Source: Escherichia coli (GTDB taxonomy: Bacteria > Pseudomonadota > Gammaproteobacteria > Enterobacterales > Enterobacteriaceae). Taken from it: a stretch of DNA of 64,000 nucleotides. Positions within the stretch are counted from its first letter, which is position 1; every line of letters begins with the position of its first letter. The notes beneath the pieces were generated by a model. It did not search any database and was not told where the DNA came from. It saw only the letters and a program-made list of their open reading frames with translations. Below are positions 1 through 64,000 of this stretch, one piece after another. The stretch is taken from NCBI RefSeq assembly GCF_022846255.1, contig NZ_AP025682.1; one strand, given 5' to 3'. A program made the position numbers and the translations under genes.

Positions 1-775
1 TTTTATGGCTGCGTAAGGTGCGAAAACGTGAGTCGGCATCACCATCCAAAAGCACCGAACAGTCGATACAGTGTTCCAGCACTTTAGGGCCAGCCAGCGA
101 GCCATCTTTGGTTACGTGCCCGACCATGACAATCGCCACACCGCGCGTTTTGGCGAAGCGCGTCAGATAAGCCGCCGTTTCACGCACCTGTGCCACGCTG
201 CCAGGCGATGATTGTACATCCGCCATATGCATCACCTGGATGGAGTCAATTACCATCAGCTTCGGTTGCTCTTCTTCGGCAATCAGGCAGATCTGCTCGA
301 TGCTGGTTTCCGACAGCATATTAAGATTGTCAGTCGGCAGGCCAAGGCGATGAGCGCGCATTGCCACCTGTTGCAGCGACTCTTCGCCGGTGACATACAG
401 CGTTTTCATCTGCTGCGCCAGTTTGCACAGCGTTTGCAGCAACAGCGTGGATTTCCCCGCACCAGGGTTACCGCCAATCAGAATGGCGCTTCCCGGCACC
501 ACGCCGCCGCCTAATACGCGGTCGAACTCTTTAAATCCGGTGGAAAAACGCGGCAGCTCTTCAAGGCTGATGTCGGAAAGTTTCTGGACTTTTGCCACTC
601 CGGCGCTACCGGCATAGCCACTGAGACGCTCGTTACGCGCCACCGTTGGCGACGCTGCAAGACGCACCTCGGTGATGGTGTTCCAGGCATGACAGGCACT
701 GCACTGCCCCTGCCAGCGCGGATAATCGGCCCCGCATTCATTACAAACAAAGGCGCGTTTTGGAGCTTTTGCCAC
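1..775 (-). CDS. radA: DNA repair protein RadA/Sms, N-terminal part (gene runs off the window start)
   Basis: Minus-strand frame from GTG at 775 (GAGG RBS upstream) reads MAKAPKRAFVCNECGADYPRWQGQCSACHAW (C4 zinc finger) then GGNPGAGKST Walker A; no stop before the window edge, so it is absent from the ORF track. Confidence 0.85.
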   Translation of the reverse strand, partial: MAKAPKRAFVCNECGADYPRWQGQCSACHAWNTITEVRLAASPTVARNERLSGYAGSAGVAKVQKLSDISLEELPRFSTGFKEFDRVLGGGVVPGSAILIGGNPGAGKSTLLLQTLCKLAQQMKTLYVTGEESLQQVAMRAHRLGLPTDNLNMLSETSIEQICLIAEEEQPKLMVIDSIQVMHMADVQSSPGSVAQVRETAAYLTRFAKTRGVAIVMVGHVTKDGSLAGPKVLEHCIDCSVLLDGDADSRFRTLRSHK

Positions 776-823
776 GATGTACCTCGTTAATGCTGTGCCG
801 CCCGCAGGATGACGGGCGGACAA

Positions 824-1792
824 TTACTTCTGATTCAGGCTGCCAGAGAGGATGCAGAATACCCCCATCAGGTCAGCGTGACGGATGGTGACTTCCGTCT
901 TTTCATTCACTTTTGGCTTGGCATGGTAGGCAATCCCCAGCCCTGCCGCTTTGATCATCGGCAGGTCATTGGCTCCATCGCCAATCGCCACGGTCTGCGC
1001 CAGCGGGATTTCATACTCCTGCGCGAGGCGGGTCAGGGTTTTCGCTTTATATTGCGCGTCAACGATGTCGCCGATCACATTGCCGGTAAATTTACCGTCC
1101 ATGATCTCCAGTTCATTGGCTACCACGGTTGTCAGGCGTAGCTTGTCGCGCAGGTATTCAGCAAAGAAAGTAAAGCCGCCGGAGGCAATCGCCACTTTCC
1201 AGCCCAGCGTTTCCAGCTTGAGTACCAGCTGCGTTAAGCCTGGCATCAGCGGCAGATTTTCACGCACCTGTTGCAGAATATTGGCGTCAGCGCCTTTCAG
1301 CGTCGCCACGCGGCTGCGCAGGCTGGCGGTAAAATCGAGTTCGCCGCGCATCGCCCGTTCGGTTACCTCCGCCACCCTCTCGCCCGTTCCGGCCAGTTTG
1401 GCGATTTCATCAATACATTCAATCTGGATGGCGGTGGAATCCATGTCCATCACCAGCAACCCCGGCGTGCGCAGGTGTGGGATTTTCCCCAGCGGCGCGA
1501 CATCCAGTTGCGCTTCATGGGCCAGGCGCGTAGCCCGCGCAGTGAGTGAACCTGCCAGACGAATCACCTGATAATCTTCCACGCACCAGGCGGCAACAAT
1601 CACCATAGCCGCGCCCAGTTTGCTCTGGTATTGGGTCAGACGTTGTTTATCCAGCCCACGACCATACAGCAGCCAGCCGCTACGACCTGCGTGGTAATCC
1701 AGTGGCATCACTTCATCACCACTTAATGAAAGAGGCAGACCAGGCCATAAAGAGACATCTTCAGGCAGGTCGCACCAGGTAATGTTAGGCAT
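824..1792 (-). CDS. serB: Phosphoserine phosphatase
   Basis: ORF track 824..1930; start set at internal Met (MPNITWCDLPEDV) with CAGGAG RBS; HAD motif DMDSTAI; 322 aa; synteny with radA. Confidence 0.93.
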   Translation of the reverse strand: MPNITWCDLPEDVSLWPGLPLSLSGDEVMPLDYHAGRSGWLLYGRGLDKQRLTQYQSKLGAAMVIVAAWCVEDYQVIRLAGSLTARATRLAHEAQLDVAPLGKIPHLRTPGLLVMDMDSTAIQIECIDEIAKLAGTGERVAEVTERAMRGELDFTASLRSRVATLKGADANILQQVRENLPLMPGLTQLVLKLETLGWKVAIASGGFTFFAEYLRDKLRLTTVVANELEIMDGKFTGNVIGDIVDAQYKAKTLTRLAQEYEIPLAQTVAIGDGANDLPMIKAAGLGIAYHAKPKVNEKTEVTIRHADLMGVFCILSGSLNQK

Positions 1793-1897
1793 TAAGGCTC
1801 CTGTAAAATCGTTCGAAGCAGGGAAAATAACGCATGAGGCTACCTTGTATCCATTGCTTCTGGCAACATTAAGTCTCAAATTTTCAAAGGGTGGAAG

Positions 1898-2542
1898 ATG
1901 GCTCGCACAAAACTGAAATTCCGGCTGCATCGGGCAGTGATTGTCCTGTTCTGTCTTGCCTTGTTAGTGGCGCTGATGCAGGGGGCGTCATGGTTTAGTC
2001 AAAACCACCAGCGACAGCGTAATCCACAGCTGGAAGAACTGGCCCGCACCCTGGCGCGTCAGGTGACGCTGAACGTTGCACCGCTGATGCGTACCGACTC
2101 ACCGGATGAAAAACGCATTCAGGCGATCCTCGATCAGTTAACGGATGAAAGCCGTATCCTCGACGCGGGCGTGTATGACGAACAAGGCGATCTTATCGCC
2201 CGTTCTGGCGAAAGCGTCGAAGTGCGCGACCGGTTGGCGCTCGACGGCAAAAAAGCGGGCGGCTATTTTAACCAGCAGATTGTCGAACCTATTGCCGGGA
2301 AAAACGGACCGCTCGGCTATCTGCGCCTGACGCTCGACACCCATACGCTCGCCACCGAAGCCCAACAGGTGGATAACACCACTAACATTTTACGCCTGAT
2401 GTTGCTGCTCTCACTGGCAATCGGCGTAGTGCTGACCCGCACGCTGCTACAGGGTAAACGCACCCGCTGGCAGCAATCGCCCTTCCTGTTAACCGCCAGC
2501 AAACCGGTGCCGGAAGAGGAAGAAAGCGAGAAAAAAGAGTGA
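1898..2542 (+). CDS. ytjB: Inner membrane protein YtjB/Smp
   Basis: 214-aa ORF, N-terminal TM helix, divergent from serB as in E. coli. Confidence 0.9.
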   Translation: MARTKLKFRLHRAVIVLFCLALLVALMQGASWFSQNHQRQRNPQLEELARTLARQVTLNVAPLMRTDSPDEKRIQAILDQLTDESRILDAGVYDEQGDLIARSGESVEVRDRLALDGKKAGGYFNQQIVEPIAGKNGPLGYLRLTLDTHTLATEAQQVDNTTNILRLMLLLSLAIGVVLTRTLLQGKRTRWQQSPFLLTASKPVPEEEESEKKE

Positions 2543-2569
2543 CCCATTACTACAAGAAAGGAAATCGTT

Positions 2570-3586
2570 ATGTCCACATTACGCCTGCTCATCTCTGACT
2601 CTTACGACCCGTGGTTTAACCTGGCGGTGGAGGAGTGTATTTTTCGCCAGATGCCCGCCACGCAGCGCGTTCTGTTTCTCTGGCGCAATGCCGACACGGT
2701 AGTGATTGGTCGCGCACAGAACCCGTGGAAAGAGTGTAATACCCGGCGGATGGAAGAAGATAACGTCCGCCTGGCGCGGCGCAGCAGCGGTGGCGGCGCG
2801 GTGTTCCACGATCTCGGTAATACCTGCTTTACCTTTATGGCTGGCAAGCCGGAGTACGATAAAACCATCTCCACGTCGATTGTGCTCAATGCTCTGAACG
2901 CGCTCGGCGTCAGCGCCGAAGCGTCCGGACGTAACGATCTGGTGGTGAAAACCGCCGAAGGCGACCGCAAAGTCTCAGGCTCAGCCTATCGCGAAACCAA
3001 AGATCGCGGCTTCCACCACGGCACCTTGCTACTCAATGCTGACCTTAGCCGTCTGGCAAACTATCTCAACCCGGATAAAAAGAAACTGGCGGCGAAAGGC
3101 ATTACCTCGGTACGTTCCCGCGTGACCAACCTCACCGAATTGCTGCCGGGGATCACCCATGAGCAGGTTTGCGAGGCGATTCGAGAGGCCTTTTTCGCCC
3201 ATTATGGCGAGCGCGTGGAAGCGGAAATCATCTCCCCGGACAAAACGCCAGACCTGCCGAACTTCGCCGAAACCTTTGCCCGTCAGAGTAGCTGGGAATG
3301 GAACTTCGGTCAGGCTCCGGCGTTTTCGCATCTGCTGGATGAACGCTTTACCTGGGGCGGCGTAGAACTGCATTTCGACGTCGAAAAAGGCCATATCACC
3401 CGCGCCCAGGTGTTTACCGACAGCCTCAACCCCGCGCCGCTGGAAGCCCTCGCCGGGCGACTGCAAGGCTGCCTGTACCGCGCAGATATGCTGCAACAGG
3501 AGTGCGAAGCGCTGCTGGTTGACTTCCCGGAACAGGAAAAAGAGCTACGGGAGTTGTCAGCGTGGATGGCAGGGGCGGTAAGGTAA
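2570..3586 (+). CDS. lplA: Lipoate-protein ligase A
   Basis: 338-aa [25 protein letters not shown]..., full-length LplA-like. Confidence 0.95.
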
Positions 3587-3617
3587 CTCGCTGATTAAAA
3601 TATCCAGGGAAGGAAAT

Positions 3618-3881
3618 ATGATCGATCTGGAAAACCAGGAACGGGAGATTATCAATTTAATGTTCAGCCAGGGTATATCCTGGCTAACCGCCGTGCGTAT
3701 CAGGCATAAACTATCACTTGCTGAAGTAAGTAAAATGTTAGGTATCTCCATTAATTCTCTAAAACAGATCGAAAAGACGGAACGGCTTAGTTCAAACATC
3801 AAAAGCAAAATGGCAGGAATTTATGGTTGTCCACCAGAGTTGCTGATATGCCCTTCCTGGATGACTGCTGAACATAAATGA
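3618..3881 (+). CDS. Small XRE-family helix-turn-helix protein (87 aa), hypothetical
   Basis: ORF with GGAAGG RBS 4 nt upstream of ATG; HTH signature LSLAEVSKMLGISINSLKQIEK; clearly lower GC than flanking genes; occupies the position where K-12 has yjjJ. Confidence 0.55.
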   Translation: MIDLENQEREIINLMFSQGISWLTAVRIRHKLSLAEVSKMLGISINSLKQIEKTERLSSNIKSKMAGIYGCPPELLICPSWMTAEHK

Positions 3882-3978
3882 ATAGATTCGTGAATAGATA
3901 CTTGAATGGATTTTATTTTCTATCCATATGAAAAATAATAGTAAATCTATAAATCAGTTGCTATTGATGAATAAATAC

Positions 3979-4010
3979 TAAAAAGCCGGAGCAGTCTCCC
4001 ACTCCGGCTT
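3979..4010 (-). terminator. Rho-independent terminator downstream of deoD
   Basis: 8-bp stem AGCCGGAG/CTCCGGCT with 10-nt loop; A5 run on plus strand gives a U-tract after the hairpin on the minus strand. Confidence 0.7.
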
Positions 4011-4041
4011 CACACGACAATCGCCTTTCAGCAAAACACAA

Positions 4042-4761
4042 TTACTCTTTATCGCCCAGCAGAACGGATTCCAGCGCGATTTTGATCATGTCGTTGAAGG
4101 TGGTCTGACGCTCAGCGGCAGTGGTCTGCTCGTGAGTGCGGATGTGGTCAGACACGGTGCAGATGGTCAGGGCTTTCGCGCCAAATTCTGCAGCGACGCC
4201 GTAGATACCAGCCGCTTCCATTTCCACGCCGAGGATGCCGTATTTTTCCATCACGTCGAACATTTCGCCGTCCGGAGAGTAGAACAGGTCAGCGGAGAAC
4301 AGGTTACCAACGCGAGCATCAACGCCCAGTGCTTTTGCCGCGTCTACCGCGTTACGCACCATGTCGAAGTCAGCGATAGCGGCAAAGTCATGGTCTTTAA
4401 AACGGATGCGGTTAACTTTGGAATCGGTGCAGGCACCCATACCGATAACGACGTCGCGCAGTTTTACGTGCGGCAGAACAGCGCCACAGGAACCAACGCG
4501 GATAATTTTCTTCACGCCGAAATCAGTGATCAGTTCTTTGGTGTAGATGGAGCAGGACGGGATACCCATACCGTGGCCCATTACGGAAATTTTGCGGCCT
4601 TTGTAAGTACCAGTGAAGCCCAGCATACCGCGAACGTTGTTCACTTCACGGGCATCTTCAAGGAAAGTTTCAGCAATATACTTCGCACGCAGCGGGTCGC
4701 CTGGCATCAAAACTACGTCAGCAAAATCGCCCATTTCTGCATTAATGTGTGGAGTAGCCAT
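4042..4761 (-). CDS. deoD: Purine nucleoside phosphorylase DeoD
   Basis: ORF track 4042..4818; start at internal Met ([13 protein letters not shown]) with AAGGAT RBS; 239 aa. Confidence 0.95.
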
Positions 4762-4817
4762 CGTTTTATCCTTTTTGTGACATATTAAAGGCGGAGTCAC
4801 TGCTCCGCCCAAATCCA

Positions 4818-6062
<1,245 letters not shown>

Positions 6063-6092
6063 TCAAATTTAAATGATCAGATCAGTATACCG

Positions 6093-7415
6093 TTATTCGC
6101 TGATACGGCGATAGACAGTTGGTGTGCTTTCCGGTGCTTTATCGGCAAGTTTAATTGCCGCTTTCACCGCTTTCGCCGCTTCCTGCCAGCTGTTTTCGTC
6201 TTTCGCGTGGATAACTGCCAGCGGACGCTGACCGTCTACCTGGTCGCCCAGACGCGCCATATCAGTAAAGCCGACGCTGTAATCGATGGTGTCAGATGCC
6301 TGACGGCGTCCGCCGCCCATTGCAACCACTGCCATCCCCAGCGCGCGGGTATCCATTTCACTGACAAACCCTTCGGTATCAGCATAGACTGCTTTCGTCA
6401 GCATCGCTGTCGGCAGATACTTCGCGTAGTTCTCAACGAAGTCGGTCGGACCTTTTTGTGCCGCTACCATACGACCAAAGACTTCTGCTGCTTTACCGTT
6501 GTCCAGCACCGCCTGTAATTTCGCGCGCGCTTCGGCGTCATTTTTCGCCAGTTTGCCGGAGATCAGCATCTCCACGCACAGTGCCATCGTGACATCAAAC
6601 AGACGCGGGTTACGATATTCACCCGTCAGGAACTGCACCGCTTCACGAACTTCAACCGCGTTACCTGCACTGGAGGCCAGTACCTGATTCATATCGGTGA
6701 GCAGCGCGGTGGTGCGCACGCCAGCGCCGTTAGCCACGCCAACAATCGCTTCGGCAAGGGCTTCAGAGAGTTCGTAGGTCGGCATAAACGCGCCGCTACC
6801 CACTTTCACGTCCATCACCAGCGCGTCCAGACCTTCCGCCAGTTTCTTCGCCAGAATAGAGGCGGTGATCAGCGGGATTGAATCCACGGTTGCGGTAATA
6901 TCGCGGGTCGCGTAGAAACGTTTATCCGCCGGAGCCAATGAGCTGGTCTGGCCGATAATCGCCACGCCGACGTCTTTAATAATTTCGCGGAAACGGTTGT
7001 CATCCGGGAAAATGTCGAAGCCAGGGATGGATTCCAGTTTGTCGAGCGTACCGCCAGTATGACCGAGGCCGCGACCGGAGATCATCGGAATATAGCCGCC
7101 ACAGGCAGCGACCATCGGCCCCAACATCAGCGAAGTCACATCGCCGACACCGCCGGTCGAGTGTTTATCAACAATCGGGCCATTCAGATGCAGGCTTTTC
7201 CAGTCGAGAACGGTTCCTGAATCTCGCATCGCCATGGTCAGCGAGACACGCTCAGGCATTGTCATATCGTGGAAGAAAATGGTCATCGCGAGGGCGGCAA
7301 TCTGCCCTTCGGAGATAGTGTTGTCGCGAATGCCGTTGATAAAGAAACGAATTTCTTCATCACTCAGCGCATGACCATCACGTTTTTTACGAATAATTTC
7401 TTGTGCGAGAAACAA
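6093..7415 (-). CDS. deoA: Thymidine phosphorylase
   Basis: ORF track 6093..7484; start set to TTG at 7415 (reads [13 protein letters not shown]) with GGGAGG RBS; 440 aa. Confidence 0.9.
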
Positions 7416-7492
7416 GGTAACCTCCCGTGGAAAAGAGACGAGGTAATCGGGGAACCGGATGAGCATCGCTGCATCATCCGGCAAATCAAGCC

Positions 7493-8272
7493 TTAGTAGC
7501 TGCTGGCGCTCTTACCGTCGCCGTGGCCCAGAGCTTTCAGCAGGCTTGCCAGCAAGCTGGAAGCACCAAAGCGGTAGTGACGCGCATCAGCCCAGTCAGC
7601 ACCGAACAGTTCATCTGCAATGGCGAGATATTTCTGCGCATCTTCCGCAGTACGCACGCCGCCCGCCGGTTTGAAACCAACGGTTTTTTCTACGCCCATA
7701 TCGCGGATCACTTCCATCATGATGCGCGCGCTTTCCGGCGTCGCATTCACAGCCACTTTACCGGTAGAGGTTTTGATGAAGTCAGCACCCGCTTTGATGG
7801 AGATTTCAGACGCTTTACGGATCAGCGCTTCGTCTTTCAGTTCGCCGGTTTCAATAATCACTTTCAGCAGTACGTTCGCCGCAGCGCAAGCCTCTTTACA
7901 GGCTTTCACCAGGTCAAAACCAACCTGCTCGTTACCCGCCATCAGCGCGCGGTACGGGAACACCACGTCAACTTCATCGGCACCGTAGGCGATTGCCGCA
8001 CGGGTTTCTGCCAGCGCAATGTCGATGTCGTCGTTACCGTGTGGGAAGTTAGTTACCGTAGCGATACGGATTTCCGGGGTGCCCTGCTCTTTCAGAGTTT
8101 TGCGAGCAATCGGGATAAAGCGAGGATAGATACAGATAGCGGCGGTATTGCCGACCGGAGTTTTGGCCTGATGACACAGGGCGATCACTTTCTCATCGGT
8201 GTCGTCGTCATTCAGGGTGGTCAGGTCCATCAATTTCAGTGCACGCAGGCTGCTTGCTTTCAGATCAGTCAT
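7493..8272 (-). CDS. deoC: Deoxyribose-phosphate aldolase
   Basis: ORF track 7493..8296; start at internal Met ([20 protein letters not shown]); 259 aa. Confidence 0.95.
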
Positions 8273-8529
8273 TTCATTCTCCTGGCTTGTCGCCAATAAA
8301 ATTCACCTTGCGAGTTTGTTAGTATTCTAACATCTACTCCGCAACACACTTCGATGTACATCACAATTAAGGAAATCTACTTACAAGTTTGCATCACTGT
8401 AATGCGATCTGGTTCAAATAATTCACTTTCAAATGAATGCGTCAGTGGTGGCAAACGTATCAGGATCAAAGTGAACATCACGAAACTTCTTACAATGGCG
8501 CATCACCTTCGGCATAAAAGGAAAAGAAG
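8273..8529. promoter_or_regulatory. deo operon promoter region (deoP, expected DeoR/CytR/CRP operators), shared with the divergent yjjI
   Basis: Non-coding interval directly upstream of deoC on the minus strand and of yjjI on the plus strand; individual operators not mapped. Confidence 0.4.
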
Positions 8530-10080
8530 ATGCCCACTTCTCATGAAAATGCACTGCAACAACGTTGCCAGCAAATTGTCACCAGCCCGGTACTTAGCCC
8601 GGAGCAGAAGCGCCATTTTCTGGCACTGGAAGCAGAAAATAATCTGCCTTACCCACAGCTGCCTGCCGAAGCCCGCCGCGCGCTGGATGAGGGGGTAATC
8701 TGCGATATGTTTGAAGGTCATGCGCCGTACAAACCGCGCTATGTCTTACCCGATTACGCCCGTTTTCTGGCGCACGGTTCCGAATGGCTGGAGCTGGAAG
8801 GCGCGAAAGACCTTGATGACGCACTCTCTCTGCTGACCATTCTTTACCACCATGTACCGTCGGTCACATCGATGCCGGTCTACCTGGGGCAACTGGATGC
8901 GTTGTTGCAACCGTATGTTAGAATTATAACACAAGACGAGATCGATATTCGAATAAAACGTTTCTGGCGTTACCTCGACAGAACCCTGCCAGACGCCTTT
9001 ATGCATGCCAATATCGGCCCGTCTGATTCGCCCATTACCCGTGCGATATTACGTGCAGACGCAGAGCTGAAGCAGGTTTCACCGAACCTGACCTTTATCT
9101 ACGATCCTGATATCACCCCTGATGACCTGCTGCTGGAAGTGGCGAAAAACATCTGTGAATGTAGCAAACCGCACATCGCCAACGGTCCGGTGCATGATAA
9201 AATTTTCACAAAGGGGGGCTACGGGATTGTGAGCTGTTACAACTCACTGCCGCTGGCGGGTGGTGGCAGCACGCTGGTACGCCTAAACCTGAAAGCCATT
9301 GCCGAGCGCAGTGAATCGCTGGAGGACTTCTTTACGCGCACTCTACCGCACTACTGCCAACAGCAGATCGCCATCATCGATGCGCGGTGTGAATTCCTCT
9401 ATCAACAATCACACTTCTTTGAGAATAGCTTCCTGGTGAAAGAAGGGCTGATTAACCCTGAACGTTTTGTGCCGATGTTTGGCATGTATGGGCTGGCGGA
9501 AGCGGTTAACTTGCTGTGTGAAAAAGAAGGGATTGCCGCACGCTACGGTAAAGAGGCCGCCGCAAATGAAGTGGGTTATCGCATTAGCGCGCAACTGGCG
9601 GAGTTTGTCGCCAATACCCCCGTGAAATATGGCTGGCAAAAACGCGCCATGTTACACGCACAGTCGGGGATAAGTTCCGATATCGGCACCACGCCGGGCG
9701 CGCGTTTGCCGTATGGTGATGAGCCAGATCCGATTACCCATCTGCAAACTGTCGCCCCGCATCATGCTTATTATTATTCCGGCATCAGCGACATTCTGAC
9801 GCTCGACGAAACCATCAAACGTAATCCGCAGGCGCTGGTACAGCTTTGCCTCGGTGCCTTTAAAGCCGGAATGCGTGAATTTACCGCCAATGTCAGCGGT
9901 AACGATCTGGTTCGCGTTACCGGTTATATGGTGCGTTTGTCGGATTTAGAAAAATATCGCGCCGAAGGTTCACGCACCAACACTACCTGGCTGGGAGAAG
10001 AAGCCGCACGCAACACTCGTATTCTGGAACGCCAGCCGCGCGTGATAAGCCATGAACAGCAGATGCGCTTTAGTCAGTAA
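8530..10080 (+). CDS. yjjI: YjjI, DUF3029 glycine-radical-enzyme-like protein
   Basis: 516-aa [23 protein letters not shown]...; followed by an overlapping radical-SAM activase gene. Confidence 0.9.
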
Positions 10081-10915
10081 GATTATCCCCTTCTCTTGCG
10101 TTGACGGGCCAGGCAGTCGTCTGGCTCTGTTTTTGCAGGGCTGCAATCTGCGCTGCAAAAACTGTCACAATCCGTGGACGATGGGGCGCTGTAATGATTG
10201 CGGAGAGTGCGTGCCGCAGTGTCCGCATCAGGCGTTGCAGATTGTCGACGGCAAAGTGGCGTGGAGCGCGGCTGTCTGCGAGCAATGTGATACCTGCCTG
10301 AAGATGTGTCCGCAACATGCTACGCCAATGGCGCAATCCATGAGCGTGGACGAGGTGCTTAACCATGTCCGCAAAGCGGTTCTGTTTATTGAAGGGATAA
10401 CGGTAAGCGGCGGCGAAGCCACGACCCAGTTGCCGTTTGTGGTGGCGCTGTTTACTGCCATCAAAAACGATCCGCAACTGTGCCATCTCACCTGCCTCGT
10501 GGACAGTAACGGCATGTTGAGCGAAACCGGCTGGGAAAAATTGCTCCCGGTGTGTGACGGCGCAATGCTCGATCTCAAAGCGTGGGGGAGCGAATGTCAT
10601 CAGCAATTAACCGGACGCGATAATCAGCAGATCAAGCGCAGCATCTGTTTGCTGGCAGAGCGCGGTAAGCTGGCGGAACTGCGTTTGCTGGTAATCCCTG
10701 GCCAGGTGGATTATTTGCAACACATCGAAGAACTGGCGGCGTTAATCAAGGGACTTGGCGATGTTCCGGTACGCCTGAACGCGTTTCATGCCCACGGCGT
10801 GTATGGCGAGGCGCAAAGCTGGCCGAGTGCCACGCCGGAGGATGTGGAACAACTGGCTGATGCGTTATGGGAGCGCGGGGTGAGCCGGTTAATATTTCCG
10901 GCGCTATATTTGTGA
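10052..10915 (+). CDS. yjjW: Glycyl-radical enzyme activating protein (radical SAM) YjjW
   Basis: 287-aa ORF; CxxxCxxC-type motif region [23 protein letters not shown] plus additional ferredoxin-like Cys clusters; overlaps yjjI by 29 nt. Confidence 0.9.
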
Positions 10916-10916
10916 C

Positions 10917-11907
<991 letters not shown>

Positions 11908-11911
<4 letters not shown>

Positions 11912-12981
11912 GCCAGATCCTCATTGTTAAATGTCGGGTCGTTCGCCTGCGGAGCGTCGCTCACTTCGGCAACCAGCGTATCGTTGGCGACTGGCGCAGG
12001 CGGAATAACGATCGACTCCGGCGTCACCACCGGCACCAGATGGCGGCTCAGCGGCGCTTTTTCAGTCAATAATTTACCGACCGTTGCCAGAAAATAACGC
12101 CCGCATAAACGTCCAAGTTTATAGTCTTCACGCAGCGCCGGAATCCGACTGCCGAGCGCGATACTATGCAATGGCTTCGGCGGATAAATTTCGAATATCC
12201 GCAGCTGGCCCGGTGGTTTCTCAATAAATTGCTGAATCTCACGATAGCTTGTTTCATGATGCTGCACCAGATTGACCAGCGGCTGCAGGCTACTGTCACC
12301 CAGCCAGCGTTCCATGCGTTTGAACCACTGCGGCGTGTAGTACATTTGTGACGGCACAGTGCGGATGACGACCAACGTTTTTGCTCCCTGCCTTGCCGCC
12401 TCTTTAACCGGGATCGCATCACTGATCCCACCATCCAGGTAGTTAATACCTTCCAGCGACACTCCGCTACGATAAAAGCCAGGTATCGCACTGGAGGCGC
12501 GAATCACATCCAGCCAGTTTTGTTTAGTTGGCAAAAAGTAATTCGGCGCATAGTCATCCTGACGACAGGCGCACATATAAAACGATTTGCCGCTGTCAAA
12601 TAACCGCGCTGCGGTATCCATTTGCAACGGCATCTGGCTTGCGGTGGCCTCCACCAGCCAATCGAGATCGATAAGATTTCCTCCACGGACAAAGCGCAAT
12701 GGATCGAAAAATTCGCGTTTTGTGGTGTAACGCATGATGACTTTGCGCGCGTAACCGGGCTGATTGCAGATATACGCCGAGAGGTTCTGCGCCCCGGCAG
12801 ATGTGCCGAGATAAAGATCGAAAGGATTAAACTGCGCGCGCATAAACTCATCCAGCACGCCAGCCGTGAAAATTCCACGTTGTCCGCCGCCTTCGCACAC
12901 CAGAGCAATCCGTCCAGGCTGGAACGGCCTTAGCGACAACGGCGCAATATTACCAAGCGTTACAGGTATTCGCTGCCCCAC
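11908..12981 (-). CDS. yjjU: Patatin-like phospholipase YjjU
   Basis: ORF track 11908..13017; start set to GTG at 12981 with AGGAAGG RBS; patatin motifs GGGQRG and GTSAG; overlaps yjjV start by 4 nt. Confidence 0.85.
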
Positions 12982-13102
12982 CTCTGCCTTCCTGTTTTTG
13001 TTGTGAAAGAATGACAAAGTAACGCAATTTATTATTCGCTAAAACCGCAAAAGCCAGTCCGCTGGACTGGCTTTGGATAAAATTTTCTTAATGGTCTGAA
13101 AT

Positions 13103-13264
13103 CTAGGGTCGTTTTCGGCCCATGAACAAACTCACCAGGAACAGAATAATCCCGACGACAAAGACAATTTTAGCTGCGCCTGCAGCAGTACCGGCCAGAC
13201 CACCAAACCCAAGTGCGGCGGCGATTAACGCGATAACCAGAAATATGATGCCCCAACGAAACAT
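13103..13264 (-). CDS. ytjA: DUF1328 small membrane protein YtjA
   Basis: ORF track 13103..13294; start at internal Met ([20 protein letters not shown]) with AAGGAG RBS; 53 aa. Confidence 0.85.
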
Positions 13265-13390
13265 AAGCGTCTCCTTTACCATAGTTAATGTCACCGCTTG
13301 ATATGAGCGTGAAAATCACTCAATGCGATATTTTTAGTGTGGTGCACATCGCGCCTCCCGACAAAGTTCGGGAGGTCGAATTACGACGAA

Positions 13391-13996
13391 TTACTTAGTT
13401 TTCAGATCATTTTTAACGCTTTTCACACCATCTACCGCTTTGGCGATACTTTCAGCACGGTCGCTCTGTGCCTGAGAATCTACGGTACCGGAGAGCTGGA
13501 CCACGCCATCGGTGGTTTCAACTTTCACATGACGGGAAGGGACGATATCGTCCGCCAGCAGTTTGGCTTTGATTTCACTGGTGGTGGCGGTGTCACCCGC
13601 GTAGCCCTTCACAGAGCCTTCTTTAGCGTCGCGAACGTGCAGTTTGTCGCTGACAGAGGTCACGCCCTCAACACCTTTCGCCACTTTCACCGCCTCTTCG
13701 GCCTGAGCCTGGCTTTCAACGAAACCGCTCAGGGTCACGACTTTTTGATCGGTTTTGACAGAGATATCGGTGCTCTTGATGTTGTCATGGTCCACCAGGG
13801 CTGCCTTCACTTTCGCGGTGATGGCACTGTCATCCATGAAATTACCGACTTTATTCATAGAGCTATCGACTTTTTGCCCTGCGCTTTCATTGGTAGTCTG
13901 CGCGTTGTTTTCTGCGTAGGCAGAGCCGGTCGCGACGGCAGAGGTCAACATTACAGCCAGCAGAGTTTTCGAAATCTTCAGTCTTGTCATAGTCAT
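13391..13996 (-). CDS. osmY: Osmotically inducible periplasmic protein OsmY (two BON domains)
   Basis: ORF track 13391..14074; start at [17 protein letters not shown] signal peptide; 201 aa. Confidence 0.93.
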
Positions 13997-14350
13997 CGAT
14001 TTATTCCTGTATGTTTGCTCGTAATTTGAGCCTGGCAACACGAGGTTGCATTGCTGAATAGGGAGAGACTTCACCCTCTACAGAAGTCAATGGTCGCCAT
14101 CACAAAAGCGATGGGTGATGAATAACGACCATTACAGCCTCTGAATCAGTTATTAATATCGGTAGAATGACAATCAACGGCTTTAGATACTGATATCTAC
14201 GCATTGAACGGTATTTAACGCCGTCATAAATGTCATTACTTTGTTAAATATAGATCACAATTTTGAAACCGCTCGGGATATCAGCTAAAACATAAGCAAA
14301 AGTGAATGTTTTAAGAACATTCCGTAAGCGGCTAATAAGGAAGGGAAATT
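13997..14350 (-). promoter_or_regulatory. osmY upstream regulatory region (expected stationary-phase/osmotic promoters)
   Basis: AT-rich non-coding interval upstream of osmY; promoter elements not individually mapped. Confidence 0.4.
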
Positions 14351-14388
14351 GACAGGGCGCAGCGGCTACCGCGCCCTGGAGGCTAGAA

Positions 14389-15978
14389 TTAATGCTCGCG
14401 GGTCTGGTGGAACTGAACGTCCGGATAACGTTCCTGCGCCAGGCGCAGATTGACCATGCTGGTAGCGATGTAAGCGAGGTTATCGCCGCCATCAAGCGCC
14501 AGTTGGCTTTCGTTCTTACGCTTGAACTCTTCGAATTTCTTCGCGTCCGCACATTCTACCCAGCGGGCGGTGGCAACGTTGACTGACTCATACACTGCTT
14601 CAACGTTGTATTCGCTCTTCAGGCGCGCTACCACCACATCAAACTGCAGCACACCAACCGCGCCAACGATCAGATCGTTGTTGGAGATCGGACGGAACAC
14701 CTGCACCGCCCCCTCTTCGGAAAGCTGTACCAGCCCTTTGAGCAGCTGTTTTTGCTTCAGCGGATCTTTCAGGCGGATACGACGGAACAGTTCTGGCGCG
14801 AAGTTCGGAATACCGGTGAACTTCATCATCTCACCCTGGGTAAAGGTATCGCCGATCTGAATGGTGCCGTGATTGTGCAGGCCGAGGATATCGCCCGGAT
14901 ACGCTTCTTCAACGTGCGAACGGTCGCCTGCCATAAAGGTCAGCGCGTCGGAGATCACTACATCTTTCGCGGTGCGCACCTGGCGCAGCTTCATGCCTTT
15001 TTCATATTTACCGGATACCACGCGCATAAACGCCACGCGGTCGCGATGTTTCGGGTCCATGTTGGCCTGAATTTTAAATACGAAGCCGGTAAATTTATCT
15101 TCGCTCGCTTCTACGGTACGGGTATCGGTCTGACGCGGCATCGGCGCAGGCGCCCACTCCACCAGGCCATCCAGCATATGATCGACGCCGAAGTTACCCA
15201 GCGCAGTACCAAAGAATACCGGGGTGATTTCGCCCGCAAGGAACAGCTCTTTGTCGAACTCATTAGACGCGCCTTTCACCAGCTCCAGTTCGTCACGCAG
15301 CTGCTGTGCCAGATCTTCACCAACCGCAGCGTCGAGATCCGGGTTATTCAGCCCTTTAACAATGCGGACTTCCTGAATGGTGTGGCCTTTACCGCTCTGA
15401 TAGAGATAGGTTTCATCTTTATAAAGGTGGTAAACGCCTTTAAACAGCTTGCCGCAGCCAATCGGCCAGGTGATCGGTGCGCAGCCGATTTTCAGCTCGT
15501 TCTCAACTTCATCGAGCAGTTCCATCGGGTCGCGGATATCACGGTCAAGTTTGTTCATAAAGGTGAGGATCGGCGTATCGCGCAGACGGGTAACTTCCAT
15601 CAGCTTACGGGTACGATCTTCTACACCTTTTGCGGCGTCGATAACCATCAGGCAGCAGTCCACCGCCGTCAGGGTACGATAGGTATCTTCCGAGAAGTCT
15701 TCGTGCCCCGGGGTATCGAGCAAGTTAACCAGGCAGTCGTGATACGGAAACTGCATCACAGACGTAGTGATGGAGATCCCACGCTGCTTTTCCATCTCCA
15801 TCCAGTCCGACTTAGCGTGCTGGTTAGAGCCACGGCCTTTTACTGTACCGGCGGTCTGAATGGCCTGTCCGAACAGCAGCACCTTCTCGGTGATGGTAGT
15901 CTTACCGGCGTCCGGGTGAGAAATAATGGCAAAAGTGCGGCGCTTCGCCACCTCTTGCAAATAAGGAGACAACGTCAT
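14389..15978 (-). CDS. prfC: Peptide chain release factor 3 (GTPase)
   Basis: ORF track 14389..16005; start at internal Met ([29 protein letters not shown]1 motif); 529 aa. Confidence 0.95.
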
Positions 15979-16068
15979 AATTCTTTCTTCTTGAGTAAGC
16001 GGCATCGCGCCGCGCTTGTTGAAAACGAAAAATTGCGGCTATTTTACCCATCAACGGGGGGGAGGCAA

Positions 16069-16746
16069 TCAGTGTTTACACAGGAGCTGCTCCAGTTCGT
16101 GCAACGAAGAAACGGTCCAGGTGGGCGCGATGCCTTCTGGTTGCTCGCGATTGTGCGCATTCAGCCAGCAGGTCGCAAGCCCGGCGTTGATGCCACCGAG
16201 AATATCGGACTCAGCAGTGTCGCCAACCATCAGCACGCGTGAACGGTCAGGATTGCCCGCCTGTTCCAGCGCATAATCGAAAATTTTCTTATTCGGTTTG
16301 GCAACGCCAACTTCTTCGGAAATCACCAGCAAATCGAAGTAATCACGCAGGCCCGTGCGTTCCAGACGTACCTGTTGCAAGGCGCTAAAGCCGTTGGTGA
16401 TGATGCCGATTTTGGCGTTGCCACGAATGGCGTTAAGCAGGGAAACCGCCCCCGGCAACGGCGTACAGATTTCCGCCATCGCATTAATAAAGGCCTCGTT
16501 GAGTTTACCCGGTTCGACGTTCAGCCGTTCGGCCCAGCTCTCAAACCGCCCGTGCTGAAGCTGTAATGAAGTGATCGCGCCGTTTTGATAATCCACCCAC
16601 AGTGGCTTGTTAACGGCCTGATAGTCCTGAAAATCTTCAGCGGTAAAGGTGACGCTGTAATCAAGAAACATCCGCTGCAGGCCGGTGAATGAGTCAAAGG
16701 TAAACAGCGTTTCATCGGCATCAAAGAAAATCCAGTCCCACTTCAT
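16069..16746 (-). CDS. yjjG: HAD-family pyrimidine 5'-nucleotidase YjjG
   Basis: 225-aa [18 protein letters not shown] (HAD DxDxT motif). Confidence 0.92.
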
Positions 16747-16760
16747 TATTCCACCTTGTC

Positions 16761-17207
16761 TTACATACTGATTGGTAACGCCATGATGATGGCGTCTTCG
16801 CGACCGTCCGTGGTGGGGTAGTAATTGCGGCGAATCGTCGCCTCGTTAAAGCCTAAACTTTCGTACAGGGCAATGGCGGCAGCATTTGAGGCACGGACTT
16901 CCAGCCATAGCGTCGCCACGCCGCGTTTTTCCAGTTCGTCGATCAGATGTTCCAGCAGCGCCCTTCCCAATCCCTGACGCTGATAGTCAGGATCGACCGC
17001 AATATTGAACAATGTAGCTTCATCCAGCACCACTTGCGTAATCGCAAACGCCGCCATTTTGCCGTTTTGCGTTAACTGAAAGTTGAGATAGCGCTCGCCC
17101 TGGTTGCTGGCAAAGGTTTTTTCACTCCACGGAAAGGTGTGGGCGCGTTGTTCAATGTGGAAAGCAGCTGGTAAATCAGTCGTTTCGAGGGAAGAAATCG
17201 TGTTCAT
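16761..17207 (-). CDS. rimI: Ribosomal protein S18 alanine N-acetyltransferase
   Basis: 148-aa GNAT ORF; overlaps holD end. Confidence 0.93.
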
Positions 17208-17589
17208 ATGTGCAAATTTGTTGCCATAACGCGGCGCGTGCCGTTGGGTTTGCCCGTAATTCGGTGAGCGCCGGTGATGCCACCTGAGCGCCTTCCAGTG
17301 ATAGCGGTTCGTCAGTACCCAACCGCCAGCTGTTGCAGCGGCTGCCTTGCGGCAGCATCGCGATTTTTTCTGGCGTCAGTTGCAGCACTTGATCGGGGCT
17401 GACGGTTAACGCGCGCAGAACATCGCTCACTATAGGATCGGTCAGGGCGGGAAGATCGTTTGCCACCATCACCAGACGGACGTGTGCCGGGATCGCAATG
17501 GCAATCTCCCCCTGCAACGCGCCAGGGCGACGCAGCGACCACTGGGTAATGCCCAGTTGCTGTAACTGCCAGTCTCGTCGGGATGTCAT
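17176..17589 (-). CDS. holD: DNA polymerase III psi subunit
   Basis: 137-aa ORF MTSRRDWQLQQLGITQWSLRRP; holD-rimI overlap as in E. coli. Confidence 0.93.
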   Translation of the reverse strand: MTSRRDWQLQQLGITQWSLRRPGALQGEIAIAIPAHVRLVMVANDLPALTDPIVSDVLRALTVSPDQVLQLTPEKIAMLPQGSRCNSWRLGTDEPLSLEGAQVASPALTELRANPTARAALWQQICTYEHDFFPRND

Positions 17590-17691
17590 AGCGAATCGCT
17601 CCTGTTGTCAGGGGCGCAAATATAGCAAATTCGTCGATACCGCGCCAACATATGGCTATAATCGCCGCCAGTATTAATTGAGGAGCATTCC

Positions 17692-18723
17692 ATGTCTGCA
17701 TTTACCCCGGCAAGTGAAGTCTTGCTGCGTCACAGTGATGATTTCGAACAAAGCCGTATTCTTTTTGCCGGAGACTTACAGGATGACCTGCCCGCGCGTT
17801 TAGATACCGCGGCCAGCCGTGCTCATACCCAGCAATTCCACCACTGGCAGGTGTTAAGCCGCCAGATGGGGGATAACGCCCGTTTTAGTCTGGTCGCCAC
17901 GGCGGATGATGTCGCAGATTGCGATACGCTGATTTACTACTGGCCGAAGAACAAACCGGAAGCCCAGTTCCAGTTGATGAATTTACTTTCTCTGCTGCCA
18001 GTGGGCACGGATATTTTTGTCGTTGGCGAGAACCGCAGCGGCGTGCGCAGCGCCGAGCAGATGCTGTCAGATTATGCGCCGTTGAATAAAATGGACAGCG
18101 CTCGTCGCTGTGGCCTCTATTTTGGTCGTCTGGAAAAACAGCCAGTATTTGATGCCGATAAATTCTGGGGCGAATACAGCGTCGATGGCCTGACGGTCAA
18201 AACGCTGCCTGGCGTGTTTAGCCGCGACGGTCTGGATGTCGGTAGCCAGTTGCTGCTCTCGACGTTAACCCCGCACACGAAAGGTAAAGTGCTGGATGTC
18301 GGCTGTGGCGCGGGCGTACTTTCGGTTGCCTTTGCGCGCCATTCGCCGAAAATTCGTCTCACTCTGTGCGATGTCTCTGCACCTGCGGTAGAAGCCAGCC
18401 GCGCAACACTTGCGGCCAACGGTGTTGAAGGTGAAGTCTTTGCCAGTAACGTCTTTTCCGAGGTGAAAGGTCGCTTTGATATGATAATCTCCAACCCGCC
18501 GTTCCACGATGGGATGCAAACCAGCCTGGATGCCGCGCAAACGCTGATTCGCGGCGCGGTGCGTCATCTGAACAGCGGCGGCGAGTTGCGAATTGTAGCG
18601 AACGCCTTCCTGCCTTACCCGGACGTGCTGGATGAGACATTTGGTTTCCACGAAGTGATTGCGCAAACCGGGCGCTTCAAGGTGTATCGCGCCATTATGA
18701 CCCGCCAGGCGAAGAAAGGTTGA
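17692..18723 (+). CDS. rsmC: 16S rRNA (guanine1207-N2)-methyltransferase
   Basis: 343-aa ORF; SAM-binding [12 protein letters not shown] and NPPFH motif. Confidence 0.93.
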
Positions 18724-18738
18724 GTATCTGATATATAT

Positions 18739-18783
18739 CGCCGCATACCGTGTCGGATGCGGCGTACACGCCTTATCTGACCG
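18739..18783. repeat. REP element downstream of rsmC
   Basis: CGCCGCATACCGTGTCGGATGCGGCGTACACGCCTTATCTGACC, typical REP palindrome. Confidence 0.75.
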
Positions 18784-18853
18784 ACAAACGAATTATCCAC
18801 AATCCGCTGATGGACATTTTTCCAGCAATTACACTGCTGTCGATAATTAACTA

Positions 18854-18890
18854 TTGACGAAAAGCTGAAAACCACTAGAATGCGCCTCCG
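18854..18890 (+). promoter_or_regulatory. Promoter of the tRNA-Leu operon
   Basis: TTGACG (-35), 16-nt spacer, TAGAAT (-10), then GC-rich discriminator GCGCCTCC typical of stringently controlled stable-RNA promoters; about 40 nt upstream of the first tRNA. Confidence 0.6.
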
Positions 18891-18922
18891 TGGTAGCAAT
18901 TCTTTTTAAGAATTGATGGTAT

Positions 18923-19009
18923 GCGAAGGTGGCGGAATTGGTAGACGCGCTAGCTTCAGGTGTTAGTGTCCTTACGGACGTGGGGGTTCAAGTCCCCCCC
19001 CTCGCACCA
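18923..19009 (+). tRNA. leuQ: tRNA-Leu (anticodon CAG)
   Basis: 87-nt GCGAAGGTGGCGGAATTGGTAGACGCG...CTCGCACCA with CAG anticodon and long variable arm; first of three tandem copies. Confidence 0.9.
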
Positions 19010-19037
19010 AAAACCACGTTGATATTGCTCGCACTGG

Positions 19038-19124
19038 GCGAAGGTGGCGGAATTGGTAGACGCGCTAGCTTCAGGTGTTAGTGTTCTTACGGACGTGGGG
19101 GTTCAAGTCCCCCCCCTCGCACCA
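19038..19124 (+). tRNA. leuP: tRNA-Leu (anticodon CAG), variant copy
   Basis: Same 87-nt tRNA; one C-to-T difference in the variable arm (GTGTTCTTACGG vs GTGTCCTTACGG), which keeps pairing as G-U. Confidence 0.9.
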
Positions 19125-19158
19125 AACGAGGCGATATCAAAAAAAGTAAGATGACTGT

Positions 19159-19245
19159 GCGAAGGTGGCGGAATTGGTAGACGCGCTAGCTTCAGGTGTT
19201 AGTGTCCTTACGGACGTGGGGGTTCAAGTCCCCCCCCTCGCACCA
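19159..19245 (+). tRNA. leuV: tRNA-Leu (anticodon CAG)
   Basis: Third tandem copy, identical to the first. Confidence 0.9.
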
Positions 19246-19283
19246 ATTATCTTTACTTCTTTTCTTGTCTCTTCACTGTTTTA

Positions 19284-19520
19284 TCACCCCTGATTCAAAT
19301 TCATTATCATCAGCATGATGCCAGCAATAAGCGCCAGGCACGATGGTAGCAAAACGTAATGCCGTAAATGTTTGTGATACAACATCACCGGCGTCAATAC
19401 CAATCCCATCAGAATGACAATCCGCCATTGATCCGGCGATAAATCCGCATACATCAGCCCTGCAATCAGCAATCCCGGCAGCAACACTCCCCAGCCACTG
19501 CCCAGCGTACGTTGCAACAT
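19284..19520 (-). CDS. yjjZ: Small membrane protein YjjZ
   Basis: ORF track 19284..19631; start at internal Met (MLQRTLGSGWGVLLPG); 78 aa; divergent from fhuF. Confidence 0.8.
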   Translation of the reverse strand: MLQRTLGSGWGVLLPGLLIAGLMYADLSPDQWRIVILMGLVLTPVMLYHKHLRHYVLLPSCLALIAGIMLMIMNLNQG

Positions 19521-19537
19521 GGTTTCATCTCTTTCAT

Positions 19538-19650
19538 TGATAATGATAACTAATATCATATGATAATTTTTATCATTTGCAAGCCAGAGAAATCCCTTGC
19601 TATCGGGTAAACCTATCGATAGGATTAGCAATAATTATCATTTAGATTAC
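19538..19650. promoter_or_regulatory. Fur-box cluster in the divergent yjjZ/fhuF promoter region
   Basis: TTGATAATGATAACTAATATCATATGATAATTTTTATCATT and CAATAATTATCATT resemble the GATAATGATAATCATTATC Fur consensus; immediately upstream of fhuF. Confidence 0.65.
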
Positions 19651-19660
19651 TATCACGATT

Positions 19661-20449
19661 ATGGCCTATCGTTCCGCACCGCTCTATGAAGATGTTATCT
19701 GGCGAACGCATCTCCAGCCGCAGGATGCTGGGCTTGCACAAGCCGTGCGGGCGACGATCGCCGAACATCGTGAACATTTGCTGGAGTTTATCCGCCTGGA
19801 TGAACCCGCCCCACTTAACGCCATGACGCTGGCGCAATGGTCATCAACTAATGCGCTAAGTTCTCTACTCGCAGTCTATTCCGATCATATCTACCGCAAC
19901 CAACCTTTGATGATCCGCGAAAACAAACCGCTGATCTCACTGTGGGCGCAATGGTATATCGGCCTGATGGTACCACCATTAATGCTGGCGCTGCTGACTC
20001 AGGAAAAAGCATTAGATGTGTCGCCGGAACATGTCCACGTTGAGTTTCACGAAACCGGACGCGCCGCCTGTTTCTGGGTCGATGTGTGTGAAGATAAAAA
20101 CGCAACACTACATTCGCCGCAGCAGCGAATGGAAACGTTAATCAGCCAGGCGCTGGTTCCGGTTGTGCAGGCACTAGAAGCAACGGGAGAGATTAACGGC
20201 AAACTTATCTGGAGCAATACCGGTTATTTGATCAACTGGTATCTGACTGAGATGAAACAGCTGCTCGGCGAGGCGACGGTTGAATCGCTGCGCTATGCCC
20301 TCTTTTTTGAGAAAACGCTTACTACCGGTGAAGATAATCCACTCTGGCGTACCGTGGTGCTACGCGACGGCCTGCTGGTGCGCCGCACTTGCTGCCAGCG
20401 TTATCGCTTACCGGATGTGCAGCAATGTGGCGATTGTACGCTGAAATGA
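19661..20449 (+). CDS. fhuF: Ferric-siderophore reductase FhuF (C-terminal 2Fe-2S CCx10Cx2C)
   Basis: 262-aa ORF ending ...RRTCCQRYRLPDVQQCGDCTLK. Confidence 0.93.
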   Translation: MAYRSAPLYEDVIWRTHLQPQDAGLAQAVRATIAEHREHLLEFIRLDEPAPLNAMTLAQWSSTNALSSLLAVYSDHIYRNQPLMIRENKPLISLWAQWYIGLMVPPLMLALLTQEKALDVSPEHVHVEFHETGRAACFWVDVCEDKNATLHSPQQRMETLISQALVPVVQALEATGEINGKLIWSNTGYLINWYLTEMKQLLGEATVESLRYALFFEKTLTTGEDNPLWRTVVLRDGLLVRRTCCQRYRLPDVQQCGDCTLK

Positions 20450-20486
20450 AAGCACTGCCGGGGAAGTAAACCCGGCATCATGCGGA

Positions 20487-21164
20487 TTAATAAGGATGCA
20501 ACACATTACTTGTTTCGCAATGCCGCATACATAACAGAATATCTGCGGCCTCCAACAACCCTGCATCAGAACTGACGCCCAGTTTCGACATCACATTAAA
20601 TTTATGTGCACGGATCGTTTTGATATTGCGTTTAAGCTGCTCGGCAATTTGTGTCATTGAGTAGCCACGCGACATAAAGCGCAATATTTCTCTCTCCGTC
20701 GGGCTTAACGTCCGGCTTTGGTTAATGTACCACTGATTGTTCAGTCGATCGGTCGCCTGACGTACACCATTTAATGACAAAAAGAGTTCCTGATGAAAAA
20801 TCTCCAGCGTTGACGCTTTACTTAATACACCGTCCAGCGGTGATGGCGATAATGAACCAATCAGCCGAGCTTCAATATCATCATCCGCAATAACTAAACG
20901 CCGGGTACGCGGAAACTTAATCGCCAGTTCAGTCAGGCAGGATAATCCCTCTCTGCGCGCACTTCTCATGGCAGAAAAAGAAAAAATGACCGCTGCAAAC
21001 GAGATCCGCGACATGGCATCCTGAAATGACTCCTGACTGGTATAGGTATGGAGCTTATAAGGGTTACCCGCAAACTTTCTGAATAAACTCTCAATACCGA
21101 TACTACTCATGACGCATTTTTCTATGAGTGCGACATTTCTCTTCTTAATTCGGCTGTGTTCCAT
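20487..21164 (-). CDS. bglJ: LuxR-family transcriptional regulator BglJ
   Basis: 225-aa ORF with C-terminal LuxR HTH; overlaps yjjQ end. Confidence 0.9.
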
Positions 21165-21847
21165 TCTGCGGCATCTCCATAAACAGAAGGCAAGTTAAGT
21201 TCTCTTGCACCCTGCGCGCTATTTATCCATGCATACATTTCAGCGTTGCTGTGAATTGCCAGTCGACGCATCGCACTGTTTTTTTGGGCGCTGATAGTTT
21301 TATTACTTTTCTTAAGCAATGAAGCTATCTGGTTGATGCCCCATCCTTTACCTAATAGCCGCAGTACCTTGCGCTCTGAAAGAGTGAGAATGACGGAGCG
21401 ATAGCTAAAATCATGAGTTTCAGTCATTGCCGGAGAGGTCAGCATGGCGCTGATACGCTCTGAGTGCGTATTGCCGGAACGTACGGTCTTGACCAGATTC
21501 TCAATGGGTTCAACATCAGACAATAACGTCGCCGTAGGGCACATGAGCAATTCTACTGCCTGGGAATACCAGGAGCGTGACACCATGAAAACCCAGTGAA
21601 TTTCCCGATATTGTGAGATTAAAGAGTAATAATGCTCACAAACGGAACGTGGATCTTCACTTTCACCGGCCAAATCAGCAATGACTAATCCGGAACGACG
21701 TAATTGTAATAAGGTAAGGTCCTCCGCAGAGGCGCTGGATATTATTTCATATTCAGGGAAGTGAGTCCTCATGACCTCTTTTAACCCTGCTTGCATAACA
21801 GGTATTTTACTGATAACAATTCCATTTTTGCAGCATCCTGGCAACAT
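21122..21847 (-). CDS. yjjQ: LuxR-family transcriptional regulator YjjQ
   Basis: 241-aa ORF with C-terminal LuxR HTH ([23 protein letters not shown]). Confidence 0.9.
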
Positions 21848-22466
21848 ATTTCCTCCACATCCACTGTCTAAAAATCATGATGGTTTATTCAAGGTATTCA
21901 TTCCTTAAATATTTCCAGCAAATTAATAGATTAAGCGAATAAATTATCCTTAGCATTCACTTTCATATCAGCATACTCCTGCTGCACAACAACTCCACTG
22001 CATGTGTCAGAAGGTTAGCATCAAATGATAACCTGGTGAAATAGCCTGGAGACATTTAAAATATCTACATTAAGTTGTTAGAAATACTTAATGAAAAACA
22101 GAAATCTCATTCATTTAATTTATAATTAAATGATATCTCTTCCCGCAGAGTGCGGGAATCACACAATCAATATTTATTCAATAAAATCTGATGGTTTTAA
22201 CTTGTTAACATTAAAAAACGCGCCCAGCTATCTATTATCCTGACTCGTAAAGGCCAAATAACAAATTCATTATAGTGATAATATTCATGCGATAGTTTGT
22301 TTACGGCGAGAGATAATTCGCTTTTTATCACCGAGCATCTCCCGATAACCAGGATTAATCAGCGCAATTTTGATCTTAACCTACCGCAAAACAACCGTGC
22401 TTCATGATACAAATGGATTCTCATTATCTGAACAATACGCAGCACGTCTATGACAAAGGGCGAGTT
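21848..22466. promoter_or_regulatory. AT-rich divergent yjjQ/yjjP intergenic region (likely nucleoid-protein-silenced promoter)
   Basis: About 600 bp, strongly AT-rich, no convincing ORF. Confidence 0.4.
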
Positions 22467-23701
<1,235 letters not shown>

Positions 23702-23808
23702 AATTGCCTCGCTTAAAGCACACGGATGAGAGACAGCCTCCTTTCCTCCGTGTGTTACTATAAAAGTTATCTCCCTTCTCGTTCATCGTTCCATATTTGA
23801 GAAACAGT

Positions 23809-24348
23809 ATGTCTTCCAGAGTTTTGACCCCGGACGTCGTTGGTATTGACGCCCTGGTACACGATCACCAAACCGTTCTGGCAAAAGCTGAAGGCGGTGT
23901 GGTTGCCGTATTTGCTAACAATGCCCCGGCGTTTTATGCCGTCACGCCTGCACGCCTGGCTGAACTGCTGGCGCTGGAAGAAAAGCTGGCGCGTCCGGGA
24001 AGCGATGTCGCTCTGGACGATCAACTCTATCAGGAACCGCAAGCCGCTCCCGTTGCTGTACCCATGGGGAAATTCGCCATGTATCCGGACTGGCAACCCG
24101 ATGCCGACTTTATCCGCCTGGCGGCGCTATGGGGCGTGGCGCTAAGAGAGCCGGTGACCACCGAAGAACTGGCCTCATTCATTGCCTACTGGCAGGCGGA
24201 AGGTAAAGTCTTTCACCATGTGCAGTGGCAACAAAAACTGGCGCGCAGCCTGCAAATCGGCCGTGCCAGCAACGGCGGACTGCCGAAACGAGATGTGAAT
24301 ACGGTCAGTGAACCTGACAGCCAAATTCCACCAGGATTCAGAGGGTAA
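23809..24348 (+). CDS. dnaT: Primosomal protein DnaT
   Basis: ORF track 23797..24348; start at [15 protein letters not shown]; 179 aa. Confidence 0.93.
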
Positions 24349-24350
24349 CG

Positions 24351-25088
24351 ATGAAAAACGTTGGCGACCTGATGCAACGCCTGCAAAAAATGATGCCTGC
24401 CCATATCAAACCTGCGTTCAAAACGGGTGAAGAACTACTGGCCTGGCAGAAAGAACAAGGAGCGATCCGCTCCGCCGCTCTCGAACGTGAAAATCGGGCG
24501 ATGAAAATGCAGCGCACCTTTAACCGCTCCGGTATTCGTCCACTGCATCAGAACTGCTCCTTTGAGAACTATCGCGTTGAGTGTGAAGGGCAGATGAATG
24601 CGTTAAGCAAAGCGCGCCAGTATGTCGAAGAGTTTGACGGCAACATCGCCAGCTTCATCTTTTCTGGCAAGCCCGGAACCGGCAAAAACCATCTGGCGGC
24701 GGCAATCTGCAACGAGCTGCTGCTACGCGGTAAATCCGTATTGATCATCACCGTGGCCGATATTATGTCGGCGATGAAAGATACCTTCAGGAATAGCGGT
24801 ACCAGCGAAGAACAACTGCTTAACGATCTGAGCAACGTTGATCTGCTGGTGATCGATGAGATCGGCGTGCAGACCGAATCGAAATACGAAAAAGTGATCA
24901 TCAACCAGATCGTCGATCGCCGCTCTTCTTCCAAACGCCCAACCGGGATGCTGACCAACAGTAATATGGAAGAGATGACCAAGTTGCTGGGCGAACGCGT
25001 GATGGACCGTATGCGCCTGGGTAACAGTTTGTGGGTGATCTTCAACTGGGATAGCTACCGTAGCCGGGTAACGGGTAAAGAGTATTAA
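24351..25088 (+). CDS. dnaC: DNA replication protein DnaC (helicase loader)
   Basis: 245-aa ORF; Walker A GKPGTGKNHLAAA. Confidence 0.95.
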   Translation: MKNVGDLMQRLQKMMPAHIKPAFKTGEELLAWQKEQGAIRSAALERENRAMKMQRTFNRSGIRPLHQNCSFENYRVECEGQMNALSKARQYVEEFDGNIASFIFSGKPGTGKNHLAAAICNELLLRGKSVLIITVADIMSAMKDTFRNSGTSEEQLLNDLSNVDLLVIDEIGVQTESKYEKVIINQIVDRRSSSKRPTGMLTNSNMEEMTKLLGERVMDRMRLGNSLWVIFNWDSYRSRVTGKEY

Positions 25089-25136
25089 TCCCCGTTTCTG
25101 GCGGTATACTGCGACACAATTCCACCTTGAGTAATG

Positions 25137-25631
25137 ATGATGAAAACTGTTAAACATCTTCTGTGCTGTGCCATTGCCGCCAGCGCATTAATTTCCACCG
25201 GGGTGCATGCTGCGTCCTGGAAAGATGCGCTCTCCAGCGCCGCCAGCGAACTTGGCAACCAAAACAGCACGACACAGGAAGGCGGTTGGTCGCTCGCTTC
25301 ATTAACTAGCTTGCTTAGCAGCGGGAACCAGGCCTTAAGCGCAGATAACATGAACAATGCCGCAGGCATACTGCAATACTGCGCGAAGCAGAAGTTGGCT
25401 TCGGTAACCGATGCCGAAAACATCAAGAATCAGGTACTGGAAAAACTGGGCCTGAACAGTGAAGAGCAAAAAGAAGACACCAACTATCTGGATGGCATTC
25501 AGGGTTTGCTGAAAACCAAAGATGGTCAGCAACTCAATCTGGATAATATTGGAACGACTCCGCTGGCAGAAAAGGTGAAAACCAAAGCCTGCGATCTGGT
25601 GTTAAAGCAGGGGCTGAACTTCATTTCCTGA
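25137..25631 (+). CDS. yjjA: Secreted protein YjjA (DUF2501)
   Basis: ORF track 25134..25631; signal peptide MMKTVKHLLCCAIAASALISTGVHA. Confidence 0.85.
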   Translation: MMKTVKHLLCCAIAASALISTGVHAASWKDALSSAASELGNQNSTTQEGGWSLASLTSLLSSGNQALSADNMNNAAGILQYCAKQKLASVTDAENIKNQVLEKLGLNSEEQKEDTNYLDGIQGLLKTKDGQQLNLDNIGTTPLAEKVKTKACDLVLKQGLNFIS

Positions 25632-25884
25632 ACCGCGAAACGCCGCGTTTTAGCTGTTACCCGGCTGACGCGGCTCTCTCCTGCCCTTTTCCCTGCTCCT
25701 GGACGGTTTTACCCCTGTTACACGGGAAGCGACCGTAATCAAAAAAGTCTGTTTATAAACTAATTCCTAACAACATCGCATTTTTTTGACACTAGAATTG
25801 CAGCAATATGGCGACGCCATTACATTGTGCTTTTCAAAAAGCTTAAACGTTGGCTAAACGGCCCGGTTTAGTGAGGATCGCCCG

Positions 25885-28176
25885 TTGTCAGAACTACTCT
25901 CTTTCGCCCTTTTTCTCGCCTCTGTGCTGATTTACGCATGGAAAGCGGGACGTAACACCTGGTGGTTTGCAGCCACGTTAACGGTGCTGGGGCTATTTGT
26001 CGTTTTAAATATCACCCTGTTTGCCAGCGACTATTTTACTGGCGATGGTATTAACGACGCGGTTCTCTATACCTTAACCAACAGCCTGACCGGTGCTGGC
26101 GTCAGCAAATACATTCTGCCGGGTATCGGCATTGTGCTGGGGCTGACAGCGGTGTTCGGTGCGCTGGGCTGGATCCTGCGCCGTCGTCGTCATCATCCGC
26201 ACCATTTTGGTTACAGCCTGCTGGCACTCTTACTGGCGCTGGGTTCAGTGGATGCCAGCCCGGCATTTCGTCAGATAACGGAACTGGTGAAATCCCAGTC
26301 ACGCGACGGCGACCCGGACTTTGCGGCTTATTATAAAGAGCCGTCGAAAACTATCCCTGACCCGAAACTCAACCTGGTTTATATCTACGGCGAAAGTCTC
26401 GAGCGAACCTATTTTGATAACGAAGCTTTCCCGGATCTCACGCCTGAACTGGGCGCGTTGAAAAATGAAGGCCTGGATTTCAGCCACACGCAGCAGCTGC
26501 CAGGAACGGATTACACGATTGCGGGCATGGTGGCTTCTCAGTGCGGCATACCGCTGTTTGCCCCCTTTGAAGGCAACGCCTCCGCCTCTGTCTCCAGCTT
26601 CTTCCCGCAGAACATCTGTCTGGGCGATATCCTGAAAAACTCGGGTTATCAGAACTATTTCGTGCAGGGCGCGAATCTGCGTTTTGCCGGTAAAGATGTG
26701 TTCCTGAAATCGCACGGCTTCGACCACTTATTCGGCTCAGAAGAGCTGAAAAGCGTGGTGGCCGACCCGCACTATCGCAACGACTGGGGATTCTACGACG
26801 ATACCGTTCTCGATGAAGCGTGGAAAAAGTTTGAAGAGCTTTCCCGCTCAGGTCAGCGATTCTCACTGTTTACCCTGACAGTCGATACCCATCACCCGGA
26901 TGGTTTTATCTCGCGTACCTGTAACCGCAAAAAATATGATTTTGACGGTAAGCCGAATCAGTCATTCAGCGCGGTAAGTTGCAGTCAGGAGAATATCGCG
27001 ACGTTTATCAACAAAATCAAAGCGTCACCGTGGTTTAAAGATACCGTCATCGTCGTCTCTTCTGACCATTTAGCGATGAACAACACGGCGTGGAAATACC
27101 TCAATAAACAGGATCGCAATAACCTGTTTTTTGTCATCCGTGGCGACAAGCCGCAGCAAGAGACGCTGGCGGTGAAGCGTAACACGATGGATAACGGCGC
27201 GACGGTGCTGGACATTCTCGGTGGCGATAACTATCTCGGACTTGGTCGTAGCAGTTTATCCGGGCAGTCGATGTCGGAAATCTTCCTCAATATCAAAGAG
27301 AAAACATTGGCGTGGAAGCCGGATATCATCCGCCTGTGGAAATTCCCTAAAGAGATGAAAGAGTTCACCATCGACCAGCAGAAAAACATGATTGCCTTCT
27401 CGGGTAGCCATTTCCGTTTGCCGCTGCTGTTGCGGGTTTCAGACAAGCGCGTAGAACCGCTGCCGGAAAGTGAATACTCAGCACCGCTGCGTTTCCAGCT
27501 GGCCGATTTCGCTCCACGCGACAATTTCGTCTGGGTTGACCGTTGCTATAAGATGGCACAACTCTGGGCTCCGGAACTGGCACTTTCCACCGACTGGTGT
27601 GTCTCGCAAGGGCAGCTTGGCGGTCAGCAAATTGTCCAGCATGTTGACAAAACAACATGGAAGGGCAAAACGGCATTTAAAGATACGGTCATCGACATGG
27701 CGCGTTACAAAGGCAATGTCGATACGCTGAAGATTGTTGATAACGATATTCGCTACAAAGCCGACAGTTTCATCTTTAACGTCGCCGGTGCGCCAGAAGA
27801 GGTGAAACAGTTTAGCGGAATTTCCCGTCCGGAGTCGTGGGGCCGCTGGTCCAACGCTCAGCTGGGCGATGAAGTAAAAATCGAGTACAAGCACCCGCTG
27901 CCGAAGAAATTTGACCTGGTGATTACCGCCAAAGCATACGGCAATAACGCCAGCCGTCCTATTCCGGTACGCGTAGGCAATGAAGAACAAACTCTTGTGC
28001 TGGGCAATGAAGTGACCACCACCACGCTGCATTTCGATAACCCAACCGATGCCAACACGCTGGTAATTGTGCCGCCGGAACCTGTCTCAACCAACGAAGG
28101 GAATATCCTCGGACACTCGCCGCGTAAGCTCGGGATCGGCATGGTGGAAATTAAAGTGGTGGAACGTGAAGGGTAA
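25885..28176 (+). CDS. opgB: Phosphoglycerol transferase I (OPG biosynthesis)
   Basis: 763-aa ORF; N-terminal TM helices plus sulfatase-like domain. Confidence 0.93.
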
Positions 28177-28190
28177 TTCCTGACTGATTT

Positions 28191-28215
28191 GTAGGTCGCA
28201 TAAGGTGCGACCTAC
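28191..28215. terminator. Hairpin between convergent opgB and lgoD
   Basis: Perfect 9-bp inverted repeat GTAGGTCGC...GCGACCTAC; an A8 run at ~28252 gives a U-tract for the minus-strand transcript. Confidence 0.4.
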
Positions 28216-28313
28216 ACACCTTCTCCGGCTCACAACACATTATTAAGAAACAAAAAAAACAGCGCCCAACACTTCCCCGGACGCTGCATGGCAACTTGAA
28301 TAATCTCGCCTTA

Positions 28314-29336
28314 TCAGAAAGTAATTACGCCCTTAATCAACTCACGATTGTTAATCACATCGCGCTCGTAGGTTTCTGCCAGTGTGGCGAACGGATAGCG
28401 GTGGGTTAACATCATGTCGGCAGTGATTTTCCCTTCCGCCATCAGTCGACCGACTTTAGCGAAATCTTCCGGCGTGGCGTTGCGGCTGCCCATCATCGTC
28501 GTTTCTTTTTTATGGAATTCCGGATCGGAGAACTGCAACTCACCTTTAAACAGGCCGACAAGTACCACCGTGCCGCCGTGACGAATCAGATTTACGGTGT
28601 TATTCATCGCATGTTGATTACCTGTCGCGTCGATCACTTTCTGCGCCAGCGAACCACCAAACTGCGCCCGCAGCTGCGCGTCAAAATCTTCGGCTGACGG
28701 GTCCAGCACGGGCAACTCCAGACGCGTTGCCACATGTTCACGACGCGCCGGACTGGTATCCGCCACCACCACCTGCGCGCCATCGGCTTTAGCGATTGCC
28801 GCCGCGCCCAGACCGATTGGCCCCGCCCCGACCACCAGCACCTGCTCGCCGGGAGCAATGGCTGCACGACGCACCGCATGAGCGCTAATAGCGAAAGGTT
28901 CAATCAATGCTGCCGCCTGCGGGTCAATACCGTCTGTGGGCAAAATGTTCGCCACCGGCACGCTCAAATACTCACTAAAACCGCCATCCTGATGCACGCC
29001 AATGACTGAAATTTTTTCACAGCAATTGGTACGACCGCTTTTACACGCCGGGCATTGCTGACAAGAAATATACGGAATTACCGCAACTTGCTGTCCGATA
29101 TTAAAATTGTGAATGTTTTTTCCTGATTCAATAATCTCCCCACATATTTCATGGCCTAAAACGCGTGGATAACTGAAAAATGGCTGATTGCCCGCCCAGG
29201 CATGAATATCTGTACCGCAAATCCCGACAGTTTTAATTTTAATTAATGCTTCATTATCGCCTGGCACCGGTCTTTCCCGGACTTCCCATACTAAATTCTT
29301 TATTTCCTGACAAATTAATACTTTCATTGTGGACAT
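28314..29336 (-). CDS. lgoD: Zn-dependent dehydrogenase, L-galactonate 5-dehydrogenase-like
   Basis: 340-aa ORF; MDR-family motifs GHEICGEI and GAGPIGLGA. Confidence 0.88.
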   Translation of the reverse strand: MSTMKVLICQEIKNLVWEVRERPVPGDNEALIKIKTVGICGTDIHAWAGNQPFFSYPRVLGHEICGEIIESGKNIHNFNIGQQVAVIPYISCQQCPACKSGRTNCCEKISVIGVHQDGGFSEYLSVPVANILPTDGIDPQAAALIEPFAISAHAVRRAAIAPGEQVLVVGAGPIGLGAAAIAKADGAQVVVADTSPARREHVATRLELPVLDPSAEDFDAQLRAQFGGSLAQKVIDATGNQHAMNNTVNLIRHGGTVVLVGLFKGELQFSDPEFHKKETTMMGSRNATPEDFAKVGRLMAEGKITADMMLTHRYPFATLAETYERDVINNRELIKGVITF

Positions 29337-29474
29337 GATTCACCGCTCCTTTTATTTTATGACTTTCAGATATCGTCGAATTTATAAGAGCGCCTGAATT
29401 TACCCATAAAATATGCGGATGATCGCGCATAAAAATGTTTTAAATCGGCTTTTAATGCCGGACTGGAGGGAAGA

Positions 29475-30380
29475 ATGAGTCGTTCGCAGAATTTACGTCA
29501 TAGCGTCATAAATCAGGTGATTGAAGATATGGCGAGGGGCAATATTCCTTCTCCGCTGCCTTCACAAAGCGGACTGGCAGAAATGTATAACATCAGTCGC
29601 ACTACGGTACGCCACATACTCCAGCATTTAAGCGCATGTGGCGTGCTCACCCTAGTGGGGAAAAATTATGTTATCGCCCGCAAACCCGAACAGAACGATG
29701 GATTTGATTGCATCACGGCCTCGCTGAAAGAGCAAAACCGTCTTTTCGAGCAGGCATTTTTCACCATGATTAACCTGCGCCAGTTACGCGCCGGAGAAAG
29801 CTTTTCCGAACTTCAGCTGGCGCGAGCGGCAAGCGTCAGTCCGGTAGTGGTACGAGAATATCTTTTGAAATTCGGTCGTTATAATCTTATTCAAAGCGAA
29901 AAGCGCGGCCAATGGAGCATGAAGCAGTTCGATCAATCCTACGCCGAGCAGCTGTTTGAGCTACGCGAAATGCTCGAAACACATTCCCTGCAACACTTTC
30001 TCAACCTTCCCGATGATGACCCTCGCTGGCTGCAAGCAAAAACCATGCTCGAACGCCACCGGACGCTGCGCGACAGCATTGGCAGCAACTTTCGAATGTT
30101 TTCTCAATTAGACCGTGATTTTCATGCCATGCTGTTATCCGCTGCTGACAACATCTTTTTTAATCAATCACTTGAAATTATATCGGTGATCTTTCATTTT
30201 CACTATCAATGGGATGAAAGCGATCTCAAACAGCGCAATATCATTGCTGTTGATGAACATATGACCATTCTCAGCGCCCTGATTTGCCGTAGCGATTTAG
30301 ATGCAATAACGGCGTTGCGAAACCATCTGGATACCGCCAAACAATCAATGATTCGTTCCATCAGGCAACATCACCGATAA
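29475..30380 (+). CDS. lgoR: GntR/FadR-family transcriptional regulator LgoR
   Basis: 301-aa ORF; N-terminal GntR HTH (LPSQSGLAEMYNISRTTVRHIL); divergent from lgoD. Confidence 0.85.
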   Translation: MSRSQNLRHSVINQVIEDMARGNIPSPLPSQSGLAEMYNISRTTVRHILQHLSACGVLTLVGKNYVIARKPEQNDGFDCITASLKEQNRLFEQAFFTMINLRQLRAGESFSELQLARAASVSPVVVREYLLKFGRYNLIQSEKRGQWSMKQFDQSYAEQLFELREMLETHSLQHFLNLPDDDPRWLQAKTMLERHRTLRDSIGSNFRMFSQLDRDFHAMLLSAADNIFFNQSLEIISVIFHFHYQWDESDLKQRNIIAVDEHMTILSALICRSDLDAITALRNHLDTAKQSMIRSIRQHHR

Positions 30381-30550
30381 ATTAAGTACAGATTAAAAAC
30401 ATTGATTCTTGGTTTATATCACTATGTTGTATTAATGCAGTATTAATCCAGGCGATTGTTCTGCCCATAAGGAAATACATAGGGAATAAACGATGCTGGA
30501 AGTATTACTCTCAGCCATCATTTAACTCCCTATTACTGACAGCGATAAAA

Positions 30551-32224
30551 TTATCGGCTATCCATGATTAACGTTTCCAGCACATCTAATTCACTGACTA
30601 TTTTTGCCAGTGTTTCATCACTGACTTCTTGCCTTGCGCGCATCTGGTAAATAGCCGCGCGTTTGGCATTTAACGCCGCCAGATTAAATGTTCTTTCCAG
30701 CTTCGCACGCTGCATATGCAGGGAATTATCATTAGGCGACATATCCTCTTCACTATGTCGCATATAACCGATAACTCTGGCCCCCGTTTCCATAATCAAC
30801 TCGTTATCGAGGTTTTCTGTTCTGGCGCGCAGCAAACGTTGCTCGGTCTTTTGCACACTCAGTATGGCCATTTTAGCCATAAACAGATCGGCAGCTTCCT
30901 CTTCTTTTTGTCGGTTATCGCTGAAAATCCCCACATTTTTCCCCAGTAATAACGGCAGAATAATAATGCCGCAAACCAGCGAAAAGAGGATCACACCTGT
31001 GGCGAGAAATACCAGCAAGTAACGCCCGGGAAAAGGTGTGCCATCCGGCAGCAATAACGGGATAGAAAGCACCCCCGCAAGCGTGATAGCTCCGCGCACC
31101 CCCGCAAAGGTCGCCAGCAGCATATGACGCGTTTTATATCCAGCAAACAGCATCGGATGTTTGCCGGGTCGTTTACGGCTATACAGACGCATCAGCCAAA
31201 GCCAGCCCAGGCGCACAACCATTAACGCCAGGTAGATCCAAATGACATCAAGGAGCAGCGATCCGGTGTCCACCAGTGGATCGTTTTCTGCACGGATCAG
31301 TGATTCCGAAATAATGCCCGGCAGTTGTAAGCCTAAAATCAGAAACACCATGCCGTTAAAGACATATTCAAGCATCGACCAGCTACTTTTAGCTTTAATT
31401 CTCAGGCGAATAGGCGCGCGGTGGACTACGCCAATGCGACTGGTTGTTAACCCCGCGGCGACAGCGGCAAGAATGCCAGATAAGCCAAAATGTTCCGCAA
31501 CCAGATAAACAATAAACGGCAACAGAAGCATCAATACAATCTGAATGGAAGGTTCATCGTGAGCATATCGGCTGATCAACAGCAGCCCTTTACCATATAA
31601 CCAGGTAACAGCGATCCCCACGGCAATACCGCCCAACGCAACGACAAAAAACGCAATGGTTGCGCCATGAACGCTGAATTCCATCGTTCCCATCGTCACT
31701 GCAACAGCAAATTTCAACGCCACCAGGCCGGAAGCATCATTCATCAACGCTTCGCCTTCGAGCACTTCCTGGATGTTTTTGCTGATACGCCCTTTCCCGA
31801 CAATCCCCAGCAACGCCACGGCATCGGTAGGCGACAACACGGCGGCTAATGCGAAAACAGCGATGAGCGGCACATTCGGTAAGAGTAAATGAATCACATA
31901 GCCGACACCAAAAATAGTGATTAGTACCAACACAAGTGCCAGGCTGATAATTTCCCGGCTGTGCTTGATCAATTCTTTAGGTTGTATTTTTGAACTTTCA
32001 GCAAACAACAGGGGTGGTATAAACAATAAGAGAAAAAGTTCAGGATTGAATTCCACATGCAGACCAAATATAGGCTGGGCCAGTACTGCACCAGCGGCAA
32101 TCTGGATTAAAGGAAGTGGTATCTGGACAGGAGACAGACGTGTAAGCACGCTGGTTAATGATACTACCAACGTAAGAATTAAAATTGTTAAAAGTATTTC
32201 CATATAATAAACAGGCTTCCTCAT
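30551..32224 (-). CDS. CPA1-family Na+/H+ (cation/proton) antiporter with C-terminal cytoplasmic domain
   Basis: 557-aa ORF, many TM segments, NhaP/NHE-like; start ambiguous between ATG at 32224 and ATG at 32203. Confidence 0.75.
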   Translation of the reverse strand: MRKPVYYMEILLTILILTLVVSLTSVLTRLSPVQIPLPLIQIAAGAVLAQPIFGLHVEFNPELFLLLFIPPLLFAESSKIQPKELIKHSREIISLALVLVLITIFGVGYVIHLLLPNVPLIAVFALAAVLSPTDAVALLGIVGKGRISKNIQEVLEGEALMNDASGLVALKFAVAVTMGTMEFSVHGATIAFFVVALGGIAVGIAVTWLYGKGLLLISRYAHDEPSIQIVLMLLLPFIVYLVAEHFGLSGILAAVAAGLTTSRIGVVHRAPIRLRIKAKSSWSMLEYVFNGMVFLILGLQLPGIISESLIRAENDPLVDTGSLLLDVIWIYLALMVVRLGWLWLMRLYSRKRPGKHPMLFAGYKTRHMLLATFAGVRGAITLAGVLSIPLLLPDGTPFPGRYLLVFLATGVILFSLVCGIIILPLLLGKNVGIFSDNRQKEEEAADLFMAKMAILSVQKTEQRLLRARTENLDNELIMETGARVIGYMRHSEEDMSPNDNSLHMQRAKLERTFNLAALNAKRAAIYQMRARQEVSDETLAKIVSELDVLETLIMDSR

Positions 32225-32893
32225 TCATAAATAATGGATATTATTAATTTAATTTCATAAAAAGCGCTCTGGTTAGCACTTAACGTTAATCATTAATCAC
32301 TGCGTTCACTCACATGATCAGAAGGAACCCAGTAAAATAAGTTTTCAAGTTGATAACAAATTCACCATGTGAATATTTACTGCCTTTCCCCGTTGTAACG
32401 AATCGTCCGTTACTCTCTGATTTCCTTGCCGAACAAGTTATTTAGTGAATGACGGCTTTCTTTTAATATCAGCATGAATTATACGTTCAGCAAATGTATT
32501 AAATCAGCACTAAATAAATTTAATGGATACCACCATTCTGCGTCAACACTTAGTTTTTATCTGTATTGACAATTTAAAATGGCCGCAGCCAAATTAATGA
32601 TTTTATTTTTAATAAATCATCAACAGAATAAGAGATCTTATCAGCGGTAACTAAACTCATCAGAGGGTGTTCCTTGTAACGTCATGCATTACATAACTTT
32701 AAAATATACAATCAAAAAATGCATTAAAAACCGATTAAAAGCAGCAAAGTATTACCCGGTGCACGAATTTATGATACATCTGCAGCCATTCTGCTATTCG
32801 CTGACTACTTTTCAGTAATGACTGCTTTTTCATAAGGTTTCACTCCCGACAACAATGTTGGAGTTTTATTTTCTTAGCATGGAGTAAGTAAAG
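32225..32893. promoter_or_regulatory. AT-rich divergent intergenic region between the antiporter gene and the TRAP operon
   Basis: About 670 bp, very AT-rich, no ORF of 60 aa or more; contains a TTGACA-like hexamer. Confidence 0.35.
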
Positions 32894-33865
32894 ATGAGCA
32901 AAATAATAGCGATGCTAATTACTGTCAGTACCTTTTTTTTACCGTCAATAATCCAGGCAAAACCTATTTCAATAAAAGTTGCCTATGAAAATAACCCTGG
33001 AGAACCCCTGGATGTAGTCATGCGTTACTGGGCAGACCTATTAAATAAAAAAAGTAATGGCGAAATAACACTTGCGCTCTATCCCAGCTCCCAATTGGGA
33101 TCAAAACAGGATGTCACCGAGCAAGCCATGATGGGCATGAATGTCATAACCTTGAGTGATGTGGCCTTTCTTGCCGATTATGAACCCGATTTGGGGATTT
33201 TGTTTGGACCGTATCTGACTGACGATCCGCAAAAACTGTTCAAAATATATGAAAGCGACTGGTTTAAACAAAAAAATGAAAGTCTGAAGAAAAAGGGAAT
33301 TCATGTGGTAATGAATAATTATCTCTATGGCACTCGACAGATTATTTCGAAAAAACCCATTCGCACCGTTGACGATCTCGCAGGTTTAAAAATTCGCGTT
33401 CCTAATAACGTCATGCAAATAAAAGCCATTCAGGCGATGGGGGCAACACCAACTCCCATGCCATTAGGCGAAGTTTATCCCGCATTAACCCAGGGCGTTA
33501 TTGACGGCGTAGAAAACCCAATTTCAGTGCTGCAAGGGCAAAAACTGTATGAGCAGGCAAGATATCTGACAATGGTTAACTACCTGACAAATACCTCAGT
33601 GTGGATAGGTGGTGAAGCCTTCTTTAGCACCCTTTCACCAGAACAACTGGAGATGATCCACCAGACCGGCTATGAAGCGGGTGTCTATAGCCAGAAACTC
33701 ACTCTTGAGCGTGATGCCGAAATGTTGAAAACCATGCAGGCAGCCGGCGTCGAAGTGATCTATCCCGATACTGGACCATTCCAGAAGAAAGCACGCGAAG
33801 TTTACTCTCAATTCCCGGAATGGACACCAGGTCTGTACGAAACCATTCAACAGCAACTGCAATAA
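32894..33865 (+). CDS. TRAP transporter substrate-binding protein (DctP family)
   Basis: 323-aa ORF with signal peptide; markedly AT-rich codon usage; followed by DctQ/DctM-like genes. Confidence 0.8.
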   Translation: MSKIIAMLITVSTFFLPSIIQAKPISIKVAYENNPGEPLDVVMRYWADLLNKKSNGEITLALYPSSQLGSKQDVTEQAMMGMNVITLSDVAFLADYEPDLGILFGPYLTDDPQKLFKIYESDWFKQKNESLKKKGIHVVMNNYLYGTRQIISKKPIRTVDDLAGLKIRVPNNVMQIKAIQAMGATPTPMPLGEVYPALTQGVIDGVENPISVLQGQKLYEQARYLTMVNYLTNTSVWIGGEAFFSTLSPEQLEMIHQTGYEAGVYSQKLTLERDAEMLKTMQAAGVEVIYPDTGPFQKKAREVYSQFPEWTPGLYETIQQQLQ

Positions 33866-33928
33866 GCATTAATGCTCAGCGTCCTGCCTCATCTCTCTTA
33901 GGCAGGACACGCACTAACAGGAGGTTTC

Positions 33929-34402
33929 ATGCGTCTTTTTGGCAAAGTGGCAGAATTTAGTGCTGCCTTTGCGCTATTCGTTCTGGTTGTGGTGACAATT
34001 GGAGCGGTATTTATGCGTTATTTCATCGGCCAACCGCTTCAATGGACAGAAGAAATGTCGGGAATGCTGATGATTTGGGTGGTGATGTTAGGTGGAGTGG
34101 TGGCGGAACGTGACAGGGCGCACCTGACCATTCCCTTCCTGATGGAGATGCTTCCAGGCAAACTCAGGCGTGTTATTGCAGTACTGGTCGCCCTTCTCTC
34201 CATCGCACTGCTGCTTTATATGGCCTGGCTGGGCTACCGACTAGCCGAAATGGCGCAGTTTAAAGTGACACAAATTCTGAAGGTTTCCTGGTTCTGGATC
34301 GATCTGGCGGTCCCTGTCGGCGCACTGGCAACGGCTATTTATACCCTCTACTGGTTAATAAACGATACAAAACAATCCGATAGCGGAGACAAAATGCAAT
34401 GA
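33929..34402 (+). CDS. TRAP transporter small permease (DctQ family)
   Basis: 157-aa, 4-TM ORF; overlaps the next gene by 4 nt. Confidence 0.8.
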   Translation: MRLFGKVAEFSAAFALFVLVVVTIGAVFMRYFIGQPLQWTEEMSGMLMIWVVMLGGVVAERDRAHLTIPFLMEMLPGKLRRVIAVLVALLSIALLLYMAWLGYRLAEMAQFKVTQILKVSWFWIDLAVPVGALATAIYTLYWLINDTKQSDSGDKMQ

Positions 34403-35670
34403 GTTGGTTATTGATTATTCCGCTAATGATCGTCTGTTTGTTTCTCAACATTCGGGTCTATCTGGCGATGTTTATTGGCATCATCGCTTACTTTTTATTC
34501 TTCTCCAGCGTACCGATTGAAATTGCCGTGCAAAGACTAATCGCGCCAACGCAAAGCCCATCATTGCTGGCCATTCCGTTTTTTATCTTGCTAGGCACAC
34601 TAATGAGCTACACCGGCATTGCCGAACGCATCCTGCACATTGCCAACGTTCTGGTGGGGAAAATGCGCGGCGGACTGGGCGTGGCAAACATTCTCGTCAG
34701 CACCATGATGGGCGGCGTCAGCGCCTCTAACCTTGCTGACGCGGCGATGCTGTCGCGCATGATGGTGCCGGAGATGGAGCGTAAAGGCTACAATCGCGCG
34801 TTTGCCGCCGCCATTACCGCTGGTGGCTCGTTAGTCACCCCGATCATACCGCCTGGAATAGCCCTGATTATTTACGGTCTGGTTGCCGACGTCTCTATCG
34901 GAAAAATGTTTATCGCCGGACTGGTACCTGGTTTGCTATGCGCAGTCGTACTGATGTTTACCGTCTACCTTGTCGCCCGCAAAACTAACGCTAAACCCTC
35001 GCGTGAAAGCTGGCCTACGGGCAAAGAGGTGGTGTTCTCGCTGGGACAGGCCTGGCCTGCGCTGTTCCTCATTTTTGCTGTGGTGGGTGGTATTCGCGCT
35101 AACATTTTCACCCCAACAGAAGCAGGTGCAGTAGCGGTGCTAATCGTGCTGGCGATTGGCTTTTTTATCTATCGTGAAATGCGGATTTCTCATGTCGTCA
35201 AAGCATTGGGCGAAACGGCACGCGCAACCGCATCGGTGATGCTGGTAATCATGGCCAGCGCCGCATTGGGATGGATTTTCTCAATGGAACATGCTGGTGT
35301 CGCAGTGGCGAATTTTGTGACTTCGCTGACCGAAAACAAATACATGTTCCTGTTGATTATCAACATATTGCTGCTGACGCTGGGGATGTTTCTGGAAGGA
35401 AACGCCATTTTGCTGATCCTGGTACCACTATTAAAACCGGTGGTCGAACACTTTGGCATCGATCCGGTGCATTTTGGCATCATCATGATCTTCAACCTGT
35501 CGATTGGCGCATTCACGCCACCGGTAGGTACCGTGATGCTGCTGGTATGTAATATCACGCAAGTTTCGGTGGGAAATTTCTTTAAACAATCCCTGCCCCT
35601 ACTGGCGGCTCTACTGTTAATGCTAATGCTGGTGACATATATCCCGGCGATTTCACTGTTCCTGGTTTAA
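34399..35670 (+). CDS. TRAP transporter large permease (DctM family)
   Basis: 423-aa polytopic membrane ORF; ATGA overlap with the DctQ-like gene. Confidence 0.8.
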   Translation: MSWLLIIPLMIVCLFLNIRVYLAMFIGIIAYFLFFSSVPIEIAVQRLIAPTQSPSLLAIPFFILLGTLMSYTGIAERILHIANVLVGKMRGGLGVANILVSTMMGGVSASNLADAAMLSRMMVPEMERKGYNRAFAAAITAGGSLVTPIIPPGIALIIYGLVADVSIGKMFIAGLVPGLLCAVVLMFTVYLVARKTNAKPSRESWPTGKEVVFSLGQAWPALFLIFAVVGGIRANIFTPTEAGAVAVLIVLAIGFFIYREMRISHVVKALGETARATASVMLVIMASAALGWIFSMEHAGVAVANFVTSLTENKYMFLLIINILLLTLGMFLEGNAILLILVPLLKPVVEHFGIDPVHFGIIMIFNLSIGAFTPPVGTVMLLVCNITQVSVGNFFKQSLPLLAALLLMLMLVTYIPAISLFLV

Positions 35671-35712
35671 TAATAAAAACGCCGGATGAAATACTCATCC
35701 GGCATCATTACG

Positions 35713-37377
35713 TTAAAACGTTTCCCAGTTCTCCTCGCTATCTGCCACGGCCATTTTGCGCGGCGTAGCTGGCGTCACGGTTTTTACCACAGCCGATGCT
35801 TCACGCTGCTGTTGCTGCTGTTGCTGAATCCGGAACACTGCCACTGCTTCGGTCAGGCGACTGGCCTGCTCTTCCAGCGCGGCGGCGGCGGCGGCAGATT
35901 CTTCCACCAGCGCGGCGTTCTGTTGAGTTACCCGGTCCATCTCAGCAACCGCTAAGCCAACCTGATCGATACCACGGCTCTGCTCATCAGAAGCAGAAGC
36001 AATTTCGCCCATAATGTCCGTCACGCGGGTCACGGCACTGACAATCTCCGCCATTGTTTCCCCTGCGCTTTCGACCAGCGTAGAGCCAACATCTACTTTC
36101 CCCACCGAGTCTTCAATCAGGCTTTTAATTTCACGAGCCGCCTGAGCGCTGCGCTGGGCCAGATTACGCACTTCACCCGCGACCACCGCAAAACCGCGCC
36201 CTTGCTCACCCGCGCGCGCTGCTTCAACCGCCGCGTTCAAAGCCAGAATATTGGTCTGGAAGGCAATGCCGTCAATTACGCTGATAATATCGGCGATTTT
36301 CTGCGAACTGGTGGAGATATCGCGCATAGTCTGCACCACGTTATCTACCACTTTGCCGCCGCGTTGCGCCGTTTCAGAAGCACTTAACGCCAGGTGGCTG
36401 GCCTGGCGCGCATTTTCGGCGTTCTGCTTCACCGTTGCGGTCAGTTGCTCCATGCTGGCTGCCGTCTCTTCCAGCGAAGCGGCCTGTTGCTCGGTGCGCG
36501 AAGAGAGATCGTTATTGCCGGTAGCGATTTCGCTGGCACCGCTATAGATGGCATTGGCCCCGTTGCGCACATCACCGACGGTACGCATCAGCTCTCCCTG
36601 CATATGGCGCAAACTCTCAGCCAGTTGCCCCATCTCATTAGAGCCATCCACCTCAATCGGTTTCACCAGATCGCCGCCTGCAATATGACGAATGCTGTCA
36701 ATCAGGCGATTCATTGGCGCTACCAACGAGGCTTTAATACCGAACCAGACGGCGAAGATGACCGCCAGTACGACGATCATCACGCCCACCAGAATCCACA
36801 TCGCCTGGCTGTAGGAGGCATTGTTATCGCTGACGGCGATATCATAGAGCCGATCGTTTTGCTCCATGTAAGCCACATACTGCTTCTCGAAACCGTCCTG
36901 ATATCCCTGGGTCGGCTGATCAAAGAACTCGTTGATTTTGCCTGCACCTAACAGTTGGATCAGCTCCGCCAGCGCATTGTGATAAATATCGTAATTACGT
37001 TTGATCTCTGCCGCTGCGGCGGTGCTCTGACGCGGGTCACGCGGCAACGCTTCGTAATCCGCCCAGTTTTTTTCCGCCTGTTTCAGCGAAATACTGGCAC
37101 TCTGCATCAGCTCAGCAACGGTTGAACCGCTACCAATATTATTCTGATCCATCATGTAGCGGATACCCGCGCGGTTGAGGGTGTTACGCGTCTGCAACAA
37201 CGCGACCCAGCTGCCATTCAGCGTGGATTGCTGCTGGCGAATGGTTTGTAAAACAGTGAAATTTTCTTTGTCATTCTTTAAGGCATTAAAGAACAGACCG
37301 CCTGATGTCAGTTGTAAAAGGCCAAAAACGGCCAAAACCAGCAGTAAGCTGGTCACGATCTTGATACGTTTTAACAT
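35713..37377 (-). CDS. tsr: Methyl-accepting chemotaxis protein I (serine chemoreceptor)
   Basis: 554-aa ORF ending ...EENWETF; HAMP and MCP signalling domains; seven consecutive Gln codons in the C-terminal linker. Confidence 0.93.
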
Positions 37378-37495
37378 GGTTTCTCTTTCCTGTGGACCGA
37401 TGCAAGATTTTCGGCCTGGAAAGGAAAAACTTTATGAAAAGGTGTAACCCGCCATCCATGGAAAAACCAGGCGCTGGTTATCAGATATTAAAAAG

Positions 37496-37942
37496 TTATT
37501 CATTATCGCCCGGAATGTCTTCTTGTCGGGAATTACCCAGAGCAATAAATTCCTCTAACAGATGGGTTAACTGTTGCATTTTCTCGGCAGTAAACTGAGC
37601 TTCAATCTGCCGATAGGCTTCTTCAATCTGTGTCTGAGCGCGGTTATACAGGGCCTGCCCCTCTTTGGTCAGCGAGATATAGAGCTTCCGCTGATCATTG
37701 ATCGGCTTTAATCGCAACACTAAACCGTCGCGTTCCATCCTCGTGAGGATCCCGGTCAGGCTTGGGCGCAAAATGCAGGCGCGATACGCCAGATCGTGAA
37801 AATCCATTGATGGGCTTTCCGCCAGAATACGCACGATGCGCCACTGTTGCTCAGTCAAATTATGCCGTTTAACGATTGGGCGAAAATAACTCATCGCCGC
37901 TTCTCGCGCCTGGAGCAACGCAATGGTTAGTGAGTCGTGCAT
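37496..37942 (-). CDS. hpaR: MarR-family repressor of the hpa meta-cleavage operon
   Basis: ORF track 37496..37996; start at MHDSLTIALLQAREAAMSYF. Confidence 0.88.
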   Translation of the reverse strand: MHDSLTIALLQAREAAMSYFRPIVKRHNLTEQQWRIVRILAESPSMDFHDLAYRACILRPSLTGILTRMERDGLVLRLKPINDQRKLYISLTKEGQALYNRAQTQIEEAYRQIEAQFTAEKMQQLTHLLEEFIALGNSRQEDIPGDNE

Positions 37943-38213
37943 TATCTTTCCCCTGAAAAATTCAAAATCATTAATATAGAAACAGTTAATCGTCACGTTA
38001 CCGGGACTGAGCTATCCCCGCAATTCCTCATTTTATCAAAATTGAGCATACTTTATTAACTTACTGATATTTAGTATTTTATTACCTGCAAATGTAAATA
38101 GTTTGTTAATTAGATCACATTTACATCACTTACTTTTGCCAAACTACGCAATCGGGAATAAAAGTAATCATTAACATATTAATGATTAAAATGATCGAAT
38201 CCGAGGAGTGGTA
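37943..38213. promoter_or_regulatory. hpaR/hpaG divergent promoter-operator region
   Basis: AT-rich interval between divergent hpaR and hpaG. Confidence 0.45.
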
Positions 38214-39503
38214 ATGAAAGGCACTATCTTCGCCGTAGCGTTGAACCATCGCAGCCAGCTTGATGCATGGCAGGAAGCGTTCCAGCAATCCCCCTACAAA
38301 GCCCCGCCTAAAACTGCGGTCTGGTTTATTAAACCGCGCAATACGGTGATTGGTTGCGGTGAACCGATTCCCTTTCCACAGGGTGAAAAGGTACTGAGCG
38401 GTGCGACAGTTGCGCTGATTGTGGGAAAAACGGCGACGAAAGTACGTGAAGAAGATGCGGCAGAGTACATCGCCGGATATGCGCTGGCTAACGACGTCAG
38501 CCTGCCGGAAGAGAGCTTTTACCGCCCGGCAATCAAAGCAAAATGTCGTGATGGATTCTGCCCCATTGGCGAAACCGTGGCTCTCAGCAATGTCGATAAT
38601 CTGACCATCTATACCGAGATCAACGGGCGTCCTGCCGATCACTGGAACACCGCCGATTTACAACGTAATGCCGCGCAGTTGCTGAGCGCCCTGAGCGAAT
38701 TTGCCACGCTGAATCCAGGCGATGCCATTCTGCTCGGCACGCCACAGGCGCGCGTGGAAATACAGCCAGGCGATCGCGTTCGTGTTCTCGCAGAAGGTTT
38801 CCCGCCACTGGAAAATCCGGTAGTGGACGAACGTGAAGTGACCACGCGCAAGAGCTTCCCAACGCAGCCACACCCGCACGGCACGCTGTTTGCCCTCGGC
38901 CTGAACTACGCCGACCACGCCAGCGAACTGGAATTTAAGCCACCGGAAGAACCGCTGGTGTTCCTGAAAGCGCCGAATACCCTCACGGGCGATAACCAGA
39001 CCTCCGTGCGCCCGAACAATATTGAATACATGCACTACGAAGCGGAGCTGGTGGTAGTTATTGGCAAGCAGGCGCGTAACGTCAGCGAAGCCGATGCCAT
39101 GGATTATGTCGCGGGCTACACCGTGTGTAACGACTACGCCATTCGCGACTATCTGGAAAACTACTACCGCCCTAACCTGCGGGTAAAAAGCCGCGACGGA
39201 CTGACGCCGATGCTTTTAACCATCGTGCCGAAAGAGGCGATCCCGGACCCGCATAATCTGACCCTTCGCACCTTCGTCAACGGCGAGTTACGCCAGCAAG
39301 GCACCACCGCCGATCTGAACTTCAGCGTGCCCTTCCTGATCGCCTACTTAAGCGAATTTATGACCCTGAATCCGGGCGACATGATCGCCACCGGCACACC
39401 AAAAGGCTTATCTGACGTGGTGCCTGGCGATGAAGTAGTGGTGGAAGTCGAAGGCGTGGGCCGCCTGGTGAACCGAATTGTGAGTGAGGAAACAGCGAAA
39501 TGA
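38214..39503 (+). CDS. hpaG: Bifunctional 5-carboxymethyl-2-oxo-hex-3-ene-1,7-dioate decarboxylase / 2-hydroxyhepta-2,4-diene-1,7-dioate isomerase (FAH family, duplicated domain)
   Basis: ORF track 38208..39503; start at MKGTIF with GAGGAG RBS; 429 aa. Confidence 0.88.
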   Translation: MKGTIFAVALNHRSQLDAWQEAFQQSPYKAPPKTAVWFIKPRNTVIGCGEPIPFPQGEKVLSGATVALIVGKTATKVREEDAAEYIAGYALANDVSLPEESFYRPAIKAKCRDGFCPIGETVALSNVDNLTIYTEINGRPADHWNTADLQRNAAQLLSALSEFATLNPGDAILLGTPQARVEIQPGDRVRVLAEGFPPLENPVVDEREVTTRKSFPTQPHPHGTLFALGLNYADHASELEFKPPEEPLVFLKAPNTLTGDNQTSVRPNNIEYMHYEAELVVVIGKQARNVSEADAMDYVAGYTVCNDYAIRDYLENYYRPNLRVKSRDGLTPMLLTIVPKEAIPDPHNLTLRTFVNGELRQQGTTADLNFSVPFLIAYLSEFMTLNPGDMIATGTPKGLSDVVPGDEVVVEVEGVGRLVNRIVSEETAK

Positions 39504-40966
39504 AAAAAGTAAATCATTGGATCAACGGCAAAAATGTTGCAGGTAACGACTACTTCCAGACTACCAATCCGGCAACGGGTGAAGTGCTGGCGGATGTGGC
39601 CTCTGGCGGTGAAGCGGAGATCAATCAGGCGGTAGCGGCAGCGAAAGAGGCGTTCCCGAAATGGGCCAATCTGCCGATGAAAGAGCGTGCGCGCCTGATG
39701 CGCCGTCTGGGCGATTTGATCGACCAGAACGTGCCTGAGATCGCCGCGATGGAAACCGCGGACACGGGCCTGCCGATCCATCAGACCAAAAATGTGTTGA
39801 TCCCACGCGCTTCTCACAACTTTGAATTTTTCGCGGAAGTCTGCCAGCAGATGAACGGCAAGACCTATCCGGTTGACGACAAGATGCTCAACTACACGCT
39901 GGTGCAACCGGTAGGCGTTTGTGCGCTGGTGTCACCGTGGAACGTGCCGTTTATGACCGCCACATGGAAGGTCGCGCCGTGTCTTGCGCTGGGCAATACC
40001 GCGGTGCTGAAGATGTCGGAACTCTCCCCGCTGACCGCTGACCGCCTGGGTGAGCTGGCGCTGGAAGCCGGTATTCCGGCAGGCGTGCTGAACGTGGTAC
40101 AGGGCTACGGCGCAACCGCAGGGGATGCGCTGGTTCGTCATCATGACGTACGTGCCGTGTCGTTCACCGGCGGTACGGCCACCGGGCGCAACATCATGAA
40201 AAAAGCCGGGCTGAAAAAATACTCCATGGAACTGGGCGGTAAATCGCCGGTGCTGATTTTTGAAGATGCTGATATTGAACGCGCGCTGGACGCCGCCCTG
40301 TTCACCATCTTCTCGATCAACGGCGAGCGCTGCACCGCCGGTTCGCGCATCTTTATTCAGCAAAGCATCTACCCGGAATTCGTTAAACGCTTTGCCGAAC
40401 GCGCCAACCGTCTGCGCGTGGGCGATCCGAATGATCCGAATACCCAGGTTGGGGCGCTTATCAGCCAGCAACACTGGGAAAAAGTCTCCGGCTATATCCG
40501 TCTCGGCATTGAAGAAGGCGCAACCCTGCTGGCGGGCGGTCCGGATAAACCGTCCGACCTGCCTGCGCACCTGAAAGGCGGCAACTTCCTGCGCCCAACG
40601 GTGCTGGCTGACGTTGATAACCGTATGCGCGTCGCCCAGGAAGAGATTTTCGGGCCGGTCGCCTGCCTGCTGCCGTTTAAAGATGAAGCCGAAGGCTTAC
40701 GCCTGGCAAACGACGTGGAGTACGGCCTCGCGTCGTACATCTGGACGCAGGATGTCAGCAAAGTGTTACGCCTGGCGCGTGGCATTGAAGCAGGCATGGT
40801 GTTCGTCAACACCCAGAACGTGCGCGACCTGCGCCAGCCGTTTGGCGGCGTAAAAGCCTCCGGCACCGGGCGTGAAGGCGGTGAGTACAGCTTCGAAGTG
40901 TTCGCGGAAATGAAGAACGTCTGCATTTCCATGGGCGACCATCCAATTCCGAAATGGGGAGTCTGA
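39500..40966 (+). CDS. hpaE: 5-carboxymethyl-2-hydroxymuconate semialdehyde dehydrogenase (NAD aldehyde dehydrogenase)
   Basis: 488-aa ALDH-family ORF; ATGA overlap with hpaG. Confidence 0.88.
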   Translation: MKKVNHWINGKNVAGNDYFQTTNPATGEVLADVASGGEAEINQAVAAAKEAFPKWANLPMKERARLMRRLGDLIDQNVPEIAAMETADTGLPIHQTKNVLIPRASHNFEFFAEVCQQMNGKTYPVDDKMLNYTLVQPVGVCALVSPWNVPFMTATWKVAPCLALGNTAVLKMSELSPLTADRLGELALEAGIPAGVLNVVQGYGATAGDALVRHHDVRAVSFTGGTATGRNIMKKAGLKKYSMELGGKSPVLIFEDADIERALDAALFTIFSINGERCTAGSRIFIQQSIYPEFVKRFAERANRLRVGDPNDPNTQVGALISQQHWEKVSGYIRLGIEEGATLLAGGPDKPSDLPAHLKGGNFLRPTVLADVDNRMRVAQEEIFGPVACLLPFKDEAEGLRLANDVEYGLASYIWTQDVSKVLRLARGIEAGMVFVNTQNVRDLRQPFGGVKASGTGREGGEYSFEVFAEMKNVCISMGDHPIPKWGV

Positions 40967-40967
40967 T

Positions 40968-41819
40968 ATGGGTAAGTTAGCGTTAGCCGCCAAGATCACG
41001 CACGTACCGTCGATGTATCTCTCTGAACTGCCAGGGAAAAACCACGGTTGCCGCCAGGGCGCGATCGACGGGCATAAAGAGATCAGCAAGCGTTGCCGGG
41101 AAATGGGCGTCGATACCATTATCGTTTTCGATACTCACTGGCTGGTCAACAGTGCTTATCACATCAACTGTGCAGACCATTTTGAAGGCGTCTACACCAG
41201 CAACGAGCTGCCGCATTTTATTCGTGACATGACCTACAACTACGAGGGCAACCCGGAGTTGGGGCAGCTAATTGCCGATGAAGCGATAAAACTCGGCGTG
41301 CGGGCGAAAGCGCACAACATTCCCAGCCTGAAACTGGAATACGGCACGCTGGTGCCAATGCGCTACATGAATGAAGACAAGCACTTCAAAGTGGTTTCCA
41401 TTTCGGCTTTCTGCACGGTTCACGATTTTGCCGACAGCCGCAAGCTGGGCGAAGCGATTCTGAAAGCGATCGAACAGTACGACGGCACCGTGGCGGTCCT
41501 TGCCAGCGGTTCGTTATCGCACCGCTTTATTGACGATCAGCGTGCGGAAGAAGGGATGAACAGCTACACCCGCGAGTTCGACCGCCAGATGGACGAGCGC
41601 GTGGTGAAGCTGTGGCGCGAAGGCCAGTTCAAAGAGTTCTGCAATATGCTGCCGGAGTACGCCGACTACTGCTACGGCGAAGGCAATATGCACGACACGG
41701 TGATGCTGCTGGGGATGCTCGGCTGGGATAAATACGACGGCAAGGTGGAGTTTATCACCGAGCTGTTCCCAAGCTCCGGTACTGGTCAGGTTAACGCTGT
41801 TTTCCCGCTTCCCGCGTAA
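40968..41819 (+). CDS. hpaD: 3,4-dihydroxyphenylacetate 2,3-dioxygenase (extradiol)
   Basis: 283-aa ORF in hpa operon position. Confidence 0.85.
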   Translation: MGKLALAAKITHVPSMYLSELPGKNHGCRQGAIDGHKEISKRCREMGVDTIIVFDTHWLVNSAYHINCADHFEGVYTSNELPHFIRDMTYNYEGNPELGQLIADEAIKLGVRAKAHNIPSLKLEYGTLVPMRYMNEDKHFKVVSISAFCTVHDFADSRKLGEAILKAIEQYDGTVAVLASGSLSHRFIDDQRAEEGMNSYTREFDRQMDERVVKLWREGQFKEFCNMLPEYADYCYGEGNMHDTVMLLGMLGWDKYDGKVEFITELFPSSGTGQVNAVFPLPA

Positions 41820-41828
41820 GGAACCACC

Positions 41829-42209
41829 ATGCCGCACTTTATCGTGGAATGTACTGAAAATATTCGTCAAGAAGCCCGCTTACCTGAGCTGTTTGCCAGT
41901 GTTAACACCGCACTGGCAGCGACGGGGATTTTTCCGCTTGGGGGAATACGTAGCCGGGCACACTGGATCGATACCTGGCAAATGGCTGATGGCAAGCACG
42001 ATTACGCCTTTGTGCATATGACGCTAAAAATCGGCAGCGGGCGCAGTCTGGAAAGCCGTCAGGAAGTGGGCGAAATGCTGTTTGATCTGATTAAAACGCA
42101 CTTCGCCTCACTGATGGAGAGCCGTTACCTGGCGCTTTCATTTGAGATTGCAGAGCTGCACCCGACGTTGAATTTCAAACAGAACAACGTACACGCGTTG
42201 TTTAAATAA
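41829..42209 (+). CDS. hpaF: 5-carboxymethyl-2-hydroxymuconate isomerase
   Basis: 126-aa [21 protein letters not shown]. Confidence 0.85.
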
Positions 42210-42214
42210 ATTTG

Positions 42215-42262
42215 CACCAGCTTCCAGGCCGGATGATAAGGCGCAGCCGCATCCGGCAATGC
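42215..42262. repeat. REP element between hpaF and hpaH
   Basis: GCCGGATGATAAGGCGCAGCCGCATCCGGCA palindrome. Confidence 0.7.
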
Positions 42263-42276
42263 CACAGGATATCGCT

Positions 42277-43080
42277 ATGTTCGATAAACATACCCACACC
42301 CTGATCGCCCAGCGTCTGGATCAGGCAGAAAAACAGCGCGAACAGATCCGCGCGATCTCCCTGGATTACCCGGAGATCACCATCGAAGACGCTTACGCGG
42401 TGCAGCGCGAATGGGTTCGCCTGAAAATCGCCGAAGGCCGTACGCTGAAAGGCCACAAAATCGGACTGACCTCGAAAGCGATGCAGGCCAGCTCACAAAT
42501 CAGCGAACCAGATTACGGTGCACTGCTGGACGACATGTTCTTCCACGACGGCAGCGATATCCCGACCGATCGCTTTATCGTGCCGCGCATTGAAGTGGAG
42601 CTGGCTTTCGTGCTGGCAAAACCGCTGCGTGGGCCAAACTGCACGCTGTTCGACGTCTACAACGCCACGGACTATGTGATCCCGGCGCTGGAGCTGATCG
42701 ACGCTCGCTGCCACAACATCGATCCGGAAACCCAGCGCCCGCGTAAAGTGTTCGACACCATTTCTGATAACGCCGCCAATGCCGGGGTGATCCTCGGTGG
42801 TCGTCCCATTAAGCCCGATGAGTTGGATCTACGTTGGATCTCCGCCCTGATGTATCGCAATGGCGTGATTGAAGAAACCGGCGTCGCCGCTGGCGTGCTG
42901 AATCACCCGGCAAACGGCGTGGCCTGGCTGGCGAACAAACTCGCACCGTATGACGTACAACTGGAAGCCGGGCAAATCATTCTCGGTGGTTCGTTCACCC
43001 GCCCGGTTCCGGCGCGTAAGGGCGACACCTTCCACGTCGATTACGGCAACATGGGCTCCATTAGCTGCCGCTTTGTTTAA
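42277..43080 (+). CDS. hpaH: 2-oxo-hept-3-ene-1,7-dioate hydratase
   Basis: ORF track 42259..43080; start at [14 protein letters not shown]; 267 aa. Confidence 0.85.
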
Positions 43081-43090
43081 GGAGAGAACG

Positions 43091-43879
43091 ATGGAAAACA
43101 GTTTTAAAGCGGCGCTGAAAGCAGGCCGCCCGCAGATCGGATTATGGCTGGGGCTAAGTAGCAGCTACAGCGCAGAGTTACTGGCCGGAGCAGGATTCGA
43201 CTGGTTATTGATCGACGGTGAGCACGCGCCGAACAACGTGCAAACCGTGCTCACCCAGCTACAGGCGATTGCGCCCTACCCCAGCCAGCCGGTAGTGCGC
43301 CCATCCTGGAACGATCCGGTGCAAATCAAACAACTGCTGGATGTCGGTACACAAACCTTACTGGTGCCGATGGTACAAAACGCCGACGAAGCCCGTGAAG
43401 CGGTACGCGCCACCCGTTATCCCCCCGCCGGTATTCGTGGTGTGGGCAGTGCGCTGGCCCGCGCCTCGCGCTGGAACCGTATTCCGGATTACCTGCAAAA
43501 AGCCAACGATCAAATGTGCGTGCTGGTGCAGATCGAAACTCGTGAGGCAATGAAGAACCTACCGCAGATTCTGGACGTGGAAGGGGTAGACGGCGTGTTT
43601 ATCGGCCCGGCGGATCTGAGCGCCGATATGGGTTATGCCGGTAATCCGCAGCACCCGGAAGTGCAGGCCGCCATTGAACAGGCGATCGTGCAGATCCGTG
43701 AAGCGGGCAAAGCTCCGGGGATCCTGATCGCCAATGAGCAACTGGCAAAACGCTACCTGGAACTGGGCGCGCTATTTGTCGCCGTCGGCGTTGACACCAC
43801 CCTGCTCGCCCGCGCCGCCGAAGCGCTGGCAGCACGGTTTGGTGCTCAGGCCACCGCCGTGAAGCCCGGCGTGTATTAA
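43091..43879 (+). CDS. hpaI: 2,4-dihydroxyhept-2-ene-1,7-dioate aldolase (HpcH/HpaI)
   Basis: ORF track 42950..43879; start at [19 protein letters not shown] with GGAGAG RBS; 262 aa. Confidence 0.88.
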
Positions 43880-43880
43880 T

Positions 43881-43951
43881 GCCGGATGCGCTTATCCGGT
43901 TTACAGCAGTACCAAATTGTAGCCGGATAAGGCGTTTGTGCTGCATCCGCC
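43881..43951. repeat. REP pair downstream of hpaI
   Basis: GCCGGATGCGCTTATCCGG and GTAGCCGGATAAGGCGTTTGTGCTGCATCCGCC. Confidence 0.7.
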
Positions 43952-43996
43952 ATAAACCTTGTCGTACCCTACAAAAATCCCATTAGAGGAAGAAAA

Positions 43997-45373
43997 ATGA
44001 GCGACACCTCACCTGCCATACCGGAGAGTATCGATCCGGCGAATCAGCATAAAGCGCTGACTGCCGGACAACAGGCGGTTATTAAGAAGTTGTTTCGCCG
44101 CCTGATCGTCTTTCTGTTCGTGCTGTTTATCTTCTCGTTCCTTGATCGCATCAACATTGGTTTTGCTGGACTAACGATGGGACGCGACCTCGGTCTGAGC
44201 GCCACCATGTTTGGCCTCGCTACCACCCTGTTCTACGCCGCTTATGTCATCTTCGGCATTCCCAGCAACATTATGCTGAGTATTGTCGGTGCGCGGCGCT
44301 GGATCGCCACCATCATGGTGCTCTGGGGCATCGCCTCTACGGCCACCATGTTTGCCACTGGCCCCACCAGCTTATACGTACTGCGTATACTGGTTGGCAT
44401 TACCGAAGCCGGCTTTCTGCCTGGTATTCTGCTGTATTTAACCTTCTGGTTTCCGGCCTATTTCCGCGCCCGTGCCAACGCCTTGTTTATGGTAGCAATG
44501 CCGGTAACGACAGCGCTGGGATCTATCGTTTCCGGCTACATTTTGTCGCTGGATGGCGTAATGGCATTAAAAGGCTGGCAGTGGCTGTTTTTGCTGGAAG
44601 GCTTCCCGTCGGTATTACTCGGCGTCATGGTGTGGTTCTGGCTTGATGACTCACCGGACAAAGCTAAGTGGCTGACGAAAGAAGACAAAAAATGCCTGCA
44701 AGAGATGATGGATAACGATCGTCTGACGCTGGTTCAGCCAGAGGGAGCCATCAGTCACCACGCCATGCAACAACGCAGCATGTGGCGGGAGATCTTCACT
44801 CCGGTGGTGATGATGTATACCCTGGCGTATTTCTGCCTGACCAACACACTTAGTGCAATCAGCATCTGGACACCGCAGATCCTGCAAAGCTTTAATCAGG
44901 GTAGCAGTAATATCACCATCGGCCTGCTGGCCGCCGTACCGCAGATTTGTACCATTCTCGGGATGATCTACTGGAGCCGTCACTCAGATCGCCGCCAGGA
45001 ACGAAGGCATCACACCGCCCTTCCTTATTTGTTCGCTGCCGCTGGTTGGTTACTGGCTTCGGCAACTGATCACAACATGATCCAGATGCTGGGGATCATT
45101 ATGGCTTCGACCGGATCATTCAGCGCAATGGCGATTTTCTGGACAACACCGGATCAGTCCATCAGCCTGCGGGCACGAGCGATCGGTATTGCGGTGATCA
45201 ACGCCACTGGCAACATTGGTTCAGCGTTAAGTCCGTTTATGATCGGCTGGTTGAAAGATCTGACCGGCAGCTTTAACAGTGGATTGTGGTTTGTTGCCGC
45301 GCTGCTGGTGATTGGTGCGGGGATTATCTGGGCAATTCCAATGCAGTCCTCCCGTCCGCGAGCGACCCCGTAA
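43997..45373 (+). CDS. hpaX: 4-hydroxyphenylacetate permease (MFS)
   Basis: 458-aa 12-TM MFS ORF. Confidence 0.85.
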   Translation: MSDTSPAIPESIDPANQHKALTAGQQAVIKKLFRRLIVFLFVLFIFSFLDRINIGFAGLTMGRDLGLSATMFGLATTLFYAAYVIFGIPSNIMLSIVGARRWIATIMVLWGIASTATMFATGPTSLYVLRILVGITEAGFLPGILLYLTFWFPAYFRARANALFMVAMPVTTALGSIVSGYILSLDGVMALKGWQWLFLLEGFPSVLLGVMVWFWLDDSPDKAKWLTKEDKKCLQEMMDNDRLTLVQPEGAISHHAMQQRSMWREIFTPVVMMYTLAYFCLTNTLSAISIWTPQILQSFNQGSSNITIGLLAAVPQICTILGMIYWSRHSDRRQERRHHTALPYLFAAAGWLLASATDHNMIQMLGIIMASTGSFSAMAIFWTTPDQSISLRARAIGIAVINATGNIGSALSPFMIGWLKDLTGSFNSGLWFVAALLVIGAGIIWAIPMQSSRPRATP

Positions 45374-45382
45374 GGAACGACG

Positions 45383-46273
45383 ATGTGCGATAGTCAGATT
45401 GCCAATATTGATATCAGCAAAGAGTACGATGAAAGCCTGGGCACGGACGATGTGCATTATCAGTCCTTCGCCCGCATGGCGGCCTTTTTTGGCCGCCATA
45501 TGCTGCCACATCGCCACGAACAGTACTTTCAGATGCATTTCCTCAATAGCGGACAGATTGAGCTACAGCTTGACGATCATCGCTACTCGGTGGAAGCGCC
45601 CCTGTTTGTCCTGACGCCGCCGTCAGTACCTCATGCGTTTATTACGGAGTCTGACGCCGACGGTCATGTGTTGACGGTACGGGAAGATCTGATCTGGCCC
45701 CTGCTGGAAGTTCTTTATCCGGGCACTCGGGAAACCTTCGGCCTGCCGGGGATTTGCCTGTCACTGGCAGATAAACCCGACGAACTGGCAGCGCTGGAAC
45801 ACTATTGGCAACTGATAGAGCGGGAATCGGTAGAACAACTGCCTGGACGGGAACACACCCTGACGCTACTAGCACAGGCAGTATTCACCCTACTGCTGCG
45901 TAATGCAAAACTCGACGACCATGCCGCCAGCGGGATGCGCGGAGAATTAAAACTGTTCCAGCGTTTTAATATGCTGATTGAAAGCCATTTTCATCAGCAC
46001 TGGACGGTACCGGATTACGCTAACGAACTGCATATCACCGAATCACGACTCACCGACATCTGCCGCCGCTTTGCCAACCGTCCGCCAAAACGGTTGATTT
46101 TCGACAGGCAGCTACGAGAAGCCAAGCGGCTGCTGCTGTTTTCTGATAACGCCGTGAACAATATTGCCTGGCAACTCGGTTTTAAGGATCCGGCTTATTT
46201 TGCGCGCTTTTTTAATCGCTTAGTCGGTTGCTCGCCCAGTGCTTATCGCGCCAAAAAAGTACCTGTGACGTGA
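45383..46273 (+). CDS. hpaA: AraC/XylS-family activator of hpaBC
   Basis: 296-aa ORF with C-terminal AraC HTH. Confidence 0.85.
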   Translation: MCDSQIANIDISKEYDESLGTDDVHYQSFARMAAFFGRHMLPHRHEQYFQMHFLNSGQIELQLDDHRYSVEAPLFVLTPPSVPHAFITESDADGHVLTVREDLIWPLLEVLYPGTRETFGLPGICLSLADKPDELAALEHYWQLIERESVEQLPGREHTLTLLAQAVFTLLLRNAKLDDHAASGMRGELKLFQRFNMLIESHFHQHWTVPDYANELHITESRLTDICRRFANRPPKRLIFDRQLREAKRLLLFSDNAVNNIAWQLGFKDPAYFARFFNRLVGCSPSAYRAKKVPVT

Positions 46274-46523
46274 AAATCCCTTAGCCTTAACGGGAAACCA
46301 GGCACCACCTGCTATTCCCCTTTCTCCGCCTGGAGCAAGGGGATTTAGTAACGTTAAAAATCGCGAAAAGCGACCTCGATCACAAAACCGTACCCGACCT
46401 GAAAAGTACCAGCCATTGTCCCAAAAGTGTCTTCCCGTAATCGCCCCTGCAAGCTTCAATTGAATAACAAAAACAACACACAAAATTAACAATCATATTC
46501 CGATTAATACTGTAGAGGTCGAT
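46274..46523 (+). promoter_or_regulatory. hpaBC promoter region
   Basis: 250-bp non-coding interval upstream of hpaB. Confidence 0.4.
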
Positions 46524-48086
46524 ATGAAACCAGAAGATTTCCGCGCCAGTACCCAACGTCCGTTCACCGGGGAAGAGTATCTGAAAAGCCTGCAGGATGG
46601 TCGCGAGATCTATATCTATGGCGAGCGAGTGAAAGACGTCACCACTCATCCGGCATTTCGTAATGCGGCAGCGTCTGTTGCCCAACTGTACGACGCGCTG
46701 CACAAACCGGAGATGCAGGACTCTCTGTGTTGGAACACCGACACCGGCAGCGGCGGCTATACCCATAAATTCTTCCGCGTGGCGAAAAGTGCCGACGACC
46801 TGCGCCAGCAACGCGACGCCATCGCTGAATGGTCACGCCTGAGCTATGGCTGGATGGGCCGTACCCCAGACTACAAAGCCGCTTTCGGTTGCGCACTGGG
46901 CGCAAATCCGGGCTTTTACGGTCAGTTCGAGCAGAACGCCCGTAACTGGTACACCCGTATTCAGGAAACTGGCCTCTACTTTAACCACGCGATTGTTAAC
47001 CCACCGATTGATCGTCATTTGCCGACCGATAAAGTGAAAGACGTTTACATCAAGCTGGAAAAAGAGACTGACGCCGGGATTATCGTCAGCGGTGCGAAAG
47101 TGGTTGCCACCAACTCGGCGCTGACTCACTACAACATGATTGGCTTCGGCTCGGCACAAGTGATGGGCGAAAACCCGGACTTCGCACTGATGTTCGTTGC
47201 GCCAATGGATGCCGATGGCGTGAAATTAATCTCCCGCGCCTCTTATGAGATGGTCGCGGGTGCTACCGGCTCGCCATACGACTACCCGCTCTCCAGCCGC
47301 TTCGATGAGAACGATGCGATCCTGGTGATGGATAACGTACTGATCCCGTGGGAAAACGTGTTGATCTACCGCGATTTCGATCGCTGCCGTCGCTGGACGA
47401 TGGAAGGCGGTTTCGCCCGTATGTATCCGCTGCAAGCCTGTGTGCGCCTGGCAGTGAAATTAGACTTCATTACGGCACTGCTGAAAAAATCACTCGAATG
47501 TACCGGCACCCTGGAGTTCCGTGGCGTGCAGGCCGATCTCGGTGAAGTGGTGGCGTGGCGCAACACCTTCTGGGCATTGAGTGACTCGATGTGTTCAGAA
47601 GCAACGCCGTGGGTCAACGGGGCTTATTTACCGGATCATGCCGCACTGCAAACCTATCGCGTACTGGCACCAATGGCCTACGCGAAGATCAAAAACATTA
47701 TCGAACGCAACGTTACCAGTGGCCTGATCTATCTCCCTTCCAGTGCCCGTGACCTGAACAATCCGCAGATCGACCAGTATCTGGCGAAGTATGTGCGCGG
47801 TTCGAACGGTATGGATCACGTCCAGCGCATCAAGATCCTCAAACTGATGTGGGATGCTATTGGCAGCGAATTTGGTGGTCGTCACGAGCTGTATGAAATC
47901 AACTACTCCGGTAGCCAGGATGAGATTCGCCTGCAGTGTCTGCGTCAGGCACAAAGCTCCGGCAATATGGACAAGATGATGGCGATGGTTGATCGCTGCC
48001 TGTCGGAATACGACCAGAACGGCTGGACTGTGCCGCACCTGCACAACAACGACGATATCAACATGCTGGATAAGCTGCTGAAATAA
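46524..48086 (+). CDS. hpaB: 4-hydroxyphenylacetate 3-monooxygenase, oxygenase component
   Basis: 520-aa ORF MKPEDFRASTQRPFTGEEYLKSLQDGREIYIYGERV. Confidence 0.9.
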   Translation: MKPEDFRASTQRPFTGEEYLKSLQDGREIYIYGERVKDVTTHPAFRNAAASVAQLYDALHKPEMQDSLCWNTDTGSGGYTHKFFRVAKSADDLRQQRDAIAEWSRLSYGWMGRTPDYKAAFGCALGANPGFYGQFEQNARNWYTRIQETGLYFNHAIVNPPIDRHLPTDKVKDVYIKLEKETDAGIIVSGAKVVATNSALTHYNMIGFGSAQVMGENPDFALMFVAPMDADGVKLISRASYEMVAGATGSPYDYPLSSRFDENDAILVMDNVLIPWENVLIYRDFDRCRRWTMEGGFARMYPLQACVRLAVKLDFITALLKKSLECTGTLEFRGVQADLGEVVAWRNTFWALSDSMCSEATPWVNGAYLPDHAALQTYRVLAPMAYAKIKNIIERNVTSGLIYLPSSARDLNNPQIDQYLAKYVRGSNGMDHVQRIKILKLMWDAIGSEFGGRHELYEINYSGSQDEIRLQCLRQAQSSGNMDKMMAMVDRCLSEYDQNGWTVPHLHNNDDINMLDKLLK

Positions 48087-48103
48087 CGCAGCAGGAGGTT
48101 AAG

Positions 48104-48616
48104 ATGCAATTAGATGAACAACGCCTGCGCTTTCGTGACGCAATGGCCAGCCTGTCGGCAGCGGTAAATATTATCACCACCGAGGGCGACGCCGGGCAAT
48201 GCGGGATTACGGCAACGGCTGTCTGCTCGGTCACGGATACACCACCGTCGCTGATGGTGTGCATTAACGCCAACAGTGCGATGAACCCGGTTTTTCAGGG
48301 CAACGGTAAGTTGTGCGTCAACGTCCTCAACCATGAGCAGGAACTGATGGCACGCCACTTCGCGGGCATGACAGGCATGGCGATGGAAGAGCGTTTTAGC
48401 CTCTCATGCTGGCAAAAAGGTCCGCTGGCGCAGCCGGTGCTGAAAGGTTCGCTGGCCAGTCTTGAAGGTGAGATCCGCGATGTGCAGGCGATTGGCACAC
48501 ATCTGGTGTATCTGGTGGAGATTAAAAACATCATCCTCAGTGCAGAAGGTCACGGACTTATCTACTTTAAACGCCGTTTCCATCCGGTGATGCTGGAAAT
48601 GGAAGCTGCGATTTAA
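48104..48616 (+). CDS. hpaC: 4-hydroxyphenylacetate 3-monooxygenase, flavin reductase component
   Basis: 170-aa flavin-reductase-like ORF. Confidence 0.9.
   Translation: MQLDEQRLRFRDAMASLSAAVNIITTEGDAGQCGITATAVCSVTDTPPSLMVCINANSAMNPVFQGNGKLCVNVLNHEQELMARHFAGMTGMAMEERFSLSCWQKGPLAQPVLKGSLASLEGEIRDVQAIGTHLVYLVEIKNIILSAEGHGLIYFKRRFHPVMLEMEAAI

Positions 48617-64000: not shown

Follow-up and report, generated by a model that had tools for sequence, protein, structure and literature searches.

To our knowledge, HipH (YjjJ) has been studied as a persistence or toxin kinase almost wholly in Escherichia coli K-12 and a few UPEC strains. In K-12, the gene for this 443-aa protein, hipH (yjjJ), lies between deoD and lplA, as a first-pass annotation of the DNA considered here had stated; the interval measures 1498 bp, and hipH abuts the lplA stop codon. 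The N-terminal winged helix of HipH bears the signature DLLLQGP...SQATFSRL...FGKARATRYAL. DNA binding by HipH was only conjectured by Gerdes et al. (PMC8262856), Zhang et al. mapped the regulation of hipH by c-di-GMP to the hipH promoter region (PMC11452175), and overexpressed HipB, an XRE protein of 88 aa, relieves YjjJ toxicity (PMC9948734). A definition of an operator for the HipH family was not found in the literature searched.

Here we describe the corresponding locus in a 64-kb stretch of E. coli DNA (the window), in which hipH is replaced by a gene for an 87-aa XRE/Cro-type helix-turn-helix (HTH) protein, ORF87. The gene is called "helix-turn-helix domain-containing protein" in RefSeq (WP_000566145.1), and its counterpart in O157:H7 Sakai, ECs_5344, is annotated as "transcriptional regulator". 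Literature searches under the locus tags ECs5344 and Z5987, and on ORF87, the box sequence described below and yjjJ combined with phylogroup, returned no relevant paper.

Exchange of the hipH coding sequence between lplA and deoD

The window is inverted with respect to K-12, with the gene order serB(-), ytjB(+), lplA(+), ORF87(+), deoD(-), deoB, deoA, deoC. The lplA-deoD interval, previously estimated at about 450 bp, measures 455 bp (3587-4041; the ORF listing has the lplA TAA ending at 3586 and the stop codon of deoD starting at 4042), and its features are listed in Table 1. All that the first-pass annotation had read from the letters was borne out: the XRE-type ORF is supported by a Pfam HTH_3 match, its strong ribosome-binding site lies in AGGGAAGGAAAT ahead of an ATG 32 bp past the end of the lplA stop, and the AT-rich stretch (G + C content of 0.34-0.40 over 3600-4000, against 0.56-0.61 in lplA) leads into the deoD terminator. 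The 31-nt spacer between lplA and ORF87 is also kept in O157 Sakai and in a cryptic-clade Escherichia. A search of the whole interval against Rfam gave no match at E <= 1.

Table 1. Coordinates of the features in and around the lplA-deoD interval of the window
Feature	Position	Strand	Basis or remark
lplA, lipoate-protein ligase A	2570..3586	+	ORF listing; RefSeq annotation of identical locus
lplA-ORF87 spacer, 31 nt, with Shine-Dalgarno GGAAGGA	3587..3617	+	sequence
ORF87, 87-aa XRE/Cro-type HTH protein	3618..3881	+	N-terminal helix 2-18, five-helix HTH 22-76
Complement (CAT) of hipH start codon, right junction	3873..3875	-	blastn against K-12; now ORF87 His86
Three contiguous 12-bp boxes TGAATAGATnnn (ATCTATTCA on the hipH sense strand)	3879..3914	+	pattern scan, alignment
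R spacer, 53 bp, fast-evolving, with -10-like TATTAT (3940-3935) and motif TGAAA	3915..3967	-	R alignment
Distal box TGAATAAAT	3968..3976	+	begins 65 bp after box 3 start
deoD terminator hairpin, GC-rich	3982..4011		terminator scan; kept in K-12, E. albertii and E. whittamii
deoD, purine nucleoside phosphorylase, convergent right flank	4042..4761	-	ORF listing; RefSeq annotation

A blastn comparison with K-12 placed the junctions of the exchange precisely. Homology stops at the lplA stop codon (3585/3586) and restarts at 3873, which corresponds to the hipH ATG (position 972 of the K-12 locus). Thus, only the hipH coding sequence was exchanged: 1329 bp gave way to 286 bp (3587-3872) carrying ORF87, and blastn shows no DNA similarity between the two swapped segments. 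The remaining 169 bp (3873-4041) correspond to the K-12 deoD-hipH intergenic region, with 88% identity overall. ORF87 runs through the former hipH start codon on the strand opposite to hipH, and its TGA stop codon is formed by the first three bases of the first box. This collinearity on both sides supports the replacement of the whole hipH coding sequence beyond its first codon by a small regulator gene, one of the two explanations that had been offered for the locus. The other, a remnant of a larger module, holds in an unexpected way, for the AT-rich spacer, which appears to be the intact hipH operator/promoter region. The condition that had been named for refutation, that the ORF would be an N-terminal piece of yjjJ, was not borne out (see below). 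Genuine hipH remnants look different from ORF87: in Phytobacter diazotrophicus, Kosakonia sp. S29 and E. coli WB61, hipH is truncated and the winged helix alone is left.

The two contents of the interval were then counted in 5426 complete E. coli genomes, a survey that the first-pass annotation had called for. ORF87 was found in 4073 of them (75%) and the hipH coding sequence in 1348, while the 455-bp interval was covered to at least 80% in 4036. The two counts add up to 5421 of 5426, so the data are consistent with two alternative alleles, nearly exhaustive in E. coli. ORF87 and hipH are old alternative alleles, of which ORF87 is the commoner, and K-12 belongs to the minority; taking K-12 as the norm was therefore misleading.

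Among lplA loci fetched from 80 species across Enterobacteriaceae, most intervals were 43-105 bp long and contained a hairpin or REP-type sequence alone. The slot holds hipH in E. albertii, Citrobacter sp. Cu233, Kosakonia pseudosacchari, a Pseudocitrobacter MAG, Leclercia sp. and Silvania hatchlandensis. Other cargo is found in some species, including fimbrial-like proteins, a REP-associated transposase and membrane proteins, and this variety marks the convergent lplA/deoD junction as an insertion hot spot. None of the loci examined carries both ORF87 and hipH, and a composite ancestor with the two genes in convergent orientation was rejected on this ground and on that of the profile search of 30 hipH loci described below.

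ORF87 as a conserved gene

ORF87 is a real gene. Its orthologues are intact, 86-87 aa long and located straight after lplA in five lineages: E. coli, a cryptic Escherichia, Superficieibacter, Enterobacteriaceae UBA3516 and an enterobacterium (L006) whose LplA is 89% identical. Length, start context and stop position are kept across genera, and the gap between lplA and ORF87 ranges from 9 to 73 nt. Between genera, the dS values of ORF87 (1.1-2.0) are close to those of lplA in the same pairs (1.0-1.4), and its pairwise dN/dS is 0.15-0.60 (about 0.3), against about 0.03 for lplA; ORF87 is therefore under relaxed purifying selection and is as old at the site as the genera compared. The same holds for hipH, with saturated dS and a dN/dS of 0.06-0.19. 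Recent horizontal import, which the low G + C content might suggest, was rejected, as ORF87 is about as diverged between genera at synonymous sites as lplA is.

An exhaustive HMMER search of 1.84 billion representative proteins yielded 32 matches to the ORF87 family, nearly all of them Escherichia copies, and the family is almost confined to the lplA-deoD locus. P0036 (71% identical) was discounted, as its contigs do not translate to the query and it resembles C-to-T-converted reads.

ORF87 matched the Pfam profiles HTH_3 (PF01381; i-E 2.5e-5, residues 25-76) and Sigma70_r4 (1.7e-5), more weakly HTH_25, HTH_19 and HTH_31, and the PADLOC profile HTH_VI (E 1e-5). In an AF2 model (pLDDT 89.7), the helices of the HTH domain span residues 22-29, 34-41, 45-54, 59-69 and 73-76, and Foldseek aligned this model with CylR2, SinR, P22 c2, 434 Cro and C.BclI at a probability of 1.00. 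CylR2 was also the top PDB match by sequence (E 1e-5). With its HTH_3 profile match and five-helix fold, the characters of the XRE/Cro-C1 class, ORF87 is predicted to be a DNA-binding protein of the XRE family. Its nearest relatives outside the family are the longer regulators of phrog_7241, which ORF87 matches at profile positions 54-121 (E 2.1e-9), i.e., over the C-terminal 68 of 122 positions, with the N-terminal third absent; a 129-aa relative, P0084, matches the same profile over its full length (positions 2-120, E 1e-33).

The conserved control region R and its link to the HipH family

The AT-rich "spacer" of the window is a structured region, here called R, that consists of three tandem 12-bp TGAATAGAT boxes, a 53-bp spacer and a distal box, followed by the terminator. 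Four of the seven box matches in the 64 kb lie within 98 bp at R, and the number outside this cluster is not above chance. In each of the seven enterobacterial genera with hipH, the same architecture precedes the hipH ATG, and in four ORF87 lineages it follows ORF87, the stop of which is in every case the TGA of box 1; in L006, ORF87 is intact and R has collapsed to one degenerate box. The distance from box 3 to the distal box is 63-65 bp in every allele compared. Box identity is 0.91 among ORF87-type alleles, 0.92 among hipH-type alleles and 0.91 between the types, while the corresponding values for the spacer are 0.57, 0.52 and 0.47. Between the window and K-12, the boxes are 0.93 and the spacer 0.43 identical, the two haplotypes being as diverged as different genera. 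As judged from these alignments, the boxes of R are equally constrained in the hipH and ORF87 alleles, and in the latter the constraint has lasted, in the absence of HipH, over the whole time that synonymous sites can measure.

The triple box is present, in a single copy, in 5393 of the 5426 E. coli genomes. Boxes were not found in the empty deoD-lplA intervals of about 55 other species, with the exception of decayed remnants such as TTGATGAAT in E. whittamii, which is fused to the terminator. A multi-copy regulon of such boxes was rejected in view of the single copy per E. coli genome and of their chance-level number elsewhere in the window.

The R spacer is presumably the hipH promoter, which in the window allele would be directed into ORF87 and lplA. 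A -10-like sequence is retained within it (TATTAT in the window, TATAAT in the cryptic Escherichia lineage); a consensus sigma-70 scan called no promoter on the minus strand of R. An inverted-repeat operator for an XRE dimer was also considered, and both candidates, ATGGAT-N10-ATCCAT in the spacer and a 20-bp palindrome at 3666-3685, were rejected, being not conserved in other lineages.

Metagenome and viral contigs were scanned for the exact pattern TGAATAGATNNNTGAATAGAT, which gave 209 loci. At 30 of these, a HipH homologue (33-95% identity, G + C content of 0.43-0.69) starts 0-60 bp downstream of 2-6 box copies with a 12-bp period, in many cases with a distal box as well, a count that began from the pattern and is silent on the share of HipH genes without boxes. 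Four more were Escherichia-type ORF87 loci. In 26 of the 30, neither lplA nor deoD is nearby, and HipH is 33-48% identical to that of K-12, at a G + C content of 0.43-0.69; for hipH homologues behind such boxes in unrelated metagenomic bacteria, the identity spans 33-59%. Since the association of boxes with hipH survives such wide divergence and a changed genomic context, the tandem ATCTATTCA repeats are probably the cognate operator of HipH, and one that is general for the HipH family. The reader would presumably be the N-terminal winged helix of HipH, whose recognition helix SQATFSRL is as invariant across genera as the boxes themselves. The same arrangement is present at the window locus, where the boxes adjoin the complement of the hipH ATG; this arrangement, as derived here from the 30 hipH loci, is a feature of the locus and not of ORF87.

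Possible roles of ORF87 and comparison with known systems

The reader of the boxes in ORF87 alleles may be ORF87, or a diverged paralogue of the HipH winged helix or a host factor, or the boxes may serve another role. The reading that we put forward, at about even odds, is that ORF87 is an XRE repressor co-transcribed with lplA that acts on the orphaned operator/promoter of hipH. A hipH module is made up of the kinase gene and, ahead of it, R, in which 2-3 tandem boxes adjoin the start codon and a distal box lies beyond a spacer of about 53 bp; ORF87 occupies the cargo position of such a module, with R retained and its boxes still under constraint. The transcript that carries ORF87 probably originates from lplA. 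ORF87 would be translated from read-through lplA transcripts, because no terminator-like site was found in the gap between the two genes, which is 9-73 nt across lineages; the deoD hairpin is only a possible stop for these transcripts, because it has no T-run on the plus strand. The protein may bind DNA as a dimer, in the manner of CylR2, SinR and the C-proteins, with the orphaned operator R as its likeliest target, and at R it would control the leftward hipH-type promoter, which is antisense into ORF87 and lplA.

Binding of ORF87 to the boxes of R is the most tentative step, and here ORF87 is the leading candidate rather than a probable one. In its favor, ORF87 is the sole DNA-binding protein encoded at the locus, and no second copy of the sequence encoding the hipH winged helix was found at the DNA level, within the sensitivity of blastn, in the 4073 ORF87-type E. 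coli genomes. Against it, XRE dimers usually read inverted repeats, and the boxes are direct repeats of 12 bp, an arrangement more suited to a winged helix such as the HipH N-terminus. Furthermore, L006 keeps ORF87 intact with R nearly gone, so ORF87 is not strictly dependent on R, and the sigma-70 scan gave the postulated leftward promoter no support. The boxes could equally well be conserved through a host factor or through a winged-helix paralogue that has diverged and acts in trans.

These last points lead to the strongest alternative, which we regard as a serious one that is nonetheless doubtful: ORF87 would have its target elsewhere, in the ytjB-lplA operon or among unlinked genes, and the boxes would be kept by a host protein or by a diverged HipH-like winged-helix protein. 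The persistence of ORF87 in L006, the better fit of 12-bp direct repeats to winged-helix proteins and the parallel between the invariant recognition helix of HipH and the invariant boxes all agree with it, and the response of the hipH promoter region to c-di-GMP suggests additional inputs (PMC11452175). However, intact boxes always accompany hipH or ORF87 cargo and never empty sites, and the triple box is single-copy in E. coli, which argues against a general host regulon; the failure to detect a second hipH winged-helix sequence by blastn also weighs against this alternative.

An antitoxin-like role, which had been raised for the small ORF at the outset, was not demonstrated. It would make ORF87 an orphan or "anti-addiction" protein, derived from an XRE antitoxin, that neutralises HipH-like or other toxins in trans and thereby permits the loss of hipH. 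Its remote relatives are indeed limited to longer phage- or TA-type regulators, one of which, the distant P0100, shares an operon with a HigB_toxin gene, and the rescue of YjjJ toxicity by overexpressed HipB, likewise a small XRE protein, is in keeping with such a role (PMC9948734). Nevertheless, we consider this role improbable. No toxin-like ORF was found in the interval in any of the five lineages, and the flanks of ORF87 are lplA and deoD, with no kinase as in a HipB-type operon. No locus examined pairs ORF87 with hipH, and the numbers of E. coli genomes with one or the other add up to no more than the total. An ORF87-family HMM found no match among 3013 ORFs from the 30 hipH loci (positive control, 1e-49), i.e., no ORF87-like ORF stands beside these homologues. 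In addition, ORF87 is without the N-terminal extension of phrog_7241, its scores are far below the NCBIfam antitoxin cut-offs (NadS, 17.2 against 60 bits; PezA, 13.9 against 290; RstR, 13.4 against 80), the HipB chain is not among its PDB sequence matches at E <= 1, and the HipB-type operator TATCC-N8-GGATA was not found anywhere in the 64-kb window, even when one mismatch was allowed.

A bolder version of the preferred reading, on which we would place just as little weight, is that hipH and ORF87 are two states of one ancient and long-maintained polymorphic switch, ORF87 having evolved, though unrelated to the HipH winged helix, to read ATCTATTCA and to repress hipH-type promoters in trans. 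If so, a single operator would be read by two different HTH folds, as it is with CI and Cro, and three quarters of E. coli would carry "immunity" in place of a persistence toxin.

Less probable still is the view of ORF87 as the relic of an old rearrangement, an ORF that is decaying or non-functional and is annotated just for being open. Its dN/dS is ten times that of lplA, truncated variants are numerous among database clusters, its nucleotide diversity in E. coli is high (94.7-100% identity), and the family is nearly restricted to one locus. On the other hand, the dN/dS is well under 1 despite saturated synonymous sites, the length of 86-87 aa, the start context and the stop position are kept between genera, and the fold is predicted confidently; in 60 E. 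coli genomes taken as a spread sample, the match spans the full query in 59 (two being 1 base short) and the CDS is annotated in all 60.

Finally, a descent of ORF87 from yjjJ, either as the N-terminal HTH fragment left by its disruption or as an inverted copy of its 5' end, can be dismissed almost completely: HipH does carry an N-terminal HTH domain (PMC8262856) and truncated alleles with only this domain exist, as in E. coli WB61, Phytobacter and Kosakonia, but ORF87 lies on the opposite strand, the swapped segments share no DNA similarity, BLASTP against HipH gave a best E of 0.2, profile-profile comparison with the HipH N-terminus by hhalign reached a probability of 27% over 21 columns, and a winged helix (DLLLQGP...SQATFSRL) is a different HTH class from a five-helix XRE domain. 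With 87 aa and no similarity to HipH, ORF87 likewise has no HipA_C-type Ser/Thr kinase domain.

On its own, ORF87 is an already annotated and very common XRE-family gene of modest interest. The interest of the locus is raised by an exact and old replacement that is the majority state, by a HipH operator that appears orphaned but conserved, and by the apparent generality of this operator for the HipH family. Of the E. coli sequenced, about 75% are without hipH and have ORF87 in its exact place, and thus what is concluded on HipH does not carry over to the majority of strains, O157:H7 among them. The ATCTATTCA repeats provide a concrete candidate for a HipH-family operator, from enterics to bacteria whose HipH is just 33% identical. 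An operator kept without its kinase beside another HTH protein also offers a simple experimental route into hipH regulation, as the same 100 bp would serve for work on ORF87, on the HipH N-terminal domain and on c-di-GMP, and the locus is a way to study the replacement of a toxin gene that leaves its neighbours undisturbed.

Compared to the K-12 hipH module, the window thus has the same deoD/lplA slot, the same control region R and deoD terminator, and junctions that match to the base; whereas K-12 encodes a 443-aa winged-helix kinase transcribed away from R, the window encodes an unrelated 87-aa XRE protein transcribed from the lplA side towards R. HipB of hipBA is similar to ORF87 in size (88 aa) and in its XRE HTH and provides a link to HipA-family kinase biology, but it is encoded upstream of its HipA-family kinase, while ORF87 has no adjacent or co-directional kinase. 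The phrog_7241 regulators and the HigB-linked XRE antitoxins give the best profile match, and the motif AVR/AWR...LS...IEK...YGC is common to ORF87, P0084 and P0100; ORF87, however, corresponds to the C-terminal 68 of 122 profile positions, has no toxin gene next to it and keeps a fixed place at a housekeeping locus. With CylR2, the N-domains of SinR, P22 c2 and DdrO, and C.BclI, ORF87 shares the five-helix HTH fold, with target-normalised TM values of 0.7-0.76 and an rmsd of 1.5-2.1 A, and to the plan of these small stand-alone XRE/Cro-C1 regulators it adds a helix at the N-terminus (residues 2-18) and, at the C-terminus, the conserved motif YGC..ELL.CP.W.

Box arrays upstream of HipH homologues

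The tandem boxes are not confined to the hipH (yjjJ) control region of Escherichia. At distant loci, the genes for HipH homologues that are 33-48% identical to the K-12 HipA-family kinase are directly preceded by tandem ATCTATTCA boxes (L098, L101, L115, L122, L123, L125, L141, L151, L158, L165, L175, L187, L198, L200, L204, L208, L217, L226 and L255, among others). These arrays consist of 2-6 copies with a 12-bp period, frequently accompanied by a distal copy, and the homologues occur in unrelated contexts in genomes with a GC content of 0.43-0.69. On the basis of these sequence comparisons, the tandem ATCTATTCA boxes are a candidate universal operator of the HipH family; no description of them in this role was found in the searchable literature.

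As direct repeats, the boxes are also sites of deletion between copies, which were observed in E. whittamii, in the enterobacterial ORF87 locus L006 and in the cryptic-clade Escherichia locus L011. The box repeats appear to favour slippage or recombination.

Allelic and insertional diversity between lplA and deoD

In addition to full-length hipH and ORF87, the 87-aa HTH gene, a third allele type was found, in which hipH is cut to its N-terminal winged-helix domain (~50-65 aa), with the kinase part deleted and the boxes kept. The representative in E. coli WB61 is labelled in RefSeq as an incomplete 'transcriptional regulator'. In other Enterobacteriaceae, the junction of deoD and lplA is a hot spot for insertions. 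Among the cargo are fimbrial-like secreted proteins (in Enterobacter cloacae), ORFs resembling REP-associated tyrosine transposases that are accompanied by REP arrays, and genes for a lipoprotein, for a membrane protein and for a secreted protein of 406 aa. In the neighboring region of O157:H7 Sakai, the 'lplA' CDS is annotated at 563 codons, and a Cys stands in place of the ytjB stop codon, so that ytjB and lplA form a single in-frame ORF without interruption.

Coordinates of alleles, cargo intervals, box deletions and additional features
Feature	Locus	Position	Remark
Truncated hipH	L092	1498-1689	E. coli WB61
Truncated hipH	L041	5058-5219	
Truncated hipH	L053	about 5106-5303	
Cargo interval	L038	5183-5866	
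Cargo interval	L059	5209-5859	
Cargo interval	L045	5106-5609	
Cargo interval	L090	5103-5330	
Cargo interval	L043	5053-5376	
Cargo interval	L069	5042-5671	
Cargo interval	L077	5063-6283	
Empty site	L012	5018-5096	E. whittamii; sole box remnant 'TTGATGAAT', fused to terminator
Box deletion	L006	1120-1160	Box 1 joined to distal box
Box deletion	L011	about 5310-5325	One 12-bp unit missing
'lplA' CDS	L091	40028-41716	O157:H7 Sakai
Palindrome	Window	3666-3685	Inside ORF87
ATATCCAGG recurrence	Window	3600-3608	Just 5' of Shine-Dalgarno sequence

Palindrome in ORF87 and doubtful records

ORF87 contains a near-perfect 20-bp palindrome (AGCCAGGGTA/TATCCTGGCT) that includes two CCWGG (Dcm) sites, and ATATCCAGG recurs upstream of the gene. 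As the left arm lacks conservation in other genera, the palindrome is probably due to chance, as is, probably, the ATATCCAGG repeat.

In L069, whose record bears the title Chryseobacterium sp. 18061, lplA and deoD are enterobacterial, their products being 93% and 96% identical to E. coli LplA and DeoD, respectively; the record is therefore probably contaminated or mislabelled. Unlike true Escherichia, Escherichia sp. ESNIH1 (L080) encodes an LplA that is just 91% identical and has no deoD within 4 kb. The 87-aa protein P0036 (L007, L008) was rejected as a natural homologue of the ORF87 product: it is 71% identical with systematic shifts towards L, F, V, W and M, and translation of its contigs does not give the query. 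It appears to stem from a Logan assembly of reads with base conversion of the C-to-T type rather than from natural variation.

Possible mobility of hipH

Contigs classed as viral in IMG/VR (L217, L226, L255 and L298) also encode HipH homologues of 35% identity that have a pair of tandem boxes; hipH modules may be carried by prophages or other mobile elements. Between K-12 (L003) and E. albertii (L013), the dS of hipH is 0.156, less than half of the 0.389 obtained for lplA, which hints that the hipH allele was transferred between these species more recently than the flanking sequence.

Follow-up and report, generated by a model that had tools for sequence, protein, structure and literature searches.

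CUG is the most used codon in Escherichia coli. It is decoded by tRNA-Leu1, which has the anticodon CAG and for which the leuQPV operon holds three of the four genes in this organism. The leuQPV transcript of K-12, whose sequence is identical to that of the locus described here, is separated by RNase P independently of RNase E; its termination is Rho-dependent, and the 3′ trailer is removed by PNPase and RNase II (PMC2190699). The valV-valW operon, which encodes a different tRNA and comprises two genes, is the other tRNA-only operon for which an RNase E-independent separation by RNase P and a Rho-dependent terminator are reported (PMC2190699). The 87-nt tRNA-Leu(CAG) sequence of leuQ and leuV, which carries C at gene position 48 (C form), is also that of leuT. 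Unlike the leuQPV genes, leuT is located elsewhere on the chromosome in a mixed operon of four tRNA genes (argX-hisR-leuT-proM), the processing of which is RNase E-dependent (PMC2190699).

The leuP gene differs from this sequence by a single nucleotide, as described previously (PMC12472396), and a tRNA-seq study lists (leuP) apart from (leuQ leuT leuV) (bioRxiv 10.1101/2020.02.21.958157). In the legend to Figure 5 of PMC2190699, the four tRNA-Leu1 genes are called identical, a minor slip with respect to the genome sequence. Both the operon and the leuP isodecoder are already known. We are highly confident that the locus analyzed here is the leuQ-leuP-leuV operon and that its leuP gene encodes a long-established, inherited U·G isodecoder, which is most likely neutral or close to neutral.

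Identification of the leuQPV locus

The window, that is, the whole stretch of E. coli DNA that was analyzed (64 kb), contains exactly three tRNA-Leu(CAG) genes according to ARAGORN, which returned no further tRNA gene in the 64 kb. All three are located on the plus strand: leuQ at 18923–19009, leuP at 19038–19124, and leuV at 19159–19245. Rfam RF00005 matched each copy with 48.5 bits (gathering score 29) over model positions 1–71 of 71, so that two methods agree on the three tandem genes that the earlier note had reported at these positions. All three genes are identical to their K-12 namesakes. The encoded tRNAs are of type II, with a 15-nt variable region including a 4-bp stem and with the anticodon CAG. 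The discriminator base A84 (Sprinzl 73) and an encoded terminal CCA were read directly from the sequence. Three 87-nt copies of this kind cannot be the product of chance.

A 701-nt query around the genes matched 5425 of 5426 complete E. coli genomes, and the annotation beneath the matches was rsmC, three tRNA-Leu genes, and yjjZ. In K-12 MG1655, the order in the direction of transcription is leuQ, leuP, leuV (b4370, b4369, b4368), flanked by the same neighbors rsmC and yjjZ. The synteny rsmC, three tRNA-Leu genes, yjjZ, fhuF is common to the window, K-12, and strain D8, one of the best-matching strains, whose gene order equals that of the window across 40 kb. Between a point upstream of the −35 box and the end of leuV, the window shows no difference from K-12 MG1655 (NC_000913.3; 100% identity), and this applies to both spacers as well as to the T at position 48 of leuP. 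The identification as leuQPV thus rests on the agreement of the tRNA calls by two methods, the synteny, and the identity with K-12.

The two sequences differ in the flanks only, where K-12 has approximately 77 nt of additional REP/BIME sequence in the rsmC-leuQ intergenic region and a few SNPs are found downstream of leuV. The window contains a single REP-like palindrome in the rsmC-leuQ intergenic region (18724–18800), where K-12 has a second REP/BIME unit. Elsewhere in the window, two adjacent matches to the Rfam family naRNA4 (RF02564) were found on the minus strand at 10954–11032 and 11055–11132 (76.5 and 78.9 bits). Comparison of their position with strain D8 places these matches in the yjjW-yjjV intergenic region.

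Promoter and leader

The best plus-strand promoter found upstream of leuQ by the consensus scan of the region is TTGACG-16 nt-TAGAAT at 18854–18881, which matches the consensus at 10 of 12 positions and is identical to the leuQPV ("leuV") promoter of K-12. The −35 box TTGACG (18854–18859) is followed after a spacer of 16 nt by the −10 box TAGAAT (18876–18881). Directly downstream lies the discriminator GCGCCTCC (18882–18889), in which seven of the eight bases are G or C and which reads [G/T]CGCCTCC in all 14 aligned arrays. Both hexamers and the discriminator are invariant across genera, from Escherichia to Serratia, in the latter of which the sequence between the hexamers is altered. Since PMC2190699 gives no mapped transcription start for leuQPV, the start was placed near G18890 from the distance to the −10 box. 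The precursor would accordingly possess a 5′ leader of approximately 33 nt (18890–18922), and a 5′ leader on the QPV precursor is indeed seen in Northern blots (PMC2190699).

The sequence features of a stringently controlled stable-RNA promoter are sigma-70 hexamers close to the consensus and, directly after them, a GC-rich discriminator. The proposal in the earlier note that a stringent-type promoter with a GC-rich discriminator lies upstream agrees well with this arrangement, and the leuQPV promoter is, as judged by its sequence, of the stable-RNA type. Initiation at the leuV promoter is reportedly under stringent and growth-rate control (Pokholok et al. 1999), and this control together with an activation by Fis is ascribed to the studies of Pokholok et al. 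(1999) and of Opel et al. (2004), both cited in PMC5137449. In the mechanism that we propose, this single strong sigma-70 stable-RNA promoter would give rise to a tricistronic leuQPV precursor.

Spacers, trailer, and processing

The genes are separated by two different spacers. The leuQ-leuP spacer (19010–19037, 28 nt) starts with AAAACC and is orthologous across the Enterobacteriaceae; the leuP-leuV spacer (19125–19158, 34 nt) starts with AACGAG, contains a run of seven A residues, and is orthologous across genera. The length of the A run differs among strains. Downstream of leuV lies an unstructured, C/T-rich and G-poor 3′ trailer (19246–19325; 21 C, 35 T, and 7 G in 80 nt). It is presumed to be a region of Rho-dependent termination, and no terminator-like hairpin was detected on the plus strand after leuV.

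The sequences following the CCA ends are CCAAAAACC for leuQ, CCAAACGAG for leuP, and CCAATTATC for leuV. Neither inter-gene spacer begins with U after the internal CCA, which, together with the missing intrinsic terminator, corresponds to the sequence features given by Mohanty & Kushner 2007. The post-CCA sequence of leuQ agrees with the text of PMC2190699. In Table 1 of that paper, the trailing sequences of leuQ and leuP are swapped with respect to its own text, which we regard as a minor slip. For the transcript of the window, we propose that RNase P would separate the three tRNAs and mature their 5′ ends without RNase E. The transcript would end in a Rho-dependent manner, the trailer would be trimmed by PNPase and RNase II, and the encoded CCA ends would be kept.

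A single uncompensated transition in the variable arm of leuP

In the alignment of the three copies, 86 of 87 columns are invariant. The only difference is found at gene position 48, which is C in leuQ and leuV and T in leuP (window position 19085). The variable region comprises the 15 nt from U45 to U59 and forms a stem of four base pairs (G46-C57, U47-A56, C/U48-G55, and C49-G54) closed by the loop UUAC. The partner of position 48 in the third pair of this stem is G55 (19092 in leuP), so that the C48-G55 pair of the C form is a U·G pair in leuP (U form). Alignment and cloverleaf pairing thereby confirm the exchange of C for T in the middle copy (GTTC instead of GTCC opposite GGAC) and the conversion of a G-C into a G-U pair noticed before. 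The term "compensated" that had been applied to this change has to be corrected, however, as it is one uncompensated transition to a wobble pair that weakens the modeled stem.

The unconstrained minimum free energy folds of single copies did not yield a cloverleaf, and their z-scores were unremarkable (−1.4 and −0.6). Because this is usual for unmodified tRNA sequences, the hand-drawn cloverleaf and the isolated variable-arm hairpin were evaluated with nearest-neighbor parameters instead. The energy of the cloverleaf changes from −30.0 kcal/mol in the C form to −27.1 kcal/mol in the U form and that of the isolated hairpin from −5.2 to −2.3 kcal/mol, a modeled cost of the U·G pair of about 2.9 kcal/mol. 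In the structural ensemble of the unmodified sequence, the stem is formed with a probability of 0.95 in the C form and of 0.22 in the U form. This weaker predicted variable-arm helix may have some functional effect.

Among 215 collected 87-nt homologues, the pair 48:55 is U·G in 140, C-G in 74, and U-A in one gene, and no mismatch was found at this pair. Since only these three states occur, which is the ordinary path of helix evolution, the pairing of the two positions is supported. The single U-A pair is found in the middle tRNA-Leu copy of Yersinia aldovae (T48 and A55) and is, as a Watson–Crick pair, the only truly compensated state that was seen.

Two further features of the tRNA genes were recorded. 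The acceptor pair 5:68 (gene positions 5 and 79, e.g., 18927 and 19001 in the window) is an A·C mismatch in the E. coli-type tRNA. Among the homologues, this pair is A-U in 100, A·C in 70, U·U in 23, G·U in 17, and C·C in five genes, and the variety of these states implies that combinations other than Watson–Crick pairs are tolerated there. Each gene also contains a run of eight C residues formed by the 3′ strands of the T-stem and the acceptor stem (18994–19001, 19109–19116, and 19230–19237). In E. coli deficient in mismatch repair, this C8 run is reported to be the dominant hotspot for indels within tRNA genes (PMC8510543). Copies of 88 nt with nine C residues were found in the MG1655 assembly CP025268 (third copy) and in Raoultella ornithinolytica (first copy) and represent either real slippage or assembly errors.

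Variation of the array within E. coli

The identity with K-12 includes the T of leuP, and the apparent variant is therefore leuP as present in the reference genome. The frequency of this allele was determined by exact matching of an 88-nt probe, consisting of the 28-nt leuQ-leuP spacer and the 60 nt at the start of leuP, including the T, against 5429 complete E. coli records. The exact stretch was present in at least 4526 of them. The same probe with C gave 561 exact records, about 453 of which are partial-coverage matches to other copies, leaving approximately 108 records with a C-form gene after the first spacer. At least 5386 of the 5429 records (99%) have a leuT gene of the C form. A count of the T from the 3′ side (3′ part of leuP plus second spacer) is not clean because of the polymorphic A run in this spacer, and from this side only the number of genomes lacking the junction was used. 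By these comparisons, the T of leuP is the normal E. coli reference state and not a peculiarity of a strain.

Differences of one base between tandem repeats are a classic site of error, and the T at 19085 might be attributed to the sequencing or assembly of the window, especially as suspect states do occur in some assemblies; in the MG1655 assembly CP025268, for example, the middle copy has C and the third copy contains the run of nine C residues. Such an error is practically out of the question here, because the T recurs in the K-12 MG1655 reference, in the large majority of complete E. coli records given above, and in the orthologues of the gene from more than 10 further genera. The comparison with the reference leuQPV sequence, which the earlier note had suggested as a check, thus refutes a sequencing error.

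The number of copies is variable. The leuQ-leuP junction (first spacer) is absent in about 450 of 5426 genomes and the leuP-leuV junction (second spacer) in 585 genomes, from which it follows that the copy number of the array is polymorphic in E. coli. Three copies in the order C-T-C are present in K-12 and in the window, and strain GMF065 has three copies in the order C-C-C. The O157:H7 strain TR01 and strain ECCTRSRTH03 have two copies (C-C), and these two-copy arrays are products of unequal crossing-over. In O157:H7 Sakai, the array is collapsed to a single C-form gene with an unchanged promoter.

Conservation of the array among Enterobacterales

Arrays linked to rsmC in Salmonella, Citrobacter, Klebsiella, Serratia, Pantoea, Yersinia, and others share the hexamers, the discriminator, orthologous spacers, and the C/T dimorphism with leuQPV. 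They were collected by scanning the GTDB species representatives for exact matches to the variable arm of the T form, which gave at least 120 loci that were annotated with ARAGORN and with tblastn for RsmC. The scan pattern was the T form only, and the resulting figures inform neither on the frequency of C-only species nor on the ancestral state. Among the matches listed, all T-form loci belong to Enterobacterales save a few generically labeled MAGs, and two contexts recur, namely, the tandem Leu(CAG) array beside rsmC and the Arg-His-Leu-Pro operon. Some of the arrays contain two copies. The 34 three-copy arrays among the matches listed are often of the C-T-C type (16 arrays), followed by C-T-T (7), T-T-C (5), T-T-T (4), and C-C-T (2), and 32 of them have T in the middle copy. 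The order C-T-C was found, among the matches listed, in E. coli, E. albertii, Salmonella enterica subsp. arizonae, Citrobacter, Klebsiella oxytoca, Raoultella, Phytobacter, Pseudocitrobacter, Pseudenterobacter, and three Serratia species. The two spacers differ from each other, and each of them is recognizably orthologous across the C-T-C genera.

The events seen within E. coli, that is, the arrays C-C-C (GMF065), C-C (TR01 and ECCTRSRTH03), and the single C copy (Sakai), indicate that conversion or unequal crossing-over occurs at this locus, as would be expected if the T were a recent mutation of a strain or lineage that is being lost or fixed via gene conversion. This explanation is nevertheless highly improbable. 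The spacers within the C-T-C arrays are orthologous among Escherichia, Salmonella, Citrobacter, Klebsiella, Raoultella, Phytobacter, and Serratia, and recurrent independent events would not strike the middle copy each time. We reject a recent origin on the basis of this orthology across genera. Because the order C-T-C, the orthologous spacers, and the promoter are common to these genera, the comparison of sequences indicates that the T of the middle gene is inherited from an ancestor that dates back at least to the core Enterobacteriaceae and plausibly further. This ancestor is, by the same comparison, common to Salmonella and Klebsiella and probably also to Serratia.

The tRNA backbones of other lineages differ from the E. 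coli type at positions 5, 61, 75, 77, and 79. At least three backbones carry both forms of position 48: the E. coli type, the type G61A/C75T/C77T/C79T (Serratia, Pantoea, Pectobacterium, Hafnia, and others), and the type A5G/C79T (Morganella and Xenorhabdus). Within each genome, the backbone changes are common to all copies. In Rahnella (three loci), Superficieibacter, and Citrobacter sp. Awk 4, divergent tRNA-Leu(CAG) copies of 86 nt were found beside the standard ones; their variable arm is shorter and differently built (GTCCTT[T/C/A]GGATG).

The leuT orthologue was of the T form in the other sampled genera for which the T-selected scan returned a leuT locus. These include Citrobacter, Klebsiella, Raoultella, and Enterobacter (5 plus approximately 40 Arg-His-Leu-Pro loci). 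With leuT being of the C form in E. coli and of the T form in its relatives, the dosage of the two forms would be 3C:1T in E. coli versus 2C:2T in close relatives. Three genomes, Yersinia similis, Rouxiella aceris, and "Klebsiella sp." BIGb0407, combine a T-T-T array with a T at leuT and are apparently all-T.

Probable neutrality of the leuP isodecoder

The persistence of two forms over this evolutionary distance might suggest that the U·G and C-G isodecoders are functionally distinct and are both kept by selection across Enterobacterales. They might differ in stability, modification, processing, the production of tRNA fragments, or the sensitivity to tRNA nucleases, and the U form would then have stayed anchored to the middle copy of the array beside rsmC while other substitutions were homogenized. 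The modeled weakening of the stem, the occurrence of both forms on at least three lineage-specific backbones whose other substitutions are common to all copies, and the T form of the middle gene in 32 of the 34 three-copy arrays among the matches listed are in line with this explanation, and the survival of the dimorphism while four other substitutions spread to all copies could reflect selection. Short conversion tracts explain this survival equally well, however, because all backbone changes except that at position 5 are located 13 to 31 nt 3′ of position 48. The supporting sample was, moreover, drawn by the presence of T.

The array patterns vary freely among genera (CTC, CTT, TTC, TTT, and CCT), which argues against a selected position and also fits short conversion tracts. 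Neither form appears to be required, given the C-only state at the locus of O157:H7 Sakai, with leuT being of the C form in nearly all E. coli, and the apparently all-T genomes of Y. similis, R. aceris, and "Klebsiella sp." BIGb0407. The LeuRS of E. coli is not known to use the sequence of the variable-arm stem for recognition, which also counts against selection. Taken together, we consider the maintenance of two distinct isodecoders by selection very unlikely, including the functional differences and the anchoring in the middle gene that it would involve. Neutrality or near neutrality is most likely for the leuP U·G isodecoder, and the U·G form would be functionally equivalent to the C-G form. 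We propose that the U·G form persists since the stem is retained with the wobble pair and since the copies rarely undergo gene conversion with one another.

Significance for annotation and tRNA gene dosage

leuQPV is a textbook tRNA operon, and the consequences for genome annotation are small: the T of leuP should be kept as a true allele and not be "corrected". The U form of leuP is ancient and positionally conserved in several genera, and the number of copies in the array ranges from one to three between E. coli strains. These two observations are of use when tRNA-seq reads are mapped or when the gene dosage of the tRNA that decodes CUG is modeled.

Follow-up and report, generated by a model that had tools for sequence, protein, structure and literature searches.

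Two Fur operators, one per promoter, probably occupy the spacer between the divergent yjjZ and fhuF genes of Escherichia coli

Introduction

The closest described relatives of the yjjZ/fhuF control region are found in Escherichia coli itself. At fepB-entC, two divergent Fur-repressed promoters come with two distinct protected regions, one per promoter (PMC2189734). The divergent genes of fepA-fes are likewise repressed by Fur, with a single footprinted Fur region in the bidirectional control region (PMC2189734, Table 3 and methods). In the aerobactin iucA promoter, with its extended GATAAT array, overlapping sites follow each other in a 6-bp register, the kind of cluster that Chen et al. described (PMC2189734). 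The spacer between yjjZ and fhuF shares traits with all three. It resembles fepB-entC in having two divergent promoters with a protected region each, but it measures 140 bp, compared with 374 bp (624511-624884) for fepB-entC, and whereas fepB and entC share one pathway, yjjZ is without known function. The divergent genes recall fepA-fes, although Fur protects two regions here instead of one. The sites overlap in a 6-bp register as in iucA, but the array, at about 48 bp, is shorter than the iucA type and without sign of a long secondary extension.

Binding and regulation at this spacer have been described in several studies. Chen et al. 2007 (NAR; Chen, Lewis, Shultzaberger, ... Storz, Schneider) predicted two Fur clusters in the K-12 spacer, one with scores of 22.3, 20.8 and 16.1 bits and the other with scores of 14.6 and 9.3 bits, and both clusters were confirmed on the K-12 allele by gel shift and DNase I footprinting (PMC2189734). 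The Fur titration assay (FURTA) uses fhuF::lacZ as its reporter (PMC2189734). Across nine strains, the log2 change between fur deletion and wild type is 5.5-11.3 for yjjZ, which comes first in the 36-gene core Fur regulon, and 2.0-8.5 for fhuF, another member of that core regulon (PMC10164565). The transcription start site (TSS) of yjjZ is silent in the wild type and active in the fur deletion and in vitro (PMC10301672). yjjZ also belongs to the CFT073 Fur regulon, and a PyjjZ-gfp reporter is iron-repressed in Salmonella, though fhuF is not adjacent to yjjZ there. A prediction made from the letters of the spacer, here called the original prediction, had proposed that Fur represses the divergent yjjZ and fhuF genes in response to iron. 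The footprints and gel shifts (PMC2189734), the ChIP-exo and fur-deletion RNA-seq data (PMC10164565) and the yjjZ TSS (PMC10301672) bear this out.

Results

The window, i.e. the whole 64,000-nucleotide stretch of E. coli DNA that was analysed, contains the yjjZ/fhuF locus of the E. coli chromosome, and the RefSeq annotation of near-identical genomes names both genes. Of 5426 complete E. coli genomes, 5424 contain a 601-bp query taken around the spacer, and the annotation of this region in E. coli consists of yjjZ, fhuF and three tRNA-Leu genes. The two coding sequences lie in the window as follows.

19284..19520, minus strand: yjjZ coding sequence, 78 aa, DUF1435 membrane protein (open reading frame with start codon; Pfam PF07256, E=1.4e-36; RefSeq annotation)
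19661..20449, plus strand: fhuF coding sequence, 262 aa, ferric-siderophore reductase (open reading frame; Pfam FhuF PF06276 and FhuF_C; annotation)

Positions 19521-19660 are exactly the 140-bp spacer from the yjjZ start codon (19520-19518, minus strand) to the fhuF ATG (19661), and the GC content of this spacer is 30%. An Rfam search of 18800-19800, with E values up to 1, returned only the three tRNA genes; within the spacer it gave no RNA hit.

Several GATAAT-type hexamers in this interval had been the starting point of the original prediction. The strings are present and can be read directly, GATAATGATAACTAATATCATATGATAATTTTTATCATT at 19539-19577 and AATAATTATCATT at 19630-19642, but their count alone is not significant: there are nine hexamers with at most one mismatch, compared with 5.8 +/- 2.2 in shuffled sequence (p about 0.12). 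As the plain count is not significant in DNA this rich in AT, we did not use it as evidence. The Fur signal comes from the way in which the hexamers combine to 19-mers, not from their plain count. With the classical 19-bp Fur consensus and at most three mismatches, there is one match in the 64 kb, at 19539-19557, where 0.02 would be expected. We also constructed a symmetrised 19-bp position weight matrix (PWM) from 19 K-12 Fur regions that have experimental support, with the yjjZ/fhuF locus excluded. The training sites were those of fepA-fes, fepD-entS, fepB, entC, fecA, fecI, fur, gpmA, tonB, cir, sodA, ryhB, sufA, bfd, mntH, fhuA, ydiE, yqjH and efeU, and their leave-one-out scores ranged from 10.5 to 22.1 bits with a median of 17.1. 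A scan of this kind had been proposed as a check on the original prediction; it returned five spacer sites of at least 10.5 bits, i.e. within the range of the proven sites.

19539..19557, no strand assigned: strongest Fur box, GATAATGATAACTAATATC, 20.8 bits, the top score of the whole 64 kb; spans -10 to +8 of the yjjZ TSS
19562..19580, no strand assigned: second strong Fur box, GATAATTTTTATCATTTGC, 15.9 bits, third best in the window; spans -33 to -15 of the yjjZ promoter
19545..19574, no strand assigned: overlapping boxes in 6-bp register, 10.5 bits at 19545-19563 and 11.2 bits at 19556-19574
19627..19645, no strand assigned: weaker Fur box, AGCAATAATTATCATTTAG, 13.3 bits, seventh best in the window (11.7 bits for the K-12 allele); spans -3 to +15 of the fhuF TSS

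A further site of 6.3 bits at 19621-19639 overlaps the weaker box. Overall, the PWM sites overlap in a 6-bp register, with starts at 19533, 19539 and 19545, at 19556 and 19562, and at 19621, 19627 and 19633. Between starts 19563 and 19610 the matrix gave no positive score.

AT-rich promoter DNA could merely look like Fur boxes, and the low GC content of the spacer, a hexamer count not above that of the shuffles and the likeness of Fur hexamers to -10 elements would all fit such a chance resemblance. However, when the 140 bp were shuffled 5000 times with dinucleotides preserved, a shuffle contained on average 0.18 sites of at least 10.5 bits, none of the shuffles reached the observed five, and a maximum score of at least 20.8 bits occurred in only 0.08%. 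The near-invariance of the boxes across 18 genera, with divergent flanks, and the concordance of the published footprints, ChIP-exo and expression data argue in the same direction. A chance resemblance is extremely improbable.

The same matrix marked other sites in the window. A second Fur-like cluster, at 63256-63395, has a PWM strength similar to that of yjjZ-fhuF (18.2 bits at 63368, 15.5 at 63356, 15.2 at 63359 and 11.4 at 63263). It is located inside a hypothetical open reading frame with 27% GC (62829-63542, plus strand), between the gene for a type I restriction R subunit and yjiS, and its DNA is not homologous to K-12. The K-12 yjiS-yjiT spacer has a Fur ChIP-exo peak of its own (PMC10164565), with a PWM score of 11.6 bits there. 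The cluster at 63256-63395 may reflect genuine Fur binding, or it may simply result from AT-rich codons. Isolated 19-mers of 11.7-14.5 bits were also seen in AT-rich stretches at 32230-32248, 58367-58385 and 38157-38228.

The published footprints were transferred to the window via the two published start codons and the K-12 alignment, which gave the following three regions.

19532..19584, no strand assigned: high-affinity Fur-protected region, named 'fhuF1' (DNase I footprint, K-12 4603763-4603815; PMC2189734)
19585..19613, no strand assigned: stretch of ~29 bp between the published footprints, unprotected by Fur; includes the fhuF -35 as well as the junction of the GGDEF-gene loss described below
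19614..19667, no strand assigned: low-affinity Fur-protected region, named 'fhuF2' (K-12 4603680-4603733; PMC2189734)

The ChIP-exo peak at 4603779-4603794, present in iron-replete cells only (Gao et al. 2023 supplements, PMC10164565), corresponds to 19553-19568 in the window. Footprinting and ChIP data, which were among the checks suggested along with the original prediction, both place Fur in the spacer of K-12 and other strains. In the MG1655 sheet of the PMC10164565 supplement, another peak, P135 (4593337-4593349), is assigned to fhuF from ~9.5 kb away. This assignment is probably a table or assignment error, and the peak was left unused.

The position of the boxes relative to transcription follows from the two core promoters.

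19547..19582, minus strand: yjjZ sigma-70 core promoter; -35 TTGCAA (19582..19577), 16-bp spacer, -10 TATGAT (19560..19555), TSS 19547
19597..19631, plus strand: fhuF core promoter, hexamers inferred; -35 TTGCTA (19597-19602), 17-bp spacer, -10 TAGGAT (19620-19625), TSS 19630/19631

The yjjZ promoter was found by a consensus scan on the minus strand, and its hexamers are conserved across genera. The same TTGCAA and TATGAT are given in PMC3946193, and the published TSS at K-12 4,605,777 (PMC10301672) corresponds to window position 19547. For fhuF, the TSS was mapped to the window from the legend of Fig. 5 in PMC2189734, and the hexamers were deduced from spacing together with the conserved CTTGC and TAGGATT blocks; the resulting -10 lies only 4-5 nt ahead of the mapped TSS, which is short. 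A second fhuF promoter within the strong cluster, on the plus strand (TTGATA-16-TATGAT, 19537-19564; cf. the Shimada prediction), was considered and found unsupported. Two points speak against it: its -35 lacks conservation, most genera having TCGATA or GCGATA there, and the mapped TSS is at 19630/31.

The strong cluster (19533-19580) spans -33 to +14 of the yjjZ TSS and -97 to -50 of the fhuF TSS, and the weak fhuF boxes (19621-19645) span -9 to +15 of the fhuF TSS. With the published TSSs, the boxes thus overlap core promoter elements of both genes, as for occlusion of RNA polymerase. The footprint named 'fhuF1' in fact sits on the yjjZ promoter and 'fhuF2' on the fhuF promoter, which fits the much tighter repression of yjjZ.

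The original prediction went further and attributed the repression of both genes to one shared operator region. In a truly shared operator, Fur would spread or loop from the strong cluster to the weak box and co-repress the two genes, and fhuF repression would require the strong cluster. Several observations speak for such sharing: no more than about 45 bp separates the clusters in E. coli, Fur footprints are documented to extend at higher concentration (PMC2189734), and the W3110 ChIP-exo table gives one peak to both genes (PMC10164565). However, there are two distinct footprints ~29 bp apart, one per core promoter, and the unprotected gap between them holds the fhuF -35 (PMC2189734). A single continuous Fur-protected region over both promoters, of the fepA-fes type, was looked for in the spacer, and what was found were two footprints and a gap in which no PWM score is positive. 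The derepression of fhuF is also much smaller than that of yjjZ (PMC10164565). Moreover, the two sites are ~1.4 kb apart in most Enterobacteriaceae, and fhuF and yjjZ each keep their own box at that distance. fhuF was picked as the titration reporter because Fur titration derepresses it readily, which is another point against a shared operator. On this evidence a shared operator is distinctly unlikely, and this part of the original prediction needs correction.

The orthologous DNA of E. coli K-12 is identical at 133 of the 140 spacer positions and carries the same two clusters. The 20.8, 15.9 and 13.3 bits obtained for the window run parallel to the K-12 scores of Chen et al. quoted above. Of the seven spacer SNPs between the two alleles, one falls in each box cluster: T at 19551 (C in K-12) lowers the top box of the window allele by 1.2 bits, and A at 19633 (C in K-12) raises the weak box by 1.6 bits. 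G at 19622 (T in K-12) falls in the inferred fhuF -10 (19620-19625). This hexamer is polymorphic, namely TAGGAT in the window and most genera, TATGAT in K-12 and TAGTAT in E. albertii and E. whittamii, and the polymorphism might contribute to strain differences in fhuF expression. Counted as exact matches, which only bound the allele frequencies in E. coli, the window form of 19590-19660 occurs in 228 of the 5426 E. coli genomes and the K-12 form in 366, so that neither dominates, and the window haplotype of 19521-19589 occurs in 671 genomes.

We then compared the fhuF loci of 80 enterobacterial species, 75 of these loci having yjjZ. In 69 of the 80 species, yjjZ and fhuF flank a GGDEF gene (354 aa, membrane diguanylate cyclase; Pfam GGDEF E = 4e-47) and are then ~1.4 kb apart (loci L022-L097; the gene occupies, for example, 316-1380 in L036 and 341-1405 in L083). 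It is absent in Escherichia (4 species), Leclercia (4) and Silvania (2), and Intestinirhabdus (L053) has only a C-terminal remnant of it. This distribution suggests that the gene was lost repeatedly and independently. By standard taxonomy, Salmonella and Citrobacter are close relatives of Escherichia. Since both have retained the GGDEF gene, and a remnant of it persists in another genus, a deletion most simply accounts for yjjZ and fhuF being neighbours in Escherichia, and the loss of the gene is the simplest explanation of how the two operators were brought together.

The boxes themselves are found next to their genes throughout. A box of 17.9-22.8 bits, with its centre 25-34 bp from the yjjZ ATG, is present in 75 of 75 loci (63 at +28), and a box of 11.5-16.7 bits, with its centre 23-37 bp from the fhuF ATG, is present in 80 of 80; the background rate for such sites is 0.017 per kb. 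Since each box stays with its own gene at any spacing, the two operators are separate modules. In the alignment of 18 genera, the strongest box (19539-19557) is nearly invariant. The near-invariant block on the yjjZ side consists of GATAATGATAACCAATATCATATGA and the yjjZ -35, and on the fhuF side it reads CTTGC ... TAGGATT ... GCAATCATTATCATTTAGATT, with divergent flanks on both sides. Conservation across genera stops near 19583 and starts again near 19590. The E. coli spacer amounts to hardly more than these two modules, which meet near 19584-19590.

A separate observation concerns the GGDEF gene. In loci labelled C. youngae and C. braakii and in several further Citrobacter, the GGDEF coding sequence contains, ~280 bp from its start, a Fur-like box of very high score that reaches 24.9 bits (for instance CATAATGATTATTATTTTC). 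Its position is about 595-620 in L029, L031, L032, L037, L041, L043 and L044. The internal box has 17-20 bits in L034, L035 and L045 (C. gillenii, C. werkmanii, C. portucalensis) and 13.4 bits in L030.

Discussion

We conclude that the yjjZ/fhuF spacer very probably holds a pair of back-to-back Fur operators, one for each promoter. Dimers of Fe2+-Fur bind the overlapping high-affinity boxes (19533-19580) across the whole yjjZ core promoter and would thereby exclude RNA polymerase, so that yjjZ is essentially silent in iron-replete cells. The separate lower-affinity box (19621-19645) covers the -10/+1 region of fhuF and would allow a looser repression of this gene. Upon iron limitation, Fur would lose its metal and leave both sites, and both genes would be transcribed outward. 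The pattern of derepression, with yjjZ derepressed most (log2 5.5-11.3) and fhuF less (2.0-8.5), matches the strong and the weak site. In E. coli, each operator appears to act chiefly on the promoter that it covers. Some cross-talk is nevertheless possible, given that the strong cluster is only 50-97 bp upstream of the fhuF TSS.

Besides Fur, oxidised OxyR may repress fhuF via the same promoter, in which case the fhuF-proximal block would serve two regulators. A review puts fhuF in the OxyR regulon, and transcriptomic data suggest repression by oxidised OxyR (PMC8115020). The fhuF footprint construct of Chen et al. came from a study of OxyR sites, their ref. 27 (PMC2189734), and CTAT/ATAG elements are visible at 19600-19622. 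Such additional control has, in our estimate, an even chance of being real; it is non-exclusive and does not compete with Fur control through the two operators.

The loss of the GGDEF gene in Escherichia would have put the strong yjjZ operator within 50 bp of the fhuF -35, perhaps coupling the two promoters in a lineage-specific manner. We regard this as a tentative and rather unlikely idea. If there is coupling, Fur at the strong cluster may promote occupancy of the weak fhuF box, or the back-to-back promoters may interfere with each other. There would then be a quantitative difference in fhuF regulation between E. coli and Salmonella or Citrobacter, and polymorphisms in the fhuF -10 and the weak box might add to the strain spread of derepression (log2 2.0-8.5).

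The yjjZ/fhuF spacer is among the best-documented Fur targets of E. coli. Its Fur operators are already known, so the finding is correct but ordinary and matters little as a discovery. The modest added value lies in the comparative result, namely two independent promoter-operator modules that appear to have been joined by gene loss in Escherichia. This result corrects the picture of a shared operator, and it explains why the footprint named 'fhuF1' is found on the promoter of yjjZ.

Follow-up and report, generated by a model that had tools for sequence, protein, structure and literature searches.

The analysed window is a stretch of 64,000 nucleotides from Escherichia coli, to which all coordinates refer. 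Between the stop codons of lgoR (30380) and tsr (35713) lie a minus-strand CPA1 Na+/H+ antiporter gene (30551..32203) and a plus-strand dctPQM operon for a TRAP transporter, an assignment of the initial annotation which is borne out by the open reading frames and by family profiles. The operon comprises dctP (32894..33865) for the periplasmic solute-binding subunit, dctQ (33929..34402) for the small membrane subunit and dctM (34399..35670) for the large membrane (elevator) subunit, the latter two genes overlapping by 4 nt. At the equivalent place K-12 has the gene order lgoD-lgoR-lgoT-tsr, so that lgoT does occupy this slot in K-12, as stated initially, and the gene content differs. The AT-richness noted for the dctP gene was likewise recovered, with a GC content of 43.5% for dctP versus 51% for the window; the 500-bp spacer upstream of dctP has a GC content of 31.5%.

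The swapped segment is larger than the interval flagged initially (30381-35712). The right edge of this interval holds, as K-12 homology (98.1%) is back at 35713 with tsr (35713-37377, minus strand), and the boundary of the variant segment is the dctM-tsr gap, at a terminator-like hairpin (35678..35706, minus strand; 13-pair stem, then a T run). The left edge, however, does not hold. At about 29000, inside lgoD, identity to K-12 per 100 nt falls from 97-99% to 65-89%, so that the segment spans ~6.7 kb (about 29000 to about 35712) and also takes in lgoR, its spacer towards lgoD and the first third of lgoD. The L-galactonate 5-dehydrogenase gene lgoD (28314..29336, minus strand; 340 aa, 93% identical to K-12 LgoD) is K-12-like in its 3′ two thirds, whereas from about 29000 on, over the 5′ third, it is of the variant allele. 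The divergent lgoD/lgoR promoter spacer (29337..29474) shares about 65% identity with K-12; an alignment and sequences from six taxa show that different genera share its lgoR-proximal block, CGCATAAAAATGTTTTAAATCGG.TTTTAAT, while its lgoD-proximal half is allele-specific. The variant lgoR (29475..30380, plus strand) encodes a GntR/FCD regulator of 301 aa and has 86.7% amino acid and 79.4% nucleotide identity to K-12 lgoR (dS 1.7); the variant LgoR shares 84-88% identity with the LgoR proteins of Citrobacter, Enterobacter, Klebsiella and Pectobacterium.

The antiporter-plus-TRAP form was found in 860 of 5,426 complete E. coli genomes (16%, about one in six), among them CFT073, 536, IHE3034 and O145:H28, and lgoT in 4,520. 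As the flanks of the locus were matched in 5,393 genomes, these counts leave almost no room for the TRAP form and lgoT in one genome, and the two are mutually exclusive. The TRAP-form locus is annotated already; a literature search retrieved no paper on a TRAP system at the E. coli lgo locus.

The low GC content of dctP and of the spacer, the patchy distribution and the sharp edges versus K-12 would all fit a genomic island that was acquired recently from a source outside Escherichia, and the initial annotation had regarded the unit as horizontally acquired. Such a recent origin is nevertheless very improbable. No tRNA gene lies within 20-45 kb, the annotation of the matching stretch in strain 1105 lists neither an integrase nor an IS element, and a defence-system search gave no match. 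The low GC content is not peculiar to this allele either, as K-12 lgoR is equally poor (47%). Moreover, Escherichia sp. E4742, an E. ruysiae-like strain, carries the same antiporter-plus-TRAP architecture at the same position, with 85-93% nucleotide identity at the locus and 90.6% in the flanks, and Citrobacter amalonaticus has lgoD-lgoR-dctPQM-tsr without the antiporter, again at the same position, with ~78% nucleotide identity close to the 80-83% of its flanks. Since the divergence of the E. ruysiae-like strain is roughly that between species and the TRAP genes of C. amalonaticus share the position, an old allele is indicated rather than a recent island. All four genes (antiporter, dctP, dctQ and dctM) have dN/dS values of 0.01-0.12. 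The segment behaves as an old alternative allele which would have been moved by homologous recombination.

We consider it fairly probable that the segment represents one of two long-standing lgo-locus alleles in E. coli, with a TRAP transporter in place of lgoT and the CPA1 gene as a later addition. In the common allele, that of K-12, lgoR is followed by lgoT, encoding a proton-coupled MFS permease. Exchange of the ~6.7-kb segment by homologous recombination, from the interior of lgoD to the dctM-tsr gap, would bring in dctPQM instead of lgoT, along with another lgoD promoter and a diverged lgoR.

All three TRAP subunits match their families: DctP scored 179.5 on TIGR00787 (cut-off 175), DctM 400 bits on TIGR00786 (cut-off 268), and DctQ matched PF04290 (E = 7e-31). 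In phmmer searches DctP matched the solute-binding proteins (SBPs) 4OVT (Oant_3902; E = 7e-147) and 4O8M (Asuc_0158, from A. succinogenes; E = 2e-80), to which it is ~70-75% and 42% identical, respectively. Modelling of DctP, which had been suggested together with a search for a conserved arginine, gave an AF2 model with a pLDDT of 89.7 and Foldseek TM scores of 0.87-0.93 to 4OVT and 0.85-0.91 to 4O8M. R148, R168 and N208 vary little or not at all, and the carboxylate-binding arginines are kept. By alignment offset these residues correspond to R127, R147 and N187 of SiaP, the last with a presumed functional role. The dN/dS values are 0.02 for dctP and 0.013 for dctM. DctM resembles the PpSiaM chain 7QHA_B (E = 2.5e-79), and its D114 and E333 align with D304 and D521 of HiSiaQM, acidic residues whose mutation abolishes Na+-dependent transport. 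Dependence of TRAP transporters on Na+ is documented, with SiaPQM requiring at least two Na+ per substrate (PMC5812351). The E. coli system probably couples to Na+, works in one direction only and has a higher affinity than LgoT. In its separate Q and M subunits it is like SiaPQM of P. profundum, while these are fused in H. influenzae; its substrate differs from that of these two systems, whose SBPs are only ~27% identical to DctP.

The most likely substrate, judged from homology and gene neighbourhood, is L-galactonate or a close analogue, and the TRAP system would thus be the alternative uptake route that was proposed initially, a view supported by the exclusivity with lgoT, the SBP homology, the neighbours of orthologues and the conserved arginines. 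In K-12, LgoT is the only L-galactonate uptake route and deletion of lgoT abolishes growth on this compound (bioRxiv 10.64898/2026.05.20.726482), therefore strains without lgoT need another route for lgoD and lgoR to stay useful. E. coli, the E. ruysiae-like strain and C. amalonaticus all keep both genes intact beside the operon (dN/dS of 0.05 for lgoR), which would be pointless without any uptake route. LgoT (YjjL) occupies the same slot, 3′ of lgoR and beside tsr, and presumably has the same physiological job. It is, however, from an unrelated protein family, being a single-component L-galactonate:H+ symporter (MFS/ACS family; Km 37 uM; bioRxiv 10.64898/2026.05.20.726482), while the TRAP system has three components and depends on a binding protein. 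In the 65 related loci, the gene directly upstream of dctP usually encodes a Zn-dehydrogenase with ~35% identity to LgoD, and the Brucella locus combines dctPQM with genes for a uxaB-like protein, a GntR regulator, a uxaA-family dehydratase and a Zn-dehydrogenase. As the SBP is close to 4OVT and its relatives usually lie beside lgoD-, uxaA- and uxaB-like genes, uptake of L-galactonate or L-fuconate is a well-supported prediction.

Import of another acid (L-fuconate only, L-gulonate, a hexuronate or a C4 sugar acid), with LgoT not replaced and L-galactonate uptake lost, appears unlikely by comparison. It would agree with 4OVT, the nearest solved homologue, which was reportedly crystallised with L-fuconate and not L-galactonate; 4OVT and 4O8M are reported to have been solved with these two acids, and both structures reportedly stem from the Enzyme Function Initiative screen of Vetting and co-workers of 2015. 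PGAP, too, no longer names the variant LgoD 'L-galactonate oxidoreductase', as its N-terminal third has diverged. Also, the two closest SBPs outside Citrobacter (Edaphovirga and Affinibrenneria; 81-83% identical) are not encoded beside lgoD: the Edaphovirga operon adjoins a 3-oxo-tetronate kinase gene and the Affinibrenneria operon genes for a DASS symporter and a DcuS-like kinase, so specificity may drift within this SBP clade. Yet, besides the intact lgo genes, the L-galactonate-pathway genes flanking the alpha-proteobacterial orthologues speak against another acid, as does a TRAP system from Chromohalobacter, which, according to a published account (PMC5507952), was characterised by Vetting et al. 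in 2015 as having a dual L-fuconate/L-galactonate specificity. Compared with Oant_3902 and Asuc_0158, the E. coli protein shares the DctP fold and the conserved arginines, and differs in its setting, an enterobacterial lgo locus with an LgoR-type regulator, and in having a predicted ligand. With L-galactonate as the preferred substrate, DctP would bind it in the periplasm via the conserved arginines, probably along with the 6-deoxy analogue L-fuconate, and hand it to DctQM for import together with Na+. LgoD would then oxidise L-galactonate to D-tagaturonate, which would enter the UxaB/UxaA pathway.

Two other spacers have homology to the upstream region of dctPQM (32744..32893, plus strand): that between lgoR and dctP of C. 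amalonaticus and, over its first ~50 nt, that between lgoR and lgoT of K-12. As ~170 bp of native upstream region are kept, expression of dctPQM would be expected to be under LgoR. For the LgoR operator suggested upstream of the TRAP operon, no convincing sequence could be defined. A palindrome, CAACAATGTTG, at 32851-32861 (stem 32846-32861) is a candidate, and the motif AMAATGTTKK matches only the dctP upstream region and the lgoD-lgoR spacer, but it was deduced from these very sites in the first place and is both short and rich in AT. In K-12 there is read-through from lgoR into lgoT (lgoRT); any such read-through is lost here, as an insert separates dctPQM from lgoR.

This insert of 2.3 kb, which follows lgoR and precedes the native upstream region of dctP, contains the antiporter gene and is a separate, later acquisition. 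It is flanked by 21-nt direct repeats on the plus strand (repeat family D3; 30381..30401 and 32723..32743; ATTAAGTACAGATTAAAAACA versus ATTAAAAACCGATTAAAAGCA, 81% identity, spacing 2342). Homology to C. amalonaticus ends at 30401, and the right repeat, with which the native dctP upstream region begins, aligns just 3′ of the lgoR stop codon in K-12, C. amalonaticus, C. freundii and Raoultella. Antiporter and TRAP genes, taken for one unit initially, are accordingly two separately acquired pieces. Of the AT-rich spacer 5′ of the antiporter gene (32204..32722; about 31% GC), which belongs to the insert, only 59% can be aligned with the E. ruysiae-like copy; neither an Rfam match nor a remnant of another dctP was found in it. 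The antiporter scored 524 bits on TIGR00831 (cut-off 279.6), and its likely true start is M8 at 32203, based on PGAP and the YjcE alignment, the longest ORF being 30551-32224. It is a paralogue of E. coli YjcE (58% identity over the full length), which also matches TIGR00831 and shares the SPTDAVA, MNDASG and GVRGAITLAG motifs. YjcE is encoded in the core (ghxP-yjcE-yjcF-actP), whereas the insert gene is a second copy at a different locus, restricted to TRAP-allele strains.

That the antiporter supplies the Na+ gradient, as proposed initially, is thus only weakly indicated. If CPA1 and TRAP formed one functional module, CPA1 would expel the Na+ imported by DctQM using the proton gradient, so that uptake would in effect be proton-driven. 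This module is possible but doubtful. It is in line with the Na+ requirement of SiaPQM, the acidic residues kept in DctM and purifying selection on the antiporter gene (dN/dS 0.086 versus the E. ruysiae-like copy). Furthermore, yjcE is one gene (yjcF) away from the cation/acetate symporter gene actP, another CPA1 relative lies near a DASS-family symporter gene, and the closest relatives outside Escherichia (Klebsiella sp. I138 and Limnobaculum xujianqingii, 75-77% identity) are divergent from dctPQM-GntR across a ~700-bp spacer. Their TRAP, however, is of another subfamily (DctP 353 aa, 26% identical; DctM 493 aa, 27%), their spacers lack similarity to the E. coli one, and no lgoD or lgoR is nearby. 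An apparent third association (L075) was rejected, being only a chimeric copy of the E. coli locus. Neither the C. amalonaticus locus nor any of the 65 related TRAP loci contains CPA1, which is thus not an obligatory partner, and the TRAP system does not need it. In Edaphovirga about 100 kb separate the CPA1 gene from the TRAP genes, and some E. coli carry truncated antiporter copies (P0075, P0080-P0086); the species already has yjcE, nhaA, nhaB and chaA. With CPA1 as a later addition to the TRAP allele, recycling by it of Na+ entering with the substrate is plausible. A chimeric CPA1/yjcE gene in GCA_015160575.1 shows that the antiporter gene and yjcE can recombine.

The TRAP-allele lgo locus of E. 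coli is real, with its genes already carrying generic names in RefSeq ('Na+/H+ antiporter', 'C4-dicarboxylate TRAP transporter substrate-binding protein'), and in its combination it is an old alternative lgo allele to which a yjcE paralogue was added later. The stretch from 24.3 to 37.4 kb represents the E. coli dnaC-yjjA-opgB-lgoD-lgoR ... tsr region, and four genes lie between the stop codons of lgoR (30380) and tsr (35713). A CPA1 antiporter gene occupies 30551-32224 on the minus strand, with a probable true start at 32203, and its product scored 524 bits on TIGR00831 (cut-off 279.6), with PF00999 seen on cluster members. After an AT-rich gap of 670 bp, dctP (32894-33865), dctQ (33929-34402) and dctM (34399-35670) follow on the plus strand as adjacent genes, the latter two with a 4-nt overlap. 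DctP, which has a hydrophobic N-terminal leader (residues 1-22), scored 179.5 bits on TIGR00787 (cut-off 175.05) and 177.7 on NF037995 (cut-off 50), DctQ matched PF04290 (E = 7e-31) and DctM reached 400 bits on TIGR00786 (cut-off 268). In K-12 the same slot is filled by lgoT, a gene for an MFS permease. The initial annotation, which had placed a CPA1 gene and dctPQM in the lgoT slot between lgoR and tsr, was therefore right in its coordinates as well, and the curated models agree with its gene names; the low GC content it had noticed for dctP is also real (43.5%, compared to 47% for lgoR in both alleles). An Rfam scan of 29-36 kb and a search with anti-phage defence models yielded no match, and promoter-like sites showed no excess over shuffled sequence.

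The distribution of the two forms was analyzed in 5,426 complete E. coli genomes, in 5,393 of which the flanks matched; genomes in which at least 80% of the query was covered were counted as carriers. The antiporter-plus-TRAP form was present in 860 of the 5,393 flank-matching genomes, which is about 16% of complete genomes and includes CFT073, 536, IHE3034 and O145:H28 RM13514, and a query restricted to the four genes gave 859 carriers. Carriers fell into two identity bands, with 600 genomes at 99% or above and 264 at 95-99% (about 97.4% in the listed examples), so that two TRAP sub-alleles (at least 99% and about 97.4%) occur in E. coli. As lgoT was found in 4,520 genomes and 4,533 flank-matching genomes lack the TRAP form, the two forms behave in practical terms as alternative alleles of a single locus that exclude each other, and the comparison with K-12 and other E. 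coli genomes that the initial annotation had proposed confirmed that K-12 has lgoT here. In the literature searched, no paper was found on the TRAP-allele lgo locus, the ligand of the E. coli DctP or its RefSeq protein accessions, nor on whether strains with the TRAP allele grow on L-galactonate. A TRAP operon beside a YjjN homologue in strain BEN2908 was rejected as a further example, as it belongs to another locus (ygiQ-ftsP).

The swapped segment is larger than the interval of 30381-35712 to which attention had first been drawn. Identity to K-12 is 97-100% as far as about 29000, drops to 65-89% from the 5' third of lgoD through the spacer between lgoD and lgoR and over most of lgoR itself, with the exception of two short K-12-like stretches, and is back to 98% at the stop codon of tsr. 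Protein identity to K-12 amounts to 93% for LgoD and 86.7% for LgoR, with 79.4% for the lgoR DNA. The synonymous divergence of lgoR from K-12 was 1.7, which we judge to be far above normal within-species values. As the divergence reaches into lgoD, the spacer and lgoR, the alleles differ not in the transporter alone, they also differ in the regulator and the lgoD promoter. The edges of the segment look like breakpoints of homologous recombination.

Related loci in neighbouring taxa show that the TRAP allele is old and not a recent island. Escherichia sp. E4742, an E. ruysiae-like strain, has the same order lgoD-lgoR-CPA1-dctPQM-tsr, with 85-93% identity to the window across the genes and 90.6% in the flanks, and Citrobacter amalonaticus has opgB-lgoD-lgoR-dctPQM-tsr at about 78% (flanks 80-83%). 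Citrobacter freundii and a Raoultella carry a uxaB-like gene, lgoD, lgoR, and genes for an enolase-superfamily dehydratase and an MFS transporter, followed by tsr in C. freundii. These differing contents across genera indicate that the opgB-tsr interval is a long-standing site of sugar-acid gene variation. The initial annotation had considered the unit horizontally acquired, a view that finds no support in the sense of a recent island: there are no tRNA genes within 20-45 kb, no integrase or IS element is annotated in the matching stretch of the TRAP-allele strain 1105, and the same site is filled in E4742 and C. amalonaticus. Direct repeats flank only the 2.3-kb antiporter insert. The lgo loci of C. 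freundii (L079) and Raoultella (L078) are expanded (4380-10900): the gene beside lgoD belongs to the mannitol-dehydrogenase family (UxaB/UxuB-like), and the dehydratase gene is located between lgoR and the MFS gene. Synonymous divergence between the window and the E4742 copy (L077) is uneven, with 0.24 for CPA1, 0.95 for dctP, 0.81 for dctM and 0.62 for lgoR, which suggests a mosaic history inside the TRAP allele.

The antiporter gene is a separate, later insert and a paralogue of yjcE. Homology to C. amalonaticus ends at 30401 and restarts at 32881, and a 21-nt direct repeat (30381-30401 and 32723-32743; 81% identity, spacing 2342) marks the edges of the insert. Together, the homology break and the repeats show that the insertion, a block of 2.3 kb, took place immediately behind lgoR. 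Besides the antiporter gene, the block contains about 500 bp of AT-rich DNA upstream of it, and the native dctP upstream region of about 170 bp was retained. In all lgo loci examined, the repeat is found as a conserved sequence directly behind the stop codon of lgoR, whatever gene comes next. This sequence, ATTAAAA.C..ATTAAAAACA, is itself a tandem half-repeat (window 30381-30401; lgo loci L002, L003, L078 and L079) and was the site of the antiporter insertion. Over its full length the CPA1 protein shares 58% identity with YjcE, and SPTDAVA, EALMNDASG and GVRGAITLAG are the same in both; these hold the TD motif, the ND motif and the conserved arginine, to which NhaP structures assign a role in ion binding. 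The yjcE gene is core in E. coli, being found in 5,425 of 5,426 genomes, where the gene order is ghxP-yjcE-yjcF-actP-yjcH-acs, and to our knowledge YjcE itself is uncharacterised. No remnant of a Klebsiella-type dctP was found in the AT-rich spacer. The upstream spacers of three CPA1 orthologues (L069, L072 and L076, from Klebsiella sp. I138, Limnobaculum and one metagenome) share a 70-nt element with 80% identity, which is missing from the Escherichia spacer and may have a regulatory role for the antiporter gene.

One E. coli genome (GCA_015160575.1, L071) contains a chimeric CPA1 gene at 8001-9653 (compare window 30551-32203), of which the N-terminal part of about 290 aa is YjcE-like and the C-terminal part of about 260 aa is mostly identical to the window antiporter (90-100% per 50-residue block). 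Its context, soxS-soxR-ghxP-chimera-lgoR-lgoD-opgB, implies a large chromosomal rearrangement through recombination between the two CPA1 paralogues, probably an inversion. A further locus (L075) has the appearance of a reciprocal-type junction with downstream genes that are not E. coli-like, and may be an assembly artefact. It was rejected as a third independent association of CPA1 and TRAP genes because it has a chimeric CPA1 gene, and its dctP and spacer match E. coli at 99%.

Judged by homology, the substrate of the TRAP system would most likely be a sugar acid of the L-galactonate/L-fuconate type. The closest solved structure to DctP is 4OVT (Oant_3902 of Ochrobactrum anthropi; phmmer E = 7e-147, about 70-75% identity), and an AF2 model of DctP built from a 40-sequence alignment (pLDDT 89.7) superimposed on it with a Foldseek TM of 0.87-0.93 at 70% identity. 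The second-closest structure, 4O8M from Actinobacillus succinogenes (target EFI-510004), shares 42% identity; 4OVT was presumably solved with L-fuconate and 4O8M with L-galactonate. A published account (PMC5507952) states that the study which includes both structures (Vetting et al. 2015) characterised a TRAP system of Chromohalobacter with dual L-fuconate/L-galactonate specificity. A carboxylate-binding arginine, as anticipated in the initial annotation, is found in DctP: R148 and R168 (the latter in KIRVP) are invariant and N208 is invariant or nearly so among 40 relatives, and by the alignment offset, from which we infer the correspondence, these residues would be equivalent to R127, R147 and N187 of SiaP.

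The genomic context of dctPQM points to the same type of substrate. In most of 65 related loci a Zn-dehydrogenase about 35% identical to LgoD is encoded directly upstream of dctP, and the Brucella locus combines a tagaturonate-reductase-like (uxaB-like) gene, a GntR regulator, an UxaA-family dehydratase and a Zn-dehydrogenase with dctPQM, a set that is a full route from L-galactonate to 2-keto-3-deoxygluconate. Exceptions are the solute-binding proteins of Edaphovirga (83% identical) and Affinibrenneria (81%), which occur in other, non-lgo contexts. Both lgoD and lgoR adjoin dctPQM in the window as well as in E4742 and C. amalonaticus; they are kept intact in all three species, with a dN/dS of 0.05 for lgoR. 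LgoT is the only route for L-galactonate in K-12, and an lgoT deletion does not grow on this compound (bioRxiv 10.64898/2026.05.20.726482). Taken with the retention of lgoD and lgoR beside dctPQM, this implies that the TRAP system supplies their substrate. The dctPQM operon is an uncharacterised E. coli representative of a known TRAP subfamily and most likely takes the place of LgoT.

In the lgoD-lgoR spacer, the lgoR-proximal half (CGCATAAAAATGTTTTAAATCGG.TTTTAAT) is conserved across genera and the lgoD-proximal half is allele-specific. The native dctP upstream region shows homology to its C. amalonaticus counterpart and, in part, to K-12. Within the 64-kb window the motif AMAATGTTKK has only two occurrences, at 29432 and 32852, the second of which lies in the palindrome CAACAATGTTG, about 33 nt before the dctP start codon. 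As these two sites also served to derive the motif, which is no more frequent than expected by chance, control of dctPQM by LgoR is something we infer and would regard as a candidate regulatory link. The search for a palindromic LgoR operator common to all lgo promoters gave no robust motif, and no published LgoR binding site was found in the literature searched.

Coupling of the TRAP system to Na+ appears likely. DctM matches the Na+-coupled PpSiaM (E = 2.5e-79), and its D114 and E333 align with D304 and D521 of HiSiaQM, mutation of which abolishes transport; SiaPQM requires two or more Na+ for each substrate molecule (PMC5812351). It is a possible, albeit doubtful, extension of this that the neighbouring antiporter is functionally coupled to the TRAP system, as the initial annotation had proposed with a supply of the Na+ gradient. 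The antiporter gene is under purifying selection (dN/dS 0.086), its nearest relatives outside Escherichia (75-77% identity, in Klebsiella sp. I138 and Limnobaculum) likewise have a divergent TRAP operon beside them, and actP or a DASS symporter gene lies next to other CPA1 relatives. However, the antiporter is missing from the C. amalonaticus locus and from all other orthologous loci, with no CPA1 gene within 8 kb in the 65 related loci, CPA1 and TRAP genes of Edaphovirga are about 100 kb apart, and some E. coli carry truncated antiporter copies. The TRAP systems of Klebsiella and Limnobaculum belong to a different subfamily (26-27% identical to that of the window), and since their DctP proteins are 95% identical, the two CPA1-TRAP modules count as one event. 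YjcE-type CPA1 genes have as neighbours ActP (one gene away), two unrelated TRAP systems and a nearby DASS symporter. A broader and less probable reading, which we consider unlikely, is that YjcE-type antiporters act as dedicated 'Na+ return' partners for organic-anion importers that are coupled to Na+ and that lgoT and TRAP-plus-antiporter form a maintained trade-off between low- and high-affinity scavenging. The inserted paralogue would then make a Na+-driven, high-affinity L-galactonate TRAP system workable in the low-Na+, proton-based economy of E. coli, with possible relevance for the gut or urinary-tract fitness of B2 ExPEC lineages.

The lgo locus offers a clear natural example of the non-orthologous displacement of a transporter inside a single species. 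Of the complete E. coli genomes, about 16%, among them those of the model uropathogens CFT073 and 536, are without the only known L-galactonate permease and have a TRAP system and a second CPA1 antiporter in its stead, and metabolic models or phenotype predictions based on K-12 gene names would wrongly score TRAP strains as unable to import L-galactonate. The locus also provides a simple genetic system for asking whether a TRAP transporter benefits from a neighbouring Na+/H+ antiporter and what role the YjcE family has; neither answer would upend current understanding, as the parts belong to well-known families.

Directly after tsr, the window contains an hpa (4-hydroxyphenylacetate) catabolic cluster (37378-48616), followed by btsT. 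The hpa cluster is found in about 2,063 of the 5,426 genomes and is missing from K-12 and from strain 1105; the best complete-genome match to 37378-48616 was 98.1%, with none at 99% or above. A second, paralogous TRAP operon is located beside gltA in E. coli SCPM-O-B-8794, E. albertii and E. whittamii (L006, L007 and L009, 3000-12100). Its solute-binding protein is 72% identical to the window DctP, and its dctM was found with about 72% nucleotide identity in about 106 E. coli genomes. Genes for a GntR regulator, an RraA-like aldolase, a Zn-dehydrogenase, an SDR and a split UxaA-like dehydratase precede this operon, which looks like another uncharacterised sugar-acid pathway.

Follow-up and report, generated by a model that had tools for sequence, protein, structure and literature searches.

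A probable composite control region between a divergent antiporter gene and a TRAP operon in the L-galactonate locus of Escherichia coli

The L-galactonate (lgo) locus of Escherichia coli K-12 (lgoR-lgoT/lgoD; yjjM, yjjL, yjjN) lies between opgB and tsr, and the transporter that it encodes is the MFS symporter LgoT, whose gene follows lgoR after a spacer of 214 nt. In RegulonDB-based work, in which lgoRT is treated as one operon, lgo regulation is assigned to UxuR/ExuR (PMC5934670). The corresponding locus of Citrobacter amalonaticus, in three genomes (L004, L005 and L051), has the order opgB-lgoD-lgoR-TRAP-tsr, with 181 nt between lgoR and the TRAP genes. There is no antiporter gene at either locus. 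K-12 does have, in yjcE, a gene for a putative Na+/H+ antiporter of the CPA1 family, but it follows ghxP in the same orientation with an upstream spacer of 151 nt and has no TRAP neighbour. Searches of the literature for published LgoR sites, for TRAP and L-galactonate in E. coli and for UPEC start-site maps returned nothing on the form of the locus considered here.

That form is found in the window, by which is meant the whole 64-kb stretch that was analysed, from an E. coli chromosome of the CFT073/B2 kind that is 99.4-99.6% identical to many such genomes. The locus is the L-galactonate locus: like K-12, it has lgoD and lgoR between opgB and tsr, with an lgoR-like regulator of the GntR/FCD type, and, like C. 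amalonaticus, it has a TRAP operon rather than LgoT, the binding proteins of the two being 91% identical. Unlike both, it has an antiporter gene that is a paralog of yjcE, so that the order reads opgB-lgoD-lgoR-antiporter-gap-TRAP-tsr. The gap is bounded by divergent genes, the antiporter gene being read from the minus strand and the TRAP operon from the plus strand:

30551-32203 (first call to 32224), minus strand: Na_H_Exchanger antiporter gene, a YjcE paralog, from a domain match and the PGAP start
32204-32893, no strand: the whole intergenic region, 690 nt, 33% GC, from the antiporter ATG at 32203 (minus strand) to the TRAP binding-protein ATG at 32894
32894-35670, plus strand: TRAP operon, with genes for DctP (323 aa, 32894-33865), DctQ (157 aa, 33929-34402) and DctM (423 aa, 34399-35670), all on the plus strand

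The initial annotation had picked out 32225-32893 as a long AT-rich stretch between the divergent antiporter gene and TRAP operon, with no ORF of 60 aa or more, and this description holds. Its 669 nt have a GC content of 33.2%, that of the window being 51.0%; of all stretches of this length in the 64 kb only 0.9% equal it in AT-richness, and the longest ORF within it is of 44 aa. The window has two other stretches that are as AT-rich, 21601-22500 (minimum GC 0.34), upstream of yjjQ-bglJ homologues, and 62321-63900 (minimum GC 0.28), which overlaps an ORF at 62829-63542, and these three are its most AT-rich. According to PGAP, and also to an alignment that includes homologues of other genera, the antiporter starts at the ATG at 32203 (MEILLT...) and not at 32224, and the true gap is therefore 32204-32893. 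Of 5426 complete E. coli genomes 859 have it, as a single copy on the chromosome, and no annotated feature lies under it in any of the 859. About 16% of complete E. coli genomes, CFT073-like ones included, consequently have the TRAP and antiporter version of the locus instead of lgoT. In CFT073 itself the TRAP binding-protein gene (L001:12795-13768) is annotated as a frameshifted pseudogene; the window copy is intact. The closest solved relatives of the window binding protein are 4ovt and 4o8m, which we take to have been solved with L-fuconate and L-galactonate bound, ligands that would fit the lgo context. Elsewhere in Escherichia, in E. coli SCPM-O-B-8794, E. albertii and E. whittamii (L007, L008 and L010), there is a second TRAP system, whose binding protein shares 72% identity with that of the window and which adjoins a gene for a YjjN-like dehydrogenase. 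It is probably the ygiQ..ftsP region of PMC12928451, the TRAP cluster of which is at that different locus.

The gap is probably a composite bidirectional control region, made up of two promoter regions joined by an unconstrained spacer and with no gene of its own. It was compared in four lineages, namely that of the window, the 97-3250 type (94% identical), the Escherichia sp. E4742 type (L078) and strain N50 (L002). Neutral identity to the window, taken from four-fold-degenerate sites in the flanking genes, is 0.93 for 97-3250, 0.69 for the E4742 type and 0.55 for N50. Three blocks are conserved above neutral in the four lineages, with variable sequence between them (identities are those of the window to N50, per 25-column alignment bin):

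32204-32315, minus strand: block A, antiporter-proximal, including the ribosome-binding region; identity 0.48-0.90
32316-32482, no strand: variable spacer V2; identity 0.24-0.56
32360-32374, no strand: 15-nt palindrome ATTCACcatGTGAAT, a conserved island in V2, partly kept in five lineages
32483-32579, minus strand: block M, the middle block, 97 nt; identity 0.60-0.76
32580-32689, no strand: variable spacer V1, with large indels; identity 0.24-0.44
32690-32893: block T, TRAP-proximal; identity 0.67-0.84
32690-32722, no strand: the part of block T beyond the ancestral control region described below, conserved among E. coli-type lineages only

The conserved blocks whose presence was at issue thus amount to ~413 nt, and the gene-proximal sequence is above neutral identity on both sides, which bears out the initial description of the gap as a divergent control region. 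The view that it is longer than two promoters need also stands, as V1 and V2, about 277 of the 690 nt, show no detectable constraint: they contain indels, and their identity does not rise above the neutral level. Block M is modestly above neutral (0.60-0.76 versus 0.55). Block A contains a tandem GATTAATGATTAAC at 32285-32298 on the plus strand, and the palindrome ATTCACcatGTGAAT, in which 93% of cells are paired across the lineage alignment, is a possible operator or small hairpin. In a mechanism consistent with this map the ~110 nt by the antiporter start, together with the 97 nt of block M, would presumably drive and tune antiporter expression, and the 277 nt between the conserved parts would be an unconstrained AT-rich spacer. 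The TRAP binding-protein gene of N50 (L002:6210-7181) and window 32894-33865 have 96% identity as protein and 39% at four-fold sites, which is saturation, and tsr and lgoR are likewise unusually diverged. At this locus E. coli harbours allelic lineages that are very old or inter-species.

Alignment with the related loci divides the gap at a different point, and on that basis it is a mosaic of an ancestral transporter control region and the upstream DNA of an antiporter segment. The features involved, which include copies of a 21-nt motif, are:

29436-29456, minus strand: a third copy of the motif, ATTAAAAGCCGATTTAAAACA, facing lgoD from within the spacer between the divergent lgoD and lgoR
30381-30401, plus strand: left copy of the motif, ATTAAGTACAGATTAAAAACA, directly after the lgoR stop (30378-30380)
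30402-32722, no strand: segment missing from the K-12 and Citrobacter loci, 2321 nt, the antiporter gene and its flanks
32723-32743, plus strand: right copy of the motif, ATTAAAAACCGATTAAAAGCA, 151-171 nt before the TRAP ATG, with two half-sites (ATTAAAA) at a distance of 11 nt
32723-32893, plus strand: ancestral control region of the lgo-locus transporter, 171 nt, presumed TRAP promoter and leader, from the Citrobacter and K-12 alignments

The 171 nt at 32723-32893 align with the lgoR-to-TRAP spacer of C. amalonaticus, and their 5′ ~50 nt with the lgoR-to-lgoT spacer of K-12. The first 21 nt of the Citrobacter spacer align also with window 30381-30401. Both relatives have a single copy of the motif at the position after lgoR; K-12 then has ~30 nt in common with the TRAP-upstream sequence before diverging towards lgoT, and its lgoR stop codon falls inside the motif. 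The rightmost 171 nt of the gap would accordingly be described as the old promoter/operator region of the lgo-locus transporter, opening with the 21-nt motif, and the leftmost 519 nt (32204-32722) as belonging with the YjcE-paralog antiporter, in a segment that sits between lgoR and the TRAP operon. Besides these 519 nt the segment has the antiporter gene and a 149-nt 3′ flank, and it is bracketed by the left and right motif copies, which are imperfect repeats of each other (17/21 identical). The antiporter is 58% identical in amino acids to K-12 YjcE and of equal length. The suggestion made at the outset that the DNA is of horizontal origin fits the position of these 519 nt within a 2.3-kb segment that the K-12 and Citrobacter loci do not have.

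How the segment came to be where it is could be explained by its insertion in the E. coli lineage, or the relatives K-12 and Citrobacter could have lost it through a deletion between the repeats. Direct repeats around a segment are a classic substrate for deletion, and an ancestral state with the long gap and antiporter, from which the short forms arose by loss, would also accord with the recurrence of antiporter-TRAP pairing in other genera and with a segment in which neither transposase, integrase, terminal inverted repeats nor a plasmid or phage source is apparent. The copies themselves speak against such an origin of the short forms: the left one has one difference from the K-12 site, the right one three from the Citrobacter site and four from the K-12 site, and that they are nearer to different relatives hints at origin from different alleles. 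K-12, moreover, has a different transporter downstream of the shared block, and the locus has therefore been rebuilt more than once. Deletion is on this evidence a possible history but a somewhat doubtful one. A transposable element or MITE was considered as the vehicle of an insertion and rejected. The imperfect 21-nt repeat does flank the segment as a direct repeat, but 21 nt exceeds the usual length of a target-site duplication; no significant terminal inverted repeats were found at the segment ends (the best end-to-end inverted match was equalled by 68 of 500 shuffles), the antiporter gene is the only gene in the segment, with no recombinase gene of the transposase or integrase type, and the segment is single-copy per genome. 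It has no phage match, and a plasmid origin was discarded as its ‘plasmid’ matches are to chromosomes that carry yjcE and are wrongly labelled. Some draft and metagenome contigs (L073:6001-7653, L080 and L081; L076:1133-2782) have reciprocal chimeras of yjcE and the antiporter gene, one type reading ghxP-[5′ ~830 nt yjcE / 3′ antiporter]-lgoR-lgoD-opgB and the other TRAP-gap-[5′ ~500 nt antiporter / 3′ yjcE]-...-actP-acs. On a K-12-like map the two genes are ~310 kb apart in direct orientation. The hybrid junction is present in none of the 5426 complete genomes, and the chimeras are either real rearrangements or assembly artefacts.

The 14-mer ATTAAAARCCGATT of the motif has two exact matches in the 64 kb, at 29443-29456 (minus strand) and 32723-32736 (plus strand). 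Among 82 loci ATTAAAANCCGATT occurs only in lgoD/lgoR spacers, those of K-12, the window type, N50, the E4742 type, Citrobacter and the L073 type, and upstream of TRAP, where all E. coli TRAP-type loci have it. The site at 29436-29456 itself is also present in K-12, Citrobacter, N50 and the E4742-type lineage. At the lgoD and transporter sites the motif points to the regulated gene, and a weak -10-like hexamer follows 22-26 nt further downstream. Since it recurs in every lgoD/lgoR promoter region examined, this direct repeat (ATTAAAA-N4-ATTAAAA) is a candidate operator for LgoR; what counts against that assignment is the usual preference of GntR/FCD regulators for inverted over direct repeats, together with the published attribution of lgo regulation to UxuR/ExuR. 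Scans of the gap for CRP, ExuR/UxuR-like and FadR-type palindromic sites gave no match better than 3 mismatches and no ExuR-like site. No consensus sigma-70-like promoter was found on the plus strand of the TRAP-proximal block, which fits a TRAP promoter that is activator-dependent, and the mechanism that suggests itself is one in which LgoR would bind the motif and the TRAP operon would depend on such activation. The motif, as ATTAAAA-N4-ATT(T)AAAA, would provide an uncharacterized regulator with a candidate operator, one that both promoter regions of the regulon have in the LgoT as well as in the TRAP form of the locus. A motif common to the promoters of a regulon is, along with divergent genes and the conservation of both gene-proximal sides, what a divergent control region would be expected to show.

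Another role for the AT-rich stretch, compatible with that of a composite control region, is as mainly a nucleation platform from which H-NS (or StpA/Hha) silences the antiporter gene and the TRAP operon. AT-rich acquired DNA is a preferred target of H-NS, and the contrast of the gap (33% GC) with the window (51%), along with the 519 nt within a segment missing from related loci, is of the kind expected of xenogeneic DNA. Yet intergenic DNA in E. coli is typically AT-rich, the antiporter coding sequence at 48% GC is not unusually AT-rich, and the high-affinity motif TCGATAAATT is not enriched in the gap, with 1 match at <=2 mismatches where shuffles give an expectation of 1.9. Silencing as the main function is accordingly a tentative and somewhat doubtful proposition. 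Outside the gap, the 3′ end of lgoR with its stop, at window 30373-30386, reads CGATAAATT, which matches 9 of the 10 positions of TCGATAAATT, a C replacing the leading T, and abuts the left copy of the 21-nt repeat.

On the antiporter side of the composite control region, block M contains a promoter-like site:

32517-32546, minus strand: promoter-like TTGACG-N18-TAAATT in block M, pointing at the antiporter gene, ~310 nt upstream of its ATG

Separate scans of the window and of N50 each picked out the site, and all four lineages keep its two hexamers intact, with a spacer of 17 in one of them. Promoter-like hexamers are common in AT-rich DNA, and 7 such sites were found against 4.2 expected. 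If the site were used, the antiporter mRNA would have a leader of ~307 nt. One elaboration is that the antiporter gene is transcribed from this distal site, and that an AU-rich hairpin in the proximal part of the ~300-nt leader, by the ribosome-binding site, is responsive to ions, pH or temperature. The retention of TTGACG-N17/18-TAAATT in four lineages is in keeping with this, as is the finding of no minus-strand terminator between the promoter-like site and the antiporter gene. RNAalifold gives a ~100-nt hairpin, from 32317 to 32219 on the minus strand, in which 90% of cells are paired across five lineages, against ~40% with slid partners. The hairpin was, however, derived from the same sequences later used to test it, and carries no covariation signal: the observed pairing is reached by 163 of 500 shuffles, and in only 2 pairs do both sides change. 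Single-sequence folds of the leader differ between lineages with weak z-scores (-0.6 to -2.4), no Rfam riboswitch family matches, and the middle ~170 nt of such a leader (V2) would be unconstrained. Further, only ~157 nt next to the antiporter gene are conserved in Klebsiella and Limnobaculum, and the working antiporter promoter may therefore be proximal, not distal. A long sensory leader is improbable in the light of these points.

A further alternative, that the gap hides an unannotated small RNA or small-protein gene, had been raised by the initial annotation and did not survive comparison. The gap is long and unannotated, and in one metagenome contig a gene caller did place a 36-aa gene in it. 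The 44-aa ORF at 32684-32818 is open in three lineages, but its amino acid identity is ~50% where nucleotide identity is ~80%, and stop codons cut it in Citrobacter and K-12, as it overlaps the conserved operator block. When ORFs of at least 12 aa were compared across the four lineages, none was shared in position and frame with convincing similarity, and none is conserved across the E. coli-type lineages or into Citrobacter and K-12; a synonymous bias of the kind left by a small-protein gene was likewise not seen in an ORF kept in place. For RNA, 32515-32640 on the minus strand folds far better than shuffles (z -4.7), but the fold is missing from the other three lineages (z -0.15, -0.23 and +1.05), the 97-3250 lineage having a 10-nt deletion that removes part of it, the inner stem. 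The sole strong window in a sliding scan of both strands, 32525-32624 on the minus strand (z about -5), was set aside as lineage-specific. There are two terminator-like hairpins on the plus strand of the gap, but such sites are not called in N50. A hairpin and U-run just upstream of the TRAP ribosome-binding site was also rejected, being not called in N50 and having no consensus structure in 7 sequences (the consensus energy for the TRAP leader is -0.5 kcal/mol). The best matches to Rfam 15 are to eukaryotic or unrelated families, at 10-18 bits and E 1.5-6.9, so that even at E<=10 no small RNA family is matched; neither a covariance match nor a structure with covariation was found in the gap. 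No conserved small gene or RNA is evident there, and a hidden one is very unlikely indeed.

A similar layout occurs outside Escherichia. In Klebsiella sp. I138 (L071) and Limnobaculum xujianqingii (L074/L075) an antiporter 76-77% identical to that of the window is divergent from a DctPQM operon across 703-751 nt, with a GntR/FCD regulator nearby. Their TRAP is unrelated to that of the window, the binding protein, of 353 aa, being 27% identical, and their gaps, at 38-39% GC, are less AT-rich. Between the window gap and the antiporter-upstream gaps of Klebsiella, Limnobaculum and Edaphovirga there is no nucleotide similarity beyond the first codons. A ~70-nt block with an inverted repeat, AACCACAAAGACA...TGTTTTTGTGG, is present at 80% identity in the antiporter-TRAP gaps of Klebsiella sp. 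I138 and Limnobaculum (L071:5298-6000 and L074:4250-5000) and in a metagenome contig (L077:652-1161), where it precedes an enolase-superfamily dehydratase-like gene, and is probably an operator of a sugar-acid regulon. Further antiporter homologues include one near a DASS-family carrier and one adjoining MATE pumps.

The two TRAP operons with which the antiporter is paired are unrelated, a hint that transporter and antiporter may be coupled in function via the sodium cycle. A passage in PMC9971032 describes TRAP transporters as sodium-ion-driven, and recycling of Na+ by the adjoining antiporter is therefore a reasonable rationale: the neighbouring Na+/H+ antiporter could recycle the Na+ that the TRAP transporter imports. 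A bolder version, in which the antiporter together with its long upstream DNA has been recruited repeatedly by TRAP systems, with the distal promoter, ~300-nt leader and AU-rich hairpin sensor serving to match its output to the transporter, is quite improbable. The window shares with K-12 the 21-nt motif, both between lgoD and lgoR and immediately behind the lgoR stop, and also ~50 nt of sequence upstream of the transporter gene; it is unlike K-12 in having TRAP for LgoT, and unlike C. amalonaticus in having the 2.3-kb antiporter segment and with it a second copy of the motif in the interval from lgoR to TRAP. Set beside these loci the gap is an ordinary intergenic control region, one more example of a familiar type of feature, and calls for at most a regulatory-site note and otherwise no change of annotation.

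Follow-up and report, generated by a model that had tools for sequence, protein, structure and literature searches.

In the window analysed here, a stretch of 64,000 nucleotides from Escherichia coli, the chemoreceptor gene tsr reads through seven consecutive glutamine codons close to its 3' end. The original prediction took this run, longer than that of K-12, for a triplet-repeat expansion. The locus raises the question of whether the window strain carries a derived, lengthened allele or whether the short run of K-12 is itself the departure. We consider it very likely that the tract is the commonest natural allele of a 9-bp tandem repeat lying in frame where the receptor's tether begins, and not an expansion.

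The tsr gene of the window and its glutamine tract

Over its full length the gene matches tsr-annotated genes with 97.7–99.3% DNA identity in 5385 of 5426 complete E. coli genomes, each of which has a single copy. A Pfam search with the 554-aa protein returned TarH (residues 1–176, E 9e-55), HAMP (217–263) and MCPsignal (327–484, E 2e-62), i.e. a Tar-type four-helix ligand-binding domain followed by HAMP and an MCP signalling domain. PDB chain 6s1k_E, “Methyl-accepting chemotaxis protein I”, matches residues 1–554, and tsr of K-12 strain BW25113 is orthologous at 98.1% DNA identity over the full length. The protein ends in the pentapeptide NWETF, which is kept in nearly all aligned relatives and stands at the end of a linker of the roughly 30–35 residues typical of Tsr, predicted to be unstructured (33 aa here when counted from I517, the convention of PMC10561060). 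On these matches the window protein is identified as Tsr, a pentapeptide-bearing MCP. Features are collected in Table 1.

Table 1. Coordinates of tsr, its C-terminal elements and adjacent features in the window.
Feature	Position	Strand	Description	Basis
tsr CDS	35713..37377	minus	554 aa + stop; serine chemoreceptor / methyl-accepting chemotaxis protein I	listed ORF
NWETF pentapeptide	35716..35730	minus	residues 550-554	from translation
C-terminal flexible linker (tether)	35731..35829	minus	residues I517-E549; 33 aa here, 30 aa in K-12	
Seven-Gln tract	35806..35826	minus	codons 518-524: CAG CAA CAG CAG CAA CAG CAG	read directly
9-bp tandem array	35805..35826	minus	CAGCAACAG x2 then CAGC	Tandem Repeats Finder
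GCC/GCG run	35879-35895		in-frame triplet run, x5.7	
TRAP transporter large permease	34399-35670	plus	downstream of tsr	
hpaR and hpa genes	37496-37996	minus	upstream of tsr	

Reading the minus strand directly (gtg ttc cgg att cag caa cag cag caa cag cag cgt gaa gca tcg) and translating the 554-aa ORF confirmed that the in-frame CAG/CAA tract of seven Gln is real and that it lies at the start of the C-terminal linker before NWETF, as had been proposed. The range first given for it, 35803–35826, comprises the seven Gln codons and the following Arg codon (35805..35803). Glutamine makes up 7.8% of Tsr, and a run of at least seven has a chance expectation of about 1e-5. Tandem Repeats Finder reported a perfect period-9 array with the unit GCTGCTGTT on the plus strand (2.4 copies, 100% matches) and in addition a weak period-3 signal. 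The array can also be described as a 13-bp direct repeat, CAGCAACAGCAGC, present in two copies at a 9-bp offset. The units are perfect head-to-tail copies, CAA interrupts the Gln run so that the longest pure triplet run is (CAG)2, and the reading frame remains intact through NWETF.

A second in-frame triplet run is located nearby and encodes the Ala run SAAAAAAL. An Ala-rich run (SAAAAAAL or SASAAAAL) occurs in every orthologue tail printed, and its length was constant among the sampled strains.

K-12 Tsr (551 aa; WP_000919536.1, BW25113; PDB 6s1k) has the same TarH-HAMP-MCPsignal order and NWETF tail as the window protein. Its gene measures 1656 nt, exactly 9 bp fewer, and reads CAG CAA CAG CAG at the tract, so that the window protein has seven Gln where K-12 has four, and a tether of 33 aa instead of 30. 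The shorter run of K-12 had been stated correctly in the original prediction. Further differences of the window protein are the substitutions E92Q, H178Y and T527A (window numbering; RETS to REAS) and a change of PAAP to PATP. The neighbouring genes also differ: tsr is flanked by hpaR and a TRAP permease in the window and by btsT and lgoT in K-12. Upstream, hpaR and hpa genes occupy the place of btsT; downstream, the TRAP transporter large permease is shared with UTI89, LF82 and the 13-Gln strains, while lgoT is found in K-12, O157:H7, Nissle and SE11. For positions 24000–48000 of the window the best match among the 5426 complete E. coli genomes reached only 97.9% identity, and 99.3% at best for tsr. 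Apparently the source strain comes from a lineage that is sparse among complete genomes, or else the region is mosaic.

Structure of the tether and predicted effect of its length

CheR and CheB dock on NWETF, and the tether keeps them close to the sites of methylation (PMC7390727; PMC10561060). A relevance of linker length for the reach of the adaptation enzymes, as suggested originally, is supported by work on Tar in PMC10561060. With Tar tethers of 22, 29, 34 and 46 aa the peak of the CheR distribution moved linearly by 0.128 +/- 0.048 nm per residue, and an alternative fit gave 0.233 nm per residue (PMC10561060). In that study the Tsr tether has 30 aa and the Tar tether 34, a difference that the authors connect with the closer methylation sites of Tsr. 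Like the Tsr tether, these engineered Tar tethers are disordered and end in NWETF, and their length sets the CheR distribution. They differ in being laboratory constructs changed near the pentapeptide, whereas the variation in Tsr is natural, lies proximal to the helix and proceeds in steps of three residues. Per repeat unit the most probable position of tethered CheR would shift by about 0.4–0.7 nm, a modest distance.

An AlphaFold2 model built on 46 relatives (mean pLDDT 78.6, pTM 0.38) shows the long cytoplasmic helix ending at residue 513, followed by a break at 514–518 and pLDDT below 50 for residues 520–554. Deposited models end at residue 516 (PDB 8c5v) or 520 (1qu7). Since the modelled helix ends ahead of the tract, confidence is low beyond it and the deposited models stop at 516–520, the Gln tract is predicted to open the disordered tether of Tsr.

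The low-confidence region is not featureless in the model: DSSP assigns a short helix to residues 519–528, again at low confidence, which covers most of the Gln tract. Helices can form in poly-Gln stretches that adjoin coiled coils. The Gln run may be helical in part and not flexible throughout, and one could go further and regard it as an extension of the C-terminal methylation helix. A change of three residues would then move or rotate the exit point of the tether instead of altering its contour length. We think this improbable, as the assigned helix falls where pLDDT is below 50, beyond both the confident helix and the break, and where structural models stop; EPR work on Tar, as cited in PMC10561060, likewise describes an unstructured tail.

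Four length alleles in E. coli

We read the tract in the window and in 19 other E. coli strains. With the one exception of LR-28, described below, the alleles consist of n units and a closing codon, (CAGCAACAG)n CAG, where n is 1, 2, 3 or 4, corresponding to 4, 7, 10 or 13 Gln and to tethers of 30, 33, 36 or 39 residues. The one-unit form was read in K-12, BL21(DE3), UTI89, strain 104 and Combat13F7; the two-unit form in the window, O157:H7 MB9-1, Nissle 1917, an ST131 isolate, AR_0013 and SE11 (NC_011415); the three-unit form in KSC64, HS, LF82, SCU-116 and Z0117EC0036; and the four-unit form in RM14723, A13 and Z1323HEC0355. Sampled matches spanned all 132, 141, 150 or 159 nt, so that differences comprise whole units, as expected of a VNTR. 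In AR_0013 the first codon of tsr (210–1874) is not ATG and translates as T, and the RefSeq CDS starts 3 nt later; this may reflect a start-codon mutation.

Reference Tsr proteins with the seven-Gln tract are thus found in O157:H7, Nissle 1917, SE11 and ST131 (554 aa; e.g. WP_000919571.1, WP_000919544.1, WP_000919567.1), the very finding that the original prediction had named as contradicting it. They share the length, tract and codons of the window protein, and their genes differ from the window gene at 23–28 scattered nucleotides elsewhere.

Allele frequencies were estimated as genome counts in BLAST identity bands rather than from per-genome alignments, which leaves an uncertainty of a few units. 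A 141-nt probe with 60-nt flanks placed about 4056 of 5342 matched genomes (≥95% identity) in the length class of the window. Synthetic length probes gave about 1110 genomes for the 4-Gln class, about 176 for the 10-Gln class and three for the 13-Gln class (RM14723, A13 and Z1323HEC0355). This corresponds to roughly 21% for n = 1, 76% for n = 2 and 3% for n = 3, with n = 4 in three genomes. The bands were distorted where BLAST split the alignment at the repeat and then rejoined the pieces at about 100% identity. The ≥95% band of the 4-Gln probe (1214 genomes) contains about 104 ten-Gln genomes for this reason and was corrected by reconciling the searches; the top rows of the 13-Gln search were two-piece joining artefacts and were discounted. 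Band totals agreed within a few genomes across the four probe searches, although rare length variants of 3 or 6 bp could hide inside them. As a check on the band counts we used the 30-mer ATT(CAGCAACAG)2CAGCGTGAA, for which alleles of other length provide no megablast seed: it occurred at 100% identity in 3800 of 5426 complete genomes, many O157:H7 among them. No allele above 13 Gln and no 1-Gln allele was present among the matches listed, and none is needed to explain the band totals.

About 250 genomes share the 7-codon length and lack the exact 30-mer (4056 vs 3800). In tsr of LR-28, the closest to that of the window, the tract is interrupted (QQQQQHQ, CAT replacing CAG) and the tail reads SGENWETF instead of SEENWETF. 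Interrupted variants of the 7-codon allele may therefore be fairly common, and they should slip less readily.

A phase-variable on/off switch was considered and rejected, because the unit is a multiple of three and all four alleles remain in frame to NWETF.

Recurrent changes in copy number

The tract was masked in 20 E. coli tsr alleles, from which a neighbour-joining tree was calculated and rooted on SCPM-O-B-8794, a divergent genome labelled E. coli whose Tsr has 95% protein identity at about 11% DNA divergence. The tree places 7 Gln at its root, and 4-Gln alleles are nested in 7-Gln backgrounds. By parsimony the length changed at least 8 times, or in 9 single-unit steps, on this tree, for which the alleles had been picked to over-represent non-modal lengths. 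In pairwise comparisons with the tract masked, UTI89 (4 Gln), AR_0013 (7 Gln) and SCU-116 (10 Gln) are only 3–4 SNPs apart over 1644 nt, while the two 4-Gln alleles of K-12 and UTI89 are separated by 28 SNPs. Combat13F7, also with 4 Gln, differs by 8 SNPs from the 7-Gln allele of Nissle and by 28 and 38 SNPs from those of K-12 and UTI89, respectively. Copy number has thus changed recurrently and independently on the 20-allele tree, as in a VNTR, although intragenic recombination could mimic some of these events.

Length changes that recur on near-identical haplotypes invite the idea that the series is kept by selection, as an in-frame locus of the contingency type that tunes adaptation kinetics according to lifestyle. 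Tether length measurably alters the CheR distribution on Tar (PMC10561060), and the longer alleles that we read came mostly from strains with B2-type neighbouring genes, e.g. LF82 and SCU-116. We nevertheless judge such selection unlikely: the match tables show no link between allele length and host or niche, each step is predicted to have a small effect (about 0.4 nm), and one allele at 76% together with a conserved outgroup length fits purifying selection with occasional slippage.

In-frame VNTRs of the MLVA type in other bacterial genes likewise consist of head-to-tail copies with recurrent changes of whole units. Compared with them the tsr array is very short, with 1–4 units of 9 bp. In the partial literature library that we searched, we found neither a publication that connects tsr with a VNTR or MLVA locus of E. 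coli nor an earlier description of the 4/7/10/13 Gln series.

Ancestral length of the tract

Relatives were taken from a scan of one genome per species. Orthologues among the matches listed came from Leclercia, Enterobacter, Citrobacter, Kluyvera, Superficieibacter, Pseudocitrobacter, Hafnia and others; E. albertii, E. fergusonii and Salmonella are absent from these matches, so that the polarity rests on more distant Enterobacteriaceae and on SCPM-O-B-8794. The spacer between F515 and NWETF measures 34 aa in the window and 31 aa in K-12. In 15 orthologues of at least 79% identity from other Enterobacteriaceae, among the matches listed, it ranges from 33 to 37 aa with a mode of 34. Across 45 aligned relatives it ranges from 33 to 44 aa, and the 31 aa of K-12 lie below all of them, again among the matches listed. 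Outgroup tails of the form QQ[DEA]QQ[KR]x-R align without gaps to QQQQQQQ-R of the window (e.g. FRI-QQAQQRQ-HEA, FRI-QQDQQKA-RAH and FRI-QQEQQKA-REF).

As judged from these alignments, the two-unit (7-Gln) form keeps the ancestral tail length. Since the outgroups share this length and the tree root is likewise placed at 7 Gln, K-12 and about a fifth of E. coli represent a one-unit contraction. The true expansions, on the same evidence, are the 10- and 13-Gln alleles.

The reading from which we started, in which the window strain has undergone a CAG/CAA triplet expansion of an ancestrally short, K-12-like run, is hard to reconcile with these data and we regard it as very improbable. It draws on the four Gln of the K-12 reference strain and on the perfect nucleotide repeat, whose two units have the same codon pattern, as a 9-bp duplication would give. 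In addition, a perfect repeat is absent from the closest outgroup tract; 6 of its 21 nt deviate from the E. coli repeat, and the perfect repeat could therefore stem from a duplication that restored length, rather than from substitutions. Against an expansion in the window strain, about 70–76% of genomes have seven Gln, such alleles occur on every major branch of the gene tree, 4-Gln alleles are nested in 7-Gln backgrounds at least three separate times, and the outgroups keep the 554-aa length, with none of the 45 relatives among the matches listed having a tether as short as that of K-12. Moreover, in all sequences read the alleles are 9 bp and never one triplet apart. Of the original interpretation, the gene, the position of the tract, the K-12 length and the relevance of the linker hold, and the triplet expansion has to be given up: the unit is 9 bp, the alleles are 4, 7, 10 and 13 Gln, and the longer state is not derived.

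A sequencing or assembly artefact, for which nothing specific speaks beyond the fact that some technologies miscall short repeats, can practically be dismissed, as the identical 30-mer occurs in 3800 independent complete genomes and the frame is intact to NWETF.

Discussion

The data are best explained by an in-frame 9-bp repeat with two units as its usual state. We propose that the 13-bp direct repeats at 9-bp offset misalign during replication or repair, by which whole 9-bp units would be lost or gained. Such changes in copy number would yield receptors with 4, 7, 10 or 13 Gln and the corresponding tethers. A one-unit allele has no 9-bp repeat left and would therefore re-expand only rarely, making it a nearly one-way state. 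Recombination could account for part of the recurrence pattern. Extrapolated from Tar, a step of three residues would displace tethered CheR by some 0.4 nm and might allow a small tuning of adaptation kinetics.

The tract of the window is in itself of little import, being the ordinary majority allele of a well-studied gene. The seven-Gln tract is already annotated, and anyone who aligns RefSeq Tsr proteins will see the polymorphism. Its meaning lies in the comparison with K-12. The 551-aa Tsr of K-12 with its 30-aa tether is a minority, contracted form present in about 21% of complete genomes, and this reference tether is unusually short. In most E. coli the Tsr tether measures 33 aa, nearly the 34 aa of Tar. 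The count of 30 aa in PMC10561060 equals that of K-12; the argument made there, relating a “shorter” Tsr tether to closer methylation sites, depends on the K-12 allele. For tests of tethered-enzyme models of adaptation, the natural 4/7/10/13 series offers ready in-frame tether-length variants.

We tentatively raise the possibility, which we regard as rather unlikely, that the 9-bp repeat acts as a natural dial of tether length, with tethers of 30, 33, 36 and 39 residues measurably altering the reach of CheR and CheB and the speed or precision of adaptation to serine, and with K-12 at an atypically short setting. If this is true, models and arguments that assume a Tsr tether of 30 aa would not hold for most E. 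coli, and K-12, the base of almost all quantitative models of chemotaxis, would have a tether below that of any relative sampled.

Follow-up and report, generated by a model that had tools for sequence, protein, structure and literature searches.

The window analysed here, a 64,000-nucleotide stretch of Escherichia coli DNA (contig NZ_AP025682.1), carries between tsr and btsT a set of genes for the breakdown of 4-hydroxyphenylacetate (4-HPA), and the same two flanking genes are adjacent in K-12 MG1655, without hpa genes. The locus raises two questions, namely whether the pathway it encodes is complete, and whether it was inserted at this site or lost from K-12. Our reading, held with high confidence, is that positions 37496-48616 contain the well-known, canonical and intact eleven-gene hpa cluster of E. 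coli, most likely an ancestral Enterobacteriaceae block retained by vertical descent, which was lost from K-12 by deletion.

Gene coordinates were obtained from the open reading frames and by annotation transfer. They agreed with the original prediction of a complete 4-hydroxyphenylacetate cluster down to its limits, 37496 being the stop of hpaR and 48616 the stop of hpaC, and the predicted order hpaR, hpaGEDFHI, hpaX, hpaA, hpaBC was recovered both in the ORF list and in a colinear alignment with annotated clusters. hpaR lies on the - strand, divergent from hpaG, E, D, F, H, I, X, A, B and C, all of which are on the + strand. Every gene has a start and a stop codon and no internal stop, and all eleven products scored above the NCBIfam equivalog cut-offs with end-to-end profile coverage.

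hpaR (37496..37942) encodes a MarR-family protein (TIGR02337 HpaR equivalog, 201 bits vs a cut-off of 121) that is 100% identical to HpaR of REL606. The divergent genes begin with hpaG (38214..39503), for the bifunctional OPET decarboxylase / HHDD isomerase (NF011750 equivalog, 1-429/429, 973 bits), hpaE (39500..40966), for 5-carboxymethyl-2-hydroxymuconate semialdehyde dehydrogenase (TIGR02299 equivalog, 738 bits vs 638), and hpaD (40968..41819), for 3,4-dihydroxyphenylacetate (homoprotocatechuate) 2,3-dioxygenase (TIGR02298 equivalog, 550 bits vs 316). They are followed by hpaF (41829..42209; 5-carboxymethyl-2-hydroxymuconate delta-isomerase, NF011605 equivalog, 1-126/126), hpaH (42277..43080; 2-oxo-hept-4-ene-1,7-dioate hydratase, TIGR02312 equivalog, 1-267/267) and hpaI (43091..43879; 4-hydroxy-2-oxoheptanedioate aldolase, TIGR02311 equivalog). 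hpaX (43997..45373) specifies the MFS 4-hydroxyphenylacetate permease (TIGR02332 equivalog, 894 bits vs 615; 100% identical to REL606 HpaX) and hpaA (45383..46273) the AraC/XylS-family activator of hpaBC (TIGR02297 equivalog, 390 bits vs 275). The last two genes are hpaB (46524..48086), for the oxygenase component of 4-HPA 3-monooxygenase (TIGR02310 equivalog, 1110 bits; PDB 6QYH and 6EB0 matched over the full length), and hpaC (48104..48616), for its NADH:flavin reductase component (NF012030 equivalog, 1-170/170; 100% identical to REL606 HpaC). Outside the cluster, the left flank is tsr (35713..37377, - strand), the serine chemoreceptor gene (NF011615 equivalog, 1-554/554), and the right flank is btsT, also called yjiY (48886..51036, + strand), for a pyruvate/H+ symporter 99.6% identical to REL606 BtsT; both carry these names in the annotations of strain 144, K-12 and REL606.

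We infer the enzymatic roles, the regulatory roles and the growth phenotype of this cluster. Following the roles described in the literature, HpaX would import 4- or 3-hydroxyphenylacetate (3-HPA), which HpaB and HpaC would hydroxylate to 3,4-dihydroxyphenylacetate (homoprotocatechuate). HpaD would then open the ring by extradiol cleavage, and HpaE, HpaF, HpaG, HpaH and HpaI would carry the cleavage product to pyruvate and succinic semialdehyde. HpaA would activate hpaBC, and HpaR would repress the meta-cleavage operon hpaGEDFHI via a palindromic operator. HpaBC is a widely used biocatalyst.

The module was compared with the known systems. E. coli W hpaRGEDFHIXABC (GenBank Z37980; Prieto et al. 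1996, cited in PMC7180172) matches the window in its eleven genes, their order and their orientation, in its division into two operons plus hpaX, hpaA and hpaR, and in having intracluster REP elements; this comparison was indirect, through strain 144, REL606 and PDB sequences, from which the window differs at ~2% of nucleotides. In E. coli B (REL606 / BL21(DE3)) the cluster occupies the same site, tsr-hpaR ... hpaC-btsT, and REL606 is colinear with the window at 97.8% nucleotide identity, its Hpa proteins being of equal lengths. In contrast to E. coli B, the window has no 123-bp ERIC-like element upstream of btsT, and its hpaI/hpaX spacer measures 117 bp instead of 123 bp. As for the hpc genes of E. 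coli C, window HpaG differs from the HpcE/HpaG structure 1GTT at three positions over residues 1-429, and HpaI has HpcH/HpaI 2V5J and the aldolase 4B5X as its top PDB matches; HpaB, HpaG and HpaI all align over their full length with solved E. coli structures. The profiles, the alignments and the published descriptions (PMC7180172, PMC7201708) thus uphold the identification as the accessory cluster known from E. coli W, B and C. It is an ordinary, already known E. coli module, of little consequence except for typing strains and predicting metabolism.

Truncations and frameshifts were looked for on alignment to reference clusters, and none was found, in keeping with the completeness claimed for the locus. 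The region of ~12 kb is colinear with the annotated cluster of strain 144 at 98.3% nucleotide identity. Against that strain no indel lies inside the cluster; the sole one falls outside it, bordering a repeat upstream of btsT. The hpa genes differ from those of strain 144 by 168 nucleotides but by just 9 amino acids, which indicates purifying selection on them. Relative to strain 144 and REL606 the Hpa proteins show 98.8-100% identity, with 0-5 residue differences per protein. The HpaI sequence is the one most often found in E. coli (23,367 index blocks list it), and the ten proteins other than HpaG are identical, or nearly so, to common functional alleles.

HpaB of the window has Arg379, as in BL21, which uses both 3-HPA and 4-HPA, whereas REL606 has Cys at this position; R379 has been tied to the use of 3-HPA as well as 4-HPA, and REL606 itself grows on 4-HPA (PMC7201708). 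On the basis of the intact genes and of R379 the source strain is predicted to grow on both compounds, with the HpaG substitution I369N (see below) as a caveat. 4-HPA and 3-HPA are gut-derived breakdown products of tyrosine and flavonoids, and they are unusable by K-12 and by strains of phylogroups B2 and G.

Absence of the cluster from K-12, and an origin of the window outside that lineage, had both been proposed. The hpa-free tsr-btsT junction of MG1655 bears out the first. The second is supported by ~98% identity in the shared flanks, by a TRAP/antiporter segment that replaces lgoT and by a different restriction region. By blastn of the window against K-12 and sequence comparison, 11,264 bp (37439..48702) are without a K-12 match, and K-12 holds 133 unrelated bp in their place. 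The right edge of this segment is fuzzy, since K-12 has a diverged version of the CRP-type palindrome found at 48658-48673. Among 5,426 complete E. coli genomes ~38% carry the cluster and ~62% are without it; hpaB has been recorded in phylogroups A, B1 and C, and as absent in B2 and G (PMC12444784). At least 2,752 of the 5,426 genomes have one and the same empty junction, which K-12 and the B2-like strain 1105 share. Most likely hpa was deleted, with a common 133-bp junction left behind, from K-12 and from about half, or more, of the E. coli sequenced. Loss of the cluster by K-12 has been suggested before (PMC7201708). The 133-bp filler has no match in hpa-positive loci, which leaves the mechanism of deletion unexplained.

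The original prediction described the cluster as inserted between tsr and btsT. The position is right, as these two genes do flank it; the word inserted calls for correction, given that other genera and a divergent Escherichia show the same synteny and that a mobility signature is lacking. Conservation of gene order (hpaR / GEDFHI / X / A / BC) extends widely across GTDB species representatives. Other Enterobacterales (Enterobacter, Klebsiella/Raoultella, Citrobacter, Salmonella, Serratia, Photorhabdus) have the same gene set at 70-87% nucleotide identity, mostly in the same order, with tsr and/or btsT kept as neighbours in several genera; hpaG is split or divergent in some, and in Salmonella hpaBC is inverted on the other side and neither tsr nor btsT is a neighbour. 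A Tsr orthologue is found left of the cluster in 15 loci (84-87% amino acid identity; 95% in the divergent Escherichia genome L015), and BtsT right of it in 19 (93-98%). Both flank it in nine loci, from Enterobacter, Pseudocitrobacter and a Citrobacter sp., where identity is 78-87% at the nucleotide level across cluster and flanks. In Klebsiella and Raoultella btsT is again on the right, and to the left of hpaR no orthologue of Tsr was detected. L015 (89-96% nucleotide identity) has the whole tsr-hpaR junction in common with the window.

Horizontal acquisition of a genomic island by this lineage, with insertion between tsr and btsT, would account for the absence of hpa from K-12 and from most complete E. 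coli genomes, for the sharp borders of the cluster against K-12, and for a G+C content of 54.4% against 48.6% in the left flank (window mean 51.0%). However, tsr and btsT themselves have 54.6% and 55.6% G+C, and their GC3 values (0.62 and 0.68) fall within the range seen in the hpa genes (0.56-0.72), so that base composition speaks clearly for neither side. The identity of the hpa genes to other E. coli (~98%) also equals that of tsr and btsT. Only hpa ORFs occur in 37439-48702, with no integrase or transposase ORF; no repeat of 8 nt or more is common to the cluster borders, and no tRNA target is present at the cluster, the nearest tRNAs being at 18.9-19.2 kb of the window. Two further observations favour acquisition. 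L015 is the only Escherichia species representative among the best 80 of 382 matches, so that an ancestral cluster needs frequent loss in the genus. In addition, Pseudocitrobacter genes match hpaE, hpaD and hpaH of the meta operon at 92-96% identity but the genes next to these at 79-83%, so parts of the cluster do undergo horizontal exchange. Against these stand the tsr-hpa-btsT neighbourhoods of the other genera and the identical left junction in the divergent Escherichia lineage, and insertion of an island in this lineage is very improbable. As the tsr-hpa-btsT arrangement recurs in other genera and in divergent Escherichia, with no sign of mobility, it is most likely ancestral, and deletion from an ancient locus explains the absence from K-12 better than acquisition elsewhere does. 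The label island would mislead.

HpaG is the protein in which the window departs from other clusters. Its three differences from 1GTT are L218Q, S335L and I369N. Q218 is common to other E. coli, whereas S335L and I369N, which also set it apart from E. coli B, are private to the rare lineage of this window. The other loci in the alignment, 84 sequences from >15 genera, all have Ile at position 369 and either S or P at position 335. Given the two substitutions, one pathway step could be impaired. A stronger version would have the cluster structurally complete but functionally compromised, with I369N (and S335L) damaging the C-terminal domain and its decarboxylase or isomerase activity, so that the pathway is blocked or leaky and the cluster is en route to loss. 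The conservation of both positions speaks for this, as do the rarity of this exact HpaG (5 contigs only in a large collection) and the fact that the core part of the window is closest to B2-type strains, where hpa is already lost. On the other hand, all eleven ORFs are intact, the other ten proteins are of common functional type and synonymous changes predominate in the hpa genes. The HpaG variant was seen in contigs from several sequencing runs, so it has persisted and cannot be put down to a sequencing error. Loss of activity is not established by a single missense change, and we consider a compromised cluster unlikely. Equally doubtful is a wider view in which this rare lineage, hpa-positive though nearest to hpa-negative B2-type strains, would be a snapshot of a pathway inactivated or retuned by I369N and S335L before the deletion seen in its relatives, with, as a side point, inter-genus homologous recombination as the means by which Escherichia hpaE, hpaD and hpaH were exchanged with Pseudocitrobacter. 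The intact canonical cluster remains the preferred reading.

The cluster occupies its usual chromosomal site, with the tsr promoter on one side and the btsT control region on the other, and candidate regulatory sites were found in it and in its flanks. The sole sigma-28 (FliA)-type match in the window, TAAAGTTT-N11-GCCGAAAA (37408..37434, - strand, 1 mismatch to consensus), is still within the left-hand K-12 homology, 4 nt from its limit at 37438; from what is established for tsr, we take it to be the promoter of that gene. The hpa promoters are known to be under catabolite control. A CRP-like sequence in the hpaR/hpaG divergent control region, TGTTA-N6-TCACA (38104..38119, + strand, 1 mismatch), is by itself not above chance, and is read as a putative CRP site because of that known control. 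By repeat search and exact pattern match, a perfect palindrome, TAATCATTAA-CATA-TTAATGATTA (38165..38188; 10-nt arms, 100% complementary), was located ending 25 nt upstream of the hpaG ATG. It fits the TTAA-N4-TTAA type of HpaR site described as "similar to E. coli W" (PMC7180172) and is a candidate HpaR operator. The 250-bp hpaA/hpaB spacer (46274..46523, + strand), where the literature summarised in PMC7180172 places the HpaA-dependent hpaBC promoter, is 98.4% identical to that of strain 144 and of another E. coli locus. Directly 3' of hpaC a terminator-like hairpin of the intrinsic type with a T-run (48623..48655, + strand) folds at -19.1 kcal/mol (z = -4.46), a stability reached by none of 200 shuffles. 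The CRP-type palindrome that follows (48658..48673), an exact match to TGTGA-N6-TCACA, belongs to the btsT upstream region in the flank and not to hpa.

REP elements had been noted at two internal junctions, and the REP core pattern locates them at hpaF/hpaH and hpaI/hpaX. For the core GGATGC-N(0-16)-CTTATC the whole window has 6 matches where 0.17 would be expected, and three of them are inside the cluster. One core (42235..42254, - strand) lies in the 67-bp hpaF/hpaH spacer; its centroid fold gives a hairpin, although shuffled sequences fold as well as the 76-nt stretch does (z +0.40). The hpaI/hpaX spacer holds an inverted, BIME-like pair (43884..43948; cores 43884-43896 on the + strand and 43926-43948 on the - strand) that folds at -31.5 kcal/mol (z = -2.9). 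The positions are conserved in other strains, where the hpaF/hpaH junction has one core in a spacer of 67 or 110 bp and the hpaI/hpaX junction has 1-3 copies.

Gene coordinates were carried over by alignment from the annotation of E. coli strain 144, and an ORF list was made for 34.5–52 kb of the window. On the minus strand lies hpaR (37496-37942), followed on the plus strand by hpaG (38214-39503), hpaE (39500-40966), hpaD (40968-41819), hpaF (41829-42209), hpaH (42277-43080), hpaI (43091-43879), hpaX (43997-45373), hpaA (45383-46273), hpaB (46524-48086) and hpaC (48104-48616). The limits of the original prediction, 37496-48616, coincide exactly with the stop codons of hpaR and hpaC at the two ends. 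ORFs, alignment and NCBIfam equivalogs agree with its claim of a complete 11-gene 4-hydroxyphenylacetate (4-HPA) cluster between tsr (35713-37377, minus strand) and btsT (48886-51036, plus strand). All 11 products scored above the curated NCBIfam equivalog cut-offs of the matching Hpa proteins, with the profiles covered end to end. All the genes have start and stop codons and are free of internal stops, and no truncation or frameshift was found against strain 144 or E. coli B REL606. The ORF list of the block holds the hpa genes and their shadow frames and nothing else.

In a megablast search of 5,426 complete E. coli genomes, the 12-kb hpa stretch was fully colinear with annotated hpa clusters at 98.3% identity. 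The hpa genes differ from those of strain 144 at 168 nucleotides with just 9 residue changes, indicating that they are under purifying selection. The alignment with strain 144 has a single indel; it falls outside the cluster, in front of btsT, at one edge of a 123-bp ERIC-like element. Both strain 144 and REL606 have this repeat just before btsT begins (15868-15994 of the strain 144 locus, opposite window position about 48867-48871); the window and K-12 lack it. REL606, for which growth on 4-HPA is documented (PMC7201708), is 97.8% identical in nucleotide sequence to the window region; its proteins are of the same length and 98.8-100% identical. Solved E. coli structures align over the full length of HpaB (6QYH/6EB0), HpaG (1GTT) and HpaI (2V5J/4B5X). 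Residue 379 of the window HpaB is Arg, which is required for growth on 3-HPA in addition to 4-HPA (PMC7201708). Identity to strain 144 is locally low at hpaI (95.6%), and recent import of a foreign hpaI allele was considered. Two observations led to its rejection: the protein matches the commonest E. coli HpaI exactly, and the hpaH-hpaI stretch tested (42277-43996) is at most 97.4% identical to any complete genome. The differences represent synonymous divergence of a rare lineage.

Two substitutions in HpaG, the bifunctional OPET decarboxylase/HHDD isomerase, are private to this lineage when compared with every other E. coli sequence examined (S335L and I369N; window 39216-39320). In 84/84 aligned sequences from other loci of many genera residue 369 is Ile, and residue 335 is always either Ser or Pro. 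Only five recorded contigs, from metagenome and sequencing-run assemblies, encode precisely this protein; four of these were compared and their DNA is 100% identical to the window, so that S335L and I369N are genuine markers of the lineage, as opposed to sequencing errors. The missense change of an otherwise invariant residue may bear on predictions of phenotype. Matches of 100% to the window were found only in metagenome contig ERZ929318 and the Logan assemblies DRR322657, ERR2357297 and ERR2349758. Among complete RefSeq E. coli genomes, identity to the tested parts of the window nowhere exceeds about 99.1%. The window comes from a lineage that has rarely been sequenced. In its conserved left part, which holds core genes, the closest genomes are of B2 type and lack hpa.

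The cluster is present in about 2,020-2,070 of the 5,426 complete E. coli genomes (37-38%). It is absent from K-12, as had been claimed: tsr and btsT adjoin there, with 133 unrelated bp between them. The description of the cluster as inserted at this site probably does not hold. To follow the arrangement across genera, HpaD was used as query against one genome per GTDB species; of 382 relatives the best 80 were kept, and their loci were compared by tblastn and blastn. Among these 80, the gene order hpaR / GEDFHI / X / A / BC is widely kept across Enterobacterales. A Tsr orthologue lies at the left in 15 loci (84-87% amino acid identity; 95% in the divergent Escherichia locus L015), BtsT lies at the right in 19 (93-98%), and both flank the cluster in nine (six Enterobacter, two Pseudocitrobacter and one Citrobacter sp.). 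Several Klebsiella/Raoultella loci have BtsT to the right of the cluster; a Tsr orthologue left of hpaR was not found in the Klebsiella and Raoultella loci. L015, labelled E. coli but of 89-96% nucleotide identity, has the whole 118-bp tsr-hpaR spacer in common with the window, including the side that would belong to the island.

Site-specific insertion or repeat-mediated deletion could have left repeats at the borders; a search there found none of at least 8 nt, whether direct or inverted. There is no tRNA gene near the block; three tandem tRNA-Leu(CAG) genes are found elsewhere in the window (18923-19245). The hpa genes show the same divergence from other E. coli strains (~98% identity) as tsr and btsT, and the GC3 ranges of the hpa genes and both neighbours overlap. 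Cross-genus synteny, the L015 junction and the absence of border repeats favour loss in K-12. The most economical reading of these comparisons is that tsr-hpa-btsT is an old arrangement which has since been deleted in part of E. coli, and "inserted" would therefore give the wrong polarity. Deletion of the cluster has been proposed for K-12 (PMC7201708), and the report of hpaB in phylogroups A, B1 and C but not in B2 and G (PMC12444784) fits ancestral presence followed by deletion. This reading falls short of certainty on three counts. The best 80 of the 382 HpaD matches include no representatives of other Escherichia species. The 133-bp filler, searched as an hpa remnant or as intergenic DNA of another genus, matched K-12 and the B2-like strain 1105 alone among all fetched loci. 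The third count is inter-genus exchange in parts of the meta operon. In a comparison of two Pseudocitrobacter loci with window 38214-43879 and its surroundings, hpaE, hpaD and hpaH are 92-96% identical in nucleotide sequence, hpaG and hpaI 87-91%, and hpaR, hpaF, hpaX, hpaA, hpaC and tsr 79-83%. Such uneven identity suggests homologous recombination between genera inside the meta-cleavage operon. The hpa cluster is already known and is an ordinary example of a variable segment in the E. coli chromosome.

In the Enterobacter, Klebsiella and Raoultella loci L018-L041, HpaX falls into two classes, ~70% or ~90% identical in amino acids to the window protein, while the neighbours of hpaX are uniform. 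It seems that some lineages have had their transporter gene replaced.

K-12 homology ends at window 37438 and restarts at 48703; the filler (7464-7596 of the K-12 locus) lies opposite 37439-48702, and this empty-site sequence is common to K-12, strain 1105 and at least 2,752 genomes. A sigma-28-type promoter match for tsr (37408-37434) ends 4 nt short of the left border. At the right, a strong terminator-like hairpin follows hpaC (48623-48655; z = -4.46), and directly after it stands a perfect CRP consensus (48658-48673) whose K-12 counterpart has diverged. The tsr promoter match and the CRP site place the block exactly between the control regions of both neighbours. In a generic sigma-70 and terminator scan of 37300-49000, the number of sites did not exceed that in shuffled sequence, and the hpaC terminator was not among them. 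Upstream of hpaG, at 38165-38188, stands a perfect palindrome, TAATCATTAA-CATA-TTAATGATTA, whose end is 25 nt from the hpaG ATG. The palindrome belongs to the TTAA-N4-TTAA class described for HpaR operators (PMC7180172) and is a candidate HpaR operator.

A pattern search for the REP core GGATGC-N(0-16)-CTTATC returned six in the window against 0.17 expected. Three of the six lie inside the cluster, at two junctions as originally noticed: one in the 67-bp hpaF/hpaH spacer (42235-42254) and an inverted pair in the 117-bp hpaI/hpaX spacer (43884-43896 and 43926-43948; fold -31.5 kcal/mol, z = -2.9). Both spacers also contain REP in other E. coli strains, the former being 67 or 110 bp long and the latter holding 1-3 cores. 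An Rfam search gave no match inside the cluster; its REP elements stay below the threshold of the naRNA4 model (RF02564). The REP pair at 10954-11132, in the yjjW/yjjV interval, does reach it, as two adjoining REP-derived naRNA4 matches.

In place of lgoT, the window has genes for a Na+/H+ exchanger and a TRAP transporter (DctP, DctQ, DctM) upstream of tsr (30551-35670). B2-type and O26 strains alike carry this segment, and only 262 of the 5,426 genomes combine it with the hpa cluster. Downstream of yjiA, a defence region (52731-63542) encodes a GmrSD-type restriction endonuclease (53509-55608, minus strand) and a type I restriction-modification system (hsdM, 55884-58238; hsdS, 58238-59503; hsdR, 59500-62763). 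Its ORFs at 52731-53465 and 62829-63542 have no Pfam match. Among complete E. coli genomes, the best match to the defence region is no more than 97.2% identical.
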